This document shows, one piece after another, positions 1 to 64,000 of a stretch of DNA of 64,000 nt. Numbering within the stretch: position 1 is the first letter of the stretch; each line of letters opens with the position of its first letter. The translations under genes were made by a program, and so were the position numbers. Source of the DNA: Myxococcota bacterium (GTDB lineage: Bacteria; Myxococcota_A; SURF-8; G963663525). The DNA lies in the NCBI GenBank assembly GCA_963676915.2, contig CAXXVK010000054.1, positions 1-64,000 on the forward strand. The letters are read 5' to 3'. Below the pieces are notes generated by a model. That model had not been told where the DNA came from. It was given only the letters and a program-made list of their open reading frames with translations, and ran no database searches.

Positions 1-3000
1 CACCACAGCGAGTCAAGGGGGAGGTGCCCCCAACGGTGGAAGTGCTCCGAAACCACCTGGAATTGGCAGTGGACGTTCACAAAGCAATATGCCGACCGTT
101 CCACCGTTCGCAGGTAGAAAAAACGATCCGGGAATGATTGGTCGCAATCAACCTCCGGTAGATCCTTCTCAACGGCGACCCACTGTTCAGATGCCACGAG
201 CGGCGCAACAGAATCTACCTTTTCGCAACCAGCCGCAGGGTGACGAGAAAAACTGGGCGAACCAGCGTTTTGGAGGGGGATTTCAGAATCCGAACCAATT
301 CGGAGGAATGAATCCTCCCAGCGCTACGCAGAAAATTATGATTGGCGACAACCAGGGGGGGAATCAGCAGCAATCCGGTCCTCCCCCAGCGATGTCGCGT
401 TTTGCCCCTCCAGGCGGTCATCCCGGTTTTGGTTCAATGAACAACCCAAATGGCTTTGGTCCTGCGATGGGAGGGTTCAAGCTGGAACAATCAGGCGATT
501 GGTGGTGGTGCGGACGCCTCGCAACAAATTCCACATATGGGTGGCGGTGCACCAGGGGCGGACCCTGCTGCGATAGCCAATCTCCAACGTTGGACGACGG
601 ATTTGTCCAACAAAATCGACGAGTTGACACAGAAGCTCGAAGGAGTTTCCTCCAAGCAACCGGATTTGTCCGAGTATCTGACCCAGGGGGAATTTCTCGA
701 ACTTAGTTCCGATTACGTAACTTCCAAAATATTCAAAGATTATACAAAAGGGTTCTTATCCAAAGATTCCATCAAAGATCAAATTCTCGACAAGGAACAG
801 ATTCAGGAACTTGTCCAAAGCGCGATAGACGAAAAGGGAGTTGCTTCCGTCGATACGGAAGCACTGGCCGAAAAGTTCGTAAAGCTTGAAGACCTGGAAA
901 AAATTCTTTCCTCTGTTGAGCAGCCCTCCTTCGATCCCGAGAGTCTTTCGGGAACTTTTGTAAGAAAAGAAGAATTGGACGCCGTATTATCCGAGCGTCC
1001 AGTCTCCGTCGATTCCGATCAATTGGCCGAAACGTTTATTCGTCGTGAAGATCTCGATGCTTTGTTGGCAGAAAAGGGGATGGTCGAAGCCGACGTGTCC
1101 GAGTTGGCGCAATCTTTTGCGAAAAAGACCGACCTTGACGACCTTGTTGCGAAATTGGAGGAGCAAAGCTTCGATCCCGAGAGTCTTTCGGGAACGTTCG
1201 TCAAAAAAGAAGAACTGGACGCTGTGTTGTCGGAGCGTCCGGCGGAAGTAGATTCCGATCAATTGGCGAAAACCTTCGTGCGACGGGATGATCTCGATAC
1301 GGTATTGGCCGAAAAAGGGATGGTCGAAGCCGACATGGCCGAGTTGGCGCAAGCGTTCGCGAAAAAGTCGGATCTTGACGACATTATTGAGAAGTTAGAG
1401 GCACAAAGCTTCGACCCCGAGAGTCTTGCGGGAACCTTCGTAAAGAAAGAAGAGCTGGACGAGGCGTTGGAAAGCCAGCGCGTTTCGGTGGAAAGTCCCG
1501 AGTTTGTCGAGACATTCTTCAAAAAAAACGATGCGCAGGAACTTGTCGCTTCTTTCGTAACCAAGGAAGAAGTTGAGGAAAAACTAGAATCCTTTGCCCA
1601 AAAAGAAGCGGAATGGCAGGAAAAACAAGAAAGCCAGCAAGCCGCCATAGAAAAACTGAACGAGCAGATCGAGCAGTATTCCAGCGAATTTTATGCGATC
1701 AAACGAGAGTTGCGGAATTCGATTCGTGAACTTCAGGAATCATTCGAAGATTTCCGCAATTCCGGCATGATAACCGAGGAACGGGGTCGGCGAGATTCTC
1801 GAACAGCGTCTTCCCAGTGAAGAACAGCTTGAAAGCTGGATTACGAAAGATGCTCTGGATGAACGTTTAAGCGAGCGCTTGGAAGGTTTGATCGACAGCG
1901 ATACGTTGGATGGTTGCTTGAATGAGCGTCTGGAAGGTTTGATCGACAGCGATACGTTGGATGGTCGCCTGAACGAGCGCTTGGAAGGTGTGATCGACAA
2001 CGATACGTTGGATGGTCGCCTGAATGAGCGCTTGGAAGGTTTGATCGACAGCGACACGTTGGATGGTCGCCTGAACGAGCGCTTGGAAGGTGTGATCGAC
2101 AGCGATACGTTGGACGGTCATTTGAATGAGCGCTTGGAAGGTTTGATCGACAGCGATACGTTGGATGGTCGCTTGAACGAACGCCTGGAAGGTGTGATCG
2201 ACGCCGACACGTTAGATGGTCGTTTGAATGAGCGACTGGAAGGTCTGATCGATGCCGACACGTTGGATGGTCGCCTAAACGAACGCTTGGAAGATGTACC
2301 AACTGCTGAAACTCTCGAAGAGAAACTCGGCGAGAAACTGGAAGAATTTGAAAAGACTTTTGAAGAAAAGCTCTCCGGTACCATGGAATCGATGGAACGT
2401 ATCGATGAATTGGCCGAATCGTTGATGCGCAATACGATCAATATTGAAAGCCTGACGGTCAACAATCACGAAATGTATCAGCGCATTACGGAAATTCAGG
2501 ATTCCATGCTGAAATTGGGAGAAGGCAAAGACGAACTGCTCGAAAAGGCGAGTGAAAAAGCTAAAGAAGAAGTGGCACGGGTCGAAGAAGTTGCCTTGTC
2601 GCGTCCCAAACTTGAATGGAATCACTTCGCTCAGGGACTTTACAAGCTTCGGGAGAATCTGGGGCTGGATCAGCGTGAATCGTGGTGGATGCATGAGTTT
2701 TCTATGGGTTGGGAAATGCTCGTCGAGCGTGTACAGGACACCGAGCAATCCTGGATTCCCGAAGAAACCGTCGAAGAAATCATGCAGCAAGTTATGGACA
2801 ACCCACGGTACAAAGTGCTGCGAGAGTTGGGTGCGATCGAGCGAGCGGGTGCGACATACGGTCAAGCCGAAGAAGGAACGGATGCCAACCCGGTCGCTCT
2901 CGTGTTGCAGACTGTTTCCCGTTTGATGATTGTCGGCGAAAGCGTCGGTGGAACGGGAATGGAATTGCAGAACGACCAAGGGCAGGTTTTGTCCGGTATG

Positions 3001-3297
3001 GTGATGAAAATCGTATCGGATCTCTATCTGGCGATAACATCCGGTGGCGTAGAAGAACCCGACGAGGAGCAATTCCGTTGGCTCAACTCCATTGCTGAAG
3101 TCGTCGAGCTTCTTCTGCATCTGCCGCGTTTGGGGAAAGCCTTCGATCCCTTCAGTTCCAAAGTCGCAGGACAGGAAGAATCGGGCTTCGGTGGTTGGCA
3201 CCACGGTGGTACCGTCAAATCCATTGTCAAGCCCGGATTCCACTCCGCCGAGGGTGAAATTATCGAGTACGCCGTGGTTGAGTTGGAAGAAAGCTGA
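1..3297 (+). CDS. Large repeat protein, 5' end outside the window, interrupted by two +1 frameshifts: G/P/N/Q/F-rich low-complexity region, 80-aa repeats, coiled coil, 17-aa repeats, GrpE-like C-terminal domain
   Basis: Frame 2 is open from position 2. Deleting one G at 473-475 joins it to ORF 450-1820 (MGG|SSWNNQ). Deleting one G at 1783-1786 joins that to the frame of ORF 1879-3297 (EER|VGEILEQRL), which is open from 1774. The C-terminus GKAFDP...GTVKSIVKPGF...AVV resembles the GrpE beta-head. Confidence 0.65.
928..1470 (+). repeat. In-frame 240-bp (80-aa) tandem repeat, about 2.3 copies
   Basis: TTCGA(T/C)CCCGAGAGTCTT recurs at about 930, 1170 and 1410 (SFDPESL(S/A)GTFV). Each unit contains three ~27-aa subrepeats. 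Confidence 0.9.
1879..2286 (+). repeat. In-frame 51-bp (17-aa) tandem repeat, 8 copies
   Basis: LEG(L/V)ID(S/N/A)DTLDG(R/C/H)LNER x8. Variation is mostly synonymous and there are no spacers. Confidence 0.95.
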
Positions 3298-3390
3298 TAA
3301 AATTCAAGTAGATGGCGTTGGTTATCCTGTTTCGTAAAGACAGGAAATTCCGTCGCCTCATAGTGAAAATACTCGTTAAAACGTTTTTAT

Positions 3391-3425
3391 CTCGCGCCGA
3401 AGCGTTGTTGCCCGGCGCGAGTTTT
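3391..3425 (+). terminator. Putative intrinsic terminator
   Basis: 9-bp stem CTCGCGCCG/CGGCGCGAG followed by TTTT, downstream of the repeat gene. Confidence 0.5.
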
Positions 3426-3570
3426 GTCTGATATCTACAAAACCCCGCCGATTCTTCTTGCATACGAATCGGCGAGCGGTAATATATTCGTTCCCCGTTT
3501 TTAGGGAGCGTTTTCGATCTACACCATTGTGTGAGTCGAAGAGAACACGATTGTCTGGAAAGGTTGTACG

Positions 3571-5307
3571 ATGCGATACTCACGGATGCTGATTCCGACT
3601 CTGAAAGAAGTTCCTGCCGATGCGCAGGTGCAAAGCCATATTCTGATGTTGCGTGCGGGAATGATTCGCAAACTCGCGGCGGGAATCTATACGTATCTGC
3701 CTTTGGCTCTGCGTTCGATTCGCAAAGTGGAAACGATCGTGCGAGAGGAACTGAATCGTAGCGGTGCTCAGGAATTGCTGATGCCGATGGTGCAACCGTC
3801 CGAAATCTGGGAAAGTTCCGGGCGTTGGAATCAGTACGGTCCAGAATTGCTGCGCATCAAAGACAGAAAAGGCGGGGAATTCTGCCTCGGACCGACACAC
3901 GAGGAAGTCATCACCCATCTGTTCTCCAACGAAATCAAGAGTTATCGGCAACTTCCGATCAATCTCTATCAGATCATGGACAAGTTCCGTGACGAAATCC
4001 GACCTCGCTTCGGTCTGATGCGTGGGCGGGAATTCATCATGAAGGATGCGTATTCCTTCCATATCAATAAGGAAGATGCGTTGGAGAGTGGCTATAAGGT
4101 CATGTACGACGCATACACGCGCATTTTCACGCGTTGTGGTCTGAAGTTCCGTGCCGTCGAAGCGGATACGGGAGCGATCGGCGGGAATTATTCCCACGAA
4201 TTCCAGGTGTTGGCGTCTTCCGGTGAAGATACCATTCTGGCCTGCGATGCCTGCGAGTATTCCGCCAATGTCGAAAAAGCGGAATCGAAGTATGAAATGA
4301 CCGGAGAGGTTGAACCGGGTAGCGCCGAAGTGGTTGAGGTTCATACGCCGAACCAACGGACCATCGACGAGATTTCGGCCTTTTTGAAGGTCGGTCCCGA
4401 AAAATTGATCAAAACCCTGATCTACCACGACGACGATGGCAAGTTCTACGCGATTTGTCTGCGTGGTGACGAAGAACTCAACGAATTAAAACTGAAAAAC
4501 CACCTCGGGGTAAACGCGGTTTATGCGGCAGAAGAGGCGGATATTCTCAAGCAAACCGGTGCGCCGGTTGGGTTTGCCGGACCGGTTGGTATGAAACTGC
4601 CGGTGATCTGCGATTTTTCGGTGAAAACCGTGGCCGACGGCGTGACCGGTGCCAACAAGAAAGATTACCACTTTACCGGAGTGAATCGAGGACGCGATTT
4701 CGAACCCATAGCCTGGGCCGATCTCCGTTGCGCCAAAGACGGCGAAGGTTGTCCCCGATGCGATGGTGGAATTCTGCACGAATACAAGGGAATCGAGGTT
4801 GGACAGACCTTCTATCTCGGCAAGAAATATTCCTCTAAAATGAAGGCAGTGGTCCAGGACGAAAACGGCAAGGACGTAGCGGTCGAAATGGGGTGTTACG
4901 GCATCGGCGTCAGTCGGACCGTGGCCTCAGCTATCGAGCAGAACCACGATGACAAAGGAATTATCTGGCCCTTGCCCATAGCTCCATTTGCCGTGGAAAT
5001 CCTACCGGTGATGATGAAAGACGATGCCGTACGTGAGGCCGGAGAAAAGCTGTATGGCGAGCTGCTGGAGTTGGGAATCGAGGTACTGTTAGATGATCGT
5101 ACCGAACGACCCGGTATCAAGTTCAACGATGCGGATTTGTTGGGAATTCCTATTCGTATCACCATCGGCAAGAAAAGCCTGAAAGACGGAAACGTCGAGT
5201 TCAAACTGCGTCGTTCGCAAGACGTCGAACTGATTCCGTTGACGGATATCGTGACGAAAGTCCAGGATACGATAGCAGCCCTGATGGCTGAATGCTCGGG
5301 AGAATGA
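3571..5307 (+). CDS. proS: Proline--tRNA ligase (bacterial type with editing insertion)
   Basis: LGPTHEE, FRDEIRPRFGLMRGREFIMKDAYSF, MGCYGIGVSR, and the anticodon-binding domain DDRTERPGIKFNDADLLGIP. Confidence 0.98.
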   Translation: MRYSRMLIPTLKEVPADAQVQSHILMLRAGMIRKLAAGIYTYLPLALRSIRKVETIVREELNRSGAQELLMPMVQPSEIWESSGRWNQYGPELLRIKDRKGGEFCLGPTHEEVITHLFSNEIKSYRQLPINLYQIMDKFRDEIRPRFGLMRGREFIMKDAYSFHINKEDALESGYKVMYDAYTRIFTRCGLKFRAVEADTGAIGGNYSHEFQVLASSGEDTILACDACEYSANVEKAESKYEMTGEVEPGSAEVVEVHTPNQRTIDEISAFLKVGPEKLIKTLIYHDDDGKFYAICLRGDEELNELKLKNHLGVNAVYAAEEADILKQTGAPVGFAGPVGMKLPVICDFSVKTVADGVTGANKKDYHFTGVNRGRDFEPIAWADLRCAKDGEGCPRCDGGILHEYKGIEVGQTFYLGKKYSSKMKAVVQDENGKDVAVEMGCYGIGVSRTVASAIEQNHDDKGIIWPLPIAPFAVEILPVMMKDDAVREAGEKLYGELLELGIEVLLDDRTERPGIKFNDADLLGIPIRITIGKKSLKDGNVEFKLRRSQDVELIPLTDIVTKVQDTIAALMAECSGE

Positions 5308-5310
5308 ACC

Positions 5311-6051
5311 ATGGAAATCATCGAAGCACGCAAAAAGCTGATCGTGGCGATGGACGGAGATTATTCCCTCCAGCAACTGCGTAACCAGGCGAAAACTCTG
5401 AAGAATGCCGTGGGCATGTTCAAAGTCGGTATGCGCCTGTTCACTCGACTCGGACCGGATGCGGTGGATGCCATCGCATCGGAAGGTCTGGGTGTCTTCC
5501 TGGATTTGAAATATCACGACATTCCCAATACGGTTGCACAAGCCTGTGATGAAGCGGTTCGTCTGGGTGGTGTAAGCATGTTTACCGTGCATGCCGCCGG
5601 TGGATCGAAAATGCTGATTCGTGCCGTGGAAGCGACTCGGGAAGCTGCTGCACGCTCCAGTATGGCAAGACCGAAAATCCTGGCTGTTACGGTTCTGACC
5701 AGCTTGGGTAACGACGATCTAGAAGAACTGGGAATCGGAGAAACGGTTTCCCAGCGGGTCGCTCGTTTGGCCGGATTGGCCTCTGACAGCGGTGCGGATG
5801 GTGTTATCGCCAGTCCTCGGGAAATTTCGATTGCTCGTGAACAGATGGGCGATGGCTTTTTGATCGTCACGCCGGGAATTCGTATGCAGGAGACCCCGGT
5901 AGGTAAAGCCGATGACCAGCGGCGCACCTTGTCACCCGGACAGGCCATGGAGGCCGGGGCCGATTATATCGTGGTGGGACGGCCGATCATCGCGGCCGAA
6001 GATCCCGTGGATGCAGCCGAACGCATCGTTCATGCTATGGCGGAGGTCTGA
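5311..6051 (+). CDS. pyrF: Orotidine-5'-phosphate decarboxylase
   Basis: DLKYHDIPNT active-site motif, AVTVLTS, VTPGIR, VVGRPI. Confidence 0.97.
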   Translation: MEIIEARKKLIVAMDGDYSLQQLRNQAKTLKNAVGMFKVGMRLFTRLGPDAVDAIASEGLGVFLDLKYHDIPNTVAQACDEAVRLGGVSMFTVHAAGGSKMLIRAVEATREAAARSSMARPKILAVTVLTSLGNDDLEELGIGETVSQRVARLAGLASDSGADGVIASPREISIAREQMGDGFLIVTPGIRMQETPVGKADDQRRTLSPGQAMEAGADYIVVGRPIIAAEDPVDAAERIVHAMAEV

Positions 6052-6783
6052 TTGCCTCGAAGAGTCGCCGGAATCCGGCCCGTGTTGGAGGTTTTGGAAC
6101 GCAAGCCCGAAGACTGCCGCCGTGCCTGGATGAAAGAAGGAGTGAACAAAAACGCTCTGGAGCGCGTTCATTTGCGCTTAAAACAACATGATATTCCACT
6201 AGAAATCGTTCCCAAAAACGATCTCGACCAACTGTTTTCCGGCAATCATCAAGGGGTGGTTGTCGAGTTGAAGCCGTTTCGTTACGCTTCATTCGATGAG
6301 GTGTTTTCTCGTGCCGCCGATGGTTCGAGCATTGTTCTTGTACTCGATCAGGTGCAAGATCCCCATAATTTCGGAGCGTTGATCCGAACCGCCGAAGTGA
6401 TCGGCTGCCGAGCGGTGCTGATCGTCAAAGACAAGCAAGTCGAGGTAAGTCCGACAGTCGAAAGAGTTAGCGCCGGAGCAACGCAATGGATTCCCATCAT
6501 TCGCGAAACCAATCTCGTAAGATCGCTTAACCAATTGAAAAAACTTGGATTCTGGATCTACGGACTCGCAGGGGAGGGGACGAGCGAGCTGTACGACTTG
6601 GATCTAAGTGGGGACGTGGTGCTCGTAGCGGGTTCCGAGGGTCGTGGATTGCGCCCTGGAACCCGCAAAGCTTGCGACGCTCTATGTCGATTGCCGATGC
6701 GTGGCAATGTCGCATCGTACAATGTCTCCGTTGCGGCGGGAATGGCGCTGGGTGAAATTTTGCGTCAGCATGGAAAACGCTGA
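6052..6783 (+). CDS. rlmB: 23S rRNA Gm2251 2'-O-methyltransferase (TrmH/SpoU family)
   Basis: HQGVV, LDQVQDPHNFGALIRTA, GSEGRGLR, SYNVSVA; TTG start directly after the pyrF stop. Confidence 0.9.
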   Translation: MPRRVAGIRPVLEVLERKPEDCRRAWMKEGVNKNALERVHLRLKQHDIPLEIVPKNDLDQLFSGNHQGVVVELKPFRYASFDEVFSRAADGSSIVLVLDQVQDPHNFGALIRTAEVIGCRAVLIVKDKQVEVSPTVERVSAGATQWIPIIRETNLVRSLNQLKKLGFWIYGLAGEGTSELYDLDLSGDVVLVAGSEGRGLRPGTRKACDALCRLPMRGNVASYNVSVAAGMALGEILRQHGKR

Positions 6784-6995
6784 AAATTCGCAGGTTTCGC
6801 TTTCTTCCATCAATTCATGAAGGATTTTCTTTTCTGGTTTGCAGATGTCGCACTGTTTTGTTCGGAAAGTGGGTGATTTTCTTCATATTGCACCTGAAAA
6901 AGCAGTCCGAAATGGTGAAAAAACGAACGACGGAAACAAGGTATTTTTCGGTCGTTAATTTTATTGACGAAGGGGTTGCGTTTATCCCAAATCCA

Positions 6996-7024
6996 TTGAC
7001 AGTTTGACCTAATTATGTGATAAT
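6996..7024 (+). promoter_or_regulatory. Putative sigma70 promoter for romR
   Basis: TTGACA-N17-GATAAT in an AT-rich intergenic region. Confidence 0.5.
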
Positions 7025-7178
7025 TCTGCAAAAATATCTTTCATATTGAAAATATTTTTCGTATCCATAGCTGCATTCAAACGATTTCGTGAAACACGGG
7101 GCGAAAGAAGGTCCAGTAAATAGAACCATTTAGCTTGTGTGGGATGACTTCTTTCACTTGTCTGCAAGGAGAGCCGGA

Positions 7179-9956
7179 ATGAGCAAGAAATTGCTGGTGG
7201 CGGATGATTCAACGACCATTCGTGAAATGGTCAGACTGACTTTTTTGAATACGGATGTCGAAGTGCTTGCCACCGAGGATGGCCAATCCGCCATCGATCT
7301 CGCCCGGAAGGCATCTCCCGATCTGATTCTCGCGGATGTCAACATGCCCGGAATGGATGGGTATGATGTTTGCCGGAACATTCGTTCCGATTCCGAGCTT
7401 GCGAAAATTCCTATACTGCTGTTTACGGGGCTCGAATCCGAACCGGACGAAGAACTCGCCGCCGCGGTTGGTTCGCAGGGGTACGCTTTCAAACCCTTCG
7501 ATACGGAACAATTGATCGAACTCGTCAACCAGCACGCCGGTCAGTGGGTCGAAGGAACCACTGCAAGTGCAGGAGAGGCGGATCTCCAGGGGCAGGACGA
7601 ACTCGAAGATATCGAAATCCTGGAATTGGATGAAAACGATATCGAAATGATCGAAGACGATTCCATGGGGGATCTGGATATTCAGCCGATGGAAGCCCAG
7701 GAAGAATCTGCAGTTGCCGAAGAGAAACCGCAAGATGATTTCGACTTTATGGGAGCTATGGACGAAGTCCCGGAGGCTTCGCCGGAGCCAGAACCAGAGC
7801 CTATATCCGAGCCAGTATTGGAACTCGAATCCCAACCCGTTTTGGATGTGCAATCCGAGCCTGAACCTGAGTTGGAATTGGAATCCCAGCCGGTATTGGA
7901 AGTGGAACCCACGGCAGAAGCGCCGATGGAAGTTAAGTCTTCGACCGAACCTTTCGCAACGGAAATTCCCAGCGAAATCCCCGATGTACCCGAGGAAAAA
8001 GAGGTCGTAGACGAAGTTTTGGATTATGCAACGGAAATTCCTGGAGAGGCTGGAGACGCACTGGATTACGAATCATCTTCCAGTGCCGGGATGGACTATT
8101 CAAGCATCGATGAATTATTGGATGAAATCCCTTCAGCCGAAGATGCTCCCCAAGCGGAAGCTGTTGAGGAAAAAGTCGAAGAAAAAGCGGAAGAAAAACC
8201 CACGGAACTACCTCCCATGGCTTTCGATGATATTTCCATGGATGAGGAAGAAAAGCCGATGGAATTCGAGTCCATTCCAAGTGCGGAAATCATCATGGAT
8301 GATGACGTGGAACCTATAGCCGATGAACCCGTCGTCGAAGCAGAGCCGGAATTGATTTCTGAAGAACCTGAACCTATAGCGGATGAACCTGTTGTAGAGG
8401 CGGAACCTGAACTGATTTCGGAAGAGTCCGAACCGGAAGTGTTGGAAGAACCCGAAACCGTTATCGAACCCGAGCCGCTCGAAGAACCGGTTCTAGCGGA
8501 ACCGGAGCCAGAGGAAGAGTTCGAAACGATTCCGGAAGACGATCTGGAGTTGATTCCCGAAGACGCTCCCGCCCAAGATGTAATCGAACCGAAAATGACC
8601 GACGATGTGGTTGATTTGCTGGCGGAATCCGACGAAATTGATGAGCCGGAACCGGAAGTGGATTTGGAACCGATCTCTGTAGAACCCGAGCCGGAAGAAG
8701 CCGACATTCAGCACGAAATTCAGGCGGATGACCTTCCCGAACAGCCGGTTGCCGACGAATTGGCGGTGGAATCTGTCGAACCGGTTGAACCTTCCGAGGA
8801 ATTCGAAGTTACAAATGTCGTAGAGCATCCCAAGAAAGAATCTCCAGTTTCCGCTGGTCAGGCTGCAATCGATCCCGAGATGTTGAAGGAGATCGTTTCC
8901 GACACCATACAGAGCCAGTTGTCCGAAACGCTCGAAAACCTGTTGCCGAATCTTCTGCAGCAGACCATGGAGAAGGTCGCGGATTCGCAAGTGGATGTTA
9001 TCGAAGAGAAAATCGCTTCCGGTTTGTCCGCTCTTTCCGAGAAAACCGACGATCCGACCGCTTCTTTCAAAGAAGAATTCGAGCAGGTCAAAGAAACACA
9101 ACAAGGACTCAAGGATGGCTTGGAACAACTTCGGCAGGATGTGTCGGATTGGCTGAAAATCCAGGAAGATACGATCGCCGAAAAACTCGCGCCGCTGGAA
9201 GTCTTCCCGAACCAGCTACTCGACCGGCTGGAAATGATGAACGACAAGCTTGGCGTGGTTGGACAACAGATTTCAGGGTTGAATATCGAGATGCCGGAGA
9301 TTTCCCTCGATCCCGTCACTGATGGATTGGACGGACTCAAGGAACAGTCTTCGACGTTGGAATCGGCACTTTCCGGTCTTGGTGAACGGCTCGATACTTT
9401 GCAAGCCACATTCAAAGAACATGCCGATGATCACGGAACTGATGCGTCCGAACCGGTTTTGAGCAAACTGGAAGAACTTGGTGCGACATTGGGCGAGAAA
9501 TTCGCTGCGATGGAGAATGCTGCGCCACAAGAGACCGGAGCTTCGGAAGCGTTTGTCGAAGGAAAACTTCAGGAGCTTTCGGCGCTGGTTTCTTCCAAGA
9601 TTGAAAATGCTCCAGCACCCGCCGAAGTGGATTTGAGTGAAATTCTCAACGAATTCGTGTCGTTGCGGATGTTGATCGAAGAAAAAGCTACACCGGCGGC
9701 AGATTCGGACAAAGGCGAGTCCGTACGTCAGGAACTGATGAAGTTCGCCCGTTGGATGGATGTCCGGCTGAAGAAGATTCCTGCGGTTTCCGGGGGAAGT
9801 GGAGATGGTGGAGTCGATGCCGAAGCGATTCGTGCCGCCCTGCGTGACGAATTGGGTAGCATGATGGGTGAGCGGGTCGATGCTGTCGTATGGGAAGTCG
9901 TACCGGATTTGGTAGACACGATCCTCAAGAATGAACTGGCCAAAAGGGGTAGCTGA
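7179..9956 (+). CDS. romR: RomR-like polarity response regulator (receiver, very long acidic Pro/Glu linker, helical region, RomR C-terminal motif)
   Basis: Receiver LLVADDS...LADVNMPGMDG...KPF; C-terminal VVWEVVPDLVDTILKNEL; lies directly upstream of valS as in myxobacteria; RBS AAGGAG before ATG 7179. Confidence 0.75.
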   Translation: MSKKLLVADDSTTIREMVRLTFLNTDVEVLATEDGQSAIDLARKASPDLILADVNMPGMDGYDVCRNIRSDSELAKIPILLFTGLESEPDEELAAAVGSQGYAFKPFDTEQLIELVNQHAGQWVEGTTASAGEADLQGQDELEDIEILELDENDIEMIEDDSMGDLDIQPMEAQEESAVAEEKPQDDFDFMGAMDEVPEASPEPEPEPISEPVLELESQPVLDVQSEPEPELELESQPVLEVEPTAEAPMEVKSSTEPFATEIPSEIPDVPEEKEVVDEVLDYATEIPGEAGDALDYESSSSAGMDYSSIDELLDEIPSAEDAPQAEAVEEKVEEKAEEKPTELPPMAFDDISMDEEEKPMEFESIPSAEIIMDDDVEPIADEPVVEAEPELISEEPEPIADEPVVEAEPELISEESEPEVLEEPETVIEPEPLEEPVLAEPEPEEEFETIPEDDLELIPEDAPAQDVIEPKMTDDVVDLLAESDEIDEPEPEVDLEPISVEPEPEEADIQHEIQADDLPEQPVADELAVESVEPVEPSEEFEVTNVVEHPKKESPVSAGQAAIDPEMLKEIVSDTIQSQLSETLENLLPNLLQQTMEKVADSQVDVIEEKIASGLSALSEKTDDPTASFKEEFEQVKETQQGLKDGLEQLRQDVSDWLKIQEDTIAEKLAPLEVFPNQLLDRLEMMNDKLGVVGQQISGLNIEMPEISLDPVTDGLDGLKEQSSTLESALSGLGERLDTLQATFKEHADDHGTDASEPVLSKLEELGATLGEKFAAMENAAPQETGASEAFVEGKLQELSALVSSKIENAPAPAEVDLSEILNEFVSLRMLIEEKATPAADSDKGESVRQELMKFARWMDVRLKKIPAVSGGSGDGGVDAEAIRAALRDELGSMMGERVDAVVWEVVPDLVDTILKNELAKRGS
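8310..8429 (+). repeat. 60-bp (20-aa) tandem duplication in the RomR linker
   Basis: GAACCTATAGC at 8310 and 8370; EPIADEPVVEAEPELISEE x2. Confidence 0.85.
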
Positions 9957-9989
9957 TTCTTGCGGTAACCCTTTCGAAGGTGATACAAC

Positions 9990-10016
9990 AAGCCAGCCTT
10001 CGGGCTGGCTTTTTTG
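9990..10016 (+). terminator. Intrinsic terminator between romR and valS
   Basis: AAGCCAGCC-TTCG-GGCTGGCTT followed by a T run. Confidence 0.8.
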
Positions 10017-10054
10017 GTTTGTCGAAACAAAGCAGTATGCAGGAGAACGCAATC

Positions 10055-12856
10055 ATGGCCGACGATGCATTGAATAAAGGCTACGATCCCTCAAATGTGG
10101 AACGAAAATGGTACAAGGAATGGATGGAGAAGGGCTATTTTCACGCCGATGAAAGCGACGACAAAGAGCCGTACACCATTGTTATTCCACTACCCAACGT
10201 TACCGGTCACCTGCACATGGGCCATGCTCTGATGGTGTCGATTCAGGATCTGCTGATTCGCTGGAAACGGATGGAAGGCTATTCGGCGCTCTGGATGCCG
10301 GGAACCGATCATGCGGGAATCGCGACGCAGATGGTTGTAGAACGCGATTTGATGCTGACTGAAGGTAAAACTCGACAGGAATTGGGCCGCGAAAAATTCT
10401 TGGAAAAAGTCTGGGAGTGGAAGGAAGCCAAAGGCGGCAAGATCATCGACCAGTTGAAGGAACTTGGCGCGTCGCTCGACTGGGACCGTACCCGGTTCAC
10501 CATGGACGAAATCTGTTCCCGGGCCGTGCGGGAAAGTTTTGTGCGTTTGTACGACGAAGGTTTGATTTATCGGGGTTGGCGCATGGTCAACCTGTCGCCG
10601 AAACTCCAGACCATCGTTTCGGATCTCGAAGTGGAGTACGACGAAAACGTCAAAGGCGAACTGTGGAGCTTCGCCTATCCCGTCGCCGACGGATCGGGTG
10701 AAATCATTGTTGCCACAACCCGTCCCGAAACGATGCTGGGTGATACCGCAGTGGCCGTTCATCCCGATGACGAACGGTACAAACACCTTATTGGTAAGAC
10801 ACTAAAGCACCCCTTGATGGACTATGAACTGCCGATCATCGCGGACGCCATTCTCGTCGATCCCGAATTCGGTACCGGCGCTGTGAAGGTCACGCCCGGC
10901 CACGATCCCAACGACTTCCAGACCGGACAGCGGCACGATCTTAAAGTGATCAACCTGCTCAATATGGACGGAACCTTCAACTCGAACGCCGGTCCATACG
11001 AAGGACTCGACGTGATGGAGGCTCGGAAAAAGGTCAAAGCGGATATCGAGGCCAAGGGATTTTTCCGGGGAACCAAAGAACATATGATGAACGTCGGACG
11101 CTGCCAGCGTTCCGGCGGGACGATCGAGCCGTACGTGTCCCGGCAATGGTTCGTCAAGACCAAACCGCTGGCCGAACCGGCGATCAAAGCCGTAGAAAGC
11201 GGCGAGACGAAGTTCGTGCCGAAAAACTGGGAAAAAACCTATTACGAGTGGATGTACAACATTCACGATTGGTGTATCAGTCGCCAGTTGTGGTGGGGAC
11301 ACCGTATTCCGGCCTGGTATTGCGAGGACTGCGACCATGTGACCGTCTCGCGGGAAACTCCCGAGGTTTGCGGCGGTTGCGGCGGCAAGAACCTGCATCA
11401 GGATGAAGACGTGCTGGATACCTGGTTCAGTTCGGGACTTTGGCCGTTTAGCACCATGTCTTGGCCCGATGAGACGGAATCGCTGAAAAAATACTATCCC
11501 TCCGATGTGATGGAAACCGGCTTCGACATCATCTTTTTCTGGGTCGCTCGGATGATGATGATGGGAATTCACTTCATGGGTAAGCCTCCTTTCCATACCG
11601 TTTATCTGCACGCCATGGTCCGCGATCACGAAGGCAACAAGATGTCCAAGGTCAAGGGCAACGTGATCGATCCGTTGGACGTGATTTACGGTATCGGTTT
11701 CGATGATCTCATGAAGAAGCGCCGCCAGGATGCGGTCAGCGTGGGGTTGAACGAGAAGAAAATCAAGGGAATCGAAAAAGCTACGAAAAAGGAATTCAAA
11801 GACGGTATTCCGGCTTCGGGTACCGACGCCCTGCGTTTCTCGCTGATTTCCATGGCCGGACATGGACGGGACATCAAACTCGATATCAAACGTATCGAAG
11901 GCTTCCGTTTCTTCGCAAACAAGATCTGGAACGCCAGCCGTTTCATTATGATGAACCTGGAGGATTTCGACGCCGGGAAACCGCTCGATCCTGCTGGTTT
12001 GGGACTTGCCGATAAGTGGATACTGCACCGTCTGTTGAAAACGGTGGAGAATGTCAAAAAAGCCTTGGATGGCTACTATTTCGATCAGGCAGCCATGGCG
12101 GTGTATCACTTCTTCTGGAATGAATTCTGTGACTGGTACATCGAACTGTGCAAGCCTACGCTGTACGGAAAAGTCGGAGGCGGTCCGGAGTATCGGCACG
12201 CCACGCAACATACGCTCGTGACCTGTTTGGACACCGCGTTGAAGTTGCTGCACCCGATTATGCCTTTTATTACGGAGGAAATCTGGCAGAAATTGCCGAA
12301 ACTGAAGGAAGAGCCGGAATCGATCATGATTTCCCGCTTCCCCACGGCGGATGATCTTTCACTGGCCCGCGATTTCGAGAAGGATGCCGCTTCGATGGAA
12401 CGGCTGATGGAAGTCGTCAAGACCGTCCGAAACATTCGCGGAGAAAGCAACCTGGAGCCGGGAAAACAGATTCCTTTGGTTGCCTTATGCCACGACGAGA
12501 GCCTCGCCACGTTGATCGGGGAGCAGGAGTTGTTCATCAAGGAACTGGCTCGTGTGGAAAGCCTGGAAATCGTGAAGGAATTCACCTCCAAAGGGCCGGT
12601 GGCTTCCGGTGTTTGCAACGATGCCGAGCTCTTTGTGCCGTTGGGTGACCTGATCGACATCGAGGAAGAGAAAAAACGGATTCAGCACCAAATCGAAAAA
12701 GCCGCAAAAGACCTTGAAAAGACTCAGAAAAAGCTCGAAAATGAAAACTTCGTTTCCCGCGCTCCCGAAGCGGTGGTACAAAAAGAAAAAAATCGTAAAG
12801 AAGAGTTGAGTTTCATCATCGAAAAGCTTGAAAAGAATCTTGCCGAACTTGGTTGA
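10055..12856 (+). CDS. valS: Valine--tRNA ligase
   Basis: HMGH, GTDHAGIATQ, DWCISRQLWWGHRIP, KMSK, C-terminal coiled coil; RBS AGGAG at 10041. Confidence 0.98.
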   Translation: MADDALNKGYDPSNVERKWYKEWMEKGYFHADESDDKEPYTIVIPLPNVTGHLHMGHALMVSIQDLLIRWKRMEGYSALWMPGTDHAGIATQMVVERDLMLTEGKTRQELGREKFLEKVWEWKEAKGGKIIDQLKELGASLDWDRTRFTMDEICSRAVRESFVRLYDEGLIYRGWRMVNLSPKLQTIVSDLEVEYDENVKGELWSFAYPVADGSGEIIVATTRPETMLGDTAVAVHPDDERYKHLIGKTLKHPLMDYELPIIADAILVDPEFGTGAVKVTPGHDPNDFQTGQRHDLKVINLLNMDGTFNSNAGPYEGLDVMEARKKVKADIEAKGFFRGTKEHMMNVGRCQRSGGTIEPYVSRQWFVKTKPLAEPAIKAVESGETKFVPKNWEKTYYEWMYNIHDWCISRQLWWGHRIPAWYCEDCDHVTVSRETPEVCGGCGGKNLHQDEDVLDTWFSSGLWPFSTMSWPDETESLKKYYPSDVMETGFDIIFFWVARMMMMGIHFMGKPPFHTVYLHAMVRDHEGNKMSKVKGNVIDPLDVIYGIGFDDLMKKRRQDAVSVGLNEKKIKGIEKATKKEFKDGIPASGTDALRFSLISMAGHGRDIKLDIKRIEGFRFFANKIWNASRFIMMNLEDFDAGKPLDPAGLGLADKWILHRLLKTVENVKKALDGYYFDQAAMAVYHFFWNEFCDWYIELCKPTLYGKVGGGPEYRHATQHTLVTCLDTALKLLHPIMPFITEEIWQKLPKLKEEPESIMISRFPTADDLSLARDFEKDAASMERLMEVVKTVRNIRGESNLEPGKQIPLVALCHDESLATLIGEQELFIKELARVESLEIVKEFTSKGPVASGVCNDAELFVPLGDLIDIEEEKKRIQHQIEKAAKDLEKTQKKLENENFVSRAPEAVVQKEKNRKEELSFIIEKLEKNLAELG

Positions 12857-12874
12857 AACCCAGAATAATTCTCC

Positions 12875-12904
12875 AAAGCCTCGTGTTTTTCACGGGGCTT
12901 TTTT
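12875..12904 (+). terminator. Intrinsic terminator after valS
   Basis: AAAGCCTCGTG-TTTTT-CACGGGGCTTT plus a T run. Confidence 0.8.
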
Positions 12905-13180
12905 ATTGTAAATAAGGATGACAAAAAGGTCATTATTTCAAAAATCGATGAAAAAGATTTATAAGTACTTAAATAATAAATTTAATTGGGAAAAATCCCA
13001 GTGATATCAAAGAGAAAACTTGTTAGCCCTGCGATTGTTCCCGTTTTCGGTCGGTGAGGAAAATTCGACAAAATCTTGACAGTTCGTTGTCCTGTCGGGA
13101 TGATTGGGCGTTCGTTCGGTGATATGGCGAGCGAGGCATGATCCGCTCGCCGATTTTGCGTTTATGAGAAAGTTGCTACC

Positions 13181-13579
13181 ATGCCCGATCCGATCAAGAT
13201 CCACGTTACCCACGCCGAGCGCCGTCTTTCTACCGGTTCCAGTGCTATCGGTCTTCCCAGTGGTGCCGAGGAAAACACTGGAAAAATGATTCTTTGGACC
13301 ACGGATTCCGCCCATCAGAGAAAGCACACCCTGTTTTCTTTGATGCAGACGGTGCAAATTCGCCACGAAGACAAAGACCTGGACATCGAAACCTTCTCTG
13401 GAGGGCCGTTTATCCTGTCGTTCGGAGAGGAATCCACCGAAGTGGAGCACGGTGTCGTTGTCAGTACGGACGAAAGCGGAGCTATTCATCTCTATGCACA
13501 CGAGGATGCTGATATTCGCAGCCTGATTCGTGCCGCCAACAAATACTGCACGCGCTGGATTCGTCTGGACGTAAGGTGA
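13181..13579 (+). CDS. Hypothetical protein (132 aa)
   Basis: Clean ORF with genome-typical codon style; ends at a hairpin (13584-13607) shared with the convergent gene; no recognisable motif. Confidence 0.65.
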   Translation: MPDPIKIHVTHAERRLSTGSSAIGLPSGAEENTGKMILWTTDSAHQRKHTLFSLMQTVQIRHEDKDLDIETFSGGPFILSFGEESTEVEHGVVVSTDESGAIHLYAHEDADIRSLIRAANKYCTRWIRLDVR

Positions 13580-13606
13580 GAGTATTCCTTCGCTTATGCG
13601 GAGGAA

Positions 13607-15778
13607 TCAGTCATCTACACATTGATTTCCCGAACAGTGTTGGTTGCTTGGACAATACCCGGTGGACCACTGTGTGCAACCGTCGCTGTCCGCCTCGCAG
13701 GTCAGCAGACGTGAAATATCTTCCTCGTGGCAGCGGGTTTGACCTTCGGTACAGATATGCTCGCAACTGCATGCATCGTTGCGGCAGGTCTGATTTCCCG
13801 AGCAGAGGTAGCTACCCGGACTCCACTCCAAGCAGTGGTCATCGTCGTAGTCGCCGCAGATCTGATAGCTGATCGGTTCCGTTTCGTCTTCTTCATTGCA
13901 GCGAATAGCGTCTTCGGCACATTCATCATGACAAGGGGGAAGACAAGTGTAGTTTTTGCCGCATTCAGGATAAGACGGCAGAATGCAATGGTTGTCTGTC
14001 ACGCATTGTTTACAAAGCAAAAGATCCGGGTGGCAGACCATTCCCGAGGGGCAATCCCAGTCGTCGAAGCATTCGTGGCAACTTCCACTGTTTGGATCGC
14101 AAAGCCAGTTTTCCGTAATGCAATCTGAATCGTTGCGGCACATATCGCACAGCCGGTCGAAGGGGTCACAACGGGTGCCGGGACAATCGGACGAACCTCT
14201 GCATTCGTAACAGGCATCTTCGATGCACTGGGATCTTGTGTCATCCAGACACAACAGTGAAAGAACACAGCCGGGGACGCATCGACGGGTCAGGGGATCG
14301 CAAACATCGGTATCCCAAGGCCAGTACTGGCAATCATCCACACTGGCGCAGGAATCGGAAGGTAGATCCTCGCAGCTTCCCAACAATGGGTGACAATAAT
14401 TTCCTATGGGGCATTGTGAATCCGTAGAGCAATCCGCCTCCTGGCAGATGTCCTCGATGCAACGAGCCTCCCCGGTACAATGGTTGTCATCCAGGCACTG
14501 CACGCATTCGCCATTCCCAACGGCTTTGCAGTGTAGGTTTGAAGGGCAGTCGGCGTCCGTTTCGCAACTCGGTACACAATCGTTCGAAACACAGGCAAAT
14601 CCCTGTGAGCAATGCTCGTTTCGGAGGCATTCCACGCATAGACCATCCCCGACATGTCGGCAATAGTGCCCGTTCAAACAGTCTTCGTCGGTATTGCAGC
14701 CGACTACGCACTCGGCTGCTTTGCAGATTTCCCCTTCCGGGCAGTGTGCACTTTCCGTGCATTCAAGGCAATCCCCTGTCCAAGGATGGCAGATGGGTGT
14801 CTCTACCGGACATTCAATCTGTGAGCAATCGACAACGCATTGATGGGACTCGCATACGCGAGGTTCGGTGCAATGTGCATTTTCCATGCACTGGTAGCAA
14901 GTTCCATACGTTCCGGCCAGAGGATCGCAGAGCCTGTTGTTGTCGCAATCGCGGTCGGTGCGACATCCTCTCTGACAATCCCCGGAAATACAGATGTAAT
15001 TGATATCGCAATGTCCATCGGAAAGACAATGGACACATACACCCGTGGCGGTATCGCAAAAAGGTGCTGATGAGGAAGAAGTGCAATCATTGTCGTTTCT
15101 GCAGGAAAATTTGCAAGTTGAGTTGACACAGCGCTCGTCGTCGTCGCAATCGTTGTCGTTGAAGCAATCGACACATTGACCCGGATCGGTCGAAGTGACG
15201 GTTTTACAGAGCTTGTTATCCGGGCAATCACGAGTCGTCCAGCACCCTTCGACACACAGGCTGTTCAGGCAGATTTCTCCTATGTTGCAATCCCCGGAAG
15301 TCGTGCATTCGATTTCGATTTCCGGTTCCACCTCGGATTGATCGACCGTATCGGACTGGTCCGCTTGCTCGTCTTGTTCCGAAATATCCTCGTCGGCAGG
15401 TAGAAGGTCGGGGTCGTCGTCCTGGTCTGTTTCGGTCGTCGTATCGTTATCGTTTTCCGTGATGGAGTCGTTTTCGGTTACCGAATCGTCCCGGTCTGCC
15501 GGTGGTGTTGTTTCGTCCGTATCTCCCCAGGGATTTGGATAGTTCGAGGGTGTAACACAATCGCCATCGTCACAAATCTGGTCTAATGAGCAATCCGCCG
15601 TTTCCCGGCAACCGTCCTTGCAACAGCTATCGACGCAGATTTTTCCCGTAGTGCAGTCTTCGTCCTGTGCACAGGGAGAGGAACAATTCACTCCTAACGT
15701 GACGTCCGAACTGCCACAGGCGAAAAGTCCTGTCAGGAGACAAAAAAGTACGAATCTTTGGATTCCTTGGCGTGTCAT
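13607..15778 (-). CDS. Cysteine-rich repeat lipoprotein (EB/Dickkopf-like 4-Cys modules)
   Basis: Lipobox LFAC (Cys21), acidic D/T/E linker, about 20 CxxDxxC-x4-5-C-x4-10-C modules, roughly 100 Cys in total. Confidence 0.85.
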   Translation of the reverse strand: MTRQGIQRFVLFCLLTGLFACGSSDVTLGVNCSSPCAQDEDCTTGKICVDSCCKDGCRETADCSLDQICDDGDCVTPSNYPNPWGDTDETTPPADRDDSVTENDSITENDNDTTTETDQDDDPDLLPADEDISEQDEQADQSDTVDQSEVEPEIEIECTTSGDCNIGEICLNSLCVEGCWTTRDCPDNKLCKTVTSTDPGQCVDCFNDNDCDDDERCVNSTCKFSCRNDNDCTSSSSAPFCDTATGVCVHCLSDGHCDINYICISGDCQRGCRTDRDCDNNRLCDPLAGTYGTCYQCMENAHCTEPRVCESHQCVVDCSQIECPVETPICHPWTGDCLECTESAHCPEGEICKAAECVVGCNTDEDCLNGHYCRHVGDGLCVECLRNEHCSQGFACVSNDCVPSCETDADCPSNLHCKAVGNGECVQCLDDNHCTGEARCIEDICQEADCSTDSQCPIGNYCHPLLGSCEDLPSDSCASVDDCQYWPWDTDVCDPLTRRCVPGCVLSLLCLDDTRSQCIEDACYECRGSSDCPGTRCDPFDRLCDMCRNDSDCITENWLCDPNSGSCHECFDDWDCPSGMVCHPDLLLCKQCVTDNHCILPSYPECGKNYTCLPPCHDECAEDAIRCNEEDETEPISYQICGDYDDDHCLEWSPGSYLCSGNQTCRNDACSCEHICTEGQTRCHEEDISRLLTCEADSDGCTQWSTGYCPSNQHCSGNQCVDD

Positions 15779-15835
15779 GGCAAAAATCCTATGTTTCGTA
15801 GAAAAGGAAGAGTTGCCATCGCCAAATGACGAGGC

Positions 15836-17830
15836 TTATTCGACTTCCTCCTCCAGTTCGTCTTCGAGTTCTTCATCGCCGTCAACGGCCGGATCGTCGC
15901 CGCCTTCCATGGCATCCAGCACCAGTTTAGCCGCCGAAATGCCCGAGCTGATAACAGCTGACTGTCCCGGTCCGGGGAAGGTCCAGGCACCTGCCAGGAA
16001 CAGGTTTTCGATCGGCGTTTTTTGGGGAAGGCGATTAAGCAACGACTGCTCCGGCGTGCCATCGAAGCCAAAGAACGTTCCCTTGGGATTCAAAGTGAAT
16101 CGTTCCAGTGTGGGAGGCGTGGCGATGGAAAGGGACTCGATGTGCTCGCTCAAACCAGGCAGTAGTTGTTCGGTACGATACAGCAATTTATCCGCGATTT
16201 CCTTTTTGATGGACTGGTACATTTCACGGTCATCGTAAAATTTCCATACATCATTCCAATCGTACCCGAGTTCGCTGGCAATTACGAGGACATTTTTCCC
16301 TGCCGGAGCGACATCCGGGTCGGAAAGAGAGTAATTGGTGATCAGGAAAGGCGCTTGATCGGCGTTGCACTCGTCGTTGTAGGAAAAGTTCGTATGCTGG
16401 TCAAAGCCGTCGTTGACGAAAATTTCGTGCGCTTCATCGAAATATTCTCGGAAATCGGCATCTGTACCGATGTACAAAACGATGGCGCTCAGGCCGATGC
16501 TCATGTCTTCGATGTCGGAAACGTAGTCTTCGGGAAGGTACTCGGAGCCTACCATCTTCAGCATCGTAGCGGGGGCGTTGGCGTTGGAAACGACGTAATC
16601 GGCGCGATAACAGGCGTCGTCTTTCGTTTGAACTTCCACGGCTTTGCCGTCCTCGATAACGATTTTTTCCACAAGCGTGTTCAGCTTGACAATGCTACCG
16701 TTGTCCTCGATTTCATCCGCCATCGCCTGGGTGATCGATTCGGAACCGCCTTGGAAGTAGTAGAATCCATGAAGATGGTAGCCGAACCACATAACCATGT
16801 AAAACGCGGCGGAGATTTCATCCGGCTCGGTTCCGGCGTAACTGGCCAACTGCGTCATGAGAAGCATCAGCCGGGGATCGGAAATGTAGTCGTCGAGCAT
16901 ATCGGTCAGAGTCATGCTCATGTAGCCGTACAATTCCATCATGTCTCCGGCATGGCTGGCGGCGTATTCGGTCCAGGTTTCGCCTCCGGCGCTTTGTGCG
17001 GCCGCAAGTTCGAGGTACTTGGCTTCCAAAGCATAAATGTCTTCGAAGAGCAGGTCTATTCCGTCGGCTTCTTCGGGGACCAGCTCTTTGAGTTGGGATT
17101 TGAAAATCTCGGGATCGGACGGAATCACCATTTCCAGATCTTCCGTAACGACTTTATACATCGGGTCGAGGCGTACCGGCTTAAGCTTGTCCCAAATTCC
17201 CAAAGCTCCAAAATCTTTAGGAACTTCTCCCTCTTCGTGGTCGAGACCGCCCATGGCGTGCAAAGAGATTTCAAACGTGTAGTCGCCACGTTTGAAGCGC
17301 GTCATGTAACCGCCGACTTTGTTGTGTTTTTCGATCAAAACCACTTTTTTTCCGGCTCGTGCCAACACCGTGGCCGCGCTCAGACCACCGCCGCCCGCGC
17401 CGATGACCACCACGTCGGCGGTTTCCGTAACGGGACAGCCTTCGGTTGTGTCGTATTTGTGGCAGGCTACGCAGGTGTCGTCCGAATCGAAGGTCAAGTC
17501 TTCGTGGGCTTGCATATGACACTGCGTACAATTTCCGCTGGCGTGTCCCGCTTCTCGTTGAGGTGCTCCGTTGACACCGTGACAGGCGACGCATTGAGGT
17601 GTAACCGAGCCATTGGCGTGCACGTTTTCGTGGCAGGACAGGCATCCCGCTTTTTTCCAGCCTGCATGGGATTCACCCAGTTGGGCTTCCGGGACTCCGG
17701 GTGTGGCGGACGTTACGGCGTCGACGGCTCCGTTGCCGTTTTCGTCATCATCGGAATCCGAGCAACCGATTGCGAAACACAACGTGAAGATAGAAAGTAC
17801 CAAGCCCCAACAAGCGAGTGAACGACGCAT
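15836..17830 (-). CDS. Lipoprotein flavocytochrome: tetraheme c domain fused to a phytoene desaturase/retinol saturase-like FAD oxidoreductase
   Basis: Lipobox AIGC (Cys23); VDAVTSAT; CLSCH, CVACH, CTQCH, CVACH; VVVIGAGGGGL...EKHNKVGG; YYFQGGS; ATPPT..RFT.NP.G; TPIENLFLAGAWTFPGPG. Confidence 0.88.
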   Translation of the reverse strand: MRRSLACWGLVLSIFTLCFAIGCSDSDDDENGNGAVDAVTSATPGVPEAQLGESHAGWKKAGCLSCHENVHANGSVTPQCVACHGVNGAPQREAGHASGNCTQCHMQAHEDLTFDSDDTCVACHKYDTTEGCPVTETADVVVIGAGGGGLSAATVLARAGKKVVLIEKHNKVGGYMTRFKRGDYTFEISLHAMGGLDHEEGEVPKDFGALGIWDKLKPVRLDPMYKVVTEDLEMVIPSDPEIFKSQLKELVPEEADGIDLLFEDIYALEAKYLELAAAQSAGGETWTEYAASHAGDMMELYGYMSMTLTDMLDDYISDPRLMLLMTQLASYAGTEPDEISAAFYMVMWFGYHLHGFYYFQGGSESITQAMADEIEDNGSIVKLNTLVEKIVIEDGKAVEVQTKDDACYRADYVVSNANAPATMLKMVGSEYLPEDYVSDIEDMSIGLSAIVLYIGTDADFREYFDEAHEIFVNDGFDQHTNFSYNDECNADQAPFLITNYSLSDPDVAPAGKNVLVIASELGYDWNDVWKFYDDREMYQSIKKEIADKLLYRTEQLLPGLSEHIESLSIATPPTLERFTLNPKGTFFGFDGTPEQSLLNRLPQKTPIENLFLAGAWTFPGPGQSAVISSGISAAKLVLDAMEGGDDPAVDGDEELEDELEEEVE

Positions 17831-17962
17831 AGTTCCACCTTTTTTCCGGTTTTTGTTGTTTGTTCATATATCTACGGTGTCGTGGACGCAGAATAGCTCA
17901 GAGTTGGTGAAATCGCAACGAAGATGCAGGAATTTTCTCGACCTTTTACAAAGAATTACAAT

Positions 17963-20161
17963 TCAACGAATCGCGAGACTTAACGAATACTTCGTTTCGG
18001 AATTTCCCAGTTGAAATTCGATCCGGTGGGAGCCTTCCAGCAACGTTACTCCGGAGACGGGAGTTTCTCTGCGAGTGCGTCCATCGATAAAGAACCGTGC
18101 CCATGGCTGGGCGTTGAAGTTGCATGTGGCTTTCGTACGCCAGAGGTTTTGCTTGTCCTGGAACTGATCCACATGCAGTCGAATCGCGAAAAAACCTTCA
18201 GGCGTGCGTGCGGTGAAAAGCTGGTCTTTTTCAGGAGTTATCGCAGCGACGATGCGTTTTTGCTCGGGACCGCCGTTGTGACTAAAACCAAGTTCAGACT
18301 GACGGGAAAGCCACTTGATTTGCGGTGTCCAAGGGGACAACGCAACGCGAAGGGTTTCTGTTTCCTGCTTCGTTACTTTGAGTTCGAGGGTTTTCGTATG
18401 GAATCCCTTGGCTGTAAATGTGGCGGATAGGGATTTCCCGCCGGTGACGGGTGGCGTGGTTTCACCATGCTTGAGTGCTCTGCCACCGACGGTGATTTCG
18501 GTGTTGGCCGGAGTCGTCTCGAAACGATAGCGCGTCTGTTGCGGAACGAGGTTGTAATTCTTTGTTTCCGGTTTGTCGCCTGCTTCGGTGATGGTGAAAC
18601 GATCCTCAAAGGGTGCGTAGCCCGGTTTGGTTAAAAGAATCTTTTGTTCGACGCCTAAAGGGAAGGCTGCGAGGATCAACGGTGTGGTTTCCTGAAGCTT
18701 TTTGTCGTTGAGGGTGACCTCGGCATTGGGAGGATCGCTCTGGATTTTCACCATCCGGGTGAGTCTTTTCAGTTCTACGTGCTTTTTCGTCTCCTGTCCG
18801 CTTTCGACGCGAAAGGAAACGTTTTGTGCCGCATGAAAAGGGGCCTGAAGGGTTGCAGCCACATTCGTTTCAGCCGGTAAACGAGGAAAGCGGGCAGGGC
18901 AGGGCTGCTCCGGTTGTCCCGGAATCACTACCGTTGCACCATCGGCGTTGCTTGTCACAAGAAGAGAACCGGTTTCCGGTGCTTGCAAAAACCAGTATGT
19001 AGCAGAGGCGAGCGATGCGATGAGAAAAATGAGTATCAACGGCCACAGCGTTCGTTTACGTTTCGGTTTTTGACGTGTAACTTCCGTTTTTTTCGGATAC
19101 GCGGAAACCTGTGTGGATTCGAGAGGTTGTTTGAGGCTTTCACCAACCACCACGGTTTTTTCCGCCGGTTTCCCCGAAGGAACCACGATGGTTTTTTCGG
19201 GAAGTGCGCCGGTAGGACTTTGGGCCGCTTCGAAATGTTGGCTCAATAAATCGGCCAGGTCGCGTCCTTCTCCTCGTGCGAGGAGTGGATTTAATAACGC
19301 TTCGATTTCCGAAAGAAGTTCTTTGCAGGATTGGTAACGTTCTCCGGGGTCCAGAGCGGACGCCTTGCTACATAGCGCTAGAATCTCCGGTGTGAGATAT
19401 TCCTGAGTTTCCGAGTCGTTCCAAGGGGTTTTTCCTTTCACGATTCGATGCAGCAGGTCGTCGGCGGTTTGTTCCGAGGGCAGGGTGTCGTCCAGTGAAA
19501 AAGCTTTCCTGCCGCTGGCCAGTTCATAAAGCAGCAATCCCAAGGCGTAGATGTCGCTTCGCTGGTCCACGCGCTCGCCGCGAATGGTTTCGGGAGGCAG
19601 GTAGGGCAGTTTTCCCGCCATGGCTGAATCGTGGAACTGTTCCCGGCTTCGTACGCTGGCCAGGCCGAAATCGGTGAGCTTGATTTCTCCTTCGAAACTG
19701 ACGAGGACGTTGGACGGTGTCACGTCGCGGTGTACGAGGTGCAACAGACGGCCGTTTTCGTCGGAGAGACGGTGAGCGTAATCCAGGGCGCGGCAGACGG
19801 ATCGAACGATGGGCAGCGCGAAAGCCGCTCCGAAGTCTGTTCCCCGTTCTTTCATTCGGGCGATCAGGCTTCCCAGGTCCACTCCGCGAACGTATTCCAT
19901 GGCGAGCCAGAGATTGCCGTCTTCATCGCCGAAGTCGTAAATCTGTACGATATTCGCATGATTGAGACGTGCACTGAGGCTTGCTTCCGAGCAGAACATC
20001 TCGCTGAAACCGGGTTGGTGGCTTAAATGCGGAAGCAGCTTTTTCACCGTGACCAGTTTTTCGAAATCACGGCCCCGCTGCAATTTCGCAAGGTAGACTT
20101 CTCCCATTCCCCCAGTGGCGAGACGTTTGATCAGGTTGTACGAGCCGACGTTTTCCGCCAT
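17963..20161 (-). CDS. Membrane Ser/Thr protein kinase with PEGA repeats
   Basis: GGMGEVY, HRDVTPSN, DFG, YLPPE, DIYALG; TM segment LWPLILIFLIASLA; PEGA-like SDPPNAEV and TTPANTEI repeats. Confidence 0.93.
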   Translation of the reverse strand: MAENVGSYNLIKRLATGGMGEVYLAKLQRGRDFEKLVTVKKLLPHLSHQPGFSEMFCSEASLSARLNHANIVQIYDFGDEDGNLWLAMEYVRGVDLGSLIARMKERGTDFGAAFALPIVRSVCRALDYAHRLSDENGRLLHLVHRDVTPSNVLVSFEGEIKLTDFGLASVRSREQFHDSAMAGKLPYLPPETIRGERVDQRSDIYALGLLLYELASGRKAFSLDDTLPSEQTADDLLHRIVKGKTPWNDSETQEYLTPEILALCSKASALDPGERYQSCKELLSEIEALLNPLLARGEGRDLADLLSQHFEAAQSPTGALPEKTIVVPSGKPAEKTVVVGESLKQPLESTQVSAYPKKTEVTRQKPKRKRTLWPLILIFLIASLASATYWFLQAPETGSLLVTSNADGATVVIPGQPEQPCPARFPRLPAETNVAATLQAPFHAAQNVSFRVESGQETKKHVELKRLTRMVKIQSDPPNAEVTLNDKKLQETTPLILAAFPLGVEQKILLTKPGYAPFEDRFTITEAGDKPETKNYNLVPQQTRYRFETTPANTEITVGGRALKHGETTPPVTGGKSLSATFTAKGFHTKTLELKVTKQETETLRVALSPWTPQIKWLSRQSELGFSHNGGPEQKRIVAAITPEKDQLFTARTPEGFFAIRLHVDQFQDKQNLWRTKATCNFNAQPWARFFIDGRTRRETPVSGVTLLEGSHRIEFQLGNSETKYSLSLAIR

Positions 20162-20458
20162 TCGTGTGCTACCCTCGAAAATCTACTGAATTACTGAAGG
20201 AACCCCTCTTGTATAAGGTTTCGACGAGTTCGAATCTGTGAATATTCCAACTATAGAACCGGAAACGGCGCGATTCTACAACTTGAGGATGGAATTCGCA
20301 AACGGCTTGTTGATTGGAAATGTTGGATGAGCGCGAATTTTTTTGTAGGGAAACATCCTATTCTTGGTTCTTGCATTTTCGGTACAACAATGGTCTGGAT
20401 TCATCATTAAAAACAGATAATTTCGTGATTCCAGATGGTTACATGAGATGAGACATGA

Positions 20459-20516
20459 TGGGGCAGGATTGTATCCTGCCCCCAAACGTTTCGGTTCAGG
20501 TTGAAAACCTGAACCA
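20459..20516. repeat. REP-like palindrome doublet in inverted orientation
   Basis: GGGGCAGGAT-TGT-ATCCTGCCCC (20460-20482) and GGTTCAGGTT-GAA-AACCTGAACC (20493-20515), both perfect 10-bp stems. Confidence 0.65.
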
Positions 20517-20566
20517 ACGGATTTCGTGCGAGAAGTGCCATTTACTTAAGATCCACCACTCTGATT

Positions 20567-21838
20567 CTATGTGGCAAAAAGCGGAGGCTGTGGGACAAGT
20601 TCCACCTCTCGACCGCCAACGAAAACACGATGAACGTGATTGCGTCCCCAGCGGTAGAAAAGGTAGTCGATGCCGGGAACATCGAACAACACGAGATCCG
20701 CTCGCAGTCCTTTTTCGATTCTCCCACGATCACCCAGAGCCAGGGAACGGGCGGCGTCTGATGTGACGGCAGGCAGCAGCTTTTCGGGTGTCCAACGCAT
20801 TTGCATTGCCGCAAGTTGGGCGATCAGCGGAAGATTGGCGCAAACGCAGCTACCTGGATTGAAATCGCTGGCCAGCACAACGCACAGCCCGGCTTTGTAC
20901 ATGGCTTCTATGGGCGCGAAGTTGTGCGATCCGAGGTTTAGGGTCGTGCCGGGCAATATGGCGGCGATCACTCCTTTTTTTGCCATATCGGCAATTCCCT
21001 GGTCGCTGACCGCCATCAGGTGGTCACAGGCTACGGCGTCGAGTTCCGCCGCCAGTTCCGCTGCACCGGAGGGTGCGAATTCGTCGGCGTGAAGACGCAA
21101 AAGCAGGCCGTGTTCGCGCCCGGCAAGCAGGATTTTGCGGGACTGATCCACGTCGAACCATCCCTTTTCGCAAAAAACGTCACAAAAACGTGCAATTCCC
21201 TGTTCGGCTACGGCAGGCAGCATTTCCTCGACAATAAGGTCTACGTAGGCATCGCGGCGATCACGGTATTCCAGTGGAAATTCGTGCGCGCCCAGAAAGG
21301 TTGGGACAACCTGCGGCGCACCTTCGTCTCGAAGTTTTCCCAAGACAGCGAGTTGCTTGAGTTCGCTTTCGGTAGTCAGTCCGTAACCGCTTTTTCCTTC
21401 GATGGTGGTGACGCCGTAGCCGAGCATTTCGTCCAGCCAATATCGCGCTGTCCGGTACAATTCGTCTTCCGACGCGGCCCGTGTGGCTTTGACCGTCGTT
21501 TGAATGCCTCCGCCGCGAGCGGCGATTTCGGTATAGGGCACGCCTCGAAGACGTTCGGCGTACTCCGTCGAGCGCTCTCCTGCAAACACCGGATGGGTGT
21601 GGCTGTCGATCCACCCCGGCGTTAGGGTCGTTTTTCGGGCGTCTATTGCAGGCATTTGTCTATAGTTATCGGGTAGTTCCGTTTCGTGGCCTGCCCAGTC
21701 GATCAAGCCGTCCCGGACGGCAACCGCTGCGTTTTCAATCCGTCCCAACGGATTGTCCGGGGTGATGCGTTTTTCATCGAGTGTGGCCATGACGGCGATA
21801 TTGTGAAGAACGAAAGAGGACGAATTTGTAAGATTCAT
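20567..21838 (-). CDS. hutI: Imidazolonepropionase
   Basis: PGWIDSHTH, GGGI..TV.ATR, EGKSGYGL, TFLGAH, DVFCE, LHADE, SDFNPGS. Confidence 0.95.
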   Translation of the reverse strand: MNLTNSSSFVLHNIAVMATLDEKRITPDNPLGRIENAAVAVRDGLIDWAGHETELPDNYRQMPAIDARKTTLTPGWIDSHTHPVFAGERSTEYAERLRGVPYTEIAARGGGIQTTVKATRAASEDELYRTARYWLDEMLGYGVTTIEGKSGYGLTTESELKQLAVLGKLRDEGAPQVVPTFLGAHEFPLEYRDRRDAYVDLIVEEMLPAVAEQGIARFCDVFCEKGWFDVDQSRKILLAGREHGLLLRLHADEFAPSGAAELAAELDAVACDHLMAVSDQGIADMAKKGVIAAILPGTTLNLGSHNFAPIEAMYKAGLCVVLASDFNPGSCVCANLPLIAQLAAMQMRWTPEKLLPAVTSDAARSLALGDRGRIEKGLRADLVLFDVPGIDYLFYRWGRNHVHRVFVGGREVELVPQPPLFAT

Positions 21839-21920
21839 GTCAGCTTTTCCGGAAAATGGTGAAATTTGCGCCGTATAAACGGAAACGTTTCGATGTCGTG
21901 CATGTTGGAAACGAGGAGCC

Positions 21921-22598
21921 TCAGTCCAGGTACATCGAAAAGATCGGCTTGAGTTTCTTGGCGCTGTTTTTAATGCTCATGGTGACGCCGTAACCGAAGG
22001 CGTCGAGAATGATAATGCTGTTGACGGTTGCATCCTGCTTGGAAGCGGCACGGATGCGATCGGCGAGTTTGTCATTGACTTTGTGCACGTTTTCGTAAAT
22101 CTCCTTGAGACCATCGATGCTCCAATCGGGTGTTTGGCCCTCCTGTTCGCGAACGAACTGCGCGGTCAAATACATTCCGATGGCACGAAAAACGGTATGT
22201 TCCCGCGTACCGAATGGAAGATGAAATTGTGCCATGGGCCGTAAACGTCCTACAACCGGGCAACTCGATAGCGCCAGCAGCAGTCCGAGCAGTGATCTCA
22301 CCGCGTTTTGCATCGTGGTTTGAGCTTCGATGCGGACATCGTGTTGCTCGACGGTTACTTTGACATCTTCGTAGGATATTTTGTGGCTGAAGGCTTCGAC
22401 CACAGGTTTCATGGCCATCGCCGCCGGGCAAGTGGTACGCGAGGACGGATCGAGCGGGCAGCCTTCGCAACGGTAACGATCCAGCCGCATCCACTCGGGA
22501 ACTTCCGTCAGGTTTTCTTCGTAAGAGGTGTCGGATTGCTCGTCGATGGCGAATTCAATGACCGTCTGAGGGTCGAATTCGAAGCGGTAATGGATCAT
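21921..22598 (-). CDS. Conserved hypothetical protein (DUF6901-like)
   Basis: W..L....C.GCPL......CP and SSCP...LRPMAQFHLPF pattern; family name recalled from memory. Confidence 0.65.
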   Translation of the reverse strand: MIHYRFEFDPQTVIEFAIDEQSDTSYEENLTEVPEWMRLDRYRCEGCPLDPSSRTTCPAAMAMKPVVEAFSHKISYEDVKVTVEQHDVRIEAQTTMQNAVRSLLGLLLALSSCPVVGRLRPMAQFHLPFGTREHTVFRAIGMYLTAQFVREQEGQTPDWSIDGLKEIYENVHKVNDKLADRIRAASKQDATVNSIIILDAFGYGVTMSIKNSAKKLKPIFSMYLD

Positions 22599-22644
22599 CT
22601 TTCGCTCCTTGAATGAACATAGGCCGAAAAATTACGAAAATGCA

Positions 22645-23358
22645 TTATTTTTTCTTTTTGGCGGCTCTACGGGTTAGCAGCAGCAGCCAATCATGGACGG
22701 GTTTCATTTTTTCGTATCGTCGGAAACAATAATCGACGAAACCTTTCTGCGTGAAAATACGGGGGATTTTCTCTTCGGTTCCCACATGCAAACCATTATG
22801 TTTCAACCAACAAGCCATGGGATGGGAGGTGTCGATTCCCCTCGGAACGCGTTTGTAGTGGCGTCCACCGATCTCGTAGCCTTTCTCGGGAAGCGATTCG
22901 ATGGCCGAAAGCAGGCTTGTGGCGTACCGTTTTTGCACGATATTCCTGCGGTATTCGGCCAATTGTTCCTTGGAAAAGCAATATAGCCCTACACCGAGCT
23001 TGATGTTGGTTGCGTCCAACTGAAAATAGTACCCGGAGCACTCCAACTTCTTGCCGGAACCTTCCCAGAACCACAATCCCATGTGGGTTTTGTAAGGGCT
23101 TTTGTCTTTACTGAAGCGAATGTCCCGATTGATACGGAACATCGACTGGTTGATACGAGGGTCGGCGACGACCTTGGGGGAAAGCTCTCGAAGTTTTTCT
23201 CCCATAGCCACAACGAAGTCTTTGGCCGGTTCCAATACGTATTCGTCGTATTGAGCGCGGTTTTTGGAAAACCATTCTTTATTGTTGTTTTTTTTCAACT
23301 CTTCAAAAAATGAGGACGTTTCTTTGGAAAAGCCCGAAAAACCGGCGGCTTTTGCCAT
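22645..23358 (-). CDS. DUF2461/TIGR02453 family protein
   Basis: NNNKEWF, FRINRDIRFSKDKSPYKTH, KRVPRG. Confidence 0.9.
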   Translation of the reverse strand: MAKAAGFSGFSKETSSFFEELKKNNNKEWFSKNRAQYDEYVLEPAKDFVVAMGEKLRELSPKVVADPRINQSMFRINRDIRFSKDKSPYKTHMGLWFWEGSGKKLECSGYYFQLDATNIKLGVGLYCFSKEQLAEYRRNIVQKRYATSLLSAIESLPEKGYEIGGRHYKRVPRGIDTSHPMACWLKHNGLHVGTEEKIPRIFTQKGFVDYCFRRYEKMKPVHDWLLLLTRRAAKKKK

Positions 23359-23612
23359 TATTTACTCCTTTTCGAAAAACGAATCGCCTGACCCGTACAA
23401 ATTAGCGGTAGTATGAAACGCAAATCTTGACCCTTGCAACGTCTATATGCTAGGAAGTGAGTTTAAGTTTATCGGATTGTTGCCGGTAGGACAATAGCGA
23501 TTTCCCTTCGAATCACAAAAAGACAACGGATATGGGTGAATTTTTTGCATCACATGGACCGAAAAGCCGTTTCGGCCCGCCCAATATCCGGCACGTTGAG
23601 AAAGTGATGATC

Positions 23613-24188
23613 ATGGCTGAATCTTCTCGTTGCTCCCGGAAAATTTTTGGCGCGTTTCTGGCGTTTTTCGCTTTGACACTTGCCATGCTGGCGGGCTGTT
23701 CTTCTTCCAACGCGGATTGCTACGACTTCTGCCAGGCCATCAACCGTTCCAACTCGTACGGGTATTGCCTTGTCGAGTATTGGTATGCGGAAGCCGAATG
23801 GAAAAACGACACCTGTTGGGCCGAACAGAAGCCGGAAAACTGGCCGAATATCGGCAGTTGCGTCAGTGCCAATTCCGCCAAACTGCTGGATCTCGATCCG
23901 GGATTTGTCGATTCGGACGCGCTTTATTCCGTAGAAGTGCCGGAAGATGGGCTATTCTGGCAGAACTTATCGATATCTCCGAAAGTTTTGGCTGATGACG
24001 TTTGTCAATCCTATTTTATTTATAATCCTCTCACCCTTCAGGAATGCGATCGAGTTTGCGACGTGATGACCAACGGACAAGCCATGCCGAAAGATTTCAA
24101 GACCTGCTTGTCTACGGTCAACAACAAGAGTGAAATGCTTCAGTGTCAGGCACGTTTGCAACGTTCGTTGGAATTGCAGGAACAATAA
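23613..24188 (+). CDS. Cys-containing hypothetical lipoprotein
   Basis: Signal peptide with lipobox LAGC; multiple Cys in the mature part. Confidence 0.7.
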   Translation: MAESSRCSRKIFGAFLAFFALTLAMLAGCSSSNADCYDFCQAINRSNSYGYCLVEYWYAEAEWKNDTCWAEQKPENWPNIGSCVSANSAKLLDLDPGFVDSDALYSVEVPEDGLFWQNLSISPKVLADDVCQSYFIYNPLTLQECDRVCDVMTNGQAMPKDFKTCLSTVNNKSEMLQCQARLQRSLELQEQ

Positions 24189-24202
24189 GGCGGAGAGAAT
24201 CG

Positions 24203-24895
24203 TTGGCTTCATCGAACGAACAACCGAAACGTCTGCAGCGCATCGAGCAGCAGGGAGAACCGGTCACACAATCGGGTAAAGTGACTCGTATACGGACGTT
24301 CAGCCTCGCCAATCGCTATGAAAGCGGGGAATGTTCCCGAAACTACACCTTGGATGTCGTTTCCCACTGTGGTACGGACGCCGTCGGTGTTTTGCCATAC
24401 TGGAAAGAAAACGGCGTCTGGCGCGTGATGATGCTGAAAAGTTTCCGTCCCGCTTTGACCTTCCGCGACCGTTCCCCCGAGGAACGCCCCTTTATTTACG
24501 AAATCATTGCCGGGGTGCTGGAAGAGGGTGAGAACTCCGCCGATGGGATTTTGCATCGGGCGCGAGAGGAATTGCTCGAAGAAGCCGGACTGCGAGTCGA
24601 AGAGTCATCCATCGAACCATTGGGAGTGGCGTTTTACGTATCTCCTGGAATTTATACCGAAAAAATCCATCTGGCCTGTGTTGAACTGGATTCGCCTCGT
24701 TGCGAAACTCCGACACGCGATGGCTCCGTGATGGAGGAATTGTTGGAATCCGTATCTTTCGATCTCGAAGAAGCTTTGCAGCTTTGTGCCACCGGAGAGA
24801 TACGGGAAGCGAAAACCGAACTGGCATTGCGCAGACTCAAGGAACGCCTGGAGTCAAGCAATCGCCTTCATACGAACCGCAAGGGGGCCGCGTGA
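24203..24895 (+). CDS. NUDIX hydrolase (ADP-ribose pyrophosphatase-like)
   Basis: EIIAGVLEEGE...AREELLEEAG Nudix box with a short insertion; SPGIYTEKI; TTG start after GGAG (start uncertain). Confidence 0.85.
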   Translation: MASSNEQPKRLQRIEQQGEPVTQSGKVTRIRTFSLANRYESGECSRNYTLDVVSHCGTDAVGVLPYWKENGVWRVMMLKSFRPALTFRDRSPEERPFIYEIIAGVLEEGENSADGILHRAREELLEEAGLRVEESSIEPLGVAFYVSPGIYTEKIHLACVELDSPRCETPTRDGSVMEELLESVSFDLEEALQLCATGEIREAKTELALRRLKERLESSNRLHTNRKGAA

Positions 24896-26250
24896 AATCG
24901 AATTTCCCCGCCAAACTCGTCCGTATTCCGCTGTTGGTCGGAATTTTGGCCTGCCTGTTTGTTTTGCCCGCCGAAAGCGCCGAATTTACCGAGGTTCTCG
25001 ACGCTTCGGATGGTCCAGACGATCCGGTGGATATCCGCATCAGTATCGGTTATCGCCAGGAAATGCAGTGGGCAACCATCGCTCGTGAACGTAATACGGT
25101 GGGAACGAGCGTCCGGGATATGATCGATCAGGACGAATTCGATGTGCATTACATCAAACACATCATGGACATCACCGGGCGCGTAGGTCTGTACAAAGAC
25201 CTCGAACTACATTTTACCTTACCAGTTCATCTTTCCGAGACGCATACTGGCGAGATGTCGATGCACTGGCGCGACAAGTGGTGGGCTGGAGAATACGATC
25301 CCTACAATCTCCATCAAAAAGGCCGACCTTCTCTGCAAACCGACAAAGTGTTGCGCTACTCTGCATGGGATGTGACCCATAGTGGTTTTGGAGACATGAC
25401 CTTCGGTTTCACCTATGGAGTATTTGACGAAGGTCGTGACCCGACCCGGCCCGATGTCAATTTTACCTTGGATTTCCAGTTGCCAACCGGGACGGAGCAA
25501 AAGCCTACCATCGGCCGCGACTTGAGCAATCCAGAGAAGGGGACTGCCAGTGGAATCGGAGTGGGATCACAAGTTTTCGAGTTGATCTTCAAAACCGCTG
25601 CGGCGAAAAGCTTTGGAATCTGGGAACCTTATGCGGAACTCAATCTTCACATTCCCGTTCCCGCCGGTCCTCTTATGAGCGACCCACAATGGCAGGGTGG
25701 TGGATTGTTCGGAATGGAATTCGTTGCCTTCGAGCACAAAGAGAAACGGGCCAACGAGCCGAAATGGCGGGTGGCTTTCGATTGGCGCTTGGGGATTCAG
25801 ATGTTCGGTCCCGGCCAATGCTTCAATGAACTCACCGATGCTCTGGCATATCGAAAGGATTTGGACAACCAGACAGGCCAGACCTGGTGGCCTGAAGATA
25901 CTCGAACCGGAGATGGACGGCCGTTTTTCGAATATCCCAATGCGGGAAATGGCGTGGATAGCATTACAGCACCGAATTTCCATCTTTCCAAGTCGAGCAG
26001 CTACGCCCGGATTCGTTCTCGTTTCGGTCTGAACGGAATTTTGGGTCATTATTTTACATTCAGCGTTTGGGGCTCGGCAGCCTATCGCACCGAGCATTTC
26101 CTGTCTACGCCTGGAGCGATCGATCCTGATACCTTACGTCCTGTAAATACAGGCGACTACTATGCGCAGATCAACGAGGTCGGAACGCGGGTGAAGTTGA
26201 CGGATGCCTTGCAAGTGTCGTGGATGGTGCAGATCGGTTTCCAATATTGA
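24892..26250 (+). CDS. Putative outer-membrane beta-barrel protein
   Basis: GTG start overlapping the upstream stop; signal peptide ending AESA; amphipathic strands, GFGDMTFG; C-terminal aromatic (IGFQY). Confidence 0.7.
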   Translation: MKSNFPAKLVRIPLLVGILACLFVLPAESAEFTEVLDASDGPDDPVDIRISIGYRQEMQWATIARERNTVGTSVRDMIDQDEFDVHYIKHIMDITGRVGLYKDLELHFTLPVHLSETHTGEMSMHWRDKWWAGEYDPYNLHQKGRPSLQTDKVLRYSAWDVTHSGFGDMTFGFTYGVFDEGRDPTRPDVNFTLDFQLPTGTEQKPTIGRDLSNPEKGTASGIGVGSQVFELIFKTAAAKSFGIWEPYAELNLHIPVPAGPLMSDPQWQGGGLFGMEFVAFEHKEKRANEPKWRVAFDWRLGIQMFGPGQCFNELTDALAYRKDLDNQTGQTWWPEDTRTGDGRPFFEYPNAGNGVDSITAPNFHLSKSSSYARIRSRFGLNGILGHYFTFSVWGSAAYRTEHFLSTPGAIDPDTLRPVNTGDYYAQINEVGTRVKLTDALQVSWMVQIGFQY

Positions 26251-26349
26251 GTTTTGCGAAAACCCGTTTTCGATGGTATGATTACCAGAGCAGCGTATGA
26301 AACGGAACAATAATGGGGATTTCGCTCAACCTCGCATGAGTTGGTGATC

Positions 26350-26745
26350 ATGGAAAAATGGAAATCGTTCTATCTTAATAGGGTTTACCCCCGCTTCAAA
26401 GTGCAAGCCACGGTGGACTTGCAAGGGGAGAACCTGCTTTTGTTCCATAAAATCGAGAATATTTCGCTCGGTGGGCTGTCCATTTTCTCCCCTGAACCCG
26501 AACCGGTCGGTTCTATCGTCGAAGTTGTGATCAATTTTCCCGAAGATGACACCGAGATCATGGTGCAGGGCGAAGTCGTCTGGCTGAGCGAAGATCCCTG
26601 TTGTCTGATCGGCATTCGTTTCCTCAATCTTACCGGCTGGAACCGTGAACGCCTCAACCGTTTCATTTTCGAATCGGTACGAATTCCCAGCCAGCATGTG
26701 GAAATCGATGGACTCGAAGACGACGACATCAACCCTTCCCGCTGA
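26350..26745 (+). CDS. PilZ-domain protein
   Basis: RVYPRF (RxxxR) and NISLGG (D/NxSxxG) c-di-GMP motifs; GEVVW...GIRF. Confidence 0.88.
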   Translation: MEKWKSFYLNRVYPRFKVQATVDLQGENLLLFHKIENISLGGLSIFSPEPEPVGSIVEVVINFPEDDTEIMVQGEVVWLSEDPCCLIGIRFLNLTGWNRERLNRFIFESVRIPSQHVEIDGLEDDDINPSR

Positions 26746-27133
26746 CGTTTCGTCACTGCTCGACGACGCCCGCGAACTTCTTTCCAAAGCCTATGCTCCG
26801 TATTCCCATTTTTTTGTCGCTGCCGTACTGGTAGGGAAGAGTGGAACTCGCTACCATGGATGCAACGTGGAGTGTGCCAGCTACGGCGGGACGATTTGTG
26901 CCGAGCGAAACGCGCTATGTTCTGCCGTTGCACAGGGAGAACGGGAGTTTTCGCATCTTTTGGTGTATACCGCGGCAGAAGAACCAACCCCACCGTGTGG
27001 TCTGTGTCGCCAGATGCTGTATGAATTCGCCCCCGATTTGAAGGTGTTTGCCGTTACGGCAAACAATGCCTGGAAATCCTGGATTTTACGGGATTTACTA
27101 CCCGAGGCGTTCGGTCCCGACCAGCTTTCTTGA
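26708..27133 (+). CDS. cdd: Cytidine deaminase
   Basis: AYAPYS.F.V.A, GCNVE, CAER, PCGLCRQ, LLPEAF. Confidence 0.95.
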   Translation: MDSKTTTSTLPADVSSLLDDARELLSKAYAPYSHFFVAAVLVGKSGTRYHGCNVECASYGGTICAERNALCSAVAQGEREFSHLLVYTAAEEPTPPCGLCRQMLYEFAPDLKVFAVTANNAWKSWILRDLLPEAFGPDQLS

Positions 27134-27276
27134 TCTCCATCTGTCAATAAAATCAATTACGTCGATATACAAAAACGACGATTGCTCTCCATTTTATCAA
27201 AATTTTTTCTTGAAAAGCATAGAAATCTTCCCTATACTTTCGTCTCATACAGTTTCTAAACAAAGGGGAGGGGGAA

Positions 27277-27312
27277 TTTTTCGAAGGCCGCTCGAAGGCG
27301 GCTTTCGAAAAA
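27277..27312. terminator. Hairpin/terminator between convergent genes
   Basis: TTTTTCGAAGGCCGC/GCGGCTTTCGAAAAA inverted repeat. Confidence 0.6.
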
Positions 27313-27329
27313 AGGCGTTTGTGCGTGAT

Positions 27330-29003
27330 TTACTCCCCCCACTTCGAAGGATCGGCTACGATGTCGCAGTCGATGAACCGCATACGATCCGCTCCGTTAA
27401 GCGGTGAATAGCAATACTCGAAAATATAGGGCATTTCCACGAGCCTGACGTACGAAATAGGCTTCTGACCGCCTTCTCCATCCTCAACGTATTCCACTCT
27501 AGGCGCTTTGTAATCACGAAGTTCTTCGCCATCTTCCAGGCTTTCCCAAGGATCCCAGTGTTCCCAGGTGCGATACCAGTCCGAGGATTTTCCGTACCAA
27601 TCCATAATATGATGGGCTTCTTCGGCAGTTAACGGATAGCCGTGCGTGGCCGAGGCCAGCAGGACTCCAGCCAGATCGGAGGGGAATTCTTTGTCATCGG
27701 TGCTTGGCATTTCAGGGTTGTGCATGATTTCCTCGAAGCGGAAGACCATGTCTTCGGAAATTTTGCGGGTCAGGTCGTTGCATCCCCACAACTGGGCGTT
27801 CGCCATAGCTGCCAGGTTGAAATAATTGTAGATATTGTAGTTGAAATAGTTGGTTCCTACGGCCAACAGCTCGAAATCCCAGCCGGTATGGTTGCCGGGG
27901 CAATGACCTTTGTCTGCCGGGTAGCCATAGCCGCTTAGCGCAGCACCGAGTTGCGCGTTGCATTCGGCATCTGGCCCGAAGACCGCTTCCCAATGCATGT
28001 AGCTGCCGAGATCGGCGGGAGGATGGTCTTTCTTGGTGGCGTCGTAGGCGATAACGGCTTCTCCGTCTTCGTATTTCGTCAGGATATACCAGTCGTTGTC
28101 CACGATGCTTTGAGAATGACCACGCATGTATTCGATGAACAGCGCTGCCGCCTCACGTAAGGATTCGTTGTCGGTTTCGTAATACGCTCGTGTCGCGATA
28201 GGAAGAGCCAAATACATGTATGGTACGTCATCCTTGGAACGCATGTTGGAAACCCAGATGTTGCCGTAGGTGGGATTGTCGGGAATTTCGAAGACATGGA
28301 CGTTCCATTTGAACGACGGAGTATACATCGGTTCGTAATCGATGGCGACTTTTCGACCATCCACGGTGTATTCGTGATTGTGGTTGAACACCGCACGTGC
28401 CTGCAAATATTTTACGAGCGGATCTTCTTTTTCGAATTCCAATCCCAGTGAAAGGGCGACCAAGCCACGCATGAGTTGTTCGGCGACCTCGCCCATTCGT
28501 TCGTCTCCGGTAAGGAGATAGCCAGCCAGAGCGTTTTCGAGGACTTTAATCGTCCGCTTGCAAATGTTCTCCGCACGGCTGTGGTGAAAAAACGTGATGG
28601 TGTCGCCGTCCCGGCGCATTCCGACATCCTGCCACCACAATTTATAGGGCATCATATCGGGATCGTAGTTGACGTCCAGGCCATGGCTTGTACGCCATAC
28701 CCAGTCGAAGTATTCGGTATCTTTGAAAAATGCCGTCACTTTTTTCGTAAATGCTGTGATTTCCTCTTCGGTTGGAGCTGTGCCGGCCGCTTCACGTTCC
28801 ACCGGGTCGTATCCTAGAACATCCGACGGACGGGGAGGAGGTGCGATGCTATCGTTTAATACACAGGTTGGTGTTGCCTCATCGATTTCGGAGGAAGCGT
28901 CGGTATCGCCATCTGGCGAGACATTGCTATCGTCATCGTTTCCACAAGCTATAAACAGGAAAAAAGTTAAAAGAAACAATATGTTTCGTATAATCAGGTG
29001 CAT
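27330..29003 (-). CDS. Uncharacterised acidic lipoprotein (557 aa)
   Basis: Lipobox FIAC, then NDDDSNVSPDGDTD linker; long aromatic-rich globular region with no motif I recognise. Confidence 0.8.
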   Translation of the reverse strand: MHLIIRNILFLLTFFLFIACGNDDDSNVSPDGDTDASSEIDEATPTCVLNDSIAPPPRPSDVLGYDPVEREAAGTAPTEEEITAFTKKVTAFFKDTEYFDWVWRTSHGLDVNYDPDMMPYKLWWQDVGMRRDGDTITFFHHSRAENICKRTIKVLENALAGYLLTGDERMGEVAEQLMRGLVALSLGLEFEKEDPLVKYLQARAVFNHNHEYTVDGRKVAIDYEPMYTPSFKWNVHVFEIPDNPTYGNIWVSNMRSKDDVPYMYLALPIATRAYYETDNESLREAAALFIEYMRGHSQSIVDNDWYILTKYEDGEAVIAYDATKKDHPPADLGSYMHWEAVFGPDAECNAQLGAALSGYGYPADKGHCPGNHTGWDFELLAVGTNYFNYNIYNYFNLAAMANAQLWGCNDLTRKISEDMVFRFEEIMHNPEMPSTDDKEFPSDLAGVLLASATHGYPLTAEEAHHIMDWYGKSSDWYRTWEHWDPWESLEDGEELRDYKAPRVEYVEDGEGGQKPISYVRLVEMPYIFEYCYSPLNGADRMRFIDCDIVADPSKWGE

Positions 29004-29324
29004 GATTTCTCTCTTTTTCAGCATTGAGATCAGGGAAAATTTTGGTATAAACTTCTCAGGGACGAATTGTATAATGAAAACAGTCAATCAGGCAATAAAC
29101 GCGACAAGCTGTTGTTATTCAGGATAATTCCATGAGCAATTCGCTATGATCTGAAAGTTCTTGTTTTTTTGAGTCATTTCACGGATTTTTCATGCCTTGT
29201 TGGGTCTTGTCTTAATAGGCGATTCAGTATAAAAGGTGGACAGGTGGGGAGGATTGCAGTAGGCTACCAGTACTTAAACGGTGAATATTTGATTTTGAAA
29301 ATCTTGTAGACGAGGGGAATCATA

Positions 29325-30068
29325 ATGAAGCTTGCATTTCCAGGTCCGGTACTGATTACCGGTGCCAACGGTGGCTTGGGGGCCGAACTGACGGAATTGT
29401 TTTTGGAGAAGGGATTCAGCAATATCGCTTGCCAATATCGTTCCTCCAAGGATCACATCGTTTCGGTGCTCGAACGCCACGATCTCGACCCGGAGCGTCA
29501 CTGTTTGTTCGCCGACCTCGCCGACGAGGAAAACGTTGCCCAAATGCGTGCGAATTTCGAAGAGCGTTTTGGTCCCATTTGGGGGTTGATCAACCTTGCG
29601 GGTGGCTCTACCAACGGTCTGAGTTGGAAACTGAGCAAAGCCGATTTTCTCAAGGCGATTGAGGATAATTTGCTCAGCGCTTTTCTCTGCGCTAAAGAAT
29701 TTATTCCTACCATGCGTAAAAATGGTGGCGGTCGGATCATCAACACCTCGAGTGTTGTAGGCTTTACCGGCGTTGCGGGAGCATCGCATTACAGTGCAGC
29801 CAAAGCCGGAATCGCCGGGTTGACGAAGTCGCTGTCGTTGGAGTTGGCCAAGAAAAATATCACGGTCAATGCCATCGCGCTTGGCTATTTCAACACGGGA
29901 TTGATCAATATCCTGACGCCGGAATTGCAACAACATTATAAAGATTTAATTCCGTTGCATCGATTTGGAACCCCGGCTGAAATTTTCGGATTGCTGAATT
30001 ATTTGCTAGGACCGGAGGGTGGATATCTTAATGGACAGACGTTGCATTTGAACGGAGGACTTTACTGA
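29325..30068 (+). CDS. FabG-like short-chain dehydrogenase/reductase
   Basis: TGANGGLG, INLAG, YSAAK, VNAIALG, GQTLHLNGG. Confidence 0.9.
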   Translation: MKLAFPGPVLITGANGGLGAELTELFLEKGFSNIACQYRSSKDHIVSVLERHDLDPERHCLFADLADEENVAQMRANFEERFGPIWGLINLAGGSTNGLSWKLSKADFLKAIEDNLLSAFLCAKEFIPTMRKNGGGRIINTSSVVGFTGVAGASHYSAAKAGIAGLTKSLSLELAKKNITVNAIALGYFNTGLINILTPELQQHYKDLIPLHRFGTPAEIFGLLNYLLGPEGGYLNGQTLHLNGGLY

Positions 30069-31147
30069 TGCCTCTCAGCTTCGGACCATTCGATTATCGA
30101 AGCTCGTTCGCCGAGCGCCGAGAACTGTTTATCGACGCTTTCCCAGAGCATACCGACGACAGCGTTTCCAGCGAAGAGCATTACATGTGGAAATTCCACA
30201 GCTTTCCGGCGGAAACGGCTTCGTATGAATATGGCTGCTGGGATGAGTCGGGACGACTGGTTGGGTACTATGCAGCCGTGCCGTATCCGTACGTAATCAA
30301 TGGCGAGACGATGACCTGTGGCATGGTTTGCGACGTAATGACCCATTCTTCGATGCGTGGCAGAGGGGTGTTTACCAAACTGGGACGTTATGCTACGTCG
30401 GCGATGGCCGAAGAGGGGCTTCATTTCACGTCAGGCTATCCCATTCGTCCGGAAGTGATTCCAGGTCATCTCAAGGTGGGGTGGCAAATCGCTTTTCCGT
30501 TCAAGCTTTGGGTGCGTCCCTTGCGGAGTAACTCTGTGTTGTCGAAAAAGCGGTTGGGGATGCTGGCACCGTTCGTCAATCCCTGGTTGGGCATCTACAA
30601 TCGTGCACTTTCCTTCAGTTTGAGCAAAACCGAGATCGAATGCGAAACGTTCGAACCATCACAACTGGATGAGCTTTCGGGGTACGAAGAGTTCATCAGC
30701 CAGTGGAGTGCGGGACGCTCCCATGTACTCGTTAAAAGCGTTCCGTTTCTGAAGTGGCGGCTTTCCGCACCGACCCGACGGTATAAGCTTGTCGTCGCAA
30801 GAGAGAACGATCGTATTATCGCCTGGGCGACGACAGCCCTTACCGACGTTCGAGGCGTTCCCGCATTGGGAGTGCTGGATTTGATGACCTTGCCGGGGCG
30901 TTCCGATGCTTTACGTGTCATGCAAAAGGAGCTTGGTACGTTAGCTCGGCAGGAAGGTGCGGAGATCATTCTCGGTATGTTCTCCGATATTTCCGCTAGC
31001 GAGCTTGGTCTTTGGCGTGCGGGTTATCTGCGCACACCGGTGACGTTTAAACTGATTACGAAAAAGTTGGCAGATGTCATCGAGGAAGACGTTTTCAATC
31101 GACCTGAGAACTGGCGCTTGACCTGGCTTGATTCCGATAACCTGTAA
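30068..31147 (+). CDS. GNAT-family acyltransferase (two-domain)
   Basis: DVMTHSSMRGRGVF acetyl-CoA motif; FLKWRL..P second domain; start overlaps the SDR stop (TGATG). Confidence 0.8.
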   Translation: MPLSFGPFDYRSSFAERRELFIDAFPEHTDDSVSSEEHYMWKFHSFPAETASYEYGCWDESGRLVGYYAAVPYPYVINGETMTCGMVCDVMTHSSMRGRGVFTKLGRYATSAMAEEGLHFTSGYPIRPEVIPGHLKVGWQIAFPFKLWVRPLRSNSVLSKKRLGMLAPFVNPWLGIYNRALSFSLSKTEIECETFEPSQLDELSGYEEFISQWSAGRSHVLVKSVPFLKWRLSAPTRRYKLVVARENDRIIAWATTALTDVRGVPALGVLDLMTLPGRSDALRVMQKELGTLARQEGAEIILGMFSDISASELGLWRAGYLRTPVTFKLITKKLADVIEEDVFNRPENWRLTWLDSDNL

Positions 31148-31188
31148 AGTACATAAAGTTTTTCCGAAGAACTTCTGTTTGCCAAACG

Positions 31189-31230
31189 AAAACAGCCTGT
31201 CAGGTGATCAACCCGACAGGCTGTTTTTTT
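31189..31230. terminator. Bidirectional intrinsic terminator
   Basis: AAAACAGCCTGTC/GACAGGCTGTTTT with A and T tails, between convergent genes. Confidence 0.85.
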
Positions 31231-31245
31231 ACGAATTTTAGTAAA

Positions 31246-33597
31246 TTAGTAGAAGATTTCCACATTGGCCAGCATGTTGAAACCGGGTGCCCAGACTCCG
31301 GAAGCATGGTATTTGTATTTGGCGTCGAACAGGTTCTCAAACGCCAATCCAAGACGGATGAAGTCATTCGCTACCAGTCCCGTTCGTACGTTGAGTGTCC
31401 ACCATGCCGGGGTGCCTCCCTCGGGGATACGGTTGTCGGTTTTGTCTTTGGGAGAAAGTCGATCTTGCTTGGCTGCTCCGCGTAGGTAGGTTTCGGCGAA
31501 GAATTTGTAATCCTTCACGTTTTCCATGTCGTAGCGTAACGTGAATTGTCCGAAAAGCGGTGGAATTTTGCTTAGCGGTTCGTAGCCACCGTCCACTTTT
31601 TCGCGACCGTAGGTATACGTGAAGTGACCGTTGACCGACACTCCCCAGCCGATGTCGTACGAGGCTTCGCCTTCCACACCGATTAACTCGCCCTGGTCAC
31701 CGTTGACGTTATGTCGTACGGGTAGCGAGTCGATTTCTTCCAAACCGTTGTAGGTGGTGTTTTCGCGCTTGATGATGTCTCGCAGCAGCGTGTAATACCC
31801 CGACAGGCTTGCACGAAAACCGTAGCCCTGGTAACGGGCCAGCAACTCGAAGGTGTCGGCGATTTCCGGGCTAAGTCCATTGTTGGGGATGTGGTAGTCG
31901 TCGCCGGTGTTGCCCAGCATTCCGGCTTCTTGCATGTTCGGAGAGCGGAACCCTTGGGAATACGTGAACGCGGTTGTGACCATGTCTTTGTAATAGTATT
32001 GGATTCCTCCCTGAAATACGACGCCCAAATGCGAAAAATCGGCTTCGATGGTTCCCGCTCTTTCTTGAGCCGGGGCGTAGGCCATCGTACCGTGAAGACG
32101 GCTACCGCCGGAAAGTTTCAGGGCGTGACCACCCGATGTGATCAGCGGTTCGCCTTCCATCATCAGGAACAAACCGTAGAGATCGTAGCTTGAATCGTCT
32201 GGGAAGTTCTGGGCGGCGAGTTTGTCCCAGGGAAGAACGGCGAAGGCTTTTTCGTACCGATCCGCCGAAATGTTGTCATGATACCACATGCCACCGTAAC
32301 GGAAACGCATGCGGTCTTTAAGAATCCGCGTTGTCATTTGCAGGTCTGCGCCGAAGGTGTTGACAGTCGTTTCGTCTTTGGTGGCGGAAATGATGCTTTT
32401 CAGATCTTCTTCGACCTTCTTGGTAATTTTACGCTCGAAAAAGTTCTGGAAGGATAGTGTCAGCGCCCCCGAAGTATTGATCGGTGCGAAGATCATGTTC
32501 AGGCGTGCGTACACAAGGTTGTCGTCGTTGTCGTAGACCTGTCCTTGCGGAGGGTTGCGGTCGAGTTTGTCGGCGCGTCCGACGTCCTTCATGGAAGCCA
32601 GCAGGTAGCCGACTTTCACCGACCAGTCCTCGAAAAAGCCTTCGGAAAAACGGTACACGAAAGAACCGTTCGCGCTCCATTGGTCGTAGGCGCTGTAGGG
32701 CTGACGTCCCACGCTGCCGCCGCCGTCGAGATTTGCAAAAGTCTTGTAGGTGACACCGCCGAGCATGCTGAAGCCATCGTAACCGGCATCGAAATGGGTA
32801 TGGTACGTCATGCCACGATCTGCCAGACTGGAACGCATTCCACCGAAAGCTCCTCCATCGAAGCCTGGGGACGCACGAAAATCACGCGGGGTCAACGGAA
32901 AAACCTGGATTACGCCGCCGACCGCATCCGAGCCGTACAGCACCGATCCCGGACCACGCAGGGTTTCGACGCGCTCGATGGCGTAGGGGTCGAGCAGGTT
33001 GAAATATTGCAACGGCCCGGTGCGGTAGACGGAGTTGTTCAACCGAACGCCATCGGCCATGATCAGCACTTGCGGACCTACCAGACCGCGAATGATCGGC
33101 GAACCTCCACCGTAGTTGGTTTCCTGCACGAAAGTACCCGGAGATTCATACAGCGCTTCGGGAGTCGTGCGAGGGGATTGTTCGCGCAGGTTGCGATAGG
33201 TCGTGACGGATACGGAGCGATTGGAGCGAAAGCGGTCTTCGCGGTCCCGGTTGGCTGTGACCACCACTTCGTCAGGATCGACGGGTGTTTTCTCCGATTC
33301 AGCGCTTTTTGGGGGTTCTGGAGGTGTTTTCTCTTTTTTTACCGGTTCTTCTTTGGGTTTCATTTCCACGACAGGTTCTACAACCGGCGGTTTGTCTTCA
33401 GGTTTCGTTTCCGTTTCAGCCGGAGCAGGAGAGGGAGTTTCGGCTTTTTCCGCATCTTTTTTATCCAGATCGTCGAGGAGGCTATTCACCAAATCGGCGG
33501 TTGGATCGGGGGCGTTTGCGGCGTCCTGAGCCGAAGCGGGCATAGAAATCAGAAAAAGTGCAAAAACTACCCATAGAGCGTTCAATTTCCCAGGCAT
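31246..33597 (-). CDS. TonB-dependent receptor
   Basis: Signal peptide, Pro/Glu/Lys linker, TonB box EVVVTA, plug IRG...DGVR...IERVETLRGPGSVLYGSDAVGGVI, ENLFD..Y, C-terminal aromatic. Confidence 0.95.
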   Translation of the reverse strand: MPGKLNALWVVFALFLISMPASAQDAANAPDPTADLVNSLLDDLDKKDAEKAETPSPAPAETETKPEDKPPVVEPVVEMKPKEEPVKKEKTPPEPPKSAESEKTPVDPDEVVVTANRDREDRFRSNRSVSVTTYRNLREQSPRTTPEALYESPGTFVQETNYGGGSPIIRGLVGPQVLIMADGVRLNNSVYRTGPLQYFNLLDPYAIERVETLRGPGSVLYGSDAVGGVIQVFPLTPRDFRASPGFDGGAFGGMRSSLADRGMTYHTHFDAGYDGFSMLGGVTYKTFANLDGGGSVGRQPYSAYDQWSANGSFVYRFSEGFFEDWSVKVGYLLASMKDVGRADKLDRNPPQGQVYDNDDNLVYARLNMIFAPINTSGALTLSFQNFFERKITKKVEEDLKSIISATKDETTVNTFGADLQMTTRILKDRMRFRYGGMWYHDNISADRYEKAFAVLPWDKLAAQNFPDDSSYDLYGLFLMMEGEPLITSGGHALKLSGGSRLHGTMAYAPAQERAGTIEADFSHLGVVFQGGIQYYYKDMVTTAFTYSQGFRSPNMQEAGMLGNTGDDYHIPNNGLSPEIADTFELLARYQGYGFRASLSGYYTLLRDIIKRENTTYNGLEEIDSLPVRHNVNGDQGELIGVEGEASYDIGWGVSVNGHFTYTYGREKVDGGYEPLSKIPPLFGQFTLRYDMENVKDYKFFAETYLRGAAKQDRLSPKDKTDNRIPEGGTPAWWTLNVRTGLVANDFIRLGLAFENLFDAKYKYHASGVWAPGFNMLANVEIFY

Positions 33598-33902
33598 GCT
33601 TCTTCTCCCGTCTTTGGTAGGAAACGAGTCGACAAATTTTATTGTGGTCACACGGTGTCGTTGTTACACTCGTATCAAATAGGGCGTTTTTTTTCAACTT
33701 TTTCAACATGAATTTCGTGTTAATGAAGGGATCGATATCGTCAATAAGTGAAATATTACAGTATGTTACAGGTTGAAATCGGCTTAAGGGCGGAAGCTGA
33801 GGTTTTTACTTCGCTTTTCTTGCCTTTTGCCGATAGATCCTTATAATAACCGCCTCGTTACACGATTGGTGGCAACAAAGGCACGACACGGGAGGTTTCT
33901 CC

Positions 33903-34277
33903 ATGGGCCTATCGAAAAAAGACCTCAAAGCCTTTCTGGAACGTCTGGAAGCCAAGAGAAGCGAAGTTCAACAAAACATCGACGACCGCAAGCGAAAAGG
34001 TCTTCGCGAAGCCAATAACGAAGTCGTTGTAGAAGAACTCGATCAGGCGGCCAAAGCCTCCGAACAAGCCCTTCAAATGCGTCTGTTGGATAAAGAAATG
34101 AAGCTTTTGCGTGAAATCGATCACGCCATTGCAAAGTTCGCCGACGGTACGTATGGCATCTGTGAAGGCACGGGAGATTGGATCGAACGCAAGCGTTTGG
34201 CCATTCGTCCATGGACCCGATATTCCATCGAACATAAAAATGAACTAGAAAAGCGAAAAAAAGCTTCAAAGTTCTGA
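33903..34277 (+). CDS. dksA: DksA/TraR-family RNA polymerase-binding factor, single-Cys type
   Basis: EELDQA coiled-coil tip; LLREID.A..K...GTYGICEGTG..I...RL...P. Confidence 0.85.
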   Translation: MGLSKKDLKAFLERLEAKRSEVQQNIDDRKRKGLREANNEVVVEELDQAAKASEQALQMRLLDKEMKLLREIDHAIAKFADGTYGICEGTGDWIERKRLAIRPWTRYSIEHKNELEKRKKASKF

Positions 34278-34311
34278 CGATTGCCACTATAGTACGTCAC
34301 GAATTCAGCCT

Positions 34312-34401
34312 GGAGTGGTGACCGAGTGGCTGAAGGTGCTCGCCTGCTAAGCGAGTGTGGGTTGACGCCCACCGAGGGTTCGAATCCCTCCCACTCCGCC
34401 A
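34312..34401 (+). tRNA. tRNA-Ser(GCT)
   Basis: Acceptor stem GGAGTGG/CCACTCC, anticodon arm CTCGC-CTGCTAA-GCGAG, long variable arm, GGTTCGAATCC, discriminator G and encoded CCA. Confidence 0.97.
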
Positions 34402-34410
34402 GTTTTTTCT

Positions 34411-34436
34411 AGGCCGCTTTTTTGGGCGGCCTTTTT
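34411..34436 (+). terminator. Terminator/processing hairpin after the tRNA
   Basis: AGGCCGC/GCGGCCT stem followed by a T run. Confidence 0.7.
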
Positions 34437-34456
34437 CATGTCTTGAAGAGGAAACC

Positions 34457-35023
34457 ATGCTTACGACCTCGGATTTCAAAAAAGGTGTTCAATTCGAATG
34501 GGAAGGCGAACCTTATGTCATTCTCGACGTGGACACCAAAACTCCTGCGGCGCGGGGGGCGCAGACCATCGTAAGTATCAAGGCACGCAACCTGATTTCC
34601 GGGCAGTTTTTGCAAAAAACCTGGAAAGCGGGAGAGAAATTCAAAGAACCCGACCTCGAACACCGCAAAGTTCAATATTTGTACCGGGATAGCGACGGCT
34701 TCGTTTTCATGGACATGGAAACCTACGACCAGTTCACGTTGGATGTCGAATTTCTTGAGAACGAAATTCCCTACCTGGTCGAGAACCAGGAACTCACGTC
34801 GTTGATTTTCAACGAAAAAGTCGCTGGCGTGGAGTTGCCGCAGTTCGTGACTCTCGAAGTTACCGATGTGGTTCCGGGTACCAAAGGCGATACCGCAACC
34901 GGTCAGGTTACCACCCCCGCCACCACGACCAACGGCCTTGTGGTCAACGTGCCGTTGTATATCAAAGTGGGCGACAGCATCCGCGTGGATACCCGAACGG
35001 GGGACTTCAAGGACCGCGCCTGA
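34457..35023 (+). CDS. efp: Elongation factor P family protein with an EfpL(YeiP)-type loop
   Basis: KOW/OB architecture; QYLYRD..GFVFMD.ETYDQ; KGDT; VP.YI..GD.I.VDTRTG; loop TPAARGA with Arg33; RBS GAGG. Confidence 0.9.
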   Translation: MLTTSDFKKGVQFEWEGEPYVILDVDTKTPAARGAQTIVSIKARNLISGQFLQKTWKAGEKFKEPDLEHRKVQYLYRDSDGFVFMDMETYDQFTLDVEFLENEIPYLVENQELTSLIFNEKVAGVELPQFVTLEVTDVVPGTKGDTATGQVTTPATTTNGLVVNVPLYIKVGDSIRVDTRTGDFKDRA

Positions 35024-35357
35024 ATTTTAACTACAACCTGTCATTTCCAATTCCACTCGAAAATGGTCTTCGTTGGCGATTAATTTCGTCCAATGGGGAA
35101 TAATATTTTATTCAGATCTGTTGATAAAGCAGTAAGCAACATGCTTACCTGTGTTTGTCGGAGATTTCTGTATGTGGTGTTGTTCGATCTGTGAAATTGA
35201 AATTTCGTTGATCCGTACGACTCAAAATTTGAACAAATATATGGTGGAAAAAAACGAATTCGAAAGGATGCTTCAGATGTTTTTTTAGGATTAAATACTA
35301 AGAATAAACACAAAGTGAATAGAAAACTTCCATTAATAAAATAACATGATAAAAAAT

Positions 35358-35387
35358 TTGACACACTATGACAGTTTGTCGTAAAAT
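35358..35387 (+). promoter_or_regulatory. Putative sigma70 promoter
   Basis: TTGACA-N18-TAAAAT in an AT-rich region upstream of ORF 35459. Confidence 0.45.
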
Positions 35388-35458
35388 GTAATTGTGTGAT
35401 GGTTTGAAAGAATGGTTGGAAAATGCTCATTCTCAAAGTGGGGCGAAAAGAGGTAGCC

Positions 35459-35755
35459 ATGGGGGACAAGCGCTACAAAGTCAATTGTTGGGAGTATCTC
35501 AAGTGCGGAAGAGAGCCAGGGGGAACGGCTGTCGACACATTAGGGGTGTGTCCGGTTCCGATTGCTCGGGAACTCCATTCTATCAACGAAGGGCGCAACG
35601 GGGGACGCGTTTGCTGGTCGGTCCAAGGGACAGATTGTCATGGATCGACCAAGAGCAATTGCAGCGCCCATTTCTGCATTCTCTGTCCATTTTTCAAAAA
35701 GGTGAAGGCGGAGCAGGAACAGGAAGGAGAATTTCAACTGATTCCGCTACAATGA
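35459..35755 (+). CDS. Stand-alone two-CW-domain Cys-rich protein
   Basis: NCWEYLKCGREPGG...CP...NGGRVCW...GT.C...CILCPFF; RBS GAGG. Confidence 0.8.
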   Translation: MGDKRYKVNCWEYLKCGREPGGTAVDTLGVCPVPIARELHSINEGRNGGRVCWSVQGTDCHGSTKSNCSAHFCILCPFFKKVKAEQEQEGEFQLIPLQ

Positions 35756-35783
35756 CCCTAATGTTCAGGGAGTGAAAAGCGTT

Positions 35784-36983
35784 TCAGGGTGTACCCGCCA
35801 GTTTACGGCTTCGGTTGTGCAAGGTCATGTGACCTCGCTGAATTCCTTCCGTTGCCAACGCTCGTAACGCTGCGAAATTGTTTGCCAATCCTGCCGTGGC
35901 GGCGGCAATGGCAAGCTCTTCGGCGCTTTTGGTGTCGAGAATTTTAAGTGCGAGTCGTGCCGTGGGGTGGATTTTCGTTGCTCCACCGACAATTCCTACG
36001 GCCATGGGGATCGTCATTGATCCTTTCAAGGCTTTATCCGGGGTGGTTTCCCATACAGACAATGAACGATACTGACCGTTTCGCGCGGCATAAGCATGTG
36101 CGCCCGCCTCTACGGCGCGCCAGTCATTGCCTGTGGCTAGCAATACGGCATCGATGCCGTTCATAATTCCTTTATTATGGGTCGCTGCACGGTATGGATC
36201 GAGCCAGGCAAAGCGGGTGGCTGAAACGATACGGTCGCGGATTTCTTCGGCTGAAAAGTCTTCGGATTTCAAGGCATTTAGAGGTATTTTGGCTTCAACC
36301 GTCACCGTGCGCTGGTCGGCGAGATTCGAAAGAATTCTTAGATTGGGGGATACGGGGAGGCGTTCTTCCCAGACTTCCGCCAGACGTTCGGCCATGGTGT
36401 TGATGGCGTTGGCACCCATGGCGTCGCAGACTTCAACGACCAAATGCACTACGAGAAACACCGAGCCGTCGAGATCGTCTTCTATACGGCGAACGCTCAT
36501 ATCCACGGCTCCGCCTCCGACAGAGACCAGTCCGGGATCGGCCTCGTTCGCAATGGCAAGCCATTCCTCTTTGTTTTCAAGAAGTTTTAGACGCACGGCT
36601 TCGGGATCATCCGTGAGAAGCTGAATTTGTCCGATCATTCGAGAGCCGCTATACGTGGCCGAAAAACCTCCACCTTGACGAATCAGGCGGGCCGCGTTGG
36701 CGCAGGCGGCTACGACGGATGGTTCCTCGATCACCATCGGGATCAGGTATTCACGATTGTTGATCAGAAAATTTGGGGCGACGGAGAAGGGCAGGGCGTA
36801 GCGCCCGAGTACGTTTTCGACCAGTTCTTCGGCGTGGGTCGAACTCAAGCCGCCGGAATCCAGCAGATTTTCCAACTCGTAAGCGTCTTCTTGAACCCAA
36901 TGAGCGACATCGTTGATGCGACCTTCACGACCGATACGATGCCATCCGCTTTTTCGCGACGTACGTTTTATTTTCAGAGTCAT
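35784..36983 (-). CDS. mvaA: Class II HMG-CoA reductase
   Basis: ENVLG, PMVIEEPSVVAA, DAMGANAINT, RILSNL, ATHNKGIMNG, GNDWRAVEAGAH, EGIQRGHM. Confidence 0.95.
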   Translation of the reverse strand: MTLKIKRTSRKSGWHRIGREGRINDVAHWVQEDAYELENLLDSGGLSSTHAEELVENVLGRYALPFSVAPNFLINNREYLIPMVIEEPSVVAACANAARLIRQGGGFSATYSGSRMIGQIQLLTDDPEAVRLKLLENKEEWLAIANEADPGLVSVGGGAVDMSVRRIEDDLDGSVFLVVHLVVEVCDAMGANAINTMAERLAEVWEERLPVSPNLRILSNLADQRTVTVEAKIPLNALKSEDFSAEEIRDRIVSATRFAWLDPYRAATHNKGIMNGIDAVLLATGNDWRAVEAGAHAYAARNGQYRSLSVWETTPDKALKGSMTIPMAVGIVGGATKIHPTARLALKILDTKSAEELAIAAATAGLANNFAALRALATEGIQRGHMTLHNRSRKLAGTP

Positions 36984-37084
36984 TTCAAGCGCCTTCCACT
37001 CGAAGAATTCAGGTCTGTGCAAGTGGAAGGAAGTCTAACGGATGTTACGGATTTAATCTAGCTCGAAAGTGGTTTCTTGCGAAG

Positions 37085-38308
37085 TCAGACCACCGAATAC
37101 CCGGCTTGACGAATCGCAGCTGCGAGTTTGTCGCTGTCGAGGTTGTCTCCGGCGATAGATACTTGTCCGGTTTCGAGATCCGGCGAAGCCTCTTTGACTT
37201 CTTCGAACGATTCAAGAACTTTTTTCACATTGGCCACACAATGGGGGCAACTCATTCCTTTGACATTCAGTACGAGATCCATATCTTCTACCTTCCCAGG
37301 GGACGCCGCGAATTTTCCGACAACGCGTCTACCCAGCAAAAAAGCCAACAAAATCAGTAACACAACGGCACTTAACACCGAGAGCCATCCGGTTTCTTGG
37401 TGCATATGCGCCGCATGGGCTGTTCCAGTACCTAAAACGAAGTCGAACGCCAGTCCGAATCCAATGCTGAAAACCGCCACAACGCCAAGATATACGGCCA
37501 ATAGACGAGCACCGAATCCACGGTACACGGCTCCCAAGGTTGCCAGGTTGCTTGCGGGACCGGCCATCAGAAAAACAAGCGCTGTGCCTAGTGGCATCCC
37601 GGCGGCTATCAACGAAGCCGCGATAGGTACCGAGCCAGTGCTACACACGTATAAGGGTAAGGAAATCAACAACATAAGGAGCATTCCGCCGATGCCTTGT
37701 GTCCACTCCTGCTGAAAGAAAAATCCCTCGGGAGCCGCTACCGAAATCGCCGCCGCTGCCAGGACGCCGATGACGATCCAGCCATCGAGCATAGCCAGCA
37801 AATCGAAAATCGCATAATCGAATACGGCCAACAGGCGGTTCGATGGTTTTTCTTCCGTCGGAACTTGGACCATCGGCAAAAATACCGGCTCCTCAGGATC
37901 GTTTTTCGACACCACGTTCGCCAGCAACCCGCCGACAACGCCCGTAACGAAGGCTGCACCGACTTTAAACAAAGCGAAGGGCCAGCCTAAAAACGATGCA
38001 CTGACGAGAATCGAATCCACCCCCGTTTGTGGGGTGCTGATGAGAAAGCCCGTAGCCGCTCCTTTCGAAGCGCCTTCGTTTTTCAGTCCGATCGCTGTCG
38101 GTACCACACCACAGGAGCACAATGGCATCGGCACGCCGACCAGCACGGCACGTACGACGCTTTTCCAATTTTTCCCGTTCAATTGCCGACGAATCAGATT
38201 TTTCGGCAAAAAGACGTGAAGCACTCCGGCAACGACAAGACCCAACAGCAACGAGGGACTCAGGTCCAACATTATCCGCCACAGTTCAATGAAAAAGCGC
38301 TCAACCAT
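37085..38308 (-). CDS. ArsP/SO_0444-family permease with a C-terminal HMA domain (heavy-metal efflux)
   Basis: PLCSCGVVP, FLISTPQTGVDS, PLYVCSTGSVPIAA, FLMAGPA, GMSCPHC. Confidence 0.9.
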   Translation of the reverse strand: MVERFFIELWRIMLDLSPSLLLGLVVAGVLHVFLPKNLIRRQLNGKNWKSVVRAVLVGVPMPLCSCGVVPTAIGLKNEGASKGAATGFLISTPQTGVDSILVSASFLGWPFALFKVGAAFVTGVVGGLLANVVSKNDPEEPVFLPMVQVPTEEKPSNRLLAVFDYAIFDLLAMLDGWIVIGVLAAAAISVAAPEGFFFQQEWTQGIGGMLLMLLISLPLYVCSTGSVPIAASLIAAGMPLGTALVFLMAGPASNLATLGAVYRGFGARLLAVYLGVVAVFSIGFGLAFDFVLGTGTAHAAHMHQETGWLSVLSAVVLLILLAFLLGRRVVGKFAASPGKVEDMDLVLNVKGMSCPHCVANVKKVLESFEEVKEASPDLETGQVSIAGDNLDSDKLAAAIRQAGYSVV

Positions 38309-38513
38309 AGGTATCTTCCAAGAAATATGAACAACTCTACTAACGTTCTGGACAATAAAATAACAAGTTTTACGTGTTCGTTCAAGGGGGTAAGCGGAAG
38401 TTTCCTTGGTTTTTTATCGGGAAAATGGATTGGTTCGTGAACGAGTGGAGAGTGCGGTATTCACTGAGACTGCAGAAGACAGGGAGCAATTTGTATGAGA
38501 AAAAGAAAAACCC

Positions 38514-41500
38514 TTACGAATCAAGCACTTCTCGAAGCTTTCGCGACAGTTCTTTGGGACCATATGGTTTACCGATAAAGTGAATGCCTGAATCTAGGAC
38601 GCCGTGATGAGCAATCACGTTTTCCGTGTATCCGGAGGTGAAAAGAACTTTAAGGTCCGGATTGAGCTGTTTGAGAGCTTCGGCCAGTTCTTTTCCGTTC
38701 ATCTTTGGCATGACTACATCGGTGAGCAAAACATCTATGGTTCCTTCGTTGGTTTCAGCTACCTGTTTTCCCTCGATGCCATTTCGTGCTTCGAGAGGAT
38801 TATAACCCAGGCGTTTCAGGATTTTCACCGCCATTTTTCGCACAATCGGTTCGTCCTCGACCACCAACACGGTTTCCGCACCTTTGGAAAAAACAACCGG
38901 TGTTTTTCCTATTTTTTCAGGTTGTTCGGTGTTTTTTTCTAGAATGGGAAGATACAATTTGAAGGTCGTGCCTTCACCGATTTCCGAATAGACCTGTACG
39001 TGCCCTTTGTGTTGTTTGATAATCCCGATAACGGTGGACAACCCAAGACCGGAGTGGCTGCTTCGTGGTTTCGTAGAATAAAACGGTTCGAAAATCTTTG
39101 CCAAAGACTCTTGAGGGATGCCATGTCCGGTGTCGGTTATGGCCAAGAATATGTATGTGCCCGGTTTTACTTCGAAATGACTGTCACAATAAGATTCGTC
39201 CAATGTGGTTTCGGCCGTTTCGATAAGTAATTTTCCTCCTTTGGGCATGGCGTCTCGTGCATTGATGGCGAGGTTTATTAACATTTGTTCCACTTGACTG
39301 GGATCGGCCTTGACCGAAGCGATGTTCTCCTGCAATTCCAAGGTCAAGATAATATCTTCGCCGATGATACGCTTGATCATCTGCACCATGCTTCGTACGG
39401 ATTCGTTAAGCTGCAAGGGTTTGGGTTTGATGATCTGTTTGCGACTGAAGGCAAGAAGCTGTTTGACGAGTTCCGCAGCCCGATTCGAAGCCTGTATGAT
39501 TTCCGTGAACGTTTCGTACATCGGATCATCTGGGGGCGTTTCCATTTTCGCTAAAAGTATATTTCCGGAAATACCGGTCAGCAAGTTGTTGAAATCGTGA
39601 GCGATTCCCCCAGCTAGACGACCGATGGACTCCAATTTCTGAGTTTGCCTTAGTTGTTCCTCCAGCTTTTCCTTGTCGCCTTCAGCTTTTTTCAGTTCTG
39701 TGAGATCCAACACCACGCCTCCGATGGCGAGGATGTTTTTCTCTGAATCGAGAATCGGAAAATAGGAACCGAAACAGAAAATCGTTTGATCGTCCGATGT
39801 TTTGGCCAGGAAATCCAGGGTTTGAGAATGGCGGGTTTTCAGAACGGATTCTACGATTTTATCGTGATGGCGAATGGTATCGAAATTATCGAAGACTTCG
39901 TAAGAAAGTCCTACAATGTCTTCTATCTGTCTATGAAGAAGCCGCGCCAACGTTTCGTTGACCGAAAGAAACTGCCCTTTGGGTTTGGCTTCGAAAATCA
40001 CCAGTCCAACGGGGGAATAGTCGAAAAACGCCCGTAGACGAGCCTCGCTCGATTGCAGAGCGTCTTTGGCTTTTTTTTGCTCGGTAATGTCGGAAATGTA
40101 ACCTTCTAAAATGTCTGAAGATTCGGAATGAACTGAAACTCCTTGTTCGTGTACCCAACGAACGTCACCGGATTTGTTGATGATTCGATATTCCAACTCG
40201 AACCGTTGTTTTTTATGAATCCCTTCTTCGACGACATCCCACACTTTTTGTCTATCCTCGGGATGGACCAACTCTCCGAAAGATATTGTACGGTTGTCGA
40301 TCAGATCTTCCTGGGAGTAGCCTGTTAACGACTCGCAGCCTTTGCTGACGAATTCCATCGTCCAGTTTTGGTCTACACGGCAACGATAGGCTACGCCGGG
40401 GAGGTTATTGAACAGGGTTTTGAGCTTGCGTTTGTTTTCCCGTAACTCCTCTTCAGCTACTTTTCGTTCGGTAATGTCTCTCAGGTGTTCGATAACATTA
40501 ACGATTTTTCCATTTTCGTTTAAAACCGGATAAGATCGTACATCCAGCCATATATTAAATTCGGGTACGAATTTTACCACTTTGGCTGGTTTTTTTGTTT
40601 TGTAAGTTTCTGAGGTTGCACATACTTCGCAAGGACGGTTTCTTCCGATCAGTTCGAAGCAGCGTTTCCCAATGACTCCTTCATGCGTTGTTTGAAGAAA
40701 TGCGTATCCTGCTTCGTTGTAGCGAATGATTCGATGGTTTCGGTCCTGAACTCCTATCACATCGGGAATGGCATTTAGGACGGATTCCAGCAGCCGACCG
40801 ATTTCTTTTTCCCTCTCATTGCTCGCCAGTAGCTCTTCGTAGGCGGCTTTTCGTTCGGTAATATCTTCACCACTACTGAGAATCCCCGTTATTGTACCGT
40901 TGTCGTCCTTAAAAAAAGTATTGTGCCACGAAATGACCCGTTCTTCGCCAGAAGACGTGATAACGGGATTTTCGTAGGACTCAACCAACTCCCTATTTCC
41001 TTCGACCAGTTGGTTGAATACGTTGCGGACTTCTTCTTTGTTTTCGGAGGGAATACACAGGTCGAACCAATTCTGACCAATCAGTTCGTTGCTAGGATAT
41101 CCTAGAATTTCACACGCTTTATTGTTTACGTGCTGAATTGTTTCGTCGGATCGTAAAAAAACAAACATTACACTTGCCAGGTTGAAATATATTTCTGCTT
41201 TATTCTTGGCGGAAGTGACTTTTTCCTGCAGTAAAGTTCTTTCGGTTACATCTCGGAAAACACAATAAAATTGTAAAAAATAATCGTCCGGTTTTTTGTA
41301 AAACCGCCCATCAAGCAAAACATTGCGCACGGTACCGTCCGAAGCGATCAATTCCAGCTCGAAATCATGCACTTTGCCGTCTTTTTTAAACCTCGAATAA
41401 TGGGTCTCGAATTCTTTTCGTGAGGCTTCTGATAACAACCGATCGATTCCTTGACCTATGACTTCTTCACGAGAGTAACCTGTCAACTCGGTCCACGTAC

Positions 41501-42113
41501 GATTGACAGCCAGAATGGAGGCTTCTCCATCCAGCATGACAAACGGCAAGGGCGCTCTTTCAAAAACAGAGCGGAATTTTTCTTCACTTTCCCGTAGGGT
41601 TTCTTCGGTTTGTTTGAATGCGGTAATGTCTCGGCCCAAACCGACGATTTCTTTTAAATTATCGTTTTCATCGCATATCCCTCTTACAATCCACCGGAAC
41701 CACCGCCATCCCGATGCGGTTTTAGCGCGTTCGACATGTTGGGTTTTGTGGGGTGGATCATGTAGAGTGCTTAACGAAGCTTCTACAATAGGACGATCCT
41801 CTTCGTGAATCAGTGGTTTGAATTCCGCTCCGATCAACTCTTCTTTTGTTTTTCCGAATGTTTTGCAGTAGGAAGGATTTACATATTTAAATCGGTGCTG
41901 GAGGTCTATATTTACAATAAGGTCGTCCTGGTTTTCCACCAGTATTCGATAAAAATCTTCGCTATCGTCTTTTTGTAATGGTTTGTATGAAACTGAAGAC
42001 GTACTGCCGGTTTTAAGATCTTGAATTTTTTCGTTCAGGTCTTTGATTTCTTGCTGCGCAAGTGTCAGTTCGGCAATTAATTCGCTTTTATCCTTATCAA
42101 CGATACTACTCAT
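38514..42113 (-). CDS. Multi-PAS hybrid sensor histidine kinase with receiver domain
   Basis: About 6 PAS/PAC units (DITE/DVTE ends); LAGGIAHDFNNLL; NARDAM; DTGHGI; FEPFYSTK; GLGL; receiver VVEDE...DVVMP...KPY. Confidence 0.95.
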   Translation of the reverse strand: MSSIVDKDKSELIAELTLAQQEIKDLNEKIQDLKTGSTSSVSYKPLQKDDSEDFYRILVENQDDLIVNIDLQHRFKYVNPSYCKTFGKTKEELIGAEFKPLIHEEDRPIVEASLSTLHDPPHKTQHVERAKTASGWRWFRWIVRGICDENDNLKEIVGLGRDITAFKQTEETLRESEEKFRSVFERAPLPFVMLDGEASILAVNRTWTELTGYSREEVIGQGIDRLLSEASRKEFETHYSRFKKDGKVHDFELELIASDGTVRNVLLDGRFYKKPDDYFLQFYCVFRDVTERTLLQEKVTSAKNKAEIYFNLASVMFVFLRSDETIQHVNNKACEILGYPSNELIGQNWFDLCIPSENKEEVRNVFNQLVEGNRELVESYENPVITSSGEERVISWHNTFFKDDNGTITGILSSGEDITERKAAYEELLASNEREKEIGRLLESVLNAIPDVIGVQDRNHRIIRYNEAGYAFLQTTHEGVIGKRCFELIGRNRPCEVCATSETYKTKKPAKVVKFVPEFNIWLDVRSYPVLNENGKIVNVIEHLRDITERKVAEEELRENKRKLKTLFNNLPGVAYRCRVDQNWTMEFVSKGCESLTGYSQEDLIDNRTISFGELVHPEDRQKVWDVVEEGIHKKQRFELEYRIINKSGDVRWVHEQGVSVHSESSDILEGYISDITEQKKAKDALQSSEARLRAFFDYSPVGLVIFEAKPKGQFLSVNETLARLLHRQIEDIVGLSYEVFDNFDTIRHHDKIVESVLKTRHSQTLDFLAKTSDDQTIFCFGSYFPILDSEKNILAIGGVVLDLTELKKAEGDKEKLEEQLRQTQKLESIGRLAGGIAHDFNNLLTGISGNILLAKMETPPDDPMYETFTEIIQASNRAAELVKQLLAFSRKQIIKPKPLQLNESVRSMVQMIKRIIGEDIILTLELQENIASVKADPSQVEQMLINLAINARDAMPKGGKLLIETAETTLDESYCDSHFEVKPGTYIFLAITDTGHGIPQESLAKIFEPFYSTKPRSSHSGLGLSTVIGIIKQHKGHVQVYSEIGEGTTFKLYLPILEKNTEQPEKIGKTPVVFSKGAETVLVVEDEPIVRKMAVKILKRLGYNPLEARNGIEGKQVAETNEGTIDVLLTDVVMPKMNGKELAEALKQLNPDLKVLFTSGYTENVIAHHGVLDSGIHFIGKPYGPKELSRKLREVLDS

Positions 42114-42566
42114 GATGCGCTAACCTTGAAGGTTTGAAAGGATGCATTTTCAAGGAAGTACAGTGTTGTTGTTCCCTTGATGTTTTTTCAAAATACCGTG
42201 TTTGCAAAGGGAGTTTCGCAAAGATGTTGATCGTGTGGATCACGCAAACACGACGACTTAAAATTACCCACCGAATGAAGAGAAATCTGGGTAACGGAAG
42301 ATAGAGGTATTTCAAATTTTGAATATTGTCTTTGTAACTTTGACAAGCTGACATAACTTTGACCATAAATCAAGAGAAAGACACATGAATTTTTTGCAAT
42401 ATTTCGGGAAAATTCACATGCATTTTCTGGTTGTCTGCTTGACTCTCGGTTGAATCAGGATAAGATACTATCTTTCTCGCATGGGGGGGGCGGACTACTG
42501 TCCGTTCGTGAACCTGCGGGAATATTTGCCCTTTTTCTCATCTTTTTTTGGATCGGTGTAATAACC

Positions 42567-45380
42567 ATGGAGTACCGCAACACAATCAGGCTACCGAAAA
42601 CCAAGTTCAAGATGAAAGCCAGTCTGGCGCAACGCGAACCGGGATGGCTGAAGCAATGGGAGGAATCCAGGCTGTACGAGCGCATTATCGAGACGAACGT
42701 CGGACACGACAAGTTCGTCTTGCACGATGGTCCGCCGTATGCCAACGGAAAGATTCACTCCGGTACGGCACTCAATAAAATTCTCAAGGATTTCGTGATT
42801 AAATTCAAGAACATGAGCGGTCTTCGCTCCGAGTACGTACCCGGTTGGGACTGCCATGGCCTGCCCATCGAATTGGCCACGCTCAAGCAGTTTGGTGATA
42901 AGAAAGATTTCACCAAAAGTGAACTGCGTGCTCAGTGCCGGAAATATGCCCATAAATTCATTAACTTGCAGCGCGAGCAATTTCGTCGTCTAGGTGTTCT
43001 GGGAAACTGGGAAGATCCTTATCTGACCTTGACGCCCGGATACGAGGCCGCCATTGTCCGTGCTTTCGGCGATCTGGTGGACACTGGAAATCTTTACAAG
43101 GGTCGTAAACCCGTCTATTGGGATTGCGCCTTGGGTACGGCGTTGGCCGAGGCGGAAATCGCCTACAACGACCACCATCGTTCTCCTTCCGTTTACGTGG
43201 CGTTTCCGCTGAAAGGTTCGCTGGACGACCGCGTGCCAGAACTGAAAGAGTACAAAACCCACGTTGTGATCTGGACCACCACCCCGTGGACGTTGCCCGC
43301 AAACCTGGGTATCAGTCTGCACCCGGATTACGAATATGTCGCCGTGACTATCGACGACAGCAAGAACGCCTATATCATGGCGGATTACCTTCGTCCCGCC
43401 GTGGCGGATGCCTGTGGTTGGAACGAGACGAAAGTTTTGGCTACATTCTCAAGCAAGGTTCTGGAAGGTCGTTCGGCACGGCATCCGTGGATCGATCGCG
43501 ATTCAGTGATTCTGTTTGGTGGTCATGTCACTCTCGATGCCGGTACAGGATGTGTACACACGGCTCCCGGTCATGGTGCGGAAGACTACGTGATCGGACT
43601 GGAAAACGGTTTGGATATTTACTCTCCGGTCAACGCCGAAGGGCGTTTTGTGGAGGAAGTGGACCATTGGGCGGGTGAATTCGTCTTCGACGCCAACCCG
43701 AAAATCGTTCAGTTCATGCATGACGAGGGATACCTGCTCAATCCTCCCGACCAGTTTGTGGAGCACAGCTATCCATACGGTGAACGTAGCGAAACCCCGG
43801 TGATTTTCCGTGCGACCGATCAATGGTTCTTGTCCATCGATAAAAACGGATTGCGGCAGCGCGCACTGGAGGAAATCTCCAAAGTGCGGTGGATTCCTTC
43901 TTACGGTGAGGATCGCATTCGGGCGATGATGACCGACCGTCCCGACTGGTGTTTGAGTCGTCAGCGCTCCTGGGGCGTTCCGATTCCTGTGTTTTATTGC
44001 AAGGATTGCGGTGAAACGTTGCTGGATAAGGGATTGATTTCCCATTTCGCGGATCAGGTTGAAAAAGACACCACCGATATCTGGTTCAGCAAGGAAGCGT
44101 CTGAATTGTTGCCGGAAGGCACTCGTTGCCTCAAATGCGGAAGTGGAGAATTCACGAAAGATACCAACATTTTGGACGTTTGGTTCGATTCCGGCGTAAG
44201 TTGGTCGGCGGTCTGTGAAAATGACGAGCGACTGGGAACTCCGGTGGATTTGTACCTGGAAGGCTCCGACCAGCACCGTGGCTGGTTCAACTCGTCGCTC
44301 GTGACCAGTGTGGCAACCCGCGATCAAGCCCCGTACCGTCAGGTATTGACCCACGGTTTCGTGGTGGATGGTCAGGGTAACAAGATGTCGAAACGGTTGG
44401 GGAATTTCATTCCGCCCGAAGATATCATCAACAAGCATGGAGCCGAAATCCTGCGTCTGTGGGTTGCCGCCGAAGACTACCGGATGGATATTCGTCTCAG
44501 TGACGAAATTCTGGCTCGGCTATCCGAAGCCTATCGGAAAATCCGTAATACCGCTCGTTTCATGTTGGGGAACCTCGCTGATTTCGATCCCAACACCCAG
44601 CGGGTGCCGTTCGAGGAACTGCCGTTGCTCGAAAAGTGGGTGATGGCGAAACTGTACGATCTCGTCGAACGTTGCCGACAGGCCTACGACAACTACGATT
44701 TCCATGTCGTCTATCATCGCAGTCTCGATTTCTGCACCACGGCGTTAAGCCAGTTTTACTTGGATATCCGCAAGGATACGCTGTACATCGAGGAAGCCGA
44801 CGGATTGGCTCGGCGTGCCTGCCAGACCGTGATGTTCGATACATTGACGGCTCTGATTCGTGTGCTGGCTCCGATCACCGTGTTTACCAGCGAGGAAGTC
44901 TGGGGATTTTTGCCCGAGTTCGAAGGCAAAGCTTCTTCGGTGCATCTGGCGGACTTCCCCAAAGTGGACGAAACCTGGAAAAATGCAGAATTGACCGAAC
45001 GTTTCGGGAAGCTGATCCAGGTGCGCGATGTCGTCCTGCGGGATCTGGAAGCCATGCGGCGGGATAAAATCATCGGTAGCAGCTTGGCGGCGAAGGTTCT
45101 GCTCTCGGCCACAGGCGACTGGAAAGCCGCGCTGGAAGACGAAAAAGACTGGCTCGACAAACTGTTCATCACCTCCGAAGTTCAATTGATGGACGACGTA
45201 CCGGAAGGCTCCGATTGCGAAGAGATTCCGGGACTGAAAGTCCAGGTGCTCAAGGCCGAAGGTCAGAAATGCGAGCGATGTTGGACCTTTAGCACGCATG
45301 TCGGCGAGGACTCCGACTTCCCGGATATCTGCCCTCGCTGTGCTGCCGTACTGCACGCTGAAGGCGTCGTGCCGGAATGA
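42567..45380 (+). CDS. ileS: Isoleucine--tRNA ligase (type 1)
   Basis: LHDGPPYANG, GWDCHGLPIE, WTTTPWTLP, GTGCVHTAPGHG, EGSDQHRGWF, KMSK, C-terminal CERC...CPRC zinc site. Confidence 0.98.
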   Translation: MEYRNTIRLPKTKFKMKASLAQREPGWLKQWEESRLYERIIETNVGHDKFVLHDGPPYANGKIHSGTALNKILKDFVIKFKNMSGLRSEYVPGWDCHGLPIELATLKQFGDKKDFTKSELRAQCRKYAHKFINLQREQFRRLGVLGNWEDPYLTLTPGYEAAIVRAFGDLVDTGNLYKGRKPVYWDCALGTALAEAEIAYNDHHRSPSVYVAFPLKGSLDDRVPELKEYKTHVVIWTTTPWTLPANLGISLHPDYEYVAVTIDDSKNAYIMADYLRPAVADACGWNETKVLATFSSKVLEGRSARHPWIDRDSVILFGGHVTLDAGTGCVHTAPGHGAEDYVIGLENGLDIYSPVNAEGRFVEEVDHWAGEFVFDANPKIVQFMHDEGYLLNPPDQFVEHSYPYGERSETPVIFRATDQWFLSIDKNGLRQRALEEISKVRWIPSYGEDRIRAMMTDRPDWCLSRQRSWGVPIPVFYCKDCGETLLDKGLISHFADQVEKDTTDIWFSKEASELLPEGTRCLKCGSGEFTKDTNILDVWFDSGVSWSAVCENDERLGTPVDLYLEGSDQHRGWFNSSLVTSVATRDQAPYRQVLTHGFVVDGQGNKMSKRLGNFIPPEDIINKHGAEILRLWVAAEDYRMDIRLSDEILARLSEAYRKIRNTARFMLGNLADFDPNTQRVPFEELPLLEKWVMAKLYDLVERCRQAYDNYDFHVVYHRSLDFCTTALSQFYLDIRKDTLYIEEADGLARRACQTVMFDTLTALIRVLAPITVFTSEEVWGFLPEFEGKASSVHLADFPKVDETWKNAELTERFGKLIQVRDVVLRDLEAMRRDKIIGSSLAAKVLLSATGDWKAALEDEKDWLDKLFITSEVQLMDDVPEGSDCEEIPGLKVQVLKAEGQKCERCWTFSTHVGEDSDFPDICPRCAAVLHAEGVVPE

Positions 45381-45493
45381 TCGACGTTTTATATGTCGCT
45401 TGATCCGAACCGATGCCAAACGGACCGATTTCGATGGCATGGTCCCGGTTTTCGGGATCATGCCTTTTTTGTAACTTCCCCGGAATTTCTCCG

Positions 45494-47185
45494 ATGAACG
45501 TCTTTCACCGTTCGTTTCCGCTGTACTTGATTTTCGTGATGATCACGGGAATTTTTGCAGCGGTGCCGCTGTCGTCCGTCGAGGCAACGGCATTCAAAGA
45601 TGATCGGATCGTTCTTTTGGGAAATATCGTAGAACCGGACGCAGACCTCTGGCGGGCTATCGGACCGACAGACCATCTCCCGCTCACGCAAGCCACAGCC
45701 AATTACGTGCGTCGCCGATTGCTTTTTTTCTACAAAGGCGCGGGATATTCCCTCGTCGAGATCAGCACGCAAATTCGGCATAACAGGATTTTTCTCGGTA
45801 TCAACGAAGGTCGTTTGGAAAAAATCCTGTTTTTGGGAAAAAGCTATTTCCATACGATGGTTTCCAAGCTGTGGTCGATTTACCTGCCGGGAAATGTGTA
45901 CAACAAGTCGCGTGTGGAAGACATCCTTGCAGAATTGGACGAATTTTATCCCAGCAATACGTTCGAAGCCGTATTGGTTCCGACCAAGGAAACAGAGCAC
46001 GAGGACTGGCAGCTCAGCAGCGCCGATATTCCAGAGGAAATCAACCTGGGGCGCGTAAAATTCATCGATCGGCTGGGTTTTGACCTCTTTTCGAAAATGG
46101 CCCGTTACGACCTGCATATCCAGCCTGTCGGTGGGAAAAAAGTGGGGCATCCCCGACCACATACCCGCATCGGTGGTGAAACGGCGTTGCCGTTCGGATT
46201 GATTCACTATGTTGCATATGGCGGCTCGCCGCTGTTCGAGGATGGCGATGAGTTCCTCGTGGGTTACGAGATGGGGCACAATGTATTGACCAGCATGAAC
46301 ACCGGTGACATGCAATTCCGGCTCGTGCATTTCAAAGTTTTTGGAAACTACGGTACTCGCCGTTATTTCGATATGTTACAGCCGTTTTTCGAGTTGACCC
46401 TCAATTGCGACAACGACCAGCGCCGCGATCTTCCACTCGATAGTTTTTGGGATATGACCGGTACGGCGACGGCCAACCTCGGCTTTTTCCCCTCGGAACA
46501 TCTCAAGCTGTATGTCGGTGGCGGCACGGGGTTTCGGAATCTCTTTTCCATCGATACCGTAAAAAAACGACCTTATCCCAACCAATCGTTTGTAAGAGAG
46601 CGGCATCTGTTTCGTCTCGGTGCGCTGATTGCCTTCGACGAACCCGATATCCTCCGTTCGGACAAGCACGGTTACGTGGATGCGACCTTCGAATCCTGGT
46701 TTGCCGAGCGCGACACCTACCACCGTTTCACAGGGAAAATCAAGAAGTTCTGGGAATTCGGCTATCACGATCTGTTACTCAAAGGCCGGATCATCATGAC
46801 GATGGGCAACGCCGAATACTACGACGAAGTGCAACTGGCCGGTACGTATCTGCGCACCTTTCACGACGGCTGGTTTTTCATTGAGCACGCACAGCAACTT
46901 GGACTGGAATTCCGGTTTTCGTTGCTTCGGGATATCCTCAAAATCAGTGTGATGCATGACGTGAGTGTGTTCGGCAGCATCAAGAGAACAGTAGGCGAAT
47001 GGAACCCCATAACGGGAACATACCCGGTCGATGAACACGCCCACCTGAGCATAGCCAACTCCATGGGGCCGGGCTTGCATTATTTACTCTTCAGCATGTT
47101 TCAATGGGATGGATACGCTACGGTTGGGTGGTCGGAACGAGGGTTTAGCTGGAACTACTGGGTCAATTTCGAAAAAGTGTTTTAA
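45494..47185 (+). CDS. Putative Omp85/TamA-like outer-membrane protein (divergent)
   Basis: Signal peptide; POTRA-like FY..AGY..V.....I...INEGRLEKI.F.G; beta-strand-rich C-terminal half; terminal Phe (NFEKVF). Confidence 0.6.
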   Translation: MNVFHRSFPLYLIFVMITGIFAAVPLSSVEATAFKDDRIVLLGNIVEPDADLWRAIGPTDHLPLTQATANYVRRRLLFFYKGAGYSLVEISTQIRHNRIFLGINEGRLEKILFLGKSYFHTMVSKLWSIYLPGNVYNKSRVEDILAELDEFYPSNTFEAVLVPTKETEHEDWQLSSADIPEEINLGRVKFIDRLGFDLFSKMARYDLHIQPVGGKKVGHPRPHTRIGGETALPFGLIHYVAYGGSPLFEDGDEFLVGYEMGHNVLTSMNTGDMQFRLVHFKVFGNYGTRRYFDMLQPFFELTLNCDNDQRRDLPLDSFWDMTGTATANLGFFPSEHLKLYVGGGTGFRNLFSIDTVKKRPYPNQSFVRERHLFRLGALIAFDEPDILRSDKHGYVDATFESWFAERDTYHRFTGKIKKFWEFGYHDLLLKGRIIMTMGNAEYYDEVQLAGTYLRTFHDGWFFIEHAQQLGLEFRFSLLRDILKISVMHDVSVFGSIKRTVGEWNPITGTYPVDEHAHLSIANSMGPGLHYLLFSMFQWDGYATVGWSERGFSWNYWVNFEKVF

Positions 47186-47210
47186 AGCAGAGTGGGTGAC
47201 TCGAAGGAAC

Positions 47211-47359
47211 GATCGGTGCCATAGTCTCACGACATCCGAAGGATGGCGGGAGGCTGTGTTGAAATGACTCCAAGTTTGTTGCATGTGATTTATTGAATAA
47301 TTGGCCCCCAAAGGCACACAGCCTCCCGAACTCCGTTCGTGAGACTATGGCACACGATC
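47211..47359. repeat. Nested inverted-repeat element (MITE-like or structured RNA)
   Basis: 17-bp perfect IR 47216-47232/47337-47353, 13-bp perfect IR 47247-47259/47316-47328, internal hairpin CATCC-GAA-GGATG. Confidence 0.75.
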
Positions 47360-47557
47360 AAAAGCATTTATACTGGATTCCACAAATAGTATCCTGACGT
47401 CATTTCTTTCGTTTTTTCACCTTGTTCAATCATGTTTCAAGTGGTAAATACCAATCTTTGCTGGAATTGGTGCGAGCCGATTCTTGGAGATGAAACGGTG
47501 TTTCGAAAACGACCTGCTCGGTAGTCGGTACGATCTTGAGGAAAAGGTAGGAAACTG

Positions 47558-48475
47558 ATGTCGAAAATAGCAACGACGGTATTGGACATGATCGGCAATA
47601 CGCCTCTCGTTCACATCGACTGGGCCAATGGCTGTAATGTTTATGCCAAAGCCGAACATCTCAATCCCGGTGGCAGCGTCAAGGATCGTCCCGCCGCCTA
47701 CATGATGAGAAAAGCCATCGAAAAAGGCGAACTGAAACGCGGTATGACCGTAGTGGAAGCGACCAGCGGCAATACGGGAATCGGCATTGCTCTGGCGGCT
47801 CGTCTTTTGGGATTCCCTACCAAAATCGTCATGCCCGAATCGATGAGCGAGGAACGCAAAAAGATTATCAAGGCTCTGGGAGCCGAATTGATTCTTACCC
47901 GTAAGGAAAATTCCATCTCCGGGGCTGTAGAGCGCCTGGACGCGATGATGCGGGAAGACGATTCTTTCTGGCGTGCCAACCAGTTCGAAAACCCGGACAA
48001 TCCCGAAGTCCATTACAGAACCACCGGACCGGAAATCTGGGAGCAGATGGAAGGGAAGGTCGATGTCTTCGTTACCGGTATCGGATCTGGGGGAACCTGC
48101 CAGGGTGTCGGCGGTTTTTTGAAAGAAAAAAATCCGAACCTGCTGGTGGTTGCGGTGGAGCCGGAAGGGCATTCCGCGTTGCTGCAACAAGAACCGGGAC
48201 TGCATACCTTCCACGAAATCCAGGGCATTGGTGACGGTTTCGTCCCCAACGTGCTGGATACCTCGCTCGTGGATGAAGTGATTACCGTATACGACAACGA
48301 AGCGATTCAAATCACTCGCGGATTGGCGCTGTCCCATGGCTTGCTCGTCGGAACCAGCGCGGGCGCGAATATCTTCGGTGCGATTCAGATGATCAAGAAA
48401 CTCGGTCCCAAAGCTCGTGTTGTGACCTTGTTGCCCGACCGCGCCGAACGGTATTTTTCCACGTCACTGCTGTAG
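47558..48475 (+). CDS. cysK: Cysteine synthase (O-acetylserine thiol-lyase)
   Basis: IGNTPLV, KAEHLNPGGSVKDR PLP lysine, EATSGNTG, NQFENP, GIGSGGT, IQGIG. Confidence 0.93.
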   Translation: MSKIATTVLDMIGNTPLVHIDWANGCNVYAKAEHLNPGGSVKDRPAAYMMRKAIEKGELKRGMTVVEATSGNTGIGIALAARLLGFPTKIVMPESMSEERKKIIKALGAELILTRKENSISGAVERLDAMMREDDSFWRANQFENPDNPEVHYRTTGPEIWEQMEGKVDVFVTGIGSGGTCQGVGGFLKEKNPNLLVVAVEPEGHSALLQQEPGLHTFHEIQGIGDGFVPNVLDTSLVDEVITVYDNEAIQITRGLALSHGLLVGTSAGANIFGAIQMIKKLGPKARVVTLLPDRAERYFSTSLL

Positions 48476-48491
48476 CGGTAAATAGGTTTTT

Positions 48492-50342
48492 CTACATGAA
48501 AACCTGCGTGAACCACGGGACGTAGCTCACCAACAGCACGGCGATGGCCCACAATAGGATAAACGGCAGGGCGGCTCGGTAGACCTGTGTCAACGGTTTT
48601 CCGAAGGTATAGGCCGACATGAACAGGTTCATGCCAACCGGAGGCGTCAAAAAGCCGATTTCCAGGTTGACGAGAAAAATGATGCCGATGTGAGTCGGGG
48701 CGATACCATAGGCTTCGGCCATGGGTAGAATCATCGGAACCACCACGATAATGGCGCTGACGATATCCATCAGACATCCGACAACCAGCAACAACAGGTT
48801 GAGCACCAGCAGAAAGACGAATTTGGATTCGATCGTCGTTGTGACCCACTCCACGGCGTCGGCCACGATTTCGGCTTCAATCAGGTAATCGGTGAAACCT
48901 TTGGCCATACCGATGATGATCAGAATGCCTCCGGTCAGGATTGTGCTCTGCACCAGGGCATTCCAAAGACCGCTTTTCCACGAGTAGTCGCGATGGATAA
49001 AGCAGACCGTGATGATGGTATACAGCAAGGTCAGAGCAGCGGCCTCGACAAGGGTGGTCAGTCCTCCGAAAATTCCGCCGAGTACCAATACCGGCAGGAA
49101 AATTTCCCATTTGGCGCGCAGGATTTCCGCTTTGAGATTCTCCCATGAAAGCGAGGTGTTACGGGCTTCGCTACGCCGAGCGGTCCAGACACTGTAAGCT
49201 CCCAGTAACCCGATCAGCAGCAAAGCGGGCAGAAAACCGGCCACGTACATTTTGTCGATCGGCGTTCGTGCGGTTACGGCAAGCAGGATTACCGGAAGGC
49301 AGGGAGGCAGCAGCATTCCTAGCGAACCGGCAGAAGTGACGAGTCCCAGGGAAAAGCGTTCGGGATATTTTTCGTTGAGCAACAGCGGCATCAACAATCC
49401 ACCCAAAGCGAGGATCGTTACCCCGGAAGCTCCCGAAAACGTTGTGAAAAAGGCGAACACAAGCATCGTGGCGATGGCAACGCCACCGGGCAGCCAGCCG
49501 AAAGCCGCCCGAAACAGGTCGGTCAGGCGTCGGGAGGTTTTTCCCAAGGCCATAACGGTTCCTGCCGCTGTAAACAGGGGAATCGCCGGTAAAAACGGAT
49601 CGGTTACGATTTCGTAAGCCGCTGTGGGAATGGCGACCAGGGACGTAATTTCAAGATCTGCTTCTCCCATGGCGTAAAACGACAGCGCCGCCGCCCCGCC
49701 CATCAGGATGAAAATCGGAGCGCCCATCAGTACCGTGGCGACGAGCATAATCATGCCGGGCCAGAAGAGGTCCGGGCGGAAATCGGCGGGAATCAGCGCC
49801 AGGGAAATGACGATTCCGACAACTGCGAGGGTTGCCAGTTTCCAACTCCAGCGGGAGGATGAGCGCGTTGTAAAACGCCAGGCTGCCAAAGCCAGACCCA
49901 ACGGAATGATGCTTTCGGCGATCCAAAGCGGTAGGTAATTGCCGATAGCGGCGGGGTTTTCTCGTTCGATATTAACTAGTTGGAACGAAGCGTAAGCCAG
50001 CACCAGCGAGACGCCCGCCGCCGTTCCATAAGCCAGGACTTTGCGCACGGTGTTCCAGGTAGAGTCCGACGCGCTGGCGAACCCCGTTCCGAATCCCAGG
50101 TGGCGTTCTTCACGAGAAGCCAAAGCGGCCCCGGAAAAAGCGATCCACAGGGTTCCATGCCGTACGAGCGAAACGCTGCCGGGGATGCTGTTTTCGAAGA
50201 CACCACGAAACAGCGCTTCGAGCAGGGGAAGCCCCATCATCAACAACAGGACGACAACCGAAAAGCTCTCTTCCGCGATTCCGGCCCATGTTCGCCACCC
50301 CGGCCCACGGTTAAGGTCGGGCAGGTGCGCTCCGTTTGTCAT
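48492..50342 (-). CDS. TRAP transporter, fused small and large permease (DctQM)
   Basis: N-terminal DctQ-like TMs; AIPLFT.AG; SAGSLGMLLPP; NLEIGFLTPPVGMNLF. Confidence 0.93.
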   Translation of the reverse strand: MTNGAHLPDLNRGPGWRTWAGIAEESFSVVVLLLMMGLPLLEALFRGVFENSIPGSVSLVRHGTLWIAFSGAALASREERHLGFGTGFASASDSTWNTVRKVLAYGTAAGVSLVLAYASFQLVNIERENPAAIGNYLPLWIAESIIPLGLALAAWRFTTRSSSRWSWKLATLAVVGIVISLALIPADFRPDLFWPGMIMLVATVLMGAPIFILMGGAAALSFYAMGEADLEITSLVAIPTAAYEIVTDPFLPAIPLFTAAGTVMALGKTSRRLTDLFRAAFGWLPGGVAIATMLVFAFFTTFSGASGVTILALGGLLMPLLLNEKYPERFSLGLVTSAGSLGMLLPPCLPVILLAVTARTPIDKMYVAGFLPALLLIGLLGAYSVWTARRSEARNTSLSWENLKAEILRAKWEIFLPVLVLGGIFGGLTTLVEAAALTLLYTIITVCFIHRDYSWKSGLWNALVQSTILTGGILIIIGMAKGFTDYLIEAEIVADAVEWVTTTIESKFVFLLVLNLLLLVVGCLMDIVSAIIVVVPMILPMAEAYGIAPTHIGIIFLVNLEIGFLTPPVGMNLFMSAYTFGKPLTQVYRAALPFILLWAIAVLLVSYVPWFTQVFM

Positions 50343-50344
50343 GA

Positions 50345-51403
50345 TTATTCAGCCGCCTTTTTCGCACGTAGGGCGTCTCGGGCTTTGATCGCGATGTCGA
50401 TGGCTTCACCCGGCACCACTTTACCTCGGATGAACTGGTAGCCGTTCAACGATTTTTCTTTGAAAACAGCTTCCTGTTCCGGGGTCGGCTTGTAGATTTG
50501 CAGACCGTATTTTTTCATGGTTTCGATGCTCTGATCGTCCAGGGCACGGATGCGTTCGACTTCGGCGTCACCGTATTTTTTAGCGATTTCCTTCAGTTTC
50601 GGATGTAGATCGGCAGGGATTTTGTCCCAGATTTTCTTCGAAATCACGGTAGCTCCAACGAGGGGAGCGAATTTAAGGTCGTACATGTATTTTGCCTGTC
50701 CGAACCACTGCATCGCCAGTGCTGCCAGCGGCGGGGTGATCAATCCGTCCAGAAGACCCGTTTGCAGCGACGTGGTAATGTCTGCCGAGGCGACCTGCAC
50801 GATGTTGAATCCCGTTTTCTGCCAGGCTTCGATGCTTCCCTGATCTCCAGCGCCGACGAACAATTTTTGCTGGCTCATTTGCTCGAAAGTTTCGATCTTG
50901 GTCATTGTGAAAAAGCGAATCCAGCCCGAATCTCCCTGATGCAGGAAAATGAACCCGTTGTCTTCGAGGCGCTTGGAAACCAGGGGTTCCAGCGCTTTGG
51001 CGCAGGTGTCGAGTTCTTCATAGTTGCGTACGAGGTAGGGAAGTTGCAGTGCCAGAAACGCCGGATCGATTTCACGGATACCGATGCTGGTCATCGTTGC
51101 GGCGTGCAGACGTCCCGTGCGGATTTTTCGAACCATTGCCTGTTCGCTGCCGAGAACGCCTCCGGGATAAATTTTGACTTTGATTTTACCGTTGCTGACT
51201 TTTTCCCATTCCTGTCCCATACGGGCCAGTCCGTTGTACCAAGGGGTATCTTTGGGAGCCAACGTACCGAGTTTAATGACGATTTTTCCTCCGGCTACAG
51301 CCGAAGAGAAGGGGGCGAAGCCGGTAACAATCAAAACAGCGAGAAGCAGAACGATTCCCGCAAGGCTCGTAGGTCGAATCGAATGCGACATGTCATACCT
51401 CAT
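50345..51403 (-). CDS. dctP: TRAP substrate-binding protein (DctP/TatP)
   Basis: Signal peptide; IKLGTLAP..TPW; YPGGVLGSE; SLQTGLLDG. The start may be 51391. Confidence 0.92.
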   Translation of the reverse strand: MRYDMSHSIRPTSLAGIVLLLAVLIVTGFAPFSSAVAGGKIVIKLGTLAPKDTPWYNGLARMGQEWEKVSNGKIKVKIYPGGVLGSEQAMVRKIRTGRLHAATMTSIGIREIDPAFLALQLPYLVRNYEELDTCAKALEPLVSKRLEDNGFIFLHQGDSGWIRFFTMTKIETFEQMSQQKLFVGAGDQGSIEAWQKTGFNIVQVASADITTSLQTGLLDGLITPPLAALAMQWFGQAKYMYDLKFAPLVGATVISKKIWDKIPADLHPKLKEIAKKYGDAEVERIRALDDQSIETMKKYGLQIYKPTPEQEAVFKEKSLNGYQFIRGKVVPGEAIDIAIKARDALRAKKAAE

Positions 51404-52311
51404 TATAGAAACAGATCATCCACTTTCATTTTAAGACGCATGGCCCGTTGTTGCATCAGCGTGTTGACAAGCTTGAATTCCGGGGCTTTTTCTGGATCGA
51501 TGGCCAAAGCCATCTCCAGCAGGGATAAAAACTCGTTGCGGTCCTGCTTGGCGACGCTGATGCTTTCGGCCAGGGCGATATAGGGGGAAGCTTTTTTGCC
51601 ATTGGAGAGTTCCACGGCTCGTCGGAAGTGTTGGCGGGCTTGTTCTTCTCCGCCTCCCTGTTCTTCTGCGGTCATCGCGCAATACGTGATGAAAAATTCG
51701 TGAATCGAGCCTTTTTCGTACGATTCGTTCAATTCCAGCGCACGTTTGAGCATTGATACCGCCGTAGGAAGACTGCCGATGGCGTCGGTGTCGCCACGGT
51801 TCACGTTTGCGTGGGCGGCTAAGGAAAGACCGGTCCAGTACAGCAAGCCGACTTGTTCTTTTTCCATATCGGCTAAGGCGCGATCGAGATCTTTGACGGA
51901 TCGTTCCTCGAAACCGGGTTGGGCGATTTCCAGACCTTGCATTCCGTACCGATAGGCCCGCATGAAAAGTTTCGCCGCGCGTTTTTTCAAACGTAGCGAC
52001 TCGTCGAAATCTTTTTCTTCGATGGCTTCCGCTTTGAGTTGCACGAAAGCATAGGCGTATTGCGTGAAACCGCTGGCCAGAGCCAAATGAATACCTTCGT
52101 GCTCGGGGGCTCCGTCGCGGACGCTTTCCATCACCTTCAACGCGAAGGGTAGGGCTTCGGCAATCAATTCCGGATCGTCGTCCTGGGCGAAGGTCGAGGC
52201 CGGTCCCTCACTCAAGTAATTTGCCGCGAAATGATTGAGTGAGCAGCCGGAAGCCAAGAAAGCAAAAAGCAGGCATCCAAATGTTACGAGATGATAATGT
52301 AGATTACTCAT
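51403..52311 (-). CDS. TRAP-associated TPR lipoprotein TatT
   Basis: Lipobox ASGC; DDPELIAEALPFALK..E; YAYAFV; ARQHFRRAVELS.G; lies upstream of dctP. Confidence 0.85.
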   Translation of the reverse strand: MSNLHYHLVTFGCLLFAFLASGCSLNHFAANYLSEGPASTFAQDDDPELIAEALPFALKVMESVRDGAPEHEGIHLALASGFTQYAYAFVQLKAEAIEEKDFDESLRLKKRAAKLFMRAYRYGMQGLEIAQPGFEERSVKDLDRALADMEKEQVGLLYWTGLSLAAHANVNRGDTDAIGSLPTAVSMLKRALELNESYEKGSIHEFFITYCAMTAEEQGGGEEQARQHFRRAVELSNGKKASPYIALAESISVAKQDRNEFLSLLEMALAIDPEKAPEFKLVNTLMQQRAMRLKMKVDDLFL

Positions 52312-52563
52312 GTGCAAACCCATGGGTTTGAGATGAAGACAGTTGTTCAATGAAACGAGTGTTCACCGAAGCGGACGAATGAAACCTTACGCCCTTCAAA
52401 GCATATTTTTGATCAGGATGCAACGGATTGGATAAAATTGAATGAATCTTAAGCAGAAATTCAAGTGAATTTTGAAAAAGAAACGTATTGCAGGTGTTTC
52501 TGGAATGTAGAATAGCAGTTCAAGATTGTGAAAAATGGGTGGAAGTTGATAAACAACCTCCAT

Positions 52564-52593
52564 AAAACGAACATTTCATAAAATGTTCGTTTT
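52564..52593 (-). terminator. Perfect 13-bp inverted repeat (terminator or operator)
   Basis: AAAACGAACATTT-CATA-AAATGTTCGTTTT, downstream of csp and upstream of tatT. Confidence 0.5.
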
Positions 52594-52704
52594 GCAAACA
52601 ACAACGACAGATCACGCTATCGTACTATCCATGTACGATGGATCTATGCTTCGGTATACAATGACGGATCGTTACCGGTCAGTTCCACATATCAGGAACT
52701 ACTT

Positions 52705-52944
52705 TTAGGAGTCGACTTCCTCTAGTTGGACAGGTCTGTCCATACGTAAGACGTGACGGGCCAGCAAACCCTTCGGACCGCTGACACATTCGAATTCGAC
52801 TTCTTGACCTTCATAAAGGGAACGGAACCCCTTTCCTTCGACAGCGGTATAATGGACGAAAACGTCCTCACCCGAAGCGCGAAGGATAAAACCGTATCCC
52901 TTTACGTCATTGAACCATTTAACTTTGCCCCTCTCGAATGCCAT
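52705..52944 (-). CDS. Cold-shock domain protein
   Basis: [15 protein letters not shown] (RNP1), DVFVHY (RNP2), [14 protein letters not shown]. Confidence 0.96.
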
Positions 52945-53384
52945 TCATCTCCCCATAAGCAGATGTTTCCCCATACTCTGCTGTAAAATCCCCGAATGTA
53001 GTTCTTAAACTTCATAGTACGTCACCAAAATACGTCACTAGACAAATTATGGCATAGATTGACAAAAAATTCAAAAAGTTATTTGTATCGGTTCTTTAGG
53101 TTGTTTTTCGATGTGTTTTCAAGGAGTTCGGCGACAGAATTGGACAAGATCGAAGAAACCGTTTTATAACATCGGCGCAGGGGAGGAGAATTTTACAGTC
53201 GGTTATCTATTGTATTGTCATTTTTAGGAAAATACCATATTTAAAATTTGCCAAGGCATGGCATTTACCAAAGATCGAATTTAAATCGCTAGAAACGTCT
53301 CATTTTTGCAGAAGCAAAAATGAGACGTTTTCTGACAAAACGTGGCAGATTTTCAAGGGCCAAAGATAAGCTGTTGACGCCTTT

Positions 53385-55769
53385 CTATTTTTCCGGAACG
53401 ATGAACCCGTAATAACGTCCCATCCAGTAAGGCATGATAAAGTCCGCGCCATCCAATTCACGGTTAGCGCCCCATCCGCCTTCAATTTCATATTGACAGG
53501 TGTTGTGGCGGATGTTCGGACGTTCGTCGCCGGGTAGGATGTAGCCGTCGCTTCGCATCCTACGGTCGTCGTAGCGATCCGAATAATACGGCGGGGCGAT
53601 GACGAGATCCAAACGGTGGTTGTTGTGTTGGGGCCAGCGGATCAGATCCATGGGATACAGTTTGAACCATCGCGAGGCATAAAAAAAGTCCGTCACGTCA
53701 CCGCCTAAAACTGCGTTGATCATGTCCCACATGGCGGCTTGTTGGAGTTCCATGTTTCCGTAGGTGTTTTTCCATCCTTCCAGCCACATCGCCCTTAATT
53801 CGGGATCGCTTTCGTAGCGCAGCAAGGGGAAGAACGCCTGGGTGGCCAACTCGTCACCGTCGCCGCTGCCTTGTCGGAACGTCGGTTCGCTTTCATGAAC
53901 GATATTTTCGTCGTAATGGTGTTCTTCGATCAGTTCCGCTTTGGCATCCAGGTATTTTTGTTTTCCGGTCATGTAATGTGCCAGAGTCAACGCGGCGATC
54001 ATCTGCACGCTGCGGCGACCACCGTCGGAAATCGCGCCCACAACCGGATGATTGACGTATTCCGGGTCGAACTGACCGTAGGAGGTGACTTCTCCGTCAA
54101 CATCCCAAAGTTGATAGCCATGATCGACGATGCCGCCGATGATGTTATCCACATGCTGGCGGATGGCGTCTTTCTGGCTGTCGTCGGCGCAGAGGTCGTA
54201 GGCGTGTCCCATCATAAACATGTGCGAAGTGACTTCATCGTTGGACGTATCCGCTTTTACCCACCATTCTCCGTCGGGGGAGGTGAACCACTCGCCATCG
54301 TCGGGATTATCGCAGTCATCCAGGACGCAGCCTTCTTTTCGAATCACCGAACGGGCCATAAAGTAGTCCGTACCGGTCAACGTCTGGAAACTGAGCATTC
54401 TCTCCAGCGACTGGTCGAAATGGTCCTTGGCTTCTTCATCCCCCGTGATGAGGTAGCGGAAGCACTCGGCCAATAGCCAATAGCAGGTCCACCCACCATC
54501 GTTATCGGAATCGTACGGAACGCTCGTCGAGAGATCGCCCGCAACGCTCAATCGTGAATCGGCGACGGCACCTTCTCTATTGTGCCGCAACACCACGCGT
54601 TCGATGGCGCGGTCTACCTTTTCCTCAAGGGTCATCCACTCCACCGTTACCGAGGCCAGACCACCTTCCGTAGCGAAGTAGATCGGGCCGTCTACGAGGC
54701 TTGTGTCTGTTGCAATGGAGTGTACGTGTCGGTCCGGCAACCATCTAAGATCATTATAGATTCTCCATTCCGGTCCGATATCGCGTTCGATGATGCGATA
54801 GGCGCCGTCTTTCGTTCCGACAAGAAATCCACCGTCCGAAGCAGCGGTTGCGCAGGTTGGAGAGGAGAAAGGAATACGACCCTCGGTGAACTCGGGAACA
54901 TCCATCACCAGCGGAGTGGTTCCGCTAAGGTCGAGACCTATCAATCCATCTTCACCGATCACTACGAGATCGATGGAAGAGGGCAGGCTTACATCGGCTA
55001 CCATGGCTCGGATTGTACCCGACAGAGGTTCGGTGATCGGTGTGAATTTGAAGGTCGCTTCGGGGAGTTCGGCGGCTTGCGGCAACGAGTAGGCTTTCAA
55101 TGTGTCTTCGAAGGCAACGAATAGCTGGGTTTCCGTTTCGAGTACTGCTGTAACCGGAGTGCCGTTGCTCGGCCAGACGACGCCCTGATCGTCGGCGAAT
55201 CCCATCCCTTGATCCGTGAGTATATACAGGTAGTTGGAGCCACCGACAAGGCCCGTGATCGTCAAGCCGTCGGGAACTCCAACGGTTTCGTTTTCTCCAT
55301 ACAAATAGGATTCACTGGCCATGAAAAGATTCGCACCAAGAAAAGCGGCGTATTGAAGATCGGGATGGGTCGTGTCAATCGCCTGAATTTCCGGGTTTCC
55401 GTTGCCGTTTCGCGAGACGGGTCCACGGGTGGAGATTTGTAGAGGAGTTTCGTACCCGATAGCGGATTCCGGTGGGAACAATACCGAGGCAAGCGGACCG
55501 ATTCCGGCTTCGACCTCGTTGCCGGTATGATTGATTTCCTGACGGAAAGGAACATCGACATACGGTGTTTCCGTTTGGGGCGGAACGAATGGGACCGTTA
55601 GGGTTTCGGCGTCGTCCGTGTCCTGTTCCATTTCTTCGTTCTGTTCTATTTGGTCGGTATCCCCTGGAGTCGTATTGGATTCGGAGTCATCGCTGCAAGC
55701 GGTACCAAACACCGATACGATCAACAAAATCAGAAATGCCAAAACGAAGGAATGAAGGTGATTTTTCAT
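53385..55769 (-). CDS. Large uncharacterised lipoprotein (propeller-like N-terminal half, helical acidic C-terminal half)
   Basis: Lipobox GTAC; acidic linker; F.AT..G propeller-like repeats; DSDNDGGWT...AECFRY, WWVKADTSNDEVTSH, YWMGRYYG. Confidence 0.82.
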   Translation of the reverse strand: MKNHLHSFVLAFLILLIVSVFGTACSDDSESNTTPGDTDQIEQNEEMEQDTDDAETLTVPFVPPQTETPYVDVPFRQEINHTGNEVEAGIGPLASVLFPPESAIGYETPLQISTRGPVSRNGNGNPEIQAIDTTHPDLQYAAFLGANLFMASESYLYGENETVGVPDGLTITGLVGGSNYLYILTDQGMGFADDQGVVWPSNGTPVTAVLETETQLFVAFEDTLKAYSLPQAAELPEATFKFTPITEPLSGTIRAMVADVSLPSSIDLVVIGEDGLIGLDLSGTTPLVMDVPEFTEGRIPFSSPTCATAASDGGFLVGTKDGAYRIIERDIGPEWRIYNDLRWLPDRHVHSIATDTSLVDGPIYFATEGGLASVTVEWMTLEEKVDRAIERVVLRHNREGAVADSRLSVAGDLSTSVPYDSDNDGGWTCYWLLAECFRYLITGDEEAKDHFDQSLERMLSFQTLTGTDYFMARSVIRKEGCVLDDCDNPDDGEWFTSPDGEWWVKADTSNDEVTSHMFMMGHAYDLCADDSQKDAIRQHVDNIIGGIVDHGYQLWDVDGEVTSYGQFDPEYVNHPVVGAISDGGRRSVQMIAALTLAHYMTGKQKYLDAKAELIEEHHYDENIVHESEPTFRQGSGDGDELATQAFFPLLRYESDPELRAMWLEGWKNTYGNMELQQAAMWDMINAVLGGDVTDFFYASRWFKLYPMDLIRWPQHNNHRLDLVIAPPYYSDRYDDRRMRSDGYILPGDERPNIRHNTCQYEIEGGWGANRELDGADFIMPYWMGRYYGFIVPEK

Positions 55770-55994
55770 AAATTTTATCCTTTTTTCACGACCTTGCATC
55801 GAAACAAAGACGCAAGGGAGAAAGTCATGTCTCCAAATCCGTTTTCTTTTACAATCTACACCAAGGTTTTGTCCACCGTTTCTCTAAAGATCGAGCGATG
55901 AAACGGGCAACGAGTGGATTTTCCAAGACTTTTCTTTGCTTTTTTGCCTGTTTTTCATTGTAATAGAGATATGTAAGCTCAAGGATTATCAAAC

Positions 55995-58724
55995 ATGGGT
56001 GAAGGACAACAACTCAACGGTTTGCTGGGGTTGGCTCTGCAAGCGTTCGAAAATATTGACGATGCGGTCATTACGTACGATGAAAACGGCCATGTCACCG
56101 GCTGGAACCGCGCCGCCGAAATCATTTACGATATCAGTCACGAAACCGCGCTGGATCAGAAAATCGATCAAATTCTACATATTGAAGATGAATCTGTCTC
56201 TCACGAAGATATCCGACGAGAAGTGCAACAAAAAGGCAGTTGGCGTGGGGAGTTGCAGCAGCGAAGCAAAAGCGGAAAGCGAGTTTGGGTAGACTGGTCC
56301 ATTGCGATGCTGATCTTTCCCGAGATCGGTCCGGTAGGGATGATTTCGATCACAAAGGACATCACCGAACGGAAAACCGTCGAGGAGAAACTAAGGGACA
56401 GTGAAGCTCGTTACAGGCTGTTGGCCAACAATTCCAACGATGTCATCTGGGTTCGAGATTTGAACCTGAAGATTCAATACATCTCTCCATCGGTCGAGAA
56501 CCAACTCGGGTACACTGTCGAGGAAGCCACTGCCCTGAAAACCGAACAGCTACTCACTCCCGATAGCCTCAACAAAGCTATGGCTTTGCTTGCCAAAGCC
56601 TTGGAATTGGGCAAAAAGCACCACATCATGGAATTGGAACACGTCCATAAGAACGGTCAGCGTCTATGGATCGAAATCAACGCCAGGATGTTGCACGACG
56701 AAGAAGGGAACCCGATATCGTTGCTTGGAGTTTCCCGCGATATCACGAAGCGCAAGCGGGCCGAAAATCTTCTTCGGTTGCAACGCGATCTGGCATTGAA
56801 ACTTGGCGAAACCATTTCCTTGGAAGAAATGGTCCGCCAATGTCTGGCCATTTCCATCGAAAGCGGCCAGATGGATTGCGGAGCGATTTTCCTCGTATCG
56901 GAAGAAGATGCAGAGCTTCGATATACCGATTCTCTTGGAAATTCGAGAGCTTTTGTAAAGGAAGTTCAACAGGGAGAAGTGGCGGCTCTTTTAACGAAAA
57001 TCCTCAAAGATGGCAAACCTCGATACGACTTGTTTCATACTTTCAACTTGCCTTTGAATGTGCCGACGAGGGAGAGTAAGTTGCGAGCTACGGCAGTATT
57101 GCCCTTGGTGTATCAGGATCGTATCGTTGGTTCGTTGAGTCTGGCTTCGTATTCGAAAAACGAAATCCCCCATTTCATCCGGCAGGCGTTGGAAGCCATT
57201 GCCTCTCAGATTGCATCAAGTATTGCTAGAAAACGGGCGGAGGATCGTTTGCAGCGATCGGAAGACCGCTTGCGGGCGTATGTCGAGGCGATCCCGGATC
57301 TTTCGGTTGTTTTCGACGAAGAGGGTAAATTTATCGAAATTGTTTCGAATGAAAACAATCCTTATTTGAAGCAATTAAGAGAGGCGAAAGGCTTTTACAT
57401 TAAGGACTACGTTTCTTCCACTGATGAAAAAGAGTTTTTACGGGTTATTTCGAAAACTTTGGAATCCGGTCAGTCTCAGCGAATGGAATATCCTATCCAT
57501 GCTCCTGGAAAAGTTCTATGGTTCGAGGCGACAACCAGTGTTTTACATTATGCTTTCGGTGAAAAGCGTCATGTGCTCTGGATGGCTCGGGAAACGACTG
57601 AGCGTCGCGAAGCCAGTCTCGCTCTGCAGGCAAGCGAACAGCGAATTCAAGCTTTGTTGAACGCCCCGGTGGATTCGGCCATTCTCATCGATCGTCAGGG
57701 CAATATCCAGGCTCTCAACGATGTGGCTGGACAAAAGCTTGCTGGAAGTATTTCCGAGTTGAAAGGTCAATGCCTTTATTCGTTTCTACCGGAACCTTTA
57801 CGTTCGGATCGGAGACGGAAGTACGAAACCGTATTCAGCAAGAAAAAGCCTTTACGTTTCGAAGATTCCCATTCGCAGACCGTTTACGACAACAGCGTGT
57901 ACCCGGTTTTCGACGAGAATAAAAACGTTGAGGCTTTGGCTGTATACACAAGAGATATCACTCATATACGAAGTTTCGAAAAAGAAAAGCGGAGAATGGA
58001 AGCACAGCTTCGGCACCAGCAGAAACTGGAATCCATCGGAACATTGGCCTCCGGAGTGGCACACGAGATCAACAATCCCATTAATATTATTATGAATTAC
58101 GGGGAATTGATTCTCGATGAAGTCGATAGAAAAAAGAATGTCATTGGAGATTATTCTCGGGAAATCATTTCCGAGGGGCAGCGTATCTCGGATATCGTAA
58201 GGAATTTGTTGGCATTTTCTCGTCAGGAGCAGGAAACTTTTTCGCGAGCGAATCCCAAAGAAATCATAGAATCCACTCTGACTCTGGTGAGCAAGATTCT
58301 ACAGAAAGATCAGATCGAATTGGAGTCGAGGGTTGAAAACGATTTGCCGATGGTTCGTTGTAACAAGCAGCAGATGATGCAAGTTTTGATGAATTTGCTC
58401 ACCAACGCACGCGATGCTTTGAACCAACGATTTCCGAAACCCGATCCTCAAAAAAAGGTGATTCTTCATGCGAGGGTTCAAGAGGCGATCAGGAAAAAAT
58501 GGGTAAGGATAGAAGTCGAGGACTATGGTATCGGAATGTCCAAGGAAGTGGCGGAGAGGATTTTCGATCCGTTTTTTACCACCAAATCCCGTGCGAATGG
58601 AACGGGGCTTGGATTGTCTATTAGCCATGGAATCATGCTCGAAAACAAAGGGCGCTTAAGCTTCAGTACAGAGCCAAACAAAGGAAGCATTTTTGTTATG
58701 GAATTGAATGCGGAAGACGAATAG
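55995..58724 (+). CDS. PAS/GAF sensor histidine kinase
   Basis: 4 PAS plus GAF; LASGVAHEINNP; NARDA; EDYGIG; FDPFFTTK; GTGLGL; RBS AAGGA. Confidence 0.95.
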   Translation: MGEGQQLNGLLGLALQAFENIDDAVITYDENGHVTGWNRAAEIIYDISHETALDQKIDQILHIEDESVSHEDIRREVQQKGSWRGELQQRSKSGKRVWVDWSIAMLIFPEIGPVGMISITKDITERKTVEEKLRDSEARYRLLANNSNDVIWVRDLNLKIQYISPSVENQLGYTVEEATALKTEQLLTPDSLNKAMALLAKALELGKKHHIMELEHVHKNGQRLWIEINARMLHDEEGNPISLLGVSRDITKRKRAENLLRLQRDLALKLGETISLEEMVRQCLAISIESGQMDCGAIFLVSEEDAELRYTDSLGNSRAFVKEVQQGEVAALLTKILKDGKPRYDLFHTFNLPLNVPTRESKLRATAVLPLVYQDRIVGSLSLASYSKNEIPHFIRQALEAIASQIASSIARKRAEDRLQRSEDRLRAYVEAIPDLSVVFDEEGKFIEIVSNENNPYLKQLREAKGFYIKDYVSSTDEKEFLRVISKTLESGQSQRMEYPIHAPGKVLWFEATTSVLHYAFGEKRHVLWMARETTERREASLALQASEQRIQALLNAPVDSAILIDRQGNIQALNDVAGQKLAGSISELKGQCLYSFLPEPLRSDRRRKYETVFSKKKPLRFEDSHSQTVYDNSVYPVFDENKNVEALAVYTRDITHIRSFEKEKRRMEAQLRHQQKLESIGTLASGVAHEINNPINIIMNYGELILDEVDRKKNVIGDYSREIISEGQRISDIVRNLLAFSRQEQETFSRANPKEIIESTLTLVSKILQKDQIELESRVENDLPMVRCNKQQMMQVLMNLLTNARDALNQRFPKPDPQKKVILHARVQEAIRKKWVRIEVEDYGIGMSKEVAERIFDPFFTTKSRANGTGLGLSISHGIMLENKGRLSFSTEPNKGSIFVMELNAEDE

Positions 58725-58748
58725 TCTCAGTTTTCAGTTTCGTTACTG

Positions 58749-59585
58749 TTATTTTTTCCAGGAAAATAAGTAGTTCTGATTTTGTTCAATCCATAAATCC
58801 GCTTCGTTGCTATGCGGAAAGCGGGCCACCAATTCGTTGAAGTCGTTGCCGTGAATCACGCGCCTGCCGTTAGGATCTTTCGAAACACCGACTTCGGCAT
58901 GAGCCATTTCATGAAACAGAATAGATTCGACGACGAATTTCGGCACGCGTGCCCGGTCGAGGGTGGGATGGATACGTATCGTATTGGTCTGCTCGGACCA
59001 ACTTCCGAGTTTTAGAGAACGTTTGGCTCGCATCGGAGGTGTGGCCCATCCGATATAGCAGGAAAGGTTGGAGTCGAAAAAGCGTTTGTTGAGGTGATCG
59101 AACATGCTTTTGAGGTCGTAGACTTTTCCTTGTTGTTTCAGACGGATCGGTTTGGTGTTTTTCGGTGCGGAATCGATCAAAGAGTAATGTTCGTTGATGA
59201 ACTGGCGTAGTTCAACGGGCCAACGTTTGGTGTTTCCGCAGGCAAAATCCGCAATTCCGACAATGAGATCGTGGGGAGCGAAGGCAAACATCGCGTGTAC
59301 GCGCAATGAATTCGTGTTTTTTTCACGCTTGAAGGAAATCATTGCCCTTCGGTTGTTGTTCCAGATCACACGCCAACTCGATCCCGCGAGGCTTCGAAAG
59401 GCTTTCTCGAAATTACGTTTCGCGACCAGAAAATCTGTGGCGGGGGAGATGGTATCCTCCTCACCGTTTTCTCCACTACCGGCAGATCCAACCCGCTTTT
59501 TACCTTTGGGAGAACTTTCCGCTGGTGCGAGAATGGTTTCCGGAAAAAGGGAGAGCTGACCTTCGGGTGAATGTTTTGCCGTCAT
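58749..59585 (-). CDS. SprT-like zinc metalloprotease domain protein
   Basis: YDLKSMFDHLN.RFF, LGS......IRIHPTLD...VP.FV...LFHEMAH, HG.DF. Confidence 0.85.
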   Translation of the reverse strand: MTAKHSPEGQLSLFPETILAPAESSPKGKKRVGSAGSGENGEEDTISPATDFLVAKRNFEKAFRSLAGSSWRVIWNNNRRAMISFKREKNTNSLRVHAMFAFAPHDLIVGIADFACGNTKRWPVELRQFINEHYSLIDSAPKNTKPIRLKQQGKVYDLKSMFDHLNKRFFDSNLSCYIGWATPPMRAKRSLKLGSWSEQTNTIRIHPTLDRARVPKFVVESILFHEMAHAEVGVSKDPNGRRVIHGNDFNELVARFPHSNEADLWIEQNQNYLFSWKK

Positions 59586-59840
59586 CGTTGCACCGTAAAC
59601 ATCAAAAAGAAAAACGATTTTCTTCACAACACTATATACTAATTGGATTTCAAAGACAACATAAATGTACAGATGTTCAGTATTTTGTAGAGGAAGATTT
59701 TAAGGAGAAAGTAGTAGGTTTTGAGGAGAGCGAAAAATTGCAAGCGTGAATTCGAAAAGAAAAATTGAAAACGCAGAAAAAATTCTTCCCTTAATGATAA
59801 AAAAGGGTTCCAAACATCGGAAACGAAAAGAGATGGTATC

Positions 59841-60044
59841 TCAGCGTTTTTTGGATTTTTCACGAAGAGCGTTATGGAGCACTTCAGACAAATCCCACTG
59901 TTCGAGCGTATTCTTGATGTTTTCCCATCGTTTGCAATGTTGCGTCATTTCCATCATCGCCTCTTGTTTTGTGTCCGTAACGGAGGATACAAAATAAGGC
60001 GAACGAGTTTTCCTGGCGAACCTCGCAGCGAACCTGGAATCCAT
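59841..60044 (-). CDS. Small hypothetical protein (67 aa)
   Basis: Perfect AGGAGG 6 nt upstream of ATG 60044; a GC-richer island inside AT-rich flanks. Confidence 0.55.
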   Translation of the reverse strand: MDSRFAARFARKTRSPYFVSSVTDTKQEAMMEMTQHCKRWENIKNTLEQWDLSEVLHNALREKSKKR

Positions 60045-60459
60045 TGAAAACCTCCTAAATGCTAGGGTGATGGTGACATAACACAACACGAAACATTAGT
60101 AAATACAAAAAATACGATTTTTTGAAAAAACATAAAGCTCAGTATTTATTAAATACCATTAAATATATTATACTAAAAGTATAGGTAAAAGCAAAGTTTA
60201 TTTCGAATTGCTGTGGGGAGTTTTAGGAAGATTTCGAAGGTACTTTGCTTTTGATTGCGGTAATCAAAATGGCGATTTCGACTTTCGATATTTCGAACTT
60301 ATTTTGATCTACAATGATTCTCCATTTTGAAAAACGCTCTGGGTTTCGTTTGAGAAAGCTTAGTCTATGTGCTACTCTGTTTTGACTTGATGACGAATAT
60401 CTAAGAAATTTCAACCATTGCGGTCCGTGCCACGGTCCGCCGTTCAGGAGGAAAAAACC

Positions 60460-61431
60460 GTGATTCAGACAAAAATAACCGAAATGCTTGGTATTGAATA
60501 TCCGATTATCGGCGGTACGATGATGGACCTTTCCAAGGCCGAATTCGTGGCGGCAATTTCCAATGCGGGGGCTTTGGGTATTATCGCTTCGGCGATTTTC
60601 CGTGAAACCGAGGCGTTGCGAGAAGAAATCAAGAAAACGAAGGATCTCACCGACAAACCCTTCGCCGTCAATATCAACCTGTTTCCGATGTTGCAGCCAC
60701 CCGACAACCGTGAGTTCGTCGAAACGCTGGCCGAACAGGGTGTGAAAATCGTCGAAACCTCGGGCAATGCCGCACCGGTAGAACTGGTCGGGTTGTTCAA
60801 GGAATTCGGCATGACATGGATTCACAAATGTGTGGGTGTTCGCTACGCGAAAAAAGTGGCCAGTCTTGGAGCCGATGGCGTGACGGTCGTTGGCTATGAA
60901 AACGGTGGTGCTACTGGTGTGCTGAACGTCACGACAATGGTGTTGGTTCCCTCTGTCGTGGATGCCGTGGATATTCCGGTTGTCGGTGGCGGTGGAGTGG
61001 CCGATGGTCGCGGGTTGGCGGCTGTGCTTTCTTTGGGAGCCGAGGCGGCGATTATCGGCAGTCGCTTGATGCTTTCCGATGAATGCCCGATCCATACCAA
61101 TTTGAAAAAAGCGATGTGCGAAGCCGACGAACTGAGCACCGATATCATTATGCAAAGCATCGGATTCGCGCATCGGGTATGGCTCAACGATCCGGCAGTG
61201 AAAACGCGAGATATCGAATCGAAAGGTGGTGGTCTCGAAGACATCATCCAGTACGTTTCAGGGGAAGCGGCGCGAAAAATGTACGAAACCGGGGATCTCG
61301 ATGCCGGTACCGTATCTTGCTCGCAGTCTATCGGATTGGCCAACCGTATAATGCCTCTGCGAGAGATTTTCGAGGAAATCATGCAGCAGGCCGAAACCCA
61401 GATCAAACGGTTAAATACGATGGGATTTTAA
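60460..61431 (+). CDS. Nitronate monooxygenase/FabK-family flavoenzyme
   Basis: T.ITEMLGIEYPII.G, AAISNAGALG, TDKPFAVNI, GGGVADGRG; RBS AGGAGG before GTG. Confidence 0.9.
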   Translation: MIQTKITEMLGIEYPIIGGTMMDLSKAEFVAAISNAGALGIIASAIFRETEALREEIKKTKDLTDKPFAVNINLFPMLQPPDNREFVETLAEQGVKIVETSGNAAPVELVGLFKEFGMTWIHKCVGVRYAKKVASLGADGVTVVGYENGGATGVLNVTTMVLVPSVVDAVDIPVVGGGGVADGRGLAAVLSLGAEAAIIGSRLMLSDECPIHTNLKKAMCEADELSTDIIMQSIGFAHRVWLNDPAVKTRDIESKGGGLEDIIQYVSGEAARKMYETGDLDAGTVSCSQSIGLANRIMPLREIFEEIMQQAETQIKRLNTMGF

Positions 61432-61475
61432 ACGGCGATAGACGGGACACTGCAAAAACAAAAAGCTACGATTGA

Positions 61476-63167
61476 ATGAAATCCAAGGAAAAAGGTGTGC
61501 TGAAATCAAGCGGATGGCAGGCGATAACGGTTCTATTTTTCATCACTTTTTCGTTTTTTGCGTGGGCTGAACCGGCATCTTCTCCTGATGAGTTACAGGT
61601 GCACTCCGAGGTGAAGGTGGAAGCGCGGCAGATGCTTGCGCCTCGCCCCGCCGAACAACTACGTTCCGCGACGATACCTGTTGAAGGAGAAGTGAAGAAT
61701 AGCATTGGGGCCAAGCGTCCTCCCGTAGCGCTTGGTGGAGCGCGTCCCCTCGACTTTGCAACGGCCCAACGGATGATCCGCGATGTATTGGCACAAGATG
61801 TTTTCGAGGGCGTAACCGTCGGTTTTCTTGCGGAAAATCTACACAGTGGCTTGCGCTATGTTTCTACAAACGAAAATACGCTGTTCGTCCCGGCCAGCAA
61901 TCAGAAAATCCTCACGACGGCTGCGGTGTTGGAAACGCTGGGGCCGGATTATCGTTTCGAAACCGATTTTGTCGCGACCAAAGAAGTGGATGAAAACGGC
62001 TTGCTCGAATCCGATCTGTACGTAATCGGTTCGGGAGATCCGTTTCTGGTTCCCGAACAGATCGATCGTCTGGGATACGAGTTGGAGGCGAAAAATATCC
62101 GCAAAATCAAGGGAAACCTCATCGTGGATGATTCCCTTTTCGAGATTCCTGCAATCGGTCCCGGCTTCGACGACGACGAAAGCTACCGTGCCTATCGGGC
62201 ACCCCAAGGTGCGTTGAGCGTAAATTTCAACTCGGTGGCGGTAACGGTGATGCCGGGAGTCGAGGCCAATGCTCCGGCGCGTATTCAGGTTATTCCTCCC
62301 CAGCGCTATACCGTTCTCGATAACCAGACGAAAACGGTCATGGGGAGAATGCGCCAGTGGATTCGCGTGGAAACTCCGATGGAAGACTGGCGAAACAAAA
62401 TCGTCGTAACCGGTGGGATTTCCGGCAATTATCGGCCTTTGACCTACCATCGGCGCATCGACAACGTGCCGATCTTTTCCGGGTGGACCATTCACGACAT
62501 TCTCAAACGACACGATATCCGTTTCACCGGGACGGTGAAAACCGGAAAAGCCCCGGAAAACGATGCTGTACTGATCCATCGTTTCGAATCTCTGCCTCTT
62601 TCCTCGATGTGTCGCCTGATCAACAAGTATTCCAACAATTTCATGGCGGAAATGGTATTGCTGAAGCTGGGCGCCGTCCGATTCGAAGCCCCTGGAAACT
62701 GGGAAAAAGGGGCGAAGGCTATGGCAGAGTACCTGAAGTCGCTAGGAATCGATACCACTCCTTATCTTTTGAGTAACGGCTCGGGAATGGGGGATGTTAA
62801 CCGGATTTCTCCCTCGTTGCTGGTGAGCGTGTTGCGACACATGGCGCTGAATTACGAGTCAGGACCGGAATTCGTTGCCTCGTTGACCGTCTCCGGCGTG
62901 GATGGCACCTTGGCGACACGGTACGATATTCCCGATGTAAAACAGGCAGTTCGAGGCAAGACGGGGACGCTTTCCGATGTCATGGCATTGTCGGGATATG
63001 TATTGAACCGAGGATGCGAACGCGTTGTTTTTTCGTTGCTGTTCAACGGAATCGCCGGAAAACCCCGAGATCGCTTGTATGATGCGCAAGTCGAGTTGGT
63101 GCGTATTCTTTCCAACTCCGCTCCGGATCATCCTGCTCCGGGTTGTCATAGGATCGTTCTTCCTTGA
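61476..63167 (+). CDS. dacB: D-alanyl-D-alanine carboxypeptidase/endopeptidase PBP4 (peptidase S13)
   Basis: PASNQK (SxxK), GSGDP, SNN (SxN), NGSG, KTGTL. Confidence 0.95.
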   Translation: MKSKEKGVLKSSGWQAITVLFFITFSFFAWAEPASSPDELQVHSEVKVEARQMLAPRPAEQLRSATIPVEGEVKNSIGAKRPPVALGGARPLDFATAQRMIRDVLAQDVFEGVTVGFLAENLHSGLRYVSTNENTLFVPASNQKILTTAAVLETLGPDYRFETDFVATKEVDENGLLESDLYVIGSGDPFLVPEQIDRLGYELEAKNIRKIKGNLIVDDSLFEIPAIGPGFDDDESYRAYRAPQGALSVNFNSVAVTVMPGVEANAPARIQVIPPQRYTVLDNQTKTVMGRMRQWIRVETPMEDWRNKIVVTGGISGNYRPLTYHRRIDNVPIFSGWTIHDILKRHDIRFTGTVKTGKAPENDAVLIHRFESLPLSSMCRLINKYSNNFMAEMVLLKLGAVRFEAPGNWEKGAKAMAEYLKSLGIDTTPYLLSNGSGMGDVNRISPSLLVSVLRHMALNYESGPEFVASLTVSGVDGTLATRYDIPDVKQAVRGKTGTLSDVMALSGYVLNRGCERVVFSLLFNGIAGKPRDRLYDAQVELVRILSNSAPDHPAPGCHRIVLP

Positions 63168-63401
63168 TGATGGTTTATTGAAGTATTGGATGAGAACCCG
63201 TCGGAGAGTCCTCATCAAAAACAAACAAAACTTGCTTTGGTTTTGGCGCAAATAAGTTGAGTTTTGCGGTGTCTTTTGCGAAATTGACGGGAAGGGAACG
63301 ATTTCTTTCAGAAATTTTCAACAGATGTTTCCTTTTTTCATGACGTGGTGACGAATTTATCCGGTTCCGGTGTTTTATTCCCAGGAAGTCGAGGGCGGCT
63401 T

Positions 63402-63887
63402 TTGACGATCGACGTAGAAGAGTATTACAGGCAGTTTGGGCCGATGGTCGTTAGACGCTGCCAGTACCTTTTGAAGGATGAAGAGGAAGCCTGGGACGCC
63501 ATGCAGGATGTTTTCGTCAAATTATTGCGCAATGAAAAGAAGCTACAGCACGACAAGCCGTCGAGTCTTTTAATGCGCATCGCAACCAACGAATGTCTCA
63601 ACCGGATTCGAAGTCGCAAAAGAAAACCCGCTGAACCAGACGACGATTTGCTTGCTCGTATCGCCTCTGCGGAAGACGAAGAAGAACAAACCCTGGCGCG
63701 TTCCATGCTGGATAAAATCTTCAGCCGGGAAAAGGAATCGACGCGCACCATCGCCGTGCTTCACTTGCTTGATGGATTGACGCTGGAAGAAACAGCCCAG
63801 GCGGTGGGAATGTCGGTTTCAGGTGTACGCAAACGTCTGCGAAATCTCGGCGAACACGTCAAGGAACTGCAAGAGGTGTTGCCATGA
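63402..63887 (+). CDS. ECF RNA polymerase sigma factor
   Basis: AWDAMQDVFVKL, LMRIATNECLN (region 2); DGLTLEETAQAVGMSVSGVRKRL (region 4); TTG start after GAGGG (start uncertain). Confidence 0.92.
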   Translation: MTIDVEEYYRQFGPMVVRRCQYLLKDEEEAWDAMQDVFVKLLRNEKKLQHDKPSSLLMRIATNECLNRIRSRKRKPAEPDDDLLARIASAEDEEEQTLARSMLDKIFSREKESTRTIAVLHLLDGLTLEETAQAVGMSVSGVRKRLRNLGEHVKELQEVLP

Positions 63888-64000
63888 CCGAATCAACTCG
63901 TCCCGTATCCGATTGGGAATTGGAGCAATATCTGCTCGACGAATTGGAAGGCGAGCGTCGGGCGTTCGTAGAAGAACAGCTTCGACAGGATTCGGAGGTG
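63884..64000 (+). CDS. Putative anti-sigma factor (ActD-like N-terminus), truncated by the window end
   Basis: ATGA overlap with the sigma stop; MTESTRPVSDWELEQYLLDELEGERRAFVEEQL. Confidence 0.7.
   Translation, partial: MTESTRPVSDWELEQYLLDELEGERRAFVEEQLRQDSEV

Follow-up and report, generated by a model that had tools for sequence, protein, structure and literature searches.

The gene on the minus strand at positions 15836–17830 of the window, by which we mean the whole 64,000-nucleotide stretch of Myxococcota DNA analyzed here, is predicted to encode a lipid-anchored flavocytochrome c, in which a tetraheme c module is joined to a flavoenzyme domain of the CrtI/COG1233 type. Its homologues point to a conserved, uncharacterized family of exported flavocytochromes in uncultured sediment bacteria. 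We favor the view that the protein is a periplasmic respiratory reductase passing electrons from heme to FAD, and place the probability of this at about one half. The features on which the argument draws are the following:

15836–17830, minus strand: whole open reading frame of the lipoprotein flavocytochrome precursor (P0001), an open frame of 664 residues plus stop with an ATG start.
17835–17840, minus strand: Shine-Dalgarno-like AGGTGG, ending 4 nt 5' of the ATG at 17830 (read directly).
17762–17830, minus strand: signal peptide with the lipobox AIGC, Cys23 being the predicted lipidation site (sequence and alignment).
17726–17761, minus strand: acidic tether of low complexity, SDSDDDENGNGA, whose length differs between aligned homologues; pLDDT <50 over residues 21–39.
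17699–17722, minus strand: D37-A-V-T-S-A-T43-P44, a conserved motif like that of ApbE-type flavinylation sites, with Thr43 as candidate FMN attachment site.
17459–17668, minus strand: tetraheme c domain, residues 55–124 (H55, C63xxCH67, H71, C80xxCH84, H96, C101xxCH105, H109, C120xxCH124).
17435–17437, minus strand: Cys132, in the linker between the domains, a candidate for a disulfide with Cys407; 125 of 129 fused homologues have Cys here.
15896–17425, minus strand: CrtI/COG1233-type FAD domain, residues 136–645 (Pfam, NCBIfam, Foldseek).
17384–17401, minus strand: dinucleotide-binding motif GAGGGG, residues 144–149, invariant in the alignment.
16610–16612, minus strand: Cys407 of the FAD domain, shared by 126 of the 129 fused homologues.
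15965–16018, minus strand: C-terminal FAD-binding signature TPIENLFLAGAWTFPGPG, residues 605–622, in which P606, L612, G614, W616, T617, P619, G620 and G622 are invariant.
15839–15895, minus strand: acidic disordered C-terminal tail, residues 646–664, not conserved; pLDDT <50 for residues 645–664.

The fused reading frame is not an assembly chimera, because a 2071-base contig from a different study covers positions 15804–17829 with 108 substitutions and no gaps, and because the same four-CxxCH layout is common to 107 of 121 proteins (the query and the 120 matches listed), which come from many independent assemblies. A chimera had been named in the first-pass annotation as a hazard to its proposal; it was looked for, and these data contradict it. 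Two related loci (L019 and L029) do read through a stop within the heme region and in one genome (G083) the heme module lies in a frame of its own, but at the window locus an artefact, whether chimeric assembly, two-gene read-through or functionless decay, is already refuted, with ligand and catalytic residues invariant at ~45% identity and a good ribosome-binding site in front of the gene. A scan for promoters and terminators around the gene gave no excess over shuffled sequences.

The predicted signal peptide ends in the AIGC23 lipobox typical of SPase II substrates, and Cys23 is invariant in all 25 sequences of an alignment of homologues spanning 43–83% identity; 120 of 129 fused homologues likewise have Cys there. 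As a twin-arginine motif is not conserved in the signal peptide, export by the Sec route is expected. By prediction, then, the flavocytochrome is exported and lipid-anchored, just as had been proposed from the lipobox.

Within the first 135 residues, histidines occur only at positions 55, 67, 71, 84, 96, 105, 109 and 124, that is, four within the CxxCH motifs (starting at residues 63, 80, 101 and 120) and exactly four others. All four CxxCH motifs, H55, H71 and H109 are invariant in the 25-sequence alignment and H96 is kept in 24 of the 25, so that the full complement claimed earlier for a bis-His tetraheme module is both present and conserved. There is no conserved Met in the domain, the sole one (M106) being Thr in P0003. 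A profile built from 18 heme domains matched Hmc (1h29) with an E-value of 3.3e-10, the nine-heme cytochrome c (1duw) with 2.7e-5 and STC (1m1p) with 8.2e-4. The Pfam models Cytochrome_C7 (E 0.047) and Cytochrom_CIII (E 0.24) both scored under threshold on the flavocytochrome. Searches with Foldseek and VIA-align (wide) using the isolated apo heme-domain model (pLDDT 75.4) returned no structural match, which is uninformative on the fold, an apo multiheme domain being a poor query. On the profile matches the predicted module appears to be class-III-like, resembling c3 and STC, with four conserved distal His; by its motifs the protein has the N-terminal tetraheme c domain of flavocytochrome c3. 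Bis-His hemes of the c3 type usually have low potentials.

The catalytic part belongs to a different flavoenzyme family. The Pfam Amino_oxidase model (PF01593) matches residues 149–638 over positions 3–443 of its 443 with 90.6 bits (gathering threshold 19.8, E 1.7e-25), and the NCBIfam model TIGR02734 (crtI_fam) matches residues 140–642 over positions 1–493 of 504 with 181.2 bits (E 3.1e-53), under its curated cutoff of 238.1. The second-best NCBIfam match, also full length, is to a carotenoid isomerase model (158.7 bits against an equivalog cutoff of 586.9), and all NCBIfam equivalog models score far under their cutoffs; hence no known reaction can be transferred to the protein. Among solved structures the best matches are to CrtD (4rep; profile E 2.4e-40, Foldseek E 1.3e-27, TMt 0.84) and CrtI (4dgk; Foldseek E 2.9e-23), and the predicted structure has the three-domain CrtI fold with an N-terminal GxGxxG Rossmann motif. 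In contrast, FAD_binding_2 (PF00890), the catalytic family of flavocytochrome c3, matches residues 139–179 only, and the flavocytochrome c3 structures 1p2h and 1p2e align over no more than 41 Rossmann residues (profile positions 145–185). The earlier assignment to the CrtI/RetSat rather than the fumarate reductase family is borne out by these comparisons, as is the presence of the GAGGGG and TP..NL.LAG...FPG.G signatures. The FAD domain is best classified, on this evidence, as a distant member of, or a sister group to, crtI_fam/COG1233. A search of the ESM Atlas recovered generic CrtI/RetSat-like clusters only, with scores (0.86–0.87) under the level that would count as more than a lead.

The AlphaFold model of the whole chain has pLDDT 81.9 and pTM 0.84, values that indicate a confident packing of the heme and FAD domains against each other. 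Cys132 and Cys407 co-vary with the heme module: at the Cys407 position, 25 heme-less homologues have Glu in 12 cases and Cys in only 3. We predict that these residues probably form an interdomain disulfide, C132–C407, stapling the two parts together.

At least 120 homologues of P0001 were recovered among the matches listed, from Myxococcota, Thermodesulfobacteriota and other metagenome-assembled genomes, and a scan of 400 further genomes from the phylum showed full-length fused copies in 15 of them, distributed over 7 family codes. Beyond the 107 proteins with four CxxCH motifs, seven of the 121 have three and seven have none; in two of the three-motif proteins (P0115 and P0125) the first motif reads Cx4CH. 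P0128 and P0137 carry seven extra heme motifs at the C-terminus, bringing the number to as many as eleven. In databases these proteins go under the labels 'FAD-dependent oxidoreductase', 'retinol 13,14-reductase' and 'prolycopene isomerase'. The FAD domains of the fused proteins form a single clade (support 1.0), which nests inside heme-less homologues bearing Sec-type signal peptides (support 1.0 and 0.94); the lineage was therefore already extracytoplasmic. The generalization that bacterial COG1233 enzymes are typically cytoplasmic, offered in the first-pass annotation, consequently fails for this lineage. Its further statement that no described protein has this architecture holds to the extent that searches of the full text of articles gave no description of a multiheme plus CrtI-type FAD architecture; yet the protein is not singular, since it belongs to a sizeable family hidden under generic labels.

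For the genomic context, a locus search with the single protein gave no matches and an alignment query supplied the loci. Neighbor clustering over 76 loci found no neighbor conserved with the fused gene, and no conserved neighborhood hints at a substrate or partner of the presumed reductase. A cluster of Ser/Thr kinases recurs in 5 loci without a consistent position, probably as noise from paralogues. Fe-S proteins beside a heme-less homologue (L077, L044) were considered as NapH-like and dropped, as they are without transmembrane segments.

A further conserved element lies directly after the disordered tether. The D37-AVTSAT43-P motif is placed 26 residues before heme 1, and a motif of the form [ST][SGA]A[ST] precedes heme 1 in 123 of 132 fused proteins, at exactly this distance from the first CxxCH in 106 of the 123 and directly followed by Pro in 121. 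Neither this motif nor the C132/C407 pair appeared among the features first reported for the protein. The rule for ApbE flavinylation sites is D-x-x-[S/T]-G-A-[S/T], and a G-to-A change in a model protein still gave ~50% flavinylation (PMC12052999). At the Gly position of the rule the window protein has Ser, and the 123 homologues have Ser in 103, Gly in 12 and Ala in 8; the strict form, as VDTVTGAT, is seen in three stand-alone heme-module homologues of one genus, and the FMN_bind proteins of the source genome itself read VDAVSGATV, ILAITGATI and IDAVTGATV. The flavocytochrome has no match to FMN_bind (PF04205) at E-values up to 1. It resembles the ApbE-flavinylated extracytosolic reductases (UrdA, and Listeria FrdA with FMN_bind) in that its VDAVTSATP approaches the canonical site, in that the motif lies where electrons would enter an exported flavoenzyme, and in that ApbE is encoded in the genome; it differs from them in being without an FMN_bind domain, in the prevalence of Ser for the motif Gly among its homologues, and in that its flavinylation is putative. 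ApbE is matched twice in the source genome and is found in 10 of 10 other genomes tested that carry the fused gene. This co-occurrence (11 of 11) was dropped as evidence, ApbE being common throughout the phylum (334 of 401 genomes). A second match in the source genome to the loose motif with Pro (DVDVVTSATP, in C13) was likewise set aside as a chance match in a cytoplasmic protein, which on visual inspection looks like a CCA-adding/poly(A) polymerase-type nucleotidyltransferase. The motif may mark a putative fifth redox center of the flavocytochrome.

The heme module also occurs on its own. A single-sequence search with residues 30–135 found no shorter stand-alone forms, but a profile search of the genomes did detect homologues, with E-values from 3.4e-16 to 2.9e-14. 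In two lineages these stand-alone lipoproteins adjoin Tat-exported lipoprotein enzymes of the FAD_binding_2 (fumarate-reductase-like) family: in G071 the pair forms an operon with overlapping reading frames, and in three genomes of one genus (G063, G078, G123) they are adjacent and divergent. Characterized fumarate-reductase-like enzymes of this class act as reductases that receive their electrons from a cytochrome or FMN module (PMC8238504; PMC4427408). The partnership of homologous heme modules with such enzymes favors a flow of electrons from hemes to FAD to substrate, making a reductase the best reading of the fused protein. The association concerns homologous modules and not the window protein itself, which counts against this reading. 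Split periplasmic systems, in which a fumarate-reductase-like flavoenzyme works with a separate tetraheme cytochrome, are also described: Geobacter sulfurreducens AM-1 pairs the methacrylate reductase Mrd with the cytochrome Mcc (PMC4427408), and there are further fumarate-reductase-like/cytochrome clusters (PMC8238504); relative to these split systems, the window protein has the module fused and draws its catalytic partner from a different flavoenzyme family.

Under the reductase reading, the protein would be exported by Sec and anchored by lipid as a periplasmic flavocytochrome c, after which the cytochrome c maturation system would attach four bis-His c-type hemes to the c3/STC-like module, the CrtI/COG1233-type domain would bind FAD in the periplasm, and the C132–C407 disulfide would probably join the two parts. 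A quinol dehydrogenase of the NapC/NirT type, or else other multiheme cytochromes, would probably deliver electrons from the quinol pool; these would pass through the four hemes to FAD, and the reduced FAD would reduce a C=C or similar bond of the substrate. Such an enzyme would be a reductase of the anaerobic respiration type, analogous to flavocytochrome c3 and built on a different catalytic flavoenzyme family. The source genome has the parts that a quinol-to-heme chain needs, namely a cytochrome c assembly protein, a NapC/NirT-family protein (33.5 bits, above cutoff) and 22 ORFs with at least two CxxCH motifs (up to 19). The substrates first suggested, carotenoids, hopanoid or sterol precursors and prey lipids, are unsupported, there being neither a conserved neighborhood nor a detectable phytoene/squalene synthase (SQS_PSY, PF00494) in the 90.8%-complete genome.

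A serious rival, in our judgment somewhat unlikely, is a periplasmic dehydrogenase, either a desaturase or a water-dependent allylic hydroxylase, whose FAD domain would oxidize a hydrophobic or allylic substrate and whose four hemes would drain the electrons into the respiratory chain or onto acceptors outside the cell. Most characterized CrtI-family enzymes do oxidize their substrates. The COG1233 limonene dehydrogenase CtmAB hydroxylates limonene anaerobically and needs an electron acceptor, with ferredoxin implicated as the carrier (PMC4109377), a related delta-24 desaturase is also acceptor-dependent (PMC11061730), and the amine-oxidase-family enzymes NicA2 and Pnao pass electrons to the cytochrome c CycN, giving the opposite direction a precedent in the superfamily (PMC9396064). 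NicA2 structures are moreover among the Foldseek matches of our model (~1e-18), and the seven extra C-terminal heme motifs of P0128 and P0137 would suit electron export. Against this stand the four conserved distal ligands, which are His and not Met. PCMH, FCSD and similar oxidative flavocytochromes c have His-Met hemes of higher potential, and hemes of the c3 type accept electrons poorly from C-C desaturation. The partnering of homologous heme modules with fumarate-reductase-like enzymes also weighs against a dehydrogenase, as do the JGI labels of homologues, RetSat or CRTISO, both being CrtI-family branches that work with reduced flavin.

Those labels, which for several homologues read prolycopene isomerase, agree with a redox-neutral isomerase of the CRTISO type, catalyzing cis-trans isomerization or double-bond migration, in which the hemes would merely keep the FAD reduced and active in an oxidizing periplasm. 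The second-best NCBIfam match and the existence of exported heme-less homologues with no obvious redox partner could be read in the same way. However, that match falls far under its equivalog cutoff, four hemes (and up to eleven motifs in relatives) would be a heavy cost for occasional re-reduction, and SQS_PSY, the carotenoid pathway marker, was not found in the genome. We hold this explanation to be very improbable.

Comparisons with known systems place the reductase reading in perspective. Like the fumarate reductases FccA and Ifc3 of Shewanella (flavocytochrome c3; 1p2h, 1p2e), the window protein has an N-terminal tetraheme c domain followed by a Rossmann FAD enzyme in one exported polypeptide, and electrons presumably follow the same course, entering from a quinol dehydrogenase and crossing the hemes and FAD to reach a C=C bond; it is distinguished from them by an FAD domain of the CrtI/COG1233 type (Amino_oxidase clan) in place of FAD_binding_2, and by being a lipoprotein with an acidic tether and a flavinylation-like motif before heme 1. 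With the CrtI family (CrtI 4dgk, CrtD 4rep, CRTISO, RetSat) it shares full-length sequence and fold similarity; but it is predicted to be exported and heme-linked, scores under the curated cutoff and comes from a genome with no detected phytoene/squalene synthase. To our knowledge, known members of that family are cytoplasmic or plastidial membrane-peripheral proteins without hemes. CtmAB and the steroid delta-24 desaturase, likened here by description and not by sequence, are phytoene-dehydrogenase-like flavoenzymes whose O2-independent chemistry takes place at allylic carbons and depends on an external electron carrier (PMC4109377; PMC11061730); they differ in being heteromeric and heme-free, with covalent histidyl-FMN (PMC11061730).

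The family has several implications. It corrects the labels 'retinol 13,14-reductase' and 'prolycopene isomerase', which mask the heme module, and it supplies a concrete candidate for ApbE flavinylation outside the known flavinylated domains. All characterized tetraheme flavocytochromes c known to us use the fumarate-reductase-family catalytic scaffold; here the same kind of heme electron-entry module is joined to the CrtI/RetSat/CRTISO scaffold, whose reactions comprise desaturation, saturation, isomerization and allylic oxidation of hydrophobic alkenes. As a bolder and decidedly speculative proposal, which we consider unlikely as a whole, the protein could be a three-cofactor respiratory enzyme in which an ApbE-attached FMN on Thr43 of a bare N-terminal tag would feed four hemes and these in turn a CrtI-type FAD, giving the uncultured Myxococcota and Desulfobacterota of anoxic sediments a means to respire on alkenes such as unsaturated lipids and terpenoids, or to detoxify them; the tag and the tetraheme domain would then be a portable electron-entry module, used also as a free lipoprotein by fumarate-reductase-like enzymes. 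If the respiratory reductase reading is true, a further class of electron acceptors (or, on the dehydrogenase reading, of donors) would be open to the anaerobic metabolism of the abundant, uncultured Myxococcota and Desulfobacterota of sediments.

The gene for the lipoprotein precursor, P0001, and the motifs of its product are delineated by the following features:

15836-17830, minus strand: whole ORF of 664 codons, uninterrupted on ORF reading
Upstream of this ORF, minus strand: AGGTGG ribosome-binding site, read directly, ending 4 nt before the ATG
P0001 N-terminus, minus strand: lipobox AIGC with Cys23
P0001, between the acidic tether and H55: D37-A-V-T-S-A-T43-P44, absent from the first-pass annotation
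P0001 residues 63, 80, 101 and 120: four CxxCH motifs
P0001 residues 144-149: GAGGGG
P0001 residues 605-622: C-terminal stretch TP..NL.LAG...FPG.G

Within residues 1-135 His occurs only at positions 55, 67, 71, 84, 96, 105, 109 and 124, so that the four His of the CxxCH motifs are joined by exactly four more. Every item listed by the first-pass annotation (lipobox, four CxxCH, four extra His, GAGGGG and the C-terminal signature) is present in the protein, and its observation of a tetraheme flavocytochrome with a CrtI-type domain is confirmed; of its interpretation, the architecture and export are supported and the substrate is not.

The fusion is real and widespread. A chimeric assembly, against which the annotation had cautioned, is ruled out as its source by a contig of 2071 bases from a run belonging to another study, which spans 15804-17829 with 108 substitutions and zero gaps. 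A word-indexed search recovered 588 significant homologues; among the query and 120 of these that were listed, 107 proteins have four CxxCH motifs, three motifs are present in 7 and none in another 7, the first motif being Cx4CH in two of the three-motif proteins (P0115 and P0125). In an alignment of 25 sequences, 43-83% identical to P0001, C23, H55, H71, H109, all four CxxCH, C132, C407, the Rossmann glycines and the C-terminal signature are invariant, and H96 is conserved in 24/25. An exhaustive representative search (1183 proteins, E up to 1e-30) revealed a gap in scores between the fused or exported forms, at ~370-380 bits, and cytoplasmic CrtI-like proteins of ~35% identity, at ~285-315 bits. 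The named genome contigs with the fused gene are from MAGs in every case, their labels including Myxococcota, Myxococcales, Polyangia, Bradymonadales, Anaeromyxobacteraceae, Sandaracinaceae, Thermodesulfobacteriota and, in some instances, generic names. Full-length copies are found in 15 of 400 other genomes of the phylum, across 7 family codes, with the heme part lying in another frame in one of the 15 (G083). An in-frame stop or separate frame in the heme-domain region is seen in three genomes (L019:8028-8330, L029:8001-8300 and G083:C16), and these are possibly pseudogenes or sequencing errors. Two larger homologues, P0128 (1018 aa) and P0137 (1238 aa), bear about seven further CxxCH C-terminal to the FAD domain, and P0137 extends further still at its C-terminus, finishing with a hydrophobic and basic tail that resembles an anchor.

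The FAD domain is a divergent member of the CrtI/COG1233 family. Pfam assigns residues 149-638 to Amino_oxidase (90.6 bits; cutoff 19.8), with matches to FAD_binding_2 and other FAD families confined to a 40-residue Rossmann stretch. The NCBIfam model crtI_fam matches over its full length (E 3.1e-53), its 181.2 bits falling below the curated cutoff of 238.1, and the carotenoid isomerase, CrtID and CrtD models are weaker still, far below their own equivalog cutoffs. With a 25-sequence profile the best solved relatives are CrtD (4rep, 2.4e-40) and CrtI (4dgk, 4e-37), whereas flavocytochrome c3 (1p2h, 1p2e) aligns over 41 residues only. The AlphaFold model (pLDDT 81.9, pTM 0.84) likewise retrieves 4rep (E 1.3e-27, TMt 0.84), followed by CrtI, archaeal 3ka7, plant PDS and then MAO and NicA2-type amine oxidoreductases at ~1e-18. 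Since Pfam, NCBIfam, profile and fold matches all point to the CrtI type, a grouping with fumarate or urocanate reductases, which the annotation had named as contrary evidence, is not observed. No characterized reaction is transferable to this domain.

A heme-domain profile built from 18 sequences finds high-molecular-weight cytochrome c through its c3-like repeats (1h29, 3.3e-10), as well as cytochromes with 16 and nine hemes, NrfH (6.7e-6) and STC, the small tetraheme cytochrome (1m1p, 8.2e-4, covering 11-80 of 91); Pfam class III models remained below threshold against the P0001 heme domain. Structural searches with the apo heme-domain model gave zero matches, a result that we count as uninformative. 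As M106, the sole Met of the domain, is not conserved in the 25-sequence alignment, the sixth ligands are predicted to be the four conserved His, with bis-His ligation of all hemes. Bis-His hemes of the c3 type are usually low-potential.

Heme-less homologues of ~535 aa and ~50% identity begin with a hydrophobic signal peptide that lacks twin arginines. The FAD domain was placed in a FastTree of 161 sequences, each 470-760 aa long: 46 fused (the query and 45 random picks from the remaining 126), 20 heme-less but exported, 90 cytoplasmic and 5 of other kinds. The fused members group in a single clade (support 1.0), which also holds 3 non-fused rows of truncated appearance and sits within a group of heme-less exported homologues (support 1.0 and 0.94). 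This nesting indicates that the heme module was gained once, by a lineage already extracytoplasmic. Position 132 is Cys in 125/129 fused proteins and position 407 in 126/129, while in 25 heme-less homologues the latter position holds Glu 12 times and Cys 3 times, a distribution that suggests an interdomain Cys132-Cys407 disulfide.

The fused gene is flanked in the window by:

13607-15778, minus strand: predicted lipoprotein of 723 aa with Cys-rich repeats and no Pfam family, directly downstream across a 57-bp gap
17963-20161, minus strand: Ser/Thr protein kinase of 732 aa with a PEGA domain, upstream

Clustering of neighbors over 76 related loci found zero genes conserved beside the fused form: the Cys-rich lipoprotein is not kept there, and kinases of the same cluster occur near it in 5 loci at inconsistent positions. 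Farther along, adjacent DUF6901 and DUF2461 genes (21921-23358, minus strand) and the adjoining amidohydrolase gene (20567-21838) appear unrelated to the flavocytochrome. The window's own genome, G000, encodes a cytochrome c assembly protein, an above-cutoff NapC/NirT-family protein, 22 ORFs bearing at least two CxxCH (maximum 19), two ApbE genes and three FMN_bind proteins. One of its regions (G000:C8:8342-17024), where an FMN_bind protein lies a few kb from ORFs with 19, 10 and 4 CxxCH, is possibly an electron-transfer cluster that mixes flavin and multiheme proteins. No member of SQS_PSY, the family of phytoene/squalene synthases, turned up in this 90.8%-complete genome, and the carotenoid or hopanoid substrate earlier envisaged therefore gains no support as an endogenous one. 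At L077:4918-12097, as at L044 and L079, three paralogous Cys-rich proteins, each ~280 aa long with 2x[4Fe-4S] domains and lacking transmembrane segments, flank a heme-less lipoprotein homologue (~50% identical); alongside are an AraC regulator and another CrtI-like gene, a cytoplasmic one.

The heme-domain profile also detected small tetraheme cytochromes, lipoproteins encoded on their own, in further genomes of the phylum. In three genomes of one genus (G063, G078 and G123) each such gene lies next to, and diverges from, that of a FAD_binding_2 lipoprotein enzyme exported by Tat:

L106:5998-6513, L108:6016-6504 and L109:6001-6504, minus strand: stand-alone tetraheme lipoprotein cytochromes carrying VDTVTGAT
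L106:6524-8260, L108:6562-8253 and L109:6600-8210, plus strand: FAD_binding_2 partner genes

In G071, from another family, a motif-less homologue (L110:5995-6393, minus strand) overlaps the 3' end of a gene (L110:6383-7936, minus strand) for a fumarate-reductase-like FAD_binding_2 enzyme with a twin-arginine signal and lipobox; the pair looks like a split flavocytochrome operon. A further subgroup of stand-alone homologues without the motif (L107, L112 and L114, about 5800-6700 and 9300-11400) shares a conserved setting with a Porin_O_P protein and a ~550-aa di-heme protein.

The segment around Thr43 resembles the ApbE recognition motif, D-x-x-[S/T]-G-A-[S/T], for which, according to PMC12052999, seven residues suffice, placement near a terminus is best and a G-to-A change leaves ~50% modification. 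In 123 of the 132 collected proteins that have at least three CxxCH, [ST][SGA]A[ST] precedes the first heme motif, by exactly 26 residues in 106 of these; the first motif position is Asp in 94/123 and Pro follows in 121/123, and the Ala, though fixed by the search pattern, is invariant in alignments (25/25 and 18/18). The FMN_bind proteins of G000 carry VDAVSGATV, ILAITGATI and IDAVTGATV, the three cytochromes of one genus have the strict VDTVTGAT at the same place, and one heme-less exported homologue retains DAVSSAT just before the Rossmann fold. Against this, Ser occupies the Gly position in 103/123 homologues, and some of the nine exceptional proteins have Thr, His, Tyr or Asn there; Pfam finds no FMN_bind domain in P0001; and the six-frame translation of G000 (2.9 million residues) contains the loose motif 36 times, one of them in an evidently cytoplasmic protein. 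We accordingly regard Thr43 as a tentative candidate site, whose flavinylation is rather doubtful. Co-occurrence with ApbE (11/11 fused-gene genomes) was set aside as uninformative, the background being 334/401.

With regard to the direction of electron flow, the best reading, to which we give a probability of roughly one half, is that the P0001 family are reductases, because the stand-alone modules partner FAD_binding_2 enzymes, the predicted ligation is bis-His and the domain order is that of flavocytochrome c3 (Fcc3). PMC8238504 and PMC4427408 describe characterized extracytosolic enzymes of the fumarate-reductase-like class as reductases that receive their electrons from cytochrome or FMN modules. 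The opposite flow, as in a dehydrogenase, is about half as probable and has real precedent: CtmAB (PMC4109377) and the steroid delta-24 desaturase (PMC11061730) are COG1233-related anaerobic dehydrogenases, and NicA2 and Pnao, of the amine-oxidase family, pass electrons to a cytochrome c (PMC9396064). A CRTISO-like isomerase is highly improbable.

By descent, the catalytic domain is kin to CrtI, CrtD, CRTISO and RetSat, and the heme module to class III/STC cytochromes; by function, the closest known protein is flavocytochrome c3. The full-text literature searched held no description of this architecture, and earlier cataloguing is possible in subscription journals, supplements and InterPro architecture tables, which lay outside its scope. 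As P0001 fails both the defining catalytic-domain test of the Fcc3 family and the crtI_fam cutoff, it belongs to neither, and is a flavocytochrome c built on a different flavoenzyme scaffold. It would most likely act as a heme-to-FAD reductase, in which electrons would pass from the hemes to FAD and thence to substrate in the periplasm.
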